From Campylobacterota bacterium (GTDB lineage: Bacteria; Campylobacterota; Campylobacteria; Campylobacterales; Sulfurimonadaceae), in assembly GCA_034661055.1 (NCBI GenBank), contig JAYEKO010000089.1, forward strand, positions 1 to 28,517: a DNA stretch of 28,517 nucleotides, read 5' to 3'. This document shows positions 1 to 28,517 of this stretch, in pieces. Under the pieces are notes generated by a model that saw nothing but the letters and a program-made list of their open reading frames with translations, did no database searches and was not told where the DNA came from. The translations under genes and the position numbers were made by a program. Every line of letters begins with the position of its first letter. Position 1 is the stretch's first letter.

Positions 1-442
1 CAACCTTATAATCAACATCAAGCTTTCCAGTGTAGTCAAAACTACCATTATCTGCGACACCTTTTAGTTTTGTAGCGTAATTGCTGCTTGCTCCAAGAAG
101 AACCCAGTCAAATTTGCCCATAGTACCATCGCCATCTACATCAACCTGAAACATATACCATGCAGGAGTAGGTGCGACAATATCAACAGGTTTCCATCCA
201 AAGACATCAGTGTCACTTGGTTGATTACCTCGTAGCTGATATGATTTCCCATTCATAGTAAAAGCCCAGTCAAACTTATCATTGTCACCTTTAGGCTCAA
301 AGTCATAAGCACCAAAAGTACCCATGACCTCATAGCTTCCACCATTAATGAGAGCATCTTTTGCCATATCTTCTACGCTTGCGGCAAAACTACATGTAAA
401 TCCTGCAACAATTAGTGCTGCAGATAAAATTATTTTTTTCAT
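1..442 (-). CDS. Secreted hypothetical protein, 3'-truncated by window edge (147 aa visible; not in ORF track)
   Basis: Hand translation from ATG at 442: MKKIILSAALIVAGFTCSFA|ASVEDMAKDALINGGSYEVMGTFGAYDFEPKGDNDKFDWAF...DVDGDGTMGKFDWVLL...DVDYKV, open to the edge. GAGG SD upstream and Sec-type signal peptide. Confidence 0.85.
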   Translation of the reverse strand, partial: MKKIILSAALIVAGFTCSFAASVEDMAKDALINGGSYEVMGTFGAYDFEPKGDNDKFDWAFTMNGKSYQLRGNQPSDTDVFGWKPVDIVAPTPAWYMFQVDVDGDGTMGKFDWVLLGASSNYATKLKGVADNGSFDYTGKLDVDYKV

Positions 443-468
443 CTGTTTTCCTCATTTTATTTGTAACT

Positions 469-505
469 ATTATAATAGCTTATTGTTGCAAAAACGTTGC
501 AAAAA
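469..505 (-). promoter_or_regulatory. -10 box plus tandem direct repeat (candidate response-regulator binding site)
   Basis: GTTGCAAAAA at 485-494 and 496-505 (11-bp period). TATAAT on minus strand at 469-474, inside palindrome CTATTATAATAG (467-478). Confidence 0.6.
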
Positions 506-513
506 GAGACAAA

Positions 514-1197
514 TTAAATATTTAAACGGTATCCTACACTAGAGACAGTCTCTAAAAACTGGTGTTTTAGTTTTGTTCTTAACCGACTTACTAGCGCCCG
601 TCGTGTGCTCTCTGCAGGAGAGGTTTCTGGCCAAATAATAGTTTCAATAATAGCAATAGGAATAATAGTGTTTTTTGAGAGAACCAGTAGGTGAAGAAGC
701 TGCTGTTCTCTTCGTGTAAGGTGTATGAATTCACCACAGCATAAGAGCTGCTGCTGCTGTGTATCGTAACTAAATTCAGAATCAAAAATAGTATCGCCTT
801 TTTTGATATGTTGCTTATCCTCATTTTGATGGTAATGAACTAAAGCTATTTTTGCAGCAGCTGATAGCTCATGACGGTTAAATGGTTTAATGAGGTATGC
901 GGCAGGATTTGTTTTAACTGCTCTTTCAATGGTGTTTTCATCATTAAATGCGGTAATGTAAATAATACTTGTATGAACGCTTTTAAGAATTTTTTCTGCA
1001 GCATTAATACCATCATTGTCTCCTTTTAGGTTAATGTCCATTAAAATAAGATGAGGCTGGTGTTTCATTGCTAGTGTATAGGCATCATCTGCATTAGTAG
1101 CTGTTGCTACAACATCAAATCCGAGCTGCGTTACAAAGCTTGCTATCTCCATAGCAACTATCGCTTCATCTTCGACAATTAAAATGGGAGTATTCAT
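514..1197 (-). CDS. DNA-binding response regulator (REC + OmpR/PhoB-type winged helix)
   Basis: ILIVEDE, LILMDINL (phosphoacceptor D), YITA, YLIKPF; C-terminal LTRREQQLL...LVSRLRTKL...ETVSSVGYRL. Confidence 0.93.
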   Translation of the reverse strand: MNTPILIVEDEAIVAMEIASFVTQLGFDVVATATNADDAYTLAMKHQPHLILMDINLKGDNDGINAAEKILKSVHTSIIYITAFNDENTIERAVKTNPAAYLIKPFNRHELSAAAKIALVHYHQNEDKQHIKKGDTIFDSEFSYDTQQQQLLCCGEFIHLTRREQQLLHLLVLSKNTIIPIAIIETIIWPETSPAESTRRALVSRLRTKLKHQFLETVSSVGYRLNI

Positions 1198-2969
1198 GCT
1201 TTAAACCTTATATCGTAACTACATGTATTATGATGATTAATCTCTATGGTACCGCCAAGCTGATCTTCTACCAAGGTATGAACAAGTGTTAATCCTAGTG
1301 AGTTTGAAGCGGTATTACTGTGCTTATAGCCATCTCCATCATCGCTTACATGTAGATTGTAGCATATAGAGTCTTTATGACCTAGTGTAATAGTGATAGT
1401 GCTATTGACAGGAGCATATTTAATGGCGTTAGAGACTAGCTCATTTACAATCAATCCAATATAAACAGCTTCCTTGAGTGGCATATTGGCATTGACATCA
1501 ATAGCAAAATTGAGATCTTTTTTAGATAATGAAGCTTCAATGTCTTCACATAAGCTCTCAATATACTCTTGCATATCAATAGTCTCAATATCTTCATTTT
1601 GATAGAGCAATTCATGTGTTTTAGAGATAGAGCGAATACGATTTTCAAGTTCTAAAAGAGGCTCTTTTACAGCTTCGTCTGCTCTATCACTCTGAAGTCT
1701 GATGATAGATAAAATAATTTGTAAATTGTTTTTTACTCTGTGATGAAGTTCTCTATAGAGTGTATTTAGCGTATGAGTTCTATTGGAAACTTCTTTTTCG
1801 ACAATAATATTTCGTTGTCGCAGCTCTTTGACAAGGTTTTGCTCATAGTGATCTTTTTGTACCTGTAAAATATTGATTCTGTCAGCAAAAGCAAGAAGCA
1901 GAAAAAGTGCTTCTAAAATAGTACATAGCAGTACCAGGCTTTGAAGGTGATACATCACTGATAGCACGCCTAATGCATCTAGTATCATTAAAAAATATCC
2001 AATCAGCAAGAAGACCCAGCCTGCAATAAAAAATCGTGCCTGCTTATTTCCTTTTGCGTAGACATAAAGTGCTACAAAGAAGTTAAAAAATATAAAAAAT
2101 AGTCCCGTTAAAATCATTGTCTCTGGAACATAAAACCATGGCGTAGAGAGGGTAATTATCTGTACTACGCTTAAGGCAATTAAAATCTTATAGGTGGTGT
2201 CAATTTTTTTAAATGCTTCGGTTCTCAAAAAGCTTCTAGCGAATAAAATAGCGGTAATAATCATAATACCCAGTTTAGGAACAACGATGAGGTTATCAAT
2301 AGCAGTAAACCACTCGGGCATATGCAGCGGCAAGAACCCAATGTAGGTCAACTGCTGAAAAAGTATGGCTGTGATGTAGAGGGTATAGTAGAGATAGCTA
2401 GCATCTTTGGTGTAAAGATATAGAGCCGTAGAGTAAATTAAAAATGCTATCACAATACCTATGAGTAGGATTATAGCAAATTGCTTCCTCTTGTCATTAC
2501 TGTAAAAATTTTCAGTATCAGTCAAAATTACAGAAAACTGTAGAGATGTCGTGCTGTTTTTTACATGTAAATAGTAGCTCTTATGGCTATGAGGTGCCAG
2601 CTTAAGTTTAAATGATGGGTAGAGTGCTGTACGCAGTGAATGAATATGCAACATGCCTTCTGTAGAGGAGTGATTTTGATCGTGTAGAGTGATATGCTCT
2701 AGAAGTGGATTATTAATTTTTAATATCTTCTCTTTAGGAGTATCAGTTTCGTTTTTAAGAGAAAATTTAATCCATACAGAGGTGTCTGCTTGAAATCCAA
2801 GGTTGATGTGCTCGTGCGACATCTTCTTAAAGCGCTGTTGTTTAATCTCATTAAAAGAGAGCCTTTCTTTATCAATATAGATTTGAGAATTTTTAAAAAG
2901 GTTAACTTCAGAGGCACTCAGTGGTAGCATGAAAGCAAGAAATATAAACCATACTATCTTGCTTAACAT
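1194..2969 (-). CDS. Sensor histidine kinase, 7TMR-DISM extracellular + 7TM + HisKA_2 + HATPase
   Basis: Signal peptide; NLGF...VWIKF extracellular domain; about seven hydrophobic segments; ELHHRVKNNLQ H-box; NELVSNAIKYA, DDGDG, SLGL boxes. 4-nt overlap with the regulator. Confidence 0.92.
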   Translation of the reverse strand: MLSKIVWFIFLAFMLPLSASEVNLFKNSQIYIDKERLSFNEIKQQRFKKMSHEHINLGFQADTSVWIKFSLKNETDTPKEKILKINNPLLEHITLHDQNHSSTEGMLHIHSLRTALYPSFKLKLAPHSHKSYYLHVKNSTTSLQFSVILTDTENFYSNDKRKQFAIILLIGIVIAFLIYSTALYLYTKDASYLYYTLYITAILFQQLTYIGFLPLHMPEWFTAIDNLIVVPKLGIMIITAILFARSFLRTEAFKKIDTTYKILIALSVVQIITLSTPWFYVPETMILTGLFFIFFNFFVALYVYAKGNKQARFFIAGWVFLLIGYFLMILDALGVLSVMYHLQSLVLLCTILEALFLLLAFADRINILQVQKDHYEQNLVKELRQRNIIVEKEVSNRTHTLNTLYRELHHRVKNNLQIILSIIRLQSDRADEAVKEPLLELENRIRSISKTHELLYQNEDIETIDMQEYIESLCEDIEASLSKKDLNFAIDVNANMPLKEAVYIGLIVNELVSNAIKYAPVNSTITITLGHKDSICYNLHVSDDGDGYKHSNTASNSLGLTLVHTLVEDQLGGTIEINHHNTCSYDIRFKA

Positions 2970-2982
2970 GTAGTTATCTTAT

Positions 2983-4065
2983 CTACTTGGCATCACGATA
3001 GTAGTTTTGTACACCATCAATCGTACTTCCCATATTAAGAAGTAATAAATCTGCAATAACTAAGGCTGCCATCGCCTCACAGACAATAGATCCTCGAATA
3101 GCGACACAAGGATCATGGCGACCTTTTAGTGAAAAATCTACCTCTTCATCTTTACATGTAATTGTAGGCTGTTCAATAAAAATAGAAGGTGTTGGTTTAA
3201 AATAAATCTTCATAGCAACATCATCACCATTACTGATTCCACCAAGAATCCCGCCTGAGTGATTACTTAAAAAACCGCTGTTTCTAATGGCATCATTATT
3301 TTGTGAACCTCGAAGACGTGAACTCTCTATACCGTCACCGATTTCTACCGCTTTAGCCGCATTTATGCCCATCATGGCATCAGCCAATAGCGCATCAAGC
3401 TTATAGTAGAGAGGTTCACCTAGGCCTACAGGAAGCGAAGATATTTTAAGTGCAACAACACCGCCAACAGAATCATGCTCGTTTTTTGCTTCTAAAATAG
3501 CAGTTTTTTGAGCCTCTTCTACACTTGAGTCAAGAGCATAAATTTCACTGCCTCTAGTATAATTAAAGTCATATGATTTTGCATGAATTCCAGCAATTTC
3601 ACAAATACCGCTTTCAATGGTAATGCTAAGTTGTTTTAGTAGTAGTTTTGCCAAGGCACCAGCGGCAACACGTGCAGCAGTTTCACGTGCAGAAGAGCGT
3701 CCGCCGCCACGGTAATCACGAATACCGTATTTATTCCAGTAGGTAAAATCGGCATGACCCGGACGAAAAACATCTTTAATATTGGTGTAGTCTTTACTTT
3801 TTTGGTTGGTATTGTAAATAACCATAGCAATGGGAGTTCCTGTGCTTTTACCTTCAAAGATTCCGCTTAAAATTTCAACAGAGTCTGCCTCTTTTCTAGC
3901 TGTTGCAAACTCATTTTGTCCGGGCTTTCTTCGGTCAAGTTCACTTTGAATAAACGCTTCGTCAATCTCTAATCCTGCCGGTACTCCATCGACAACACAG
4001 CCGATAGCTTTACCATGAGATTCACCAAAGGTATTAAAGCTAAATCTAATTCCAAAATGGTTCAT
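2983..4065 (-). CDS. aroC: Chorismate synthase
   Basis: [37 protein letters not shown] signatures. Confidence 0.98.
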
Positions 4066-4742
4066 GAAAGTTCCTTTTTTAGTCTGTTTAGTGCCACTTC
4101 TGCTGCAACTTGCTGAGCAATTTTTTTACTTTTTCCCATAGCGGTCGCATAGGGTTTTCCATCAATTGTGAGTGCAATTTCAAACTCTTTTTGATGATCA
4201 GGTCCACGTGAGCTGACAAGTCTGTATTCTGGAGTAATTCCGTAGTGTGCCTGTGTTAGCTCTTGGAGTGATGTTTTGTAGTCTCTAAAGAGTGAGTCTA
4301 AAGAGATCTCTTTATAGTTTTTCTCAAGCATGGCGATGGCAATATCTGTTACTTTAGCAAGACCAGCTTCAAGATAGAGTGCACCAATAACTGCTTCAAA
4401 TGCATTAGAGAGCAGGGAAGGCTTTGTGCGCCCTAAATTGTTCTCTTCTGCGTTAGATAAAAATATGTGCTCTCCTAGGTTAAGTGTCTTAGCAAGAAGC
4501 ATAAAACCGTTTTCGTTAACTAGTGAAGCTCGCATTTTTGAGAGTTTTCCCTCATCATGATTTGGAAATTTTTTGTAGAGGTATTCCCCAACAATTAGGT
4601 CAAGTACTGCATCTCCTAAAAACTCCAGACGCTCATTATTGTAGGGCTGTTTATAACTTTTATGTGTCAGCGCTTCAATAAGGAGCTTCCTGTTTTTAAA
4701 ACTATAGCCTAGGCTATTTTCCAAGTTTTTTAGCTCTTGCAT
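4062..4742 (-). CDS. rnc: Ribonuclease III
   Basis: [12 protein letters not shown] signature; C-terminal dsRBD (DYKTSLQE...GPDHQK...GKSKK). Confidence 0.98.
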
Positions 4743-5170
4743 TATAATCCTTTTTTAAATTCTTCTGCGATGTCGCGTGCAATTTTATCACAACGTTCAT
4801 TCTCTTCATGCCCAGCATGCCCTTTTACCCAGATTCCTTTTACTTTATGAGGTCTGCTCACCTCAATGTACTCCTGCCATAAATCAGGGTTTTTAACTTT
4901 TTTAAAGTTCTTTTTTATCCAGCCAGAGAGCCACTCATTAATACCTTTTGTTACGTATGAGGAGTCAGAAACAATATCGACCTCACATGGTTCTTTGAGT
5001 GCTCTAAGCCCCTCAATGGCTCCAAGTAACTCCATCCTGTTGTTAGTGGTATGTGCTTCTCCGCCACTTAGGACTTTCTCATGCTCATTGTAGCGCACAA
5101 TGGTACCATATCCTCCAGGTCCAGGGTTGCCAAGTGATGAACCATCACTAAAAATTGTAATTTTCTTCAA
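4742..5170 (-). CDS. rnhA: Ribonuclease HI
   Basis: [45 protein letters not shown]. Confidence 0.98.
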
Positions 5171-6188
5171 AACTATCCTTACTTAAAAGCATCTCTGGTA
5201 TTAACGTATCGGTATTGTGACAGTTTGGACATCTATGAAATGCAAACGGGAAGATATGTTTACAGTTTTTACAGAGATACTCAAACTGTAATGTTGCACC
5301 TTTCTCTTTGGCATGATTAAGTTTAATAAGTACATCAAGCTCAAAATGCTCACTGTCATTAGCCAAATCAACAACTCCACGTGCACTAAAGAGTTCACGT
5401 AAATATGAATGTGAACTAATTGCTTCCATGGATATTTTTTCATCATCGAGATACCATAAAAGATCACTTAGACGTTTGTAATCACTGCTTCTAAGGTGCT
5501 CCCATGCCATTTGACTATCTATTTTAAACAGGTACTCAAAGATAAGATAGGTGAACTTTTGATGTTTTTTATATAGCGTTAAAAGTGACTCTATTTTTTT
5601 ATTATTTTGAATGTCATTTCGTTGCAAGAGATAAGCACACTCTAAATAGAGTGTCTCATGCTCAATGTTTTCATCAAGCTCATGCAGTGGCTCTAAGACA
5701 TCAAGTGCTTTTTTGTACTCTTTAAGACGGTCATAAACAAGAAGCAAGGAGTACAGTGCTTCAGGGGTACGAGGCTCATGTTTTAAGATCTTTAAGAACA
5801 CCTCTTTAGAACGCTCTAAAAAACCAGCTTTAAGATAGGTCTGACCCAATAATATAAGAGTTTTTTTGCGTTTTGAGGGCTCTTTTTCTGCCTCTATGAT
5901 ACTTTTGTATATCTCAATACTCTTTTCGTAATTTCCCTGCTGAATATATGAAGATGCAAGAAGAAACCATGAGCTAGAGGAGATGTTTCCTGTATGGATG
6001 AGCTCTTTTATCTCATTTTCGCTTGGCACTGTATTGAGGTCTTTTATAAAGTTGTCAAGATATCTATGGTCATCTTTTGCCCTATACCTTCCCCACCAAT
6101 AGCTAAAAAATGTAACAACAAAGATAAGTGCGAAAAAGACAATAACACCAAAAAGAGGGTCTCGTGTCTCTATAAAAAGATTATTCAA
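5148..6188 (-). CDS. Membrane-anchored TPR protein with C-terminal rubredoxin-like Cys knuckle (LapB/YciM-like)
   Basis: TTG start; N-terminal TM; TPR-like LGQTYLKAGFLERS; C-terminal CKNC-x10-CPNC. Confidence 0.8.
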   Translation of the reverse strand: MNNLFIETRDPLFGVIVFFALIFVVTFFSYWWGRYRAKDDHRYLDNFIKDLNTVPSENEIKELIHTGNISSSSWFLLASSYIQQGNYEKSIEIYKSIIEAEKEPSKRKKTLILLGQTYLKAGFLERSKEVFLKILKHEPRTPEALYSLLLVYDRLKEYKKALDVLEPLHELDENIEHETLYLECAYLLQRNDIQNNKKIESLLTLYKKHQKFTYLIFEYLFKIDSQMAWEHLRSSDYKRLSDLLWYLDDEKISMEAISSHSYLRELFSARGVVDLANDSEHFELDVLIKLNHAKEKGATLQFEYLCKNCKHIFPFAFHRCPNCHNTDTLIPEMLLSKDSFEENYNF

Positions 6189-6206
6189 TTGTCTGCTTTA
6201 AGATTT

Positions 6207-8366
6207 TTAAGCAATTATACCATCAGTTATGTTACTTGGAAGTTTAAAAGAGTCTTTTAGCCATGCAATACGTTCTTTGCGAATCAGTTTATCTTTTTGT
6301 GTATCTTTAGAGAAAGGTTTTTTCTTAACTTGAGTGATGAGGTAGTTAAGTTCATCGTCGGTTCCAAAAAAGTTAATGTAGTTGATAACTCCATTGTGAT
6401 AACGTTTCATATCTTTTTTATCTATGCTGGCTTTTATCTGTATTCGATAAGCAGCCCGTAAGAGAGTGCCTGTTTTTTCACTGCGACTTTTTAACTTAAT
6501 GAGTGAGCCGAGATCTTTTTTTATTGCTACTATATTACCTGCTGCAGCAGACTTTTCACACCGATAGATAATCATGTTCCACTGCTTCTCTAGTATTTCA
6601 AGCTCTTTTAAAATAGAGAGCTCTTTACGAGAATCAATTAGTTGAAAACAGTTATAAAGTTTGCGTTTTTCATAAAAATAGAAAAACTTCTTAACAGACT
6701 TGAATGTCTGATTCATCTGTTCATAAATCTTATGAAGGTGCGCAATACCTTCTATCTCATTTAAAATTGTCTGTGTAGTGGAGAAGTCATAGCTTTTAAT
6801 CGCATAGTTTAATGAGCTAATCTCTTTATCATAATCAACAATATGTTCAATGTATTGCGGAGTGTTTTTAAGTTGAGGATATTTTTGGATTATCTGCTCA
6901 ACCCTTGCGATATTGTTGCCCTTAAGTGCATTAGTCAGGTCACTAAAATATTTATGGTCTGAAAATAGTAATGAAATCAGAGGGCGTTTTTCAGAAATAG
7001 TGAAAAAATCATAGAGATTTTTCTTAGCAGCTACTTCATCATGTTTTACTACAAGCTCGTAAGCCTCGTTAAAACAGTTTTGCCACTTCTTCTCAAGCTT
7101 TTTATATACAGGAGTCATTTTAAGAAGTGGCCACTTTTGGGTTAGTCCATAAATTGAAGCGTACTTCTTCTGAGTGTGCATTAACTTCATACTCTCATAA
7201 TGTTTAAAGTTTTTAAACAGTGCTATGTAGTCATCTTTTTTTGCATTTTTAAAGGCTTTTAGCTCGAGCTTTGCCTCTTCAACTTTAAGAGAAATGAGAA
7301 GCTTAAGAGCGTTGGTATAACGCAGAGAAAAGAGAGTCTCTAGTTTTAAAAAATCTTTAGTATGGCGCAGTAGTATATTGTGTTCACTTAGCTTGTATGC
7401 TTGTTCAAAGTAGTCGTGTTCAATAAGTTCATTAAACTCTTTTAAGGGAAGCAAATTTACATGTAAAAGATCACCGTTCTCTTGAGCAATATAGATAGAG
7501 TTTTCTCTGGTACACACAATATCTGTAATATTGCTAGAGGTAGTAATGAACTCTTTTTTAATAAGCTCCATGGTTAGGATATTAACTAATGAGATGGAGT
7601 TGAATTTTGATGAAACCAGCACGAATGGAAGGTTGTTTAAAAGTACAATATGTTGAATAGAACCTATAGAGAGTGAAATCTGCTTAAGTACTCGATGCTC
7701 GCATATAGATACTTTCTTTAAGGTGCTTTCACCATTACCCTCTAAGAATGTATCGTTATTTATAAATGCAAGGGCATCAATTTTACTTCGACCATTATGA
7801 AAGCGCAGGCTTTGAGTGAGTGTGTTAATATTTAAAAGTACTACAGAGCCTCCATAGCCACTTGAAATAAAGAGAGACTTATAAAATGAAAAACTGCTGA
7901 CATAGCTGTTTTTAAAACCAATTAGCTCAGAAGCAGTGTGCTCTGGAAATGAGGCTATTCTGTTTAAAAAACTACCACTGAGCAAGGAGTACGTTAAAAC
8001 ACGTCCTTCTGATGTTCCTGCAAGAAGATAGTGTGACGAGGGATCAAATGAGATAATATCCAATGTGTGCCCATATGCATTAAAAGATTGAATAATCTTA
8101 TTTTTGACGGAGTTAATAATATGTACCATGGTGTTGTCATGTGCAAGGTAAGCAATAAATTTCCCACTCTCTGTAATAGAGATTTTACTCTTCTCAAATA
8201 GGAATTTAGAGTCTAGCTGTAGGGTTCTGTGTTCACCTGTAGATAGGTTTAAAAAGATGATTTTACGATTTTTAGTAGCTATGGCAAGAGTGCCATCGTT
8301 GAGTAGCTTAAGATAGACAATTGATGACTGATAGTTTTTAAGAGTCTCTATCTGATAGGGGTCCAT
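6207..8366 (-). CDS. WD40-like beta-propeller protein with repeated alpha-helical C-terminal region
   Basis: N-terminal ~305 aa has blade-like repeats (ISFDPSSHYLLAGTSEGRV, FISSGYGGSVVLLN, LAFINNDTFLEGN); Lys/Glu/Leu-rich helical C-terminus; no signal peptide. Confidence 0.75.
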   Translation of the reverse strand: MDPYQIETLKNYQSSIVYLKLLNDGTLAIATKNRKIIFLNLSTGEHRTLQLDSKFLFEKSKISITESGKFIAYLAHDNTMVHIINSVKNKIIQSFNAYGHTLDIISFDPSSHYLLAGTSEGRVLTYSLLSGSFLNRIASFPEHTASELIGFKNSYVSSFSFYKSLFISSGYGGSVVLLNINTLTQSLRFHNGRSKIDALAFINNDTFLEGNGESTLKKVSICEHRVLKQISLSIGSIQHIVLLNNLPFVLVSSKFNSISLVNILTMELIKKEFITTSSNITDIVCTRENSIYIAQENGDLLHVNLLPLKEFNELIEHDYFEQAYKLSEHNILLRHTKDFLKLETLFSLRYTNALKLLISLKVEEAKLELKAFKNAKKDDYIALFKNFKHYESMKLMHTQKKYASIYGLTQKWPLLKMTPVYKKLEKKWQNCFNEAYELVVKHDEVAAKKNLYDFFTISEKRPLISLLFSDHKYFSDLTNALKGNNIARVEQIIQKYPQLKNTPQYIEHIVDYDKEISSLNYAIKSYDFSTTQTILNEIEGIAHLHKIYEQMNQTFKSVKKFFYFYEKRKLYNCFQLIDSRKELSILKELEILEKQWNMIIYRCEKSAAAGNIVAIKKDLGSLIKLKSRSEKTGTLLRAAYRIQIKASIDKKDMKRYHNGVINYINFFGTDDELNYLITQVKKKPFSKDTQKDKLIRKERIAWLKDSFKLPSNITDGIIA
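6214..6222 (-). promoter_or_regulatory. Extended -10 promoter for lapB-like-rnhA-rnc-aroC
   Basis: TGGTATAAT on minus strand, 25 nt upstream of the TTG start, within the last codons of the upstream gene. Confidence 0.55.
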
Positions 8367-8833
8367 ATAATCTCTTTTAAGATTTTATTTTTAAATAGGT
8401 ATTCAAGAGTATTGCTGTAGTTTAATTTACATGTAATATCTTCATCTGATGATTTACATGTAAATTTTTTCTGATTAATATCTTCAAGGTTCATCCCAAT
8501 AGTAGCATCAAAGTTTTTAACATCACTGTTTAATACGATGATGCTATGAATTAATTTTAGGTTTTTTGTAGGATAGATAAGTGCCATCTCTTTGTCATTA
8601 AATGTAACTCGTATAATGGGACGTGGGGTGCCTGCTTCAAAAAAAGTAAATTTCTGTGCATCAAATCCTAAAAGTTTACTACTAATAATAGCAGTTTCAA
8701 ATGGGGTCTCACTATTAATGAGTCCGATGCCTTTGTGTGATATCTCAAGATTATAAGGAAGTTTTTTTACTTCACTAGAACATGCAGTGAAAATAAAAGC
8801 TGTTGCTATAAAAAATAGGGTTAAAGTTCTCAT
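8348..8833 (-). CDS. Lipoprotein, YfeY/DUF1131-like (161 aa; start revised from ORF track)
   Basis: MRTLTLFFIATAFIFTA|C lipobox; ISHKGIGLINSETPF, SIIVLNSDV, TIG, two C-terminal Cys and KEIIW resemble recalled E. coli YfeY (VSEQGVGELTASTPL, RIDVLDSDI, KIG, SKIIW). Confidence 0.7.
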   Translation of the reverse strand: MRTLTLFFIATAFIFTACSSEVKKLPYNLEISHKGIGLINSETPFETAIISSKLLGFDAQKFTFFEAGTPRPIIRVTFNDKEMALIYPTKNLKLIHSIIVLNSDVKNFDATIGMNLEDINQKKFTCKSSDEDITCKLNYSNTLEYLFKNKILKEIIWTPIR

Positions 8834-8860
8834 GAAAAAGTATAGCACTTTTTCATGAGA
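8828..8860. repeat. Perfect 14-bp inverted repeat (possible psr terminator or operator) containing an extended -10
   Basis: TCTCATGAAAAAGT-atagc-ACTTTTTCATGAGA; minus strand 8839-8847 reads TGCTATACT. Confidence 0.8.
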
Positions 8861-8871
8861 TTTAGTAGTTT

Positions 8872-10074
8872 TTAGTGCTCGTCTGCGTCGAGATTGAAGA
8901 ATTTTGTTCCTGCATAGTACATTGCAAGACATAGACCTACTCCACCTAAAGAGATAAATACCTCAGTAGTAGATGGCATATATTCAATCCACTCTGGAGC
9001 TAGTTGATATTCAGTTTTCTTTAGCATTTGAAGAGGCTTTAGTTGGGTGTCATGCACTAGATTATAACGCATAAACATAATTCCAACCATACCACTCATT
9101 GAAGCCCAAAACATTCCCGTAAGATTACGCCCACCGCTTTGTAGAATAAGCACAAGTGGAATTACCATAGCAAGAATTACTTCTGCCCAGAATGTCCAGC
9201 TTCCTAAAATATGTACTGCAACTTCAGCACGATTTGGCATACCGCCATAGATATCTGTTAACATCTTCCATGTTACAAAGAAGATTAAAATAGATAGAAG
9301 TAGCCCTTGAATTTTTGCTAAACCAGTAAGTAGTTTTGAAGCTTCTTCACCAAATTTGAGTTTATATCTAAAACCGTACATAATAAATGCTAGGAAAATT
9401 CCCGTTATAAATGCCGTTAAAATGAAGTATGTTGGGTAAAACACACCGTTTGAAATAGGGCGTGCATTTAAAAATCCAAAAACACTACCTAGATTTGAGT
9501 GGGCTGCAAGACCTACAAGAAGACCTGTAAGACCAAAGTATTTCGCCATTTTCATATCATTTTTAAGTAAGAAAACAAACTCAATAATCATAAATGTTAA
9601 GTAGACACCATAAAGTGTTCCCATCCACCAGATTGCTGAGGTAAGACCCGGACTTAAAATATTGTATATAAGCATAGTAACTGGGTGACCAATCTCAAAA
9701 GCGATAACAGCAAAACCAGCTAAAATAGTGACAATTGAGCCAAAAATAGCACGCTTAGAGATCATCATGTAGTCTTTAAAGCCAAAGACATCACCTAAAG
9801 ATCCAACAATACACAGACCCGTACTCGATACAACAAAAAAGATGTATACAGCAATTAGAAGTCCCCATGGATGTTCACGTGTTACACCGTAAGCGTGGTG
9901 ACCATGAGAAAGAAAGGTTGCAACACCAATAACAAACATAGCAATAAAAGAGACAACTAAAACTGCTATGAGCATATTTACCGGAGTCTTCTCAAAAGCT
10001 AAAAGCTCTTTGATTGAGACTTTATTATAAGGAATCGTTGATACGAATTCTTTTATATCTTTAATATTCATCAT
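8872..10074 (-). CDS. psrC: NrfD/PsrC-family membrane anchor and quinol-interacting subunit (~400 aa)
   Basis: PWGLLIAVYIFF, EIGHP, TSAIWW motifs; about ten hydrophobic segments; AAGGAGG SD before ATGATG (start 10074 or 10071). Confidence 0.88.
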   Translation of the reverse strand: MMNIKDIKEFVSTIPYNKVSIKELLAFEKTPVNMLIAVLVVSFIAMFVIGVATFLSHGHHAYGVTREHPWGLLIAVYIFFVVSSTGLCIVGSLGDVFGFKDYMMISKRAIFGSIVTILAGFAVIAFEIGHPVTMLIYNILSPGLTSAIWWMGTLYGVYLTFMIIEFVFLLKNDMKMAKYFGLTGLLVGLAAHSNLGSVFGFLNARPISNGVFYPTYFILTAFITGIFLAFIMYGFRYKLKFGEEASKLLTGLAKIQGLLLSILIFFVTWKMLTDIYGGMPNRAEVAVHILGSWTFWAEVILAMVIPLVLILQSGGRNLTGMFWASMSGMVGIMFMRYNLVHDTQLKPLQMLKKTEYQLAPEWIEYMPSTTEVFISLGGVGLCLAMYYAGTKFFNLDADEH

Positions 10075-10081
10075 GCCCTCC

Positions 10082-10645
10082 TTACAGTAGATAGAAAAGT
10101 TTTGGATTGGTACCAAGATGTGTTTTAAGCGTTTTATGCTCACGAACTCTAAGTACTTCAGAAATCTCACTGTTTGGATCATCCAAGTCACCAAACAGTC
10201 TTACCTTAGTTGGACATGTGTTTTGACATGCTGTTGTAGTCTCACCACGTGCAATACGTGTCTCAGCACAGAAGTTACATTTATCAACCGTCATTCCACG
10301 ATCTTCGACGTAACGTGCATCATAAGGACATGCATTCATGCAGTAGCTACATAAAATACATTTATCTACATCAACACGCACGACACTATTTTCATCGTAG
10401 TAGGTAGCCTGAGTCGGACATACCTCTTGACACGGTGCATCATCACAATGTTGACATTGGCTAGGGTAAAATGTATTTGATGCGATATTTAATAGAGGAT
10501 ATTGCCCCTCAATCTCACCAGTTCCTACCCAGATTCTGTGCTTATCGGCGCCCATGAGAATACCATTCTCCTCTTTACAGGCGACTTCACACGCTTTACA
10601 GTTAATACAGTTTTTATAATCGAGTGCCATTCCATATCTAGCCAT
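10082..10645 (-). CDS. psrB: Four-cluster Fe-S subunit of polysulfide/thiosulfate reductase
   Basis: CINCKACEVAC, CQHCDDAPCQEVCP, CILCSYCMNACP, CNFC...CQNTCP. Confidence 0.92.
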   Translation of the reverse strand: MARYGMALDYKNCINCKACEVACKEENGILMGADKHRIWVGTGEIEGQYPLLNIASNTFYPSQCQHCDDAPCQEVCPTQATYYDENSVVRVDVDKCILCSYCMNACPYDARYVEDRGMTVDKCNFCAETRIARGETTTACQNTCPTKVRLFGDLDDPNSEISEVLRVREHKTLKTHLGTNPKLFYLL

Positions 10646-10647
10646 AA

Positions 10648-13041
10648 TTACACCTTCTTAATTTCTACATTAGTTTCGTGCATTGCAGAAGCACCATAAA
10701 CCGGCTCTACAACATCTTCAATAACAGCATTGTCATTACCACCGTTTTTATATGCCCATGTTAACTCTTTGCTCTCTTCACCAAATCCATGAACAAAGAA
10801 GAGTGTATCTGGAGCAATTTTTTCTGTTGGATAGGCTTTAATGGTAACCGCTCCAGCAGAACTAGAAACCTCAATGGTATCACCAAAGGCAATGTCTTTC
10901 TCTACTGCAACACGTTTATTAATCCAGAGATAGTTTTCCATCATCAGATCTCTTAGTGCCGAGTTATTGGCAGTACCACTCTGAGTAAACTGAGCGTGAC
11001 GTCCTGTTAGCATTCTAAATTTTCCTTCAGGAATGACATATTCATACTCATCTTTCCATACCGGCATCGGGTCAACCCCTTTGCTCGCAAGGTTTGGAAG
11101 ATTACACTCAACTTTGCCTGATCTTGTTTTAGGTTTTCCACCATTAACACTATAGTATTTTTTCTTTTCAGGATAGTACTGATGTTCATTAGCAGAAAGC
11201 TGCTTGAAGTACGTGTCCATATTTGGATAATAAACACCTTTTTCCTTAAGTATTTCCGCTGCACCATGATAGTCATGAACGGCGTGTTCATTCATCATCT
11301 CTTGAGACTCTTGAAATGGTTTGTTAACATCAAATTCAGCAAATACTTCCTCTTCACTGCTGTCTTCAATCTCTACTTGAACCTCTTCGTCATATTTTTT
11401 TGTAATCTCAAACATCGGTTTAGAGAGTTTTCGAGAGAGACTACGCATAATATCAACAACCGGTTTGGAATCATACATTGGGTCAATAACTTTATTTCTT
11501 TGAGCAATGGCAGGTTCAACACCACCAAAAGTCTTAACCGGATCTGTTCTTTCTAAGTAAGTACACTCTGGTAGAACAACATCAGCGTACATTACCGTGT
11601 CACTTGGCATGGTGTCAATTGCAACAACAAGCTCCATCTTTTTAAGCATCTCTACAGTTTTTTGGCGATTTGGCATATTCATAATAGGGTTGTGCTTATA
11701 GATATACATACCACGAACATTATACGGCATTTTGTCCTCTAGGAAACGGTTACGCCATCCAATCCAAGATCCACCACCAGAGACAATAGCACAGTCATCA
11801 TAACCAGCTTCTCCACGTTTTTGACCTTTTTTCTTCTCTATAGCACGACCTAGTGCACGGTCATAAAGAGGTACAAGGCCCTCATGATGTTTTAGTTTTA
11901 ATTTTTTCCCAAAAACCAGACCACCTTTAGTGTCAATTCCACCACCTAGACCTTGGAAAATTGCCATAGCACGACGTAATTGGAAGTCATTTTTAGAGAA
12001 AGTACTTCGACGTCCTGGATAGTAAACAGACTTTGGTGCATGAGCCATAAACTCTCTAGCAATATCTTCAATATCTTTAGCAGGAATGCCTGTAATTCGT
12101 TCAGCCCATTCTGGCGTATAGTTATTTCCTAATACGCTCTCTTTGTATTCATCAAATCCATTGAAGTTGTTTTCAACATACGTTTTATCATAAATGTCCT
12201 CACTAATGACAACATGAGTCAATGCCAATACTAAGGCAAGGTCAGTTCCCGGCTTAATCGGTAGCCATTTATCTGCTTTTGCTGCAGTGTTAGTGAAGCG
12301 TGGATCTATGCAGACCATTTTTGCACCACGACCTTTGGTACGTTTGAAAACATCCATAGTGTCTGGTGTTACAATTGCCTCTGCGCGGTTCGCTCCAGCC
12401 ATAATAATGTATTCGGCATTTTCTAAATCTGATTGTGGATAGGCACCTAAAGTAACACCATATCCTGAAACAACAGTCTGTAGACATAGTGAAGCGTGGT
12501 TAAGCCAGTTAGCAGAACCAAAAGCACTATAGAATGTCTTAAAGGTATGTTCCGCCATACCTTCACCAGCACAAAATAGAAATGATGAGCGGTTATCTTC
12601 TTCTTCATCAAGAATTTTGAGTGTCTTTTCCATAATGTACTCATAGGCTTCATCCCAGGTGACACGTTGAAATTTACCCTCTCCCTTTTCACCAATGCGA
12701 ATCATTGGGTACTTCAGTCTGTCTGGGTCATAAAGTGCTTGAATTCCAGCGTTTCCACGTGGACAAAGCATGTTTTTTGACTTTGGAAACAGTGGATTTG
12801 GGTCGAGCTTGGTTACTACCCCATCCTCAACACGTGCAATAGCTGCACATTTGTTAACACACATTTCACAAAGTGTTGGCACTTCCTTAAAGTCACCTGT
12901 ACCTGTTTTAGTAGTAAATTCAGGTTTACCTTTTTTCTCTTGACTAGAGAAAAGGCTAGGAACGGCGACTGTGCTTCCGCCTAAGACAGTTAATGCAACA
13001 CTGCCTTGAAGAAATTTACGTCTTGAAACTTCAACATTCAT
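10648..13041 (-). CDS. psrA: Molybdopterin catalytic subunit, PsrA/PhsA family, Tat-exported
   Basis: SRRKFLQ Tat motif; CEMCVNKC...LCPRG [4Fe-4S]; HASLC putative Mo-Cys ligand; ADVVLPECTYLER; AAGGA SD before ATG 13041. Substrate (polysulfide vs thiosulfate) not resolvable from sequence. Confidence 0.88.
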   Translation of the reverse strand: MNVEVSRRKFLQGSVALTVLGGSTVAVPSLFSSQEKKGKPEFTTKTGTGDFKEVPTLCEMCVNKCAAIARVEDGVVTKLDPNPLFPKSKNMLCPRGNAGIQALYDPDRLKYPMIRIGEKGEGKFQRVTWDEAYEYIMEKTLKILDEEEDNRSSFLFCAGEGMAEHTFKTFYSAFGSANWLNHASLCLQTVVSGYGVTLGAYPQSDLENAEYIIMAGANRAEAIVTPDTMDVFKRTKGRGAKMVCIDPRFTNTAAKADKWLPIKPGTDLALVLALTHVVISEDIYDKTYVENNFNGFDEYKESVLGNNYTPEWAERITGIPAKDIEDIAREFMAHAPKSVYYPGRRSTFSKNDFQLRRAMAIFQGLGGGIDTKGGLVFGKKLKLKHHEGLVPLYDRALGRAIEKKKGQKRGEAGYDDCAIVSGGGSWIGWRNRFLEDKMPYNVRGMYIYKHNPIMNMPNRQKTVEMLKKMELVVAIDTMPSDTVMYADVVLPECTYLERTDPVKTFGGVEPAIAQRNKVIDPMYDSKPVVDIMRSLSRKLSKPMFEITKKYDEEVQVEIEDSSEEEVFAEFDVNKPFQESQEMMNEHAVHDYHGAAEILKEKGVYYPNMDTYFKQLSANEHQYYPEKKKYYSVNGGKPKTRSGKVECNLPNLASKGVDPMPVWKDEYEYVIPEGKFRMLTGRHAQFTQSGTANNSALRDLMMENYLWINKRVAVEKDIAFGDTIEVSSSAGAVTIKAYPTEKIAPDTLFFVHGFGEESKELTWAYKNGGNDNAVIEDVVEPVYGASAMHETNVEIKKV

Positions 13042-13121
13042 AGATTTTCCTTTCAACATTAATAATTTCTTAATAAAATAATTAAGACAAAAATAGTCCT
13101 ATTTATATAAGTAATTAGTTC

Positions 13122-13127
13122 ATTATA
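13122..13127 (-). promoter_or_regulatory. Candidate -10 box for psrABC
   Basis: TATAAT on minus strand 80 nt upstream of the psrA ATG, in AT-rich DNA (chance match possible). Confidence 0.4.
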
Positions 13128-13177
13128 CATACTATTTCTTATAAATAAAATAAAGTTTACTAATTTAAGTGAAAGTA

Positions 13178-13201
13178 ATCTATTTCTGAGAAGAAATAGA
13201 T
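13178..13201 (-). terminator. Hairpin after cytochrome b/DHC gene
   Basis: ATCTATTTCT-gaga-AGAAATAGAT perfect 10-bp stem, 13 nt after the stop, followed by TACTTTC on minus strand; AT-rich, weak. Confidence 0.55.
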
Positions 13202-13214
13202 ATGTAGTTTAGTT

Positions 13215-14345
13215 TTATTCTGGAATTTTAATATTAATGTCGTCTAAATTGCCATATTCAAAATCTTTATGGCATGCGGCACAATTGGAGCGGTCTTTTA
13301 TTGATTTTCGTTTGTAAACTGAGGGGTCAATATCAGCATGAGTATCTCTCCAATACATCACTTTTGAAGTAGATTTTGGATTACGATCACCAATAGATTG
13401 CATCATCTTGACAGAGACTTCACGGGTTGATTTTTCTGCACTATTGTCATATAAAAACCTCCTAATGGAGATGCGAGCAGCTTTTGAGATATTTTGATCC
13501 GTAATTTTTTCATTGAAATGGTCATCAAGATTATCCATAATACGCTTCCATGACTTCTCTGGAAGAATAAAAGGAGGATAGGTCTTGTGACAGTCCCCAC
13601 AGTCGTGATGGTAGGCTGAGTGCTCTTGCTCATAATCTATTAAAGGATATTTGCTTCTAGAGAAGAAATTATCGTAAGTGCTAACAATGTAATAAAAAGC
13701 CATGACGGAGAGAATAATAAATGCATAGGATGCAAAGAGACCAAATGGCGTTACTTTAGTATCTTCCCCCTCACTCTTTTTGTAACCGGTAATCATTGCA
13801 AAAATCATACTTGTCTTATGATAGAACTGCTCTACCAAGACACCCGAAATATGGATTACTGCCCAAGCTGCCAAAAAATAGGATGCATACATGTGAACCT
13901 GATATAGCTCATTCATATACATGTAAAAATCACTGTTTAAAAAAGCGAAGATGCCTTTTGCTTCCTGAATACCGTAGAGTAAAAGTCCGGAGGTAGTTAT
14001 AACAGAACCTACTGTAAGTACAAGAATAGTAAACCAACTTGATGCAGGATTGTGACCGGGAGGAATTTTACGCCATCTATCAATGATTTTTTCTTTAAAA
14101 TACCACACCAGTTCTGAAAATGATAGCTTGAAGGTATTGAATGTGGCATACTGAGGGCCAATAAATCCCCAAAGAATTCTATAGCCCAGCATGACACCAA
14201 AAATCCAACCCAGTGCTACATGATAATGAAGATACTCTTCATAAAAAGAGGTAATAAAAGAGGTAATAAAAGAACTTGCAATAATCCAGTGGATAATACG
14301 CGTGGAGATTGGCCAGACAAATACGTGTCCCTCTTTTTTATTCAC
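13215..14345 (-). CDS. Cytochrome b (b561/Ni-hydrogenase CytB-like) fused to diheme cytochrome c (DHC)
   Basis: GTG start; VWPISTRIIHW, YRILWGFIG, GHNPA, IHISGV, MITGYK CytB motifs; C-terminal CGDCH...YPPFILP..SW..IM..L..HF and SNCAACH. Confidence 0.9.
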   Translation of the reverse strand: MNKKEGHVFVWPISTRIIHWIIASSFITSFITSFYEEYLHYHVALGWIFGVMLGYRILWGFIGPQYATFNTFKLSFSELVWYFKEKIIDRWRKIPPGHNPASSWFTILVLTVGSVITTSGLLLYGIQEAKGIFAFLNSDFYMYMNELYQVHMYASYFLAAWAVIHISGVLVEQFYHKTSMIFAMITGYKKSEGEDTKVTPFGLFASYAFIILSVMAFYYIVSTYDNFFSRSKYPLIDYEQEHSAYHHDCGDCHKTYPPFILPEKSWKRIMDNLDDHFNEKITDQNISKAARISIRRFLYDNSAEKSTREVSVKMMQSIGDRNPKSTSKVMYWRDTHADIDPSVYKRKSIKDRSNCAACHKDFEYGNLDDINIKIPE

Positions 14346-14459
14346 AAAAACTCCATAAAAATTATAATAAGATTTGTAAGATTATCATCTATTGAGTAAG
14401 AGTAATGTTAAATATAAAAAAGTATTAAATTTTAAATAAGAAAAGTAGTTTCTTGAGGT

Positions 14460-14485
14460 AACAGCCTCTTTAAAAGAGGGCTGTT
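14460..14485 (-). terminator. Hairpin after cytochrome c gene
   Basis: AACAGCCTCTTT-a-AAAGAGGGCTGTT with one bulge, 6 nt after the stop; poor U-tract. Confidence 0.55.
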
Positions 14486-14491
14486 GTAGTG

Positions 14492-14893
14492 CTATTTGTT
14501 AATATTGAAGTTATTATAGATGTATGTAGCCATCTTGTCGGTATCGTAATCCATACCTTTTTTCTTAATAGCCTTATAGTTATGTTCCATAACTTCATGA
14601 TCAGTACCAGAAGATTGGTTTAGACCACCACTTTTAATATCAGTAATTGAGAGCTTAAGTTCATAAATCTCTTGATCATTAACCGCAGGCCCTTTAGGCT
14701 TACCATTTTTAGCAAGCTCTTTAACACCTTCACCCTGTTTACCGTGACATTTTACACACATATCAGTATAAACCTGCTCAGTAGAGTATTTATATGTTGT
14801 AGGAGCTTCTGTTGCTGCTTTTTTACCTTCACATCCAGTAAATACAAATAGTACTGATGCTGCTAATGCCATTAAACTAAGTTGTTTCTTCAT
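14492..14893 (-). CDS. Monoheme c-type cytochrome lipoprotein
   Basis: Lipobox FTG|C; CVKCHGKQGEG; Met/His candidates for distal ligand in DHEVMEH. Confidence 0.85.
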   Translation of the reverse strand: MKKQLSLMALAASVLFVFTGCEGKKAATEAPTTYKYSTEQVYTDMCVKCHGKQGEGVKELAKNGKPKGPAVNDQEIYELKLSITDIKSGGLNQSSGTDHEVMEHNYKAIKKKGMDYDTDKMATYIYNNFNINK

Positions 14894-14922
14894 TAATTAT
14901 TCCTTCTCTTTTTTTTTAATAC

Positions 14923-16392
14923 TTACGCTCTACCTGATAACATTCCGTAGATTGTCATCGGCTTAAGTGCGTAAACTTTAAGTAACCACCAAATCCAACG
15001 CTCTTGAGTTGGGTCTAATGGGAATGATGGAGTTGGTTTTTTAGTCCAGTTAAACTCAGCTAGCATTACCGTACCGATACTTGTAATTAGTGGACATACA
15101 GTATATCCGGCATATGCACCTGGAAGGCTCCCTTTTTTCTCCATAGTTGCAATTAGATTATCAACTACAACTTTGTATTGCTTACGCGCACTACCACCAG
15201 TTTTACCCATTGGAACTGCTGCAACATCACCAAGACAGAATACATTGTCAAATTTAACGTGTTTTAGTGTCACTTTATCAACTGGAATCCAGCTTTTTCT
15301 AGAACCTAGTTTTGAACTACCAATGTTGTCTGGTGCTTTCATTGGAGGTGTAATATGGATAAAGTCATATTTCTTCTCAATGTTTTTAGACATTGGAAGC
15401 ATTTCGTACTCTTCAATATCCTCATCCCACTCACCTTTTTCTAGCCAGTGATTTTGGAATGTTGCTACTTTAGCGGCTGTATCTACAGCAACTAGGTTAG
15501 TTTTGTATTCCCATTTAAAGCCACGAGTTTTAAACTGCTCGACAATTGCTTCATGATACTCTTTTACACCAAACATTTTACCACCATTTGGCAAGAATGT
15601 CATCTCAATTTTATCACGAACACCAGCTTCTACAAAACGTGCGTGTGCAAGATACATAATTTTCTTTGGTGCACCACCACACTTAATCGGAGTATTTGGG
15701 TGAGTAAAGAGTGCTTGTAGCTTCTCAGAACCTGTGTGAGCTTTTGCTTGAGCGATTAACTCTTGGATACCTTTGTAAGTATCTGCTGCACCATCTTGGA
15801 AGTAAATAGAGTGAACTCCATTTTTACCAACTTTATTACGAACCTCTGCATTATCCGCACCTGATGATGTAATAACGCCATCTAAACCGCTAATAGCACC
15901 GTAGTTTAGTACTAAACCTGTTGCAATTATTAGATAGTCATAGTTAATTGTTTGACCACCAGCAGTAGTAAGACTATTGTTGTCAGGATCAAAAGTAACT
16001 GCAGTATCTTTTACTAGTGTTACGCCACCTGGTAAAAAATCATCACGATTAAAAATAACGTCACCTGGCTCCCAAACACCAGCCCCAACTAGTGTTTGAC
16101 CTGGCTGATACGATACTGATTTCGGATCTGGTTCAATAACTGTAATATCTGGGTTTGAAAGAGAGTTTGTTAATCTTGCAGCAGTTGACATACCTGCAAG
16201 CCCCCCACCAACAATTACAATCTTTCCTTTTGCATCAGACGCAATTGCATCTGTGCTTGTTCCTGCTCCAGCCAATACGCCAGCTGCAATTGGAGATGCT
16301 GCCATAAACTTCATAGCGTCACGGCGAGACATCTTCCCTTCTTGTTTTTCAATTTCTGAAAGAACTTCGTCAAGTAGTTCATTTTTTTTCAT
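14923..16392 (-). CDS. sqr: Sulfide:quinone oxidoreductase (type II/SqrB-like) with Tat signal
   Basis: SRRDAMKF...AIA|S Tat peptide; IVIVGGGLAG FAD motif; YQPGQTLVG; PIKCGGAPKK and YTVCPL catalytic Cys pair; MLAEF; FPLDPTQERWIWWLLK. Confidence 0.87.
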   Translation of the reverse strand: MKKNELLDEVLSEIEKQEGKMSRRDAMKFMAASPIAAGVLAGAGTSTDAIASDAKGKIVIVGGGLAGMSTAARLTNSLSNPDITVIEPDPKSVSYQPGQTLVGAGVWEPGDVIFNRDDFLPGGVTLVKDTAVTFDPDNNSLTTAGGQTINYDYLIIATGLVLNYGAISGLDGVITSSGADNAEVRNKVGKNGVHSIYFQDGAADTYKGIQELIAQAKAHTGSEKLQALFTHPNTPIKCGGAPKKIMYLAHARFVEAGVRDKIEMTFLPNGGKMFGVKEYHEAIVEQFKTRGFKWEYKTNLVAVDTAAKVATFQNHWLEKGEWDEDIEEYEMLPMSKNIEKKYDFIHITPPMKAPDNIGSSKLGSRKSWIPVDKVTLKHVKFDNVFCLGDVAAVPMGKTGGSARKQYKVVVDNLIATMEKKGSLPGAYAGYTVCPLITSIGTVMLAEFNWTKKPTPSFPLDPTQERWIWWLLKVYALKPMTIYGMLSGRA

Positions 16393-16419
16393 TTGCCCAT
16401 CCTTGCTTGATAATTGCCC

Positions 16420-16460
16420 ATTCTACTTATTGTAATCTGAAAGTAACCTTGTGTTGGTTA
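16420..16460 (-). promoter_or_regulatory. sqr promoter region: -10 TAGAAT, GRTTAC direct repeat and short palindrome
   Basis: Minus strand TAGAAT at 16420-16425; GGTTAC-tttca-GATTAC at 16432-16448; TAACC-N7-GGTTA at 16444-16460. Confidence 0.5.
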
Positions 16461-16465
16461 AAAGA

Positions 16466-18061
16466 TTAGTAAATTCGTTCAATAATTAGTTGAAGTGATA
16501 CATTTTCTCTATATTCATTGCGGTTTATTGTATAAGAACAAGTTATTTTATTGTTAAGTGAAAATGATACCTTTTGGCGAAAGGCCAAAAGTTCATGAAA
16601 TACCAGCTCATCGGGTTTAAGATGGAGTGTCAATCGAGAGTGATCTTTCTCAGAACCAAAATATTTTATATTACGAATTTCTGCATTTTTAGTAATAAAT
16701 TTTGGACGATTATTACCTTCTCCATAAGGCTCAAATTCTTCTAAAATACTAAGCAGTTCAAAGTCAATATCATCACCAGCTAACTCCCCAATAATCTTTT
16801 CATTTTCTTGAAATAGGGATAGGTCAAGTTTAGAAGCAGTAGCATTTATGGCGGATGTAAATGCCTCAAGGTTCTCTACGCTTAAAGAGAGTCCTGCTGC
16901 CATCTTGTGACCACCAAATTTTTCCAAAAGATAATCATGCTCTTTAATTAATTCATAAATGTTAACATTTCCCACACTTCGAGCACTCCCTTTGGCAATT
17001 CCGTCTGATATGCTTAATGCAATGGTTGGTTTAGAATACTTTTGACAAAGTCGTGCGGCTACAATGCCTACAACCCCTTCATTCCATTCTTCTCCTGCAA
17101 CTACTAAGATAGTATTCTGCTCATTTACATGTAAAAGGGCCTCTTCACTAACATCTGCCTCAATGCTTTTGCGACGTATGTTGAGTTCATTTAACTGCTC
17201 AAAGTAGTGATAGGCATCTGATTCTGTAGGAGATGTTAAAAAGTTAAAAGCAATCATGGCATCCTCAAGACGTCCTGCTGAGTTGAGTCGAGGTGCGATT
17301 TGAAAACCTATGTCTTCTGAAGAGAGCTTCGATTTATTTAAAAAATTACGAATAATAGTAGAAGAGGGACGACTTGAGTGCAAAAACATTTTAAGTCCTG
17401 CTTGAACCATTACTCTGTTAATATTAATTAAAGGCATTACATCGGCAACAATAGCTAAACTTAAAAGATCTAAATATTGGCTCATATCAACATTTACATG
17501 TAATTTACGTTTAAGTAGTGCCAAAAAGAGCCATGCGACTTGAGCACCACATATCTCTTTAAAAGGATAGTTACACCCAGGAAGTTTAGGGTTTACAATA
17601 GCGTAGGCATCAGGTAGAACTTCTGAAGGGGTGTGATGATCGGTAATAATTAAATCAATTCCACGCTCTTTACATATTTCAGCAGCGGCAATAGCGTTTA
17701 TTCCGTTATCTACGGTGATGATTAGGTCGGCATCAATACGCTCTAGTACCGTAGGTGATATACCGTAGCCATCTCTAAAACGGTTAGGAATTGTAACACT
17801 TAGAGGATAGTCTATCTCTTTAAAAAAGAGTGCTGTAATAGCACTTGAAGTGACTCCATCAACATCATAATCACCTACAAGAGCAATTTTTTCATTTTTT
17901 GAAATCGCATCTACTATTCGTTCTGCTGCTCTATCACTATTTAAAAGCAGTGTGGGTTCTGGAATATCACTAAGTTTTTTAAATACTCCATCAAAACGCT
18001 TGTTTAGCAGTTCTTTTAGAGTAGTTTTGTCAATACTTGGGTAGCTATGTGTTTTTGACAT
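16466..18061 (-). CDS. recJ: Single-stranded DNA exonuclease RecJ
   Basis: [34 protein letters not shown] motifs; start placed at MSKTHS overlapping the pyrG end. Confidence 0.96.
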
Positions 18062-19673
18062 GGTCAAGTGCGGCATTCACAAATGCTAAAATAGCAGGAT
18101 TTGGAGTCTGTAAACGAGATGTGAATTCTGGATGAAACTGTACACCTAAAAACCAAGGGTGATCTTGAACTTCAACTGCCTCTATAAGACCGTGAGATTC
18201 ACCAGTGACTATCATGCCAGCCTTTTCTAATGCTTCACGGTACTCAGGGTTGGCCTCATATCTATGACGATGGCGTTCATGAATTGTTGTTTCGTCATTG
18301 TAAGCAGTACGAAGACGTGATCCCTCTTTTGTATCACATGGGTACTCACCTAGGCGTAAGGTTCCTCCCATTGGTGATTCATGAGTTCGTAGTTCACTCT
18401 GTCCTGATTGATTAATGAAGTTATCAATTAAGTATATCAATGGATTTTTAGTTTCAGGATTAAACTCAATAGAGTTAGCGTCTTTAAGTCCTAGTACATT
18501 GCGCGCATACTCAACTAGAGTAAGCTGCATTCCTAAGCAGATTCCAAGATATGGAAGTTTATTGACACGAGCATATTCAATACTATTAATCTTTCCTTCA
18601 ACTCCACGAGAACCAAATCCACCTGCTACTAAAATGGCATCACAATCTCCAAGTAGTGTTTCTGCGCCTTTGCTTTGAACTTCTTCACTGTCTATCCAGC
18701 AGATATCTACTCTAGTATCAAGGTGAGCTCCCGCATGAATGAGCGCTTCGGTAAGAGATTTATAGGACTCTTTAAGCTCAAGGTATTTTCCGACAAATCC
18801 AACAATAACACGTTGGCTTGGAGCTACAATCTTCTTAACTAGGGAGTCCCATTGGGTCATATCTGGTTGCAAGTCACCAAGGTCTAACTCTTTAGCAATT
18901 GGTGTTAAAATATTTTGTTGTAAAAAACTCATTGGTACTGCATAGATTGTCGGTGCGTCAAGTGCCAAGATAACACTGTCTTGGGCAACATCACAGCTCA
19001 TAGCTAATTTCTTTCTAAAGGTTTTTGGTAGCGACTCTTCAGAACGTGCAATAATCATCTGTGGTGTAATTCCAATACGGCGAAGCTCTTGAACCGAGTG
19101 CTGTGTGGGTTTGCTTTTATGCTCCCCTGCAGCTTTAATATAAGGAATAAGGGTTACATGTATAAAGAAAGTTCCTGCTACGTCATCATCATGTTTCATC
19201 TGACGAATCGCTTCCATAAATGGAAGGCCTTCGATATCGCCAACAGTTCCACCAAGCTCAACTACAAGCAGATCATGACCTTCACCTGCTTTTTTAATAC
19301 GGCTTACAATTTCGCCAACAATATGAGGAACTACTTGAATAGTTTGACCAAGATAACCACCAGCACGCTCTCTTTCAATTACTGAGCTATAGACCTGACC
19401 GGTTGTGAAGTTACTGCTTTTAAGAAAAGAAGCATCTAAAAAACGCTCGTAGTTACCAATATCGAGATCGGTTTCTGCTCCATCTTCGGTGACAAAGACT
19501 TCACCATGTTCAAGTGGACTCATAGTTCCAGGATCAACATTAATGTAAGGATCAATTTTAAGCATACCGACTTTTTTGCCAGAGTGTTTTAAAAGGGCAC
19601 CGACACTAGCCGCAGTAATCCCTTTTCCTAAAGAGCTTAAAACTCCTCCTGTTACAAAAATATATTTGGTCAT
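18045..19673 (-). CDS. pyrG: CTP synthase
   Basis: [46 protein letters not shown]. Confidence 0.98.
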
Positions 19674-19761
19674 ATCCCTATTCCTTATGTTGCATGGCAT
19701 TTTAAAAGTTATTATTATATACTATCAACACTTATAAAAAACTAGAAATAAAGAGATAAAT

Positions 19762-21375
19762 ATGGAATCAGTACTCTATTATGTACTCTCAGCGCTAGCC
19801 ATCTCTGTTGTGATAAATATTTTTTTAAAAAAAATGGGTATTTCTCAAATTATTGGCTACATAGTTACAGGAACAATACTCGTATACGCATTTGATTTAC
19901 GCCATATGACAGACTCGCACACATTGGAACTTATTGCCGAATTTGGGATTGTATTTTTAATGTTTACTATTGGATTGGAGATATCGTTAGCCAAAATGAA
20001 CACTATGAGAGAGGAGATTTTTTTCAATGGTAGTTTGCAAGTAACCATCTCTGCCGTGCTTTTTTATCTGTTTGCACACTATTTTTTTGAAATAGATGTA
20101 ATCGCTTCTGTAATTATTGCTTTAGCACTTGCGCTATCATCGACTGCTGTAGTATTAACACATCTTAAAAACTCAAAAGAGATTTATCTCCCTTATGGTC
20201 AACGTTCAGTTGGAGTATTGGTTTTTCAAGACCTAGCTGTTATCCCAATTTTACTCTTTTTAGGATTTTTAAGCTCAGAGGGACTCAGTATTGAGATGAT
20301 TTTGTTAGATACTTTTTTAAGTGCCATTGTCGTCATCGGTTCTCTCTTCATATTTGGAAAGCGTGCTATGACATGGCTCTTAAGGTTCTCTGCGGAGAGT
20401 GGAGTTGAGGAGCTTTTTATGGGTTCCGTTTTTGTAATTGTTATTGGAGCCTCGCTTTTTGCACATTTTATGGGATTTACCTACTCGCTAGGCGCATTTG
20501 TCGCGGGGATGATTATTGCTGAGACTAAGTATTATCATAAAGTAGAAGCAGATATTGCACCGTTTAAGGACCTTTTATTAGGGACCTTTTTTATTACAGT
20601 AGGAATGAAAATTGACTTAATGTATTTTGTTAATCATGCTGCTGTTATTGTTCTGACGCTCTTAATGATTTTTATTCTCAAAGCAGTGATTATATTTTTT
20701 ATTCTGCTAATAACATCAGCCAAAGATACAGCCCTTAAAAGTGCATTAACGCTCTCGCAAATAGGAGAGTTTTCTTTTGCAATTTTTGCTGTGGCAAGTA
20801 GCTATGAGTTGATTGATAAAGAGCTAATTCAGATATTAATACTAATGGTCGTGCTCTCAATGATACTAACACCATTTTTAATCTCTAAGGTCAATGAAAT
20901 TGTTATTAAAATCTTTAAAGAAGAGGTCTTTGATAATAATTTTGAAGTTTTTAATCAGCGTAGCAATCATATTATATTATGTGGTTATGGCACCTATGGG
21001 AGGATTATTGCTGAAAAATTAGAGAAAAGAGGATTACCTTATATTGTAGTAGACAATAACCTAAAGCAGTTGAAGTGGGCAATTAATGACTCTAAGGAGG
21101 CTTATTTTGGAGACCTTTCTAAAAAAATCATGCTTGATGCACTACATGTTGAAGATGCTGCAACTGTCATTTTAGCAGTAGATAATCTTGAGAAAAAGCG
21201 ATTAATATGTGAGGCAGTTACCCAACATGCAAAAGATGTTAATTTGGTAGTGGAAGCACACTCTAGCAGTGAAAAAGAGTATCTTTCACAATATCCTATA
21301 TCTAAACTAATATACTCTCAAAAAGAGGTGGCAAAAATTATGGTCGATGCAACAATGCAGTGTCGGTTAGATTAA
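19762..21375 (+). CDS. CPA2 cation:proton antiporter, KefB/KefC-like, with TrkA-N (KTN) domain
   Basis: AEFGIVFLMFTIGLE, LSSTAVV, FQDLAV, LGAFVAG, SQIGEF; C-terminal IILCGYGTYG Rossmann motif. Confidence 0.9.
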   Translation: MESVLYYVLSALAISVVINIFLKKMGISQIIGYIVTGTILVYAFDLRHMTDSHTLELIAEFGIVFLMFTIGLEISLAKMNTMREEIFFNGSLQVTISAVLFYLFAHYFFEIDVIASVIIALALALSSTAVVLTHLKNSKEIYLPYGQRSVGVLVFQDLAVIPILLFLGFLSSEGLSIEMILLDTFLSAIVVIGSLFIFGKRAMTWLLRFSAESGVEELFMGSVFVIVIGASLFAHFMGFTYSLGAFVAGMIIAETKYYHKVEADIAPFKDLLLGTFFITVGMKIDLMYFVNHAAVIVLTLLMIFILKAVIIFFILLITSAKDTALKSALTLSQIGEFSFAIFAVASSYELIDKELIQILILMVVLSMILTPFLISKVNEIVIKIFKEEVFDNNFEVFNQRSNHIILCGYGTYGRIIAEKLEKRGLPYIVVDNNLKQLKWAINDSKEAYFGDLSKKIMLDALHVEDAATVILAVDNLEKKRLICEAVTQHAKDVNLVVEAHSSSEKEYLSQYPISKLIYSQKEVAKIMVDATMQCRLD

Positions 21376-22191
21376 GTCAAATTTTCTTTTAATGCGTTCA
21401 GCTACGGTAGTAAATTTTTTACTATCCATATGATTTGCCTCTAGAAGTGTAATGGCATTTTTCATTGAAGATTCACTAAATTGCTCTTTTAGATTGACGG
21501 CAGTCCTAATAGTCCTTAGTGCTAGTGAAAGCTCATTGATTAAAGATGAGGCCTCATTTTCACCATCTAAAGCACGCATAGTCTCAATGAATAGTTTATC
21601 AAAGTTCCAGTGTTCAAAAAGGAGGGTGTTGATTTGAGCAGTACTCATATTTACATGTATATTCTCTGCTGTTCTAATCTCTTGATAGCTGCTTAGGTCT
21701 TCTAAAAATTCATCTTCATTATTTTGGTCTAATATATCCTTGGAGATTAAAATAGCACCGGTTTCCATTAAAAATGCCATAGGAACCAGCATTTTAGATT
21801 TTTCTACATCAATTCCCATATACCATTGAAATACAAAAGTGCTCTGCATAGCACACACTTTAGCAAAATCATCATTGCTAATGTTGTAAGCAGACATATT
21901 AATCTCGAAGTTCTCTTCAAGAGCAGATTTTAGTACCATAGATCGGATCATGGCTGAGCCAAAAAGAGTAGTTGCTTGAAGTATAGAGATAATCTGTTTG
22001 GAAAAACTATAGAGTGGAGAGTTGGCACTAGCTAAAATATTGGTAGTTAGTGCTGGATCGCTCTCAATAATATTTACAACCTCATTAATTTCAGGGTAAC
22101 TATTTTGAGCAAATAGAGATTCAATTTTCTGTGCTGATTCTGGTAGCGGTGGAAGCTTGTCAATTTGGTCAATAATAGGAATGTAAGCCAT
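21367..22191 (-). CDS. Standalone HDOD domain protein
   Basis: LPPLPES, IESDPALT..IL..ANSPLY, LLFEHWNF; start overlaps the pyrE stop (TGATG). Confidence 0.88.
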   Translation of the reverse strand: MAYIPIIDQIDKLPPLPESAQKIESLFAQNSYPEINEVVNIIESDPALTTNILASANSPLYSFSKQIISILQATTLFGSAMIRSMVLKSALEENFEINMSAYNISNDDFAKVCAMQSTFVFQWYMGIDVEKSKMLVPMAFLMETGAILISKDILDQNNEDEFLEDLSSYQEIRTAENIHVNMSTAQINTLLFEHWNFDKLFIETMRALDGENEASSLINELSLALRTIRTAVNLKEQFSESSMKNAITLLEANHMDSKKFTTVAERIKRKFDLI

Positions 22192-22799
22192 CAATTACCT
22201 CGTGAGCCTGGTTTGATCGCAGTAGATCCATCTTGACATAAGGGACATGTATCTGGCGAATACATCTCAAAATCAAAATCAGCTAATGCAAAAAATGGTA
22301 AATCTTTGGGAAGCTTACAGTTTTGCTTACGAAAAATATTACTATTTTGACGTTGACAAAAACCACGATTGGCCAGTGCTGCATAAGCAACAACATTGCC
22401 GCCAAGTTGCTCAACAACTGCTGCAGCTTCCATTGCTGAACCACCTGTTGTAATGATATCTTCACAAACAAGAACTCTCTCATCTTTAGAGACTTCAAAT
22501 CCACGACGTATGCTCATAACCCCATCAACACGTTCAGCAAAAATATAGCGAACACCTAGAGCGGATGCAAGGGCATAGCCAGCGATTAATCCACCTAGTG
22601 CTGGAGCACATATGGTGTCAACTTTAATGCCGCTCTGTTTTATTTGGGTCGCAAGTGCTTGGGCTAATTTAGCTGCAGTAGCTGGATTCTCCAAAACTTT
22701 TGCAGATTGAAGGTAGAACTGTGAATGGTTTCCTGAGCTCAGTTTAAAATGCCCTTTTAAAAGAGCATCTGCATCCATGTAAATCTGTTTAACGTCCAT
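22191..22799 (-). CDS. pyrE: Orotate phosphoribosyltransferase
   Basis: [15 protein letters not shown]-binding [18 protein letters not shown] terminus. Confidence 0.96.
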
Positions 22800-22801
22800 G
22801 A

Positions 22802-23359
22802 TTAAACCGTCATAATTGATTGTTCTTTTTCTTTTAGAATCCCATCAATCTTTGCAATAAAACCATCGGTAGTTTTTTGAATAGTGTCTTGTGCTGCTTT
22901 TGACTCATCTGAAGTAATCTCTTTCTCTTTTTCTAGAGATTTGATTTTATCATTTGACTTTTTACGGTCGTTACGGATTGATACTTTTGCATTTTCACCC
23001 ATACCTTTCATCTTCTTAACGCTGTCTTGACGTTGTTCAACTGTCATTGCTGGGAAGAAAAGCTTGATAACTTCACCGTCATTATTTGGATTAACACCAA
23101 TATTGGCACGTGAAATGGCACTTTCAATATCACCTAAAATATTTTTTTCCCAAGGGGATACTGTAATAGTTGTCGCATCATTTGCAATAACAGAAGCAAC
23201 TTGTGCCAGTGCTGTTGGAGTACCATAATACTCAACCATTACTGTATCTAAGATACTTACAAGTACTTTTCCAGTTCGGAGTGATTTAAATTCATGTATC
23301 ATGTGATCAACTGAATTTTGCATTTTAGATTCGCATTCGCTATATATTTCGTTTAACAT
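22802..23359 (-). CDS. frr: Ribosome recycling factor
   Basis: [26 protein letters not shown]. Confidence 0.97.
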
Positions 23360-23397
23360 TATTCCTCTTTTTTATGGCAGTATGATTTATTATGTGA

Positions 23398-23406
23398 ATT
23401 GTAGCA
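23398..23406 (-). promoter_or_regulatory. Extended -10 promoter for frr-pyrE-HDOD
   Basis: TGCTACAAT on minus strand, 38 nt upstream of the frr ATG. Confidence 0.55.
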
Positions 23407-23437
23407 AGAAAAGTTTTAAGTTAAGAAAAAATGGAGA

Positions 23438-23462
23438 AAATACAAGCAAATTGCTTGTATTT
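23438..23462 (-). terminator. Intrinsic terminator of secG
   Basis: AAATACAAGCA-aat-TGCTTGTATTT 11-bp stem immediately after the secG stop; T-rich downstream on minus strand. Confidence 0.7.
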
Positions 23463-23464
23463 AT

Positions 23465-23842
23465 TTAGTGAGTAGCTATAGGTACTCTTGGAGCTTCAGC
23501 AGTTTGTGCTTCTGTGTCAGTAGGAGTAACCGGTGTTGTATCTGCTGCTGATGGCATAGCAGTTGGAGCTGCAGCACTAGTGCTTACAACCATAGAGTCA
23601 ACAACAGATTTGTTATTCTCTTTACCGTAGAAATACCCTAAAGCAATAGTATTAGAAACCAATAAAAAACCGATAAAAAATGTTGTTTTAGCTAAAAAAC
23701 TACCCGGTCCTTTCGCTCCAAATACAGATTCGTTTGTACCGCTGTAAGCGCCCAAACCGATACTTGAACTTTTTTGAAGCAGTACAGCAATTGTTAAAAC
23801 AACTACTATAACAATCTGCGCAATTAGCAAAAAGCTTGTCAT
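23465..23842 (-). CDS. secG: Preprotein translocase subunit SecG
   Basis: Two TMs flanking VLLQKSSSIGLGAYSG...FG..G; Ala/Pro/Thr-rich tail. Confidence 0.95.
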   Translation of the reverse strand: MTSFLLIAQIVIVVVLTIAVLLQKSSSIGLGAYSGTNESVFGAKGPGSFLAKTTFFIGFLLVSNTIALGYFYGKENNKSVVDSMVVSTSAAAPTAMPSAADTTPVTPTDTEAQTAEAPRVPIATH

Positions 23843-23875
23843 AATTTATAATCCTTGATATATAAAAAGTGGCGA

Positions 23876-23884
23876 ATTATAGCA
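23876..23884 (-). promoter_or_regulatory. Extended -10 promoter for secG
   Basis: TGCTATAAT on minus strand followed by TCGCCAC. Confidence 0.65.
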
Positions 23885-23904
23885 GAAAATTCTTTGTTGT
23901 ATTA

Positions 23905-23926
23905 TTAAGCCCTCTTAAGGTATAAT
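23905..23926 (+). promoter_or_regulatory. Promoter for znuACB-bioC
   Basis: TTAAG-N5-TTAAG-g-TATAAT, 27 nt before the TTG start; AGGA SD. Confidence 0.6.
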
Positions 23927-23953
23927 TCCAACAAATATATTAGGATATAAAAT

Positions 23954-24880
23954 TTGAACAAACTATTAATGACATTGGGCTTTATAATGCTTATTATTTT
24001 ACTATTTGTCGCTCCATTTATTATTCCTGTCTCAGATAGTGAGCGTAACAAGACTTTAGTCAGTGTCTCAAACTTTCCACTTTATGATATTGCAACAAAA
24101 GTAGCTGGCGGCAAAGCTACAATTTTGATGGTAATACCATTTGGTACTGATATACACACCTTTGAACCAACCCCAAGTGACCGTGTGAATCTGGAAAAAA
24201 GTAAGTTGTTTATTTATAGTGGTAAAATACTTGAACCATGGGCCGCTAACTTTGAGCATCATAATCGTGTTGATATGAGTTTACATGTAAATTTAAAATC
24301 ATTGTGCGAAGATGAAGATGAAGATCATAAACACCATCACCATCACGGTGCTGAATCGGATCCTCACTACTGGCTTGATATAGACAATATGATTACCTCT
24401 GTTAAGATTGTACTAAGAGAACTTAGTAGTATAGATTCAGCATCAAAAACTTTTTTTGAAGCCAATGCCAAAGCGTATGTTCAAGAGTTGGAAGTTTTAA
24501 AAGAGGAGTATTCTCAAGCACTGTCTTCGTGCAAAAAAGATATGATTGTTGTCAGCCATAATGCCTTTGCATACTTAAGCAGTGAGTATGGTTTTCAAGT
24601 AACATCACTTAACGGTTTCTCAACCGATGCACTTCCAAGTGCACAGAATATGAAGGTTTTAATAGATACAGTAAGCGATCACAACATAAGTACCATCTTT
24701 TTTGAGCCTTTTAGCAGTGATCGTTTAATGCAGACTGTAGCTAACGAGGGAGATACTGTGGTGGCAACTCTACATCCGCTAGTTAATATTACTCATGATG
24801 AAGCCGCTATGAAAAAAGGTTATATTGCTATTATGAGGGAAAATCTTCAAAAACTCTCAACTGCTTTGGAGTGTCAATGA
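23954..24880 (+). CDS. znuA: Zn/Mn ABC transporter substrate-binding protein
   Basis: DIHTFEP, His/acidic loop EDEDEDHKHHHHHG, DPHYWLD, SHNAFAYL. Confidence 0.9.
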   Translation: MNKLLMTLGFIMLIILLFVAPFIIPVSDSERNKTLVSVSNFPLYDIATKVAGGKATILMVIPFGTDIHTFEPTPSDRVNLEKSKLFIYSGKILEPWAANFEHHNRVDMSLHVNLKSLCEDEDEDHKHHHHHGAESDPHYWLDIDNMITSVKIVLRELSSIDSASKTFFEANAKAYVQELEVLKEEYSQALSSCKKDMIVVSHNAFAYLSSEYGFQVTSLNGFSTDALPSAQNMKVLIDTVSDHNISTIFFEPFSSDRLMQTVANEGDTVVATLHPLVNITHDEAAMKKGYIAIMRENLQKLSTALECQ

Positions 24881-25641
24881 AGTTTAGTGTCCCTATTTTA
24901 GAGACAAAAAACCTCGATCTCTGTATTGGAAATCAGCATATTTTAAAAAACGTCTCTTTGCAGATTTTTAAAGGGGACTATATTGCTCTTATTGGACCAA
25001 ATGGTGGCGGAAAAACAACGTTAGTCCGTCTTCTATTGGGACTTCAAAAGCCAAGTTCTGGTGAGATCAGACTTTTTTCAAAAAAGCAACACTCTTTTAA
25101 AGAGTGGAACAAAATTGGTTATGTTCCTCAGCGGGCGACACAGATTGACTCCTCTTTCCCTGCAACAGTTTTAGAAGTTGTTCTCATGGGTAGGGCATCT
25201 AAAAGAGGCTTTTTTGGTATGGTGAGTGACAATGATTACCTTCTTGTCAATGAAGCTATGCTTAAAATGGATGTCCTAGATTTACAAGATAAACTTATTG
25301 GCACACTCTCAGGTGGACAGAGACAGCGTGTGATGATAGCACGTGCCTTGGCATCTGAGCCAGATATTCTTATTTTAGATGAGCCTAATACTGGCGTTGA
25401 TATGCAGTCCCAAGAGCGCTTTTACTCACTTTTAAGAGAGCTTAACCAAAAAGAGAAGATCACTATTGTTTTTGTAACTCACGATATTGGTGTTATCGCT
25501 GATGACATCGGAAGACTCTTTACGGTTAACCAGACAATGCTCACATGCAATAATCCAAAAGAGGCTATTAGTTGTGAGGATATGAGTCGTCTTTATGGCA
25601 TTGATGCTCATCTAATTCATAATCATCACCATGAGCACTAA
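24877..25641 (+). CDS. znuC: Metal ABC transporter ATPase
   Basis: GPNGGGKTT, GYVPQ, LSGGQRQR, LILDEP, VTHD; His-rich C-terminus; ATGA overlap with znuA. Confidence 0.92.
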   Translation: MKFSVPILETKNLDLCIGNQHILKNVSLQIFKGDYIALIGPNGGGKTTLVRLLLGLQKPSSGEIRLFSKKQHSFKEWNKIGYVPQRATQIDSSFPATVLEVVLMGRASKRGFFGMVSDNDYLLVNEAMLKMDVLDLQDKLIGTLSGGQRQRVMIARALASEPDILILDEPNTGVDMQSQERFYSLLRELNQKEKITIVFVTHDIGVIADDIGRLFTVNQTMLTCNNPKEAISCEDMSRLYGIDAHLIHNHHHEH

Positions 25642-25652
25642 GGTAAAGATTA

Positions 25653-26459
25653 ATGGAACTATTTGAAATTTTTCAATATGACTTTATACAACGCGCATTT
25701 CTTGCAGGAATTATCATTGCAATTATCGCTTCAGTAGGTGGCTCTTTTGTTGTTCTGAAACGTTACTCTTTAATTACAGAAACATTAGCACACTCTGCAC
25801 TTGTTGGTGTAGCTATTGGTCTTGTTGCTGGAGTGTCACCCATTCTAATGGCTGTAGTTGTGGCTCTTATTAGTGCTTGGAGCATTGAATATTTACGCTC
25901 TTTTTTTAATATCTATTCAGACTCAATTTTAGCTATTTTTCTCTCAGGATCTTTGGCGTTAGCTGTGCTGATTGTATCCTTAGCAGGTGCTTTTAATAGT
26001 TCACTCTTTAGCTATCTTTTTGGATCGATTCTTTCTGTGACAGAGCAAGATTTATGGCTTATGGCAGTTGCTGGTATTGCTGCGTTAACACTTCTTATAG
26101 GCTTTTATAAAGAGTTTTACTTCATAGCCTTTGATGAAGAGGTCGCAAAAGTAAGTGGTATTAGAGTGATGTTTTTTAATTTTTTGCTTATTACTATTGT
26201 TGCTATTATTATTGCTCTCTCAATTAGAGTAGTGGGGACACTGCTTATTGGTGCACTTATGGTTATTCCTACAGTTTCTGCGCTACAGTATAAGCAAGGT
26301 TTTACTAAAACAATTTGGCTAGCATTAGGTTTTTCACTACTCTCTGTCATTACCGGAATGCTTCTATCTTACTACTTCTCACTGCCAAGTGGAGCCACCA
26401 TAGTATTATGTATTTTGGCAATTTTTATAATTTCACTTCTTGTAAATAGAAAATCATGA
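25653..26459 (+). CDS. znuB: Metal ABC transporter permease
   Basis: ETLAHSAL.G, YLFGSIL, FDEEVAKVSG, VGTLLIGALMVIP, PSGATIV. Confidence 0.92.
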   Translation: MELFEIFQYDFIQRAFLAGIIIAIIASVGGSFVVLKRYSLITETLAHSALVGVAIGLVAGVSPILMAVVVALISAWSIEYLRSFFNIYSDSILAIFLSGSLALAVLIVSLAGAFNSSLFSYLFGSILSVTEQDLWLMAVAGIAALTLLIGFYKEFYFIAFDEEVAKVSGIRVMFFNFLLITIVAIIIALSIRVVGTLLIGALMVIPTVSALQYKQGFTKTIWLALGFSLLSVITGMLLSYYFSLPSGATIVLCILAIFIISLLVNRKS

Positions 26460-27136
26460 GAGTTAAGCAAGAATTTTCACGCTCCGCTTCAGAGTATGAA
26501 CAATATAGTATTATTCAGCAGCAGGTAGCACAAAAACTAGTAGATGACATTATGGAATTTCCCACTAAGATATTGGATATTGGATGCGGTAGTGGTGCTG
26601 TCAATAAACTTGTTAGTTGGGACCTAGAGCGCTATACGGCTATAGACTTTTCACAATCAATGTTAGACATTCATCCTAAAGCTAAAAATATTACATGTAA
26701 ATTGGCTGACTTTAATAGTAGCAGTTTTTTTGATACTATTGATGGTGACCACAATAGGGTCATCTCTGCCTCAGCGCTTCAGTGGGCGATAGATTTAGAT
26801 TATGTGCTTAAAGAGATCGCTAAACTAAAAACTCCTGTCTCATTAGCAATATTTACATGTAAAACATTTAAAAGCATGTATGAGTGTGCTGAACTTGAGC
26901 CTATGTTACGATGTTCAGATGAGATTATAGCAACTGCTAAAAAACATTTTGATGCTGAGTATGAGTTAGTTGAGTACACATTAAAGTTCGACACGCCAAG
27001 GGATATGTTTCGATATATCAAAAAAAGCGGTGTTAGTGGAGGGCGAAGAGTACTTAGCTATAAACAGACAAAGCAGTTAATGCAAGCATATCCATTAGAT
27101 TATTTAGAGTTTGAAGTACTGTTTATTCAAAATTAA
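26456..27136 (+). CDS. bioC: SAM-dependent methyltransferase, BioC-like
   Basis: F.R.A..Y....IQQQVA..L N-terminus, ILDIGCGSG, SASALQW, IKKSGV. Confidence 0.75.
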   Translation: MRVKQEFSRSASEYEQYSIIQQQVAQKLVDDIMEFPTKILDIGCGSGAVNKLVSWDLERYTAIDFSQSMLDIHPKAKNITCKLADFNSSSFFDTIDGDHNRVISASALQWAIDLDYVLKEIAKLKTPVSLAIFTCKTFKSMYECAELEPMLRCSDEIIATAKKHFDAEYELVEYTLKFDTPRDMFRYIKKSGVSGGRRVLSYKQTKQLMQAYPLDYLEFEVLFIQN

Positions 27137-27144
27137 AGGCACCT

Positions 27145-27570
27145 CTAACAATCCTTAAGAATCTGCTCTTTCTCTAAAGCATAAAGTTCATAACGAATAT
27201 TTTTAAAAACTTCAGCGTATTTTGGCTCAATAATTTTATACATCTCTTCTAAAACACGTGATGACTCTTGTGCACGTTTATAATTTGCAACAACAACACT
27301 TTTAATATCACTACGACTCATCTCATCTTTTGTAGTAGGACGTAGAACATCATTAATGCTGTCACGAGAAGCAAGTAGTGATTCTAAGTTATTGATTCTG
27401 CTCTTATGACGTAATGATTTTAGTTTAGTTGAGAGGTTTTTATTGTTAAATGAGTATCGTGATATATCTTCAATAACACGAATGCCTTCTCTAAGTCGGT
27501 TTAGGTTGGCATCACACACCCGAAGAAGTTCGGGTGATAATGTCTTAGTCGTCGTTTCCAAAGATACCAA
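27145..27570 (-). CDS. Standalone ThiD2-like protein (domain found N-terminal to some thiamine-phosphate synthases); start uncertain
   Basis: DANLNRLREGIRVIED, LKSLRH, RD...DV, NYKRAQESSRVLEE, RYELYALEK. Alternative TTG start at 27561. Confidence 0.8.
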   Translation of the reverse strand: MVSLETTTKTLSPELLRVCDANLNRLREGIRVIEDISRYSFNNKNLSTKLKSLRHKSRINNLESLLASRDSINDVLRPTTKDEMSRSDIKSVVVANYKRAQESSRVLEEMYKIIEPKYAEVFKNIRYELYALEKEQILKDC

Positions 27571-28246
27571 ACAGTTGCAGTAGGGCAGTAAAGATGTTTA
27601 AGAAATCTAAGTAAAGTGCAATAGCACCATCAATAGCTGTCTCATAAGCACCTTTAATGATATTTTGAGTGTCATACACTACCAATACGCTAAACAGCAT
27701 AACAACAGCACCTTGGATTAAAACATGCATAATTGGACTTTGTAGTAAGAACATATTTAAAAGTGATCCAATAATAATAACAACAAGTGCAATCATTAAA
27801 GGTTTTCCGTATCCTGTAAAGTCTTTAGTTGTCTTAATAGCAAAGAAGCTCATTCCACCAAAAATTACAGAAGTCATAGCAAAAGCATTACCAATAATCG
27901 CACCGCCACCACTCATCTGTAGTGTCATTGCCAATAGTGGTGCTAATGTTATACCAGTCATAAAAGTAAAACCAAACATCACAGCTAAGTTAATTCCTGG
28001 CTTATGTTTTACAAATTGAAGCCCAATCAGTAGACCAATCTCTAAGAAAAATAGTGGCCAAATCATTGAATGTATGGCTGCTGCCATAGGAATACCAACA
28101 TAAGCACCAACTGCACCTGCCATCATTGAAGCGGCAAATAGCTTATAGGTCTCTTTTACAAATGCTACAGTTTTAGACTCTGAGCGAGCCATCCCCTGCT
28201 GAACAAACTCACTTTCTCTTGAATAATCACGGTCATATAATCCCAT
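27545..28246 (-). CDS. yccA: Bax inhibitor-1/YccA family membrane protein
   Basis: About seven TMs; YDTQNII, ALYLDFLNIF..LL; AAGGAG SD. Confidence 0.92.
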   Translation of the reverse strand: MGLYDRDYSRESEFVQQGMARSESKTVAFVKETYKLFAASMMAGAVGAYVGIPMAAAIHSMIWPLFFLEIGLLIGLQFVKHKPGINLAVMFGFTFMTGITLAPLLAMTLQMSGGGAIIGNAFAMTSVIFGGMSFFAIKTTKDFTGYGKPLMIALVVIIIGSLLNMFLLQSPIMHVLIQGAVVMLFSVLVVYDTQNIIKGAYETAIDGAIALYLDFLNIFTALLQLFGIFGNDD

Positions 28247-28428
28247 AGTTTATCTCCTTATATATAGTATGCATAAACATACATTAGTTTATTGTGTTAG
28301 TAAAACTATAAGTATATATAATGAATGAAGAGTAAATGCAGATTGAATATACAGTTTGTTAAAAACATAACATTATTTCCCAAAAAGAACGTGCAAAAAA
28401 GAAATTTCAAAATTTCCAACACAAACAC

Positions 28429-28465
28429 TTGACATTGTTTTAAGAATCTCCTATAATTCCCGTCC
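28429..28465 (+). promoter_or_regulatory. Consensus sigma70 promoter with GC-rich discriminator, likely rRNA (stable RNA) operon promoter
   Basis: TTGACA (28429-34), 17 bp spacer, TATAAT (28452-57), TCCCGTCC; upstream A-tracts. Confidence 0.75.
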
Positions 28466-28517
28466 ACAAACGATGAGTCAATCGAAAGAGAGACAGTAGA
28501 AAGACTTCGAGTTGAAG

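Follow-up and report, generated by a model that had tools for sequence, protein, structure and literature searches.

A predicted three-unit sulfide/polysulfide locus from a Sulfurimonadaceae bacterium and its tentative reading as a direction-switching system on the menaquinone pool

The window analysed here, a 28,517-nt stretch of a Campylobacterota contig (JAYEKO010000089.1), carries a cluster of six ORFs on the minus strand. In the direction of transcription these are sqr (14923-16392, 489 aa, Pyr_redox_2 family), a lipoprotein cytochrome c gene, cytc (14492-14893, 133 aa, CxxCH behind the lipobox), a cytochrome b/dihaem cytochrome c fusion gene, cytb/DHC (13215-14345, 376 aa, Ni_hydr_CYTB and DHC), and the genes for a Mo catalytic subunit, A (10648-13041, 797 aa, molybdopterin enzyme family), an Fe-S subunit, B (10082-10645, 187 aa, four-cluster ferredoxin) and a membrane anchor, C (8872-10074, 400 aa, NrfD family), in agreement with the order given in the first-pass annotation. 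The length of the Mo subunit was counted from the ATG downstream of the ribosome site, and for the anchor the ATG at 10074, preceded by an AAGGAGG site, was preferred to the TTG at 10194 of the ORF list. Of the flanking blocks proposed earlier, the pyrG-recJ side was confirmed: recJ (16466..18076, minus strand) lies outside the module, and both genes are conserved neighbours upstream of sqr in several families. The other side was not, since a lipoprotein gene (8348-8833) and a gene for a WD40-like protein (6207-8366) intervene between the cluster and lapB-rnhA-rnc-aroC.

From the sequence, three transcription units are predicted, namely sqr-cytc, cytb/DHC and ABC. This division had been suggested from hairpins near 14460 and 13178, both of which proved real, and it is further supported by -10 boxes and an operator. 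The cytc gene starts 29 nt downstream of sqr and is predicted to be the second cistron of the sqr transcript; across 34 sqr-cytc pairs the gap is 9-81 nt, with a hairpin inside it in only one pair. A terminator-like hairpin (14460-14485, minus strand, z -2.7) ends this unit and recurs after cytc in 33 of the 34 pairs. The hairpin downstream of cytb/DHC (13178-13201, minus strand, z -4.5) has a counterpart of -14 kcal/mol or better in just 5 of 19 relatives. Minus-strand TATAAT boxes precede cytb/DHC (14361..14366, a consensus match only) and the ABC unit (13122..13127), the latter being kept in relatives at 72-87 nt upstream of the start (36 of 39 loci). The ABC unit is also preceded by a 29-bp palindrome (ATAAWTARGA-N9-TCYTAWTTAT, 13078..13106), a predicted repressor operator that is the best match in the genome, with other matches before nifS-nifU, tpx and superoxide reductase. 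No such operator was found before sqr (0/55) or cytb/DHC (0/42). Downstream of the anchor gene, a 15-bp hairpin (8828-8860, minus strand, z -6.2) overlaps the promoter box TGCTATACT and the ATG of the following gene.

The sqr product is a type II (SqrB-like) sulfide:quinone oxidoreductase by its sequence, with the activity predicted. Its best solved relative is human SQOR (E 1.6e-64, 221 bits), as compared with 65 bits for FCSD and 53 bits for type I Aquifex SQR, in a ranking against solved structures rather than a tree spanning all SQR types. An FccB-type flavoprotein (FccAB) was rejected because the best FCSD stretch is N-terminal only. The catalytic pair C238/C433 and the GGG of the FAD motif are invariant in 42 aligned rows, as are R23/R24 of the Tat motif SRRDAMK (42/42), and the C-terminus, aligned to SQOR, retains the membrane helices. 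The partner cytochrome is a monohaem lipoprotein with lipobox Cys20, CxxCH at 46-50 and an invariant Met102. The next gene product fuses cytochrome b561 to a dihaem cytochrome c, with invariant His19/42/151/165 and two CxxCH motifs, and is a paralogue of the SHP-operon CytB/mDHC at about 35% identity. DHC haem potentials lie near -240/-310 mV, and such low values fit flow from quinol to cytochrome poorly. The title of a work cited by PMC2909971 describes DHC haems as low-potential.

By its sequence, subunit A is a Mo-bis-PGD catalytic subunit that belongs to a Psr/Phs-like clade of Campylobacterota. It contains a Tat signal, a CxxCxxxC cluster motif, the Mo ligand Cys186 and a clade-invariant C157/E160 pair. 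The twin-arginine motif, SRRKFLQG here, is present in 99/99 rows (at least 60% identity, duplicates included). Tat signals on both catalytic subunits, the enzyme classes and the periplasmic location were thus all supported as first annotated. Subunit B is of the PsrB/NrfC type, with four clusters, 16 Cys and no signal peptide. The names PsrA and PsrC, however, do not hold in the strict sense. The nearest named families of subunit A are PhsA and T. thermophilus PsrA, and its best NCBIfam match, the PhsA model, gives 512.6 bits, below its cut-off of 694, whereas a canonical Campylobacterales control (L149) reaches 1057.5 bits. The subunit falls in a separate 43-row clade (SH-aLRT 99) in a quick tree that had no SrrA, ArrA or named Wolinella rows. 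In the funnel loop, canonical Psr/Phs rows carry Lys/Arg/Ser in place of C157/E160, suggesting that the substrate may differ.

The anchor has ten long predicted helices (structure model pLDDT 87.6), as against eight by hydropathy in the canonical-type anchor of L149, and its fold is ActC-like, with a Foldseek TM of 0.80-0.81 to four ActC chains at 12-15% identity. The residues on which quinone use by W. succinogenes PsrC depends were taken from PMC8076601. Aligned via L149, PsrC Y23/D76/S94/R305 correspond to anchor Y77, E127, S146 and R336 (gate), each conserved in 43/43 rows, and the Y159 position to N194. Canonical PsrABC, as defined by the criteria in PMC2500031 (ABC order, Tat on A, CxxCxxxC, Cys Mo ligand), was nevertheless rejected on the model score, the separate clade and the unmatched eight-helix PsrC. 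Salmonella-type PhsABC was rejected since its phsC is a cytochrome b subunit while the anchor here is of the NrfD family, and arsenate reductase Arr on the ArrA model (234.5 bits, cut-off 1600) and the order ABC instead of (C)AB. For alternative complex III, the ActC-like fold alone matches; ActA, ActE, ActF and the cofactor-less ActB are missing. The QrcD model gives 27 bits (cut-off 570), QrcD being the sole NrfD-family member demonstrated to be electrogenic (PMC13059093). No published biochemical characterisation was found for any enzyme of this Mo clade.

Among 52 Campylobacterales Mo-subunit loci with enough upstream DNA, the exact six-gene order recurs in 27 and sqr lies within 10 kb of the Mo subunit in 35; in a 250-genome sample of the order, linked clusters occur in five families. 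The linkage is therefore conserved and not due to chance, and scattering of the genes in relatives, raised earlier as possible counter-evidence, takes the form of modules that separate in some of them. Nine of the 52 loci have neither sqr nor either cytochrome, five show the order sqr>cytc>ABC>Tll0287>cytb/DHC, and ABC precedes the trio in L065. In eight loci without sqr, a member of the cytc family stands behind ABC together with a Tll0287 haem protein. The cytb/DHC orthologue always adjoins sqr. Of the 34 genomes that carry it, 19 do not have the Mo gene on the same contig at a distance of 10 kb or less: the two are clearly apart in 15 members of one genus and in G188, and in three genomes they fall on different contigs of fragmented assemblies.

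At the genome level, the cytb/DHC orthologue is found in 29 of 32 genomes having both SQR (at least 54% identity) and the Mo clade and in none of 39 with SQR but without the Mo clade, where 15 of the 29 come from one genus, kin are not independent and the identity thresholds were chosen after the tables were seen. The Mo clade occurs in 64 of the 250 genomes, 30 of them without the cytb/DHC orthologue. The cytochrome c family occurs in 42, of which 38 have the Mo clade, and is absent from 37 of the 39 SQR carriers without it; sqr-cytc without the Mo clade was seen in G119 and G199. Five congeners retain sqr but lack cytc, cytb/DHC and ABC together. At genome level, this pattern supports a dependence of the cytochromes on both catalytic halves. 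They may also be wired to the Mo enzyme, although by position they keep closer to SQR than to ABC.

The locus also exists in cultured Sulfurovum sp. MH2-6, in which peg.5 corresponds to this SQR and peg.8-10 to the ABC unit; the match was made from gene numbers counted from dnaN and from the peg.5 sequence, with peg.6-7 assigned by numbering. In the accessible text of PMC13609358, the authors note the Tat signal of PhsABC, call the enzyme a thiosulfate reductase and list peg.5 merely as an FAD-dependent oxidoreductase, and that text contains no mention of linkage to SQR or cytochromes. According to its supplement, phsA/B levels under H2+S0 were 2.2-2.3-fold below those under S0 alone, an effect present in three of three replicates; tpx shifted along with them (1.9-fold), and peg.5-7 are missing from the lists of significantly changed genes when ABC changes. 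With the operator preceding the ABC unit only and expression not shared in MH2-6, a single co-regulated module is not supported. In S. indicum, the cytb/DHC gene in the matching position (RS00035) was 3.5-fold lower in S0 than in nitrate reduction (PMC10045233 supplement), while psrA3 rose 4-7-fold and nifS fell in S0 reduction (PMC10045233), which favours a reductive role of PsrA3 there. Transcripts of psrABC and (mixed-type) sqr did not covary in Black Sea Sulfurimonas (PMC9122950).

The host also encodes hydrogenase, bc1, cbb3 and NapA, along with another SQR and two further enzymes of the Psr/Phs-like type, so this ABC is not required as the sole S0 reductase. SoxB, SoxC and SorA were not found in the host genome (83% complete) or above cut-off in three congeners, which argues against the earlier suggestion of disproportionation by these six genes alone.

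Combined, we tentatively favour, with a probability of roughly 0.45, a periplasmic sulfide/polysulfide locus of three units that meet at the menaquinone pool, switch direction and are active at different times. The Tat-exported SQR would convert HS- to polysulfide and reduce menaquinone, and cytb/DHC would move menaquinol electrons to the lipoprotein cytochrome c and then to the cbb3 oxidase or a different acceptor of high potential, a menaquinol-draining role like that proposed for the related SHP-operon protein. ABC would be a reversible polysulfide reductase/sulfide dehydrogenase, reducing polysulfide with quinol from H2 or formate and oxidising sulfide into the same menaquinone pool in the presence of O2 or nitrate. 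It would be repressed separately, probably by an Fe-S Rrf2 protein also governing nifS-nifU, tpx and superoxide reductase. The potentials of polysulfide and menaquinone are about -260 mV and -74 mV, respectively. Since SQR and Psr both running forward would only spend proton-motive force, switching is likely rather than cycling, and with a shared electron pool and separate switching the cell probably oxidises sulfide or reduces sulfur according to conditions, not both. In place of the reversible sulfur module first proposed, we favour a menaquinone-linked sulfide/polysulfide locus over a co-expressed cycle or a disproportionation engine. The conserved order, the co-occurrence, the cytochrome c family behind ABC in sqr-less loci, the joint absence in five congeners, the sqr-cytc pairing, the nearest named families, the quinone residues, the other host enzymes, the MH2-6 phsA/B and S. 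indicum cytb/DHC expression and the Sulfurospirillum proposal speak for the switching locus; the 19 separated genomes, the 30 Mo-clade genomes without the cytb/DHC orthologue, the nine loci with neither sqr nor cytochromes, sqr-cytc in G119 and G199, the missing operators, peg.5-7 of MH2-6, the Black Sea transcripts, S. indicum psrA3 and the DHC potential speak against it.

Much of this contrary evidence would suit separate jobs, a rather unlikely alternative in which the trio is a sulfide oxidation or detoxification unit and ABC an ordinary H2- or formate-fed sulfur reductase. They would be neighbours because an ancient layout behind pyrG-recJ has persisted, and would co-occur through lifestyle and joint inheritance. 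The 19 separated genomes, recJ placed straight before ABC without the trio (L069, L072, L087, L093), ABC's own promoter and operator, the unshared MH2-6 expression and the induction of sister-clade psrA3 all agree with it. It explains poorly why cytb/DHC, though always beside sqr, is lacking in all 39 SQR genomes without the Mo clade, why the cytochrome c family trails ABC in sqr-less loci, and why linkage persists through rearrangement. It is unlikely, to a greater degree, that ABC is dedicated to sulfide oxidation, as an energy-conserving sulfide:menaquinone oxidoreductase forming, with SQR-cytochrome c and cytb/DHC, a Sox-independent sulfide-oxidising chain. Here the Qrc/ActC-like anchor would draw cytoplasmic protons, the Cys/Glu loop would handle sulfane sulfur, and an IscR-like protein sensing oxidative or polysulfide stress would turn the chain on.

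We consider it doubtful that the Mo enzyme serves mainly as a thiosulfate reductase, or for another oxyanion, with only an indirect tie to SQR. PhsA is its best NCBIfam match, the C157/E160 loop may mark another substrate, sequence alone does not reliably tell Psr from Phs (PMC2500031), and the accessible text of PMC13609358 annotates PhsABC and reports it up in thiosulfate disproportionation. That effect comes, however, from one of three replicates (685, 601, 3079 vs 725, 947, 925), unlike the S0 effect, and the anchor is NrfD-type instead of a cytochrome b PhsC. Against another oxyanion stand the low ArrA score and the alignment of the ArrA Arg/Tyr loop to E160/G161. Direct FCSD-like transfer from SQR to the cytochrome, with cytb/DHC refilling the quinone pool for ABC, seems improbable. 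The bicistronic sqr-cytc arrangement in 33 of 34 pairs, a conserved acidic SQR hairpin and a basic patch near the cytochrome haem would suit it, as would low-potential DHC haems, which fit cytochrome-to-quinone flow. Yet the quinone-type SQOR helices are kept, SQOR far outscores FCSD, the cytochrome is missing from 37 of the 39 genomes with SQR but no Mo clade, and the acidic hairpin is present in 9/9 rows from SQRs lacking the cytochrome. Very improbable is an S0/polysulfide disproportionation engine, which is suggested by the 2.2-2.3-fold rise of MH2-6 ABC in S0 disproportionation and by a Campylobacterales pathway that the accessible texts of PMC9948710 and PMC12998232 report as unresolved, but is opposed by the lack of a known S0-to-sulfite/sulfate route among the six genes, by the failure to find SoxB, SoxC or SorA in the 83% complete host genome or, above cut-off, in three congeners, by the little energy of SQR-to-Psr coupling (PMC4674564) and by upstream genes outside the induced set in MH2-6.

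Sulfurimonas, Sulfurovum and their relatives are dominant at vents, in redoxclines and in sulfidic aquifers, and Dsr-free S0 reduction, oxidation and disproportionation in these Campylobacterota are treated as an open question in the accessible texts of PMC9948710 and PMC12998232. Metagenome surveys score this clade as psrA/phsA, that is, as a sulfur-reduction marker, a reading that would be unsafe if the clade is reversible or oxidative. If the oxidative reading were true, many Campylobacterota "Psr/Phs sulfur reductases" would be oxidative enzymes and the locus part of the missing S0 disproportionation route. As MH2-6 carries the locus, direction, wiring and operator can be tested now.

No published description of the gene linkage, architecture or operator was found, but the individual parts and the idea of SQR-Psr coupling are already published, so the system is of a kind already known. 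For Campylobacterota SqrB, the accessible text of PMC4584964 reports type II SQRs with Tat signals and makes no mention of a lipoprotein cytochrome c transcribed together with sqr; this SQR shares its catalytic cysteines and membrane helices with SqrB and human SQOR. The SHP operon (PMC2909971) also contains a quinone-type cytochrome b fused to DHC, and in 6/6 loci the SHP-type paralogues belong to SHP-sDHC-CytB/mDHC operons that include a two-component system. In contrast, genes for SHP, soluble DHC and the sensor are absent from this locus (SHP and soluble DHC from the whole window, though present beside the paralogues), and the fusion is partnered by a lipoprotein cytochrome c of class I. 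PhsABC of MH2-6 (MHY6962085-087, PMC13609358), from a strain in culture, is encoded at this locus. S. indicum PsrA3B3C3 (Group III, PMC10045233) fits, by its PsrA3 primers, which translate to wider-clade motifs, a sister subclade; by locus tag it is not beside cytb/DHC, and it was called cytoplasmic, as opposed to the twin-arginine motif in all close rows here. The bidirectional Psr/sulfide dehydrogenase proposed for Sulfurospirillum, SMUL_3273-3275 as cited in PMC4794192, is likened by role alone. The ten-helix NrfD fold is common to ActC, QrcD and this anchor; alternative complex III and Qrc differ in having ActA/ActE/ActF and QrcA, whereas A has a complete Mo site. With PsrABC of W. succinogenes and T. 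thermophilus (PDB 2VPW), the enzyme shares the ABC order, Tat on A only, the Cys ligand, a four-cluster B and an NrfD-family anchor with quinone-site and gate equivalents, and it differs in its own clade, the failed PhsA/PsrA model, ten helices instead of eight, the C157/E160 loop, and SQR and cytochromes as neighbours.

The window is one entire contig of a 1.9 Mb Campylobacterales genome (83% complete), whose neighbours in a tree place it probably in the Sulfurimonadaceae. It carries six consecutive genes on the minus strand, as the first-pass annotation had described. The first, sqr (14923-16392), encodes sulfide:quinone oxidoreductase (SQR) and is followed by genes for a lipoprotein cytochrome c (cytc, 14492-14893), a cytochrome b561/dihaem cytochrome c fusion (cytb/DHC, 13215-14345), a molybdenum catalytic subunit (A, 10648-13041), an Fe-S subunit (B, 10082-10645) and, last, an NrfD anchor (C, 8872-10074). 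Twin-arginine motifs are likewise present in both catalytic subunits, SQR and A, and the two hairpins named earlier are real (z of -2.7 and -4.5 against 200 dinucleotide shuffles); the same analysis revealed a third hairpin behind C. The pyrG-recJ block does lie upstream, while lapB-rnhA-rnc-aroC, taken for the other neighbour, is separated from the cluster by a lipoprotein gene and a WD40-like gene.

In front of the lipoprotein gene (8348-8833; hairpin region 8828-8860), 6-7 nt from its ATG, is a TGCTATACT box that four congeners (L106-L109) also keep, so that the transcript is likely leaderless. The WD40-like protein (6207-8366, 719 aa) has a 22% paralogue on host contig C35; its gene is missing at the site in five congeners and stands behind the locus in other genera (L030, L092, L094, L100, L118 and L152). 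Ordinary genes make up the stretches 514-2969, a 7TMR-DISM histidine kinase with its response regulator, and 23954-27136, an operon for a metal ABC transporter with a methyltransferase gene behind it.

The locus is real, widespread and modular. Among the best 79 of 308 related stretches, 52 have at least 3.7 kb of upstream DNA; 27 of these 52 show the exact six-gene order and one the same order with an insert, five show sqr > cytc > ABC (the three that extend far enough have cytb/DHC after a Tll0287 gene), two have the sqr-cytc-cytb/DHC trio elsewhere within 10 kb, eight have ABC > Tll0287 > cytc without sqr and nine have ABC alone. Carriers include Sulfurovum, Sulfurimonas, Hydrogenimonas, Sulfurospirillum and Arcobacter, and the position behind pyrG-recJ is common to several families.

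Several neighbours recur. A gene for a Tll0287-type haem protein stands directly behind the anchor gene, before cytc or cytb/DHC, in L054, L056, L074, L076, L077, L079, L095, L099, L151, L060, L067 and L070. In L032, L033, L035, L102, L105, L120, L121, L152 and L150, DUF3373 genes immediately precede sqr or the Mo gene; with them there is often a gene for a small secreted protein that contains Cys and matches no Pfam family. Genome G187 has two copies of the entire cluster (C1:1199815-1208118 and 1310832-1319135), separated by 111 kb and scoring identically, through duplication or an assembly artefact.

In all five congeners, which have sqr, the lipoprotein gene directly follows it; neither A nor cytb/DHC has a match in these genomes (80-97% complete), and a search of four of them for the cytochrome c family found no member. 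The host SQR is 78-81% identical to those of other genera versus 72-76% to those of the congeners. That the host gained the block horizontally was considered, but a tree in which its SQR was forced together with those of four congeners could not be rejected (p-AU 0.088), and the cluster has the G+C of its flanks; loss in the congeners is the simpler reading.

Across 250 genomes of the order that are at least 90% complete, a cytb/DHC orthologue (at least 45% identity, or 39-44% in five cases accepted because of their locus) occurs in 34, all with sqr within 9 kb and a member of the Mo clade of A somewhere; A itself is within 10 kb in only 15 of the 34. Among the 71 genomes with a close SQR (at least 54% identity), 29 of the 32 that also have the Mo clade carry the orthologue, versus 0 of the 39 that lack it. 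The cytochrome c family occurs in 42 of the 250, 38 of which have the Mo clade. Because the thresholds were set after the tables were seen and 15 of the 29 genomes belong to one genus, the cytb/DHC co-occurrence is a strong pattern rather than a test.

Across 34 distinct pairs, 9-81 nt separate sqr from cytc; 33 have a hairpin (z ≤ -2.3, mononucleotide shuffles) after cytc, and one has it between the two genes. Owing to this short gap and the hairpin placement, sqr-cytc is predicted to be a bicistron. In ten rows with sqr but no cytc (three of the original 13, false absences or inserts, were left out), hairpins of -10.9 to -18.0 kcal/mol stand right behind sqr, with z ≤ -2.3 in only five. Stops interrupt the cytochrome c gene behind sqr in G115 (C1:1317468-1317813), and some genomes have a tandem dihaem version there (L145:8078-8740; G151, G263).

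A generic promoter scan gave no excess of sites (37 versus 37.4 in shuffles). A TATAAT box stands 72-87 nt ahead of A in 36 of 39 loci, and after it comes a 29-bp palindrome (13078-13106 in the window), a predicted operator. A matrix made from 38 sites before A scored at least 14 before 45 of 84 A genes and before none of 55 sqr, 42 cytb/DHC and 31 recJ genes; on genes outside its training, it marked 13/14 nifS and 3/4 tpx, and 0/16 mrp, 0/15 dnaA and 0/14 folE. The three best sites in the host genome precede A, the superoxide reductase gene and tpx, with a weak site before nifS; in a shuffled genome, none exceeded 14.2. Besides the one in the window, copies of the operator-like palindrome are at host C53:13669, C2:20885 and C8:12230, and at L048:17377 and L053:19311. 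G-U mismatches in the palindrome are more numerous than A-C ones; an RNA hairpin was rejected in favour of a DNA operator, given that the sequence of both arms is fixed and that the palindrome recurs before nifS and tpx.

The palindrome is thus predicted to define a small regulon (ABC, nifS-nifU, tpx, superoxide reductase) in several Campylobacterales families. Since it precedes A, nifS, tpx and superoxide reductase but not sqr, the ABC unit is predicted to be regulated separately from sqr, together with Fe-S and oxidant-defence genes. The palindrome core is similar to IscR-type sites, and the one three-cysteine Rrf2 protein of the host (C54:25262-25666), below the IscR cut-off, is a candidate regulator. 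Autoregulation of its gene was discarded, no palindrome site being found before it. Of the single, cytochrome-wired sulfur module proposed in the first-pass annotation, the conserved modular linkage remains, and the absence of the operator before sqr and cytb/DHC counts against its unity.

Published expression data touch the same genes. In the cultured Sulfurovum strain MH2-6, peg.2 is dnaN, peg.5 is by sequence a window-type SQR, the numbering fits the order in Sulfurovum loci, and peg.8-10 are named PhsABC (PMC13609358). There, S0 disproportionation raised phsA/B 2.2-2.3-fold over H2+S0, consistently across the three replicates, and tpx 1.9-fold; the sole listed cysteine desulfurase was weakly expressed and moved in the opposite direction, a thiosulfate effect on phs genes was carried by one replicate, and peg.5-7 and superoxide reductase are absent from the tables, which list significant genes only (PMC13609358). 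In S. indicum, a cytb/DHC (seventh from the origin by tag) is 3.5-fold lower in S0 reduction, with psrA3 up 4-7-fold and nifS down (PMC10045233); psrA3 is distant from cytb/DHC by tag, and its primers fit a sister subclade. In the Black Sea, psrABC and sqr transcripts did not follow one another (PMC9122950).

SQR retains both catalytic cysteines and its C-terminal membrane helices; Tat-bearing type II SQRs have been described for this group (PMC4584964). Its acidic hairpin was ruled out as a cytochrome docking site, as SQRs without the cytochrome also have it. The monohaem lipoprotein cytochrome c has an invariant Met and belongs to a separate family without a closely related solved structure; the haem ligands of cytb/DHC are conserved.

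The most likely reading (probability roughly 0.45) is that the three units meet at menaquinone, with ABC a reversible polysulfide reductase/sulfide dehydrogenase. SQR would pass electrons from sulfide into menaquinone, cytb/DHC and cytc would take them onward to the O2 or nitrate branches, and donors and acceptors would set the direction of ABC. SQR and Psr both running forward would waste proton-motive force. SQR-Psr coupling as an internal sulfur cycle has been proposed, its low yield noted (PMC4674564), and so has a bidirectional Psr in Sulfurospirillum (PMC4794192).

A less probable alternative is mere co-residence of the sqr-cytochrome genes and ABC without wiring; the separate operator would suit it, and the recurrent gene order speaks for coupling. 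It is unlikely that the Mo enzyme acts on thiosulfate or another substrate, as a kinship with PhsA might suggest; against it stands a thiosulfate response confined to one replicate. Slightly less likely is an FCSD-like transfer from SQR to the cytochrome: the predicted bicistron would fit, and against it SQR is of type II, with 221 bits to human SQOR versus 65 to FCSD. That the six genes form a disproportionation engine is the least likely, the rise of phsA/B in that mode being set against the absence of peg.5-7 from the significant genes.

The host has hydrogenase, bc1, cbb3, NapA, a second SQR and two further Psr/Phs-like Mo enzymes, one adjoining two rhodaneses; SoxB and SoxC/SorA were not found in its genome (83% complete). 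The Mo enzyme with the rhodaneses (L155:2363-10038, C57), both of them periplasmic, also has a cytochrome b anchor and a porin and is a candidate for the host's main S0 reductase. L156:4135-9085 (C44) encodes a Tat Mo enzyme of 1131 aa, its genes in B-C-A order and its anchor of the NrfD type, under every NCBIfam cut-off. At L158:3650-7280 (C90), the hydrogenase small subunit forms one protein with a pyridine-nucleotide oxidoreductase part and a BFD domain.

Every protein class, the Tat type II SQR, the SQR-Psr coupling idea and the ABC genes of the locus in a transcriptome are already known. A literature search that covered few subscription journals did not find the linkage of the six genes, the bicistron of sqr and cytc, the dependence of cytb/DHC occurrence on the Mo clade, the ten-helix anchor of that clade or the shared operator; earlier work may describe parts of the locus.

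Among known systems, the SHP operon is related through cytb/DHC, whose 35% paralogues are located in SHP-sDHC-CytB/mDHC operons in 6/6 loci examined; for these operons, a quinol-to-cytochrome path has been proposed (PMC2909971). The nearest relatives of A are PhsA and T. thermophilus PsrA, and in a quick tree of 55 rows, without named SrrA, ArrA and Wolinella rows, A groups with 42 others in a clade (SH-aLRT 99) that is distinct from the canonical Psr/Phs rows. Its PhsA-model score is 512.6 against a cut-off of 694, whereas a canonical enzyme of the Campylobacterales reaches 1057.5. In 5/40 rows, tandem or second paralogues of the Mo subunit (45-55%; L012/L022, L021, L072:14341, L090:6206, L100), Glu replaces the His four residues before the Mo-ligand Cys. 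E160 of A aligns to T. thermophilus H145, a residue of the funnel. The anchor is predicted to have ten helices (model, pLDDT 87.6), and its best match by both profile and fold is ActC. Therefore, from these sequence features, ABC is PsrABC-like in layout, yet outside canonical Psr and canonical Phs, and the name psrABC given earlier fits the layout only. With canonical PsrABC it shares this layout and the equivalents of the anchor quinone-site residues Y23, D76, S94 and R305 of W. succinogenes (as listed in PMC8076601), conserved in 43/43 rows; it differs in its clade and in C157 and E160, which are invariant in 40/40 clade rows where canonical rows have Ser, Lys or Arg.
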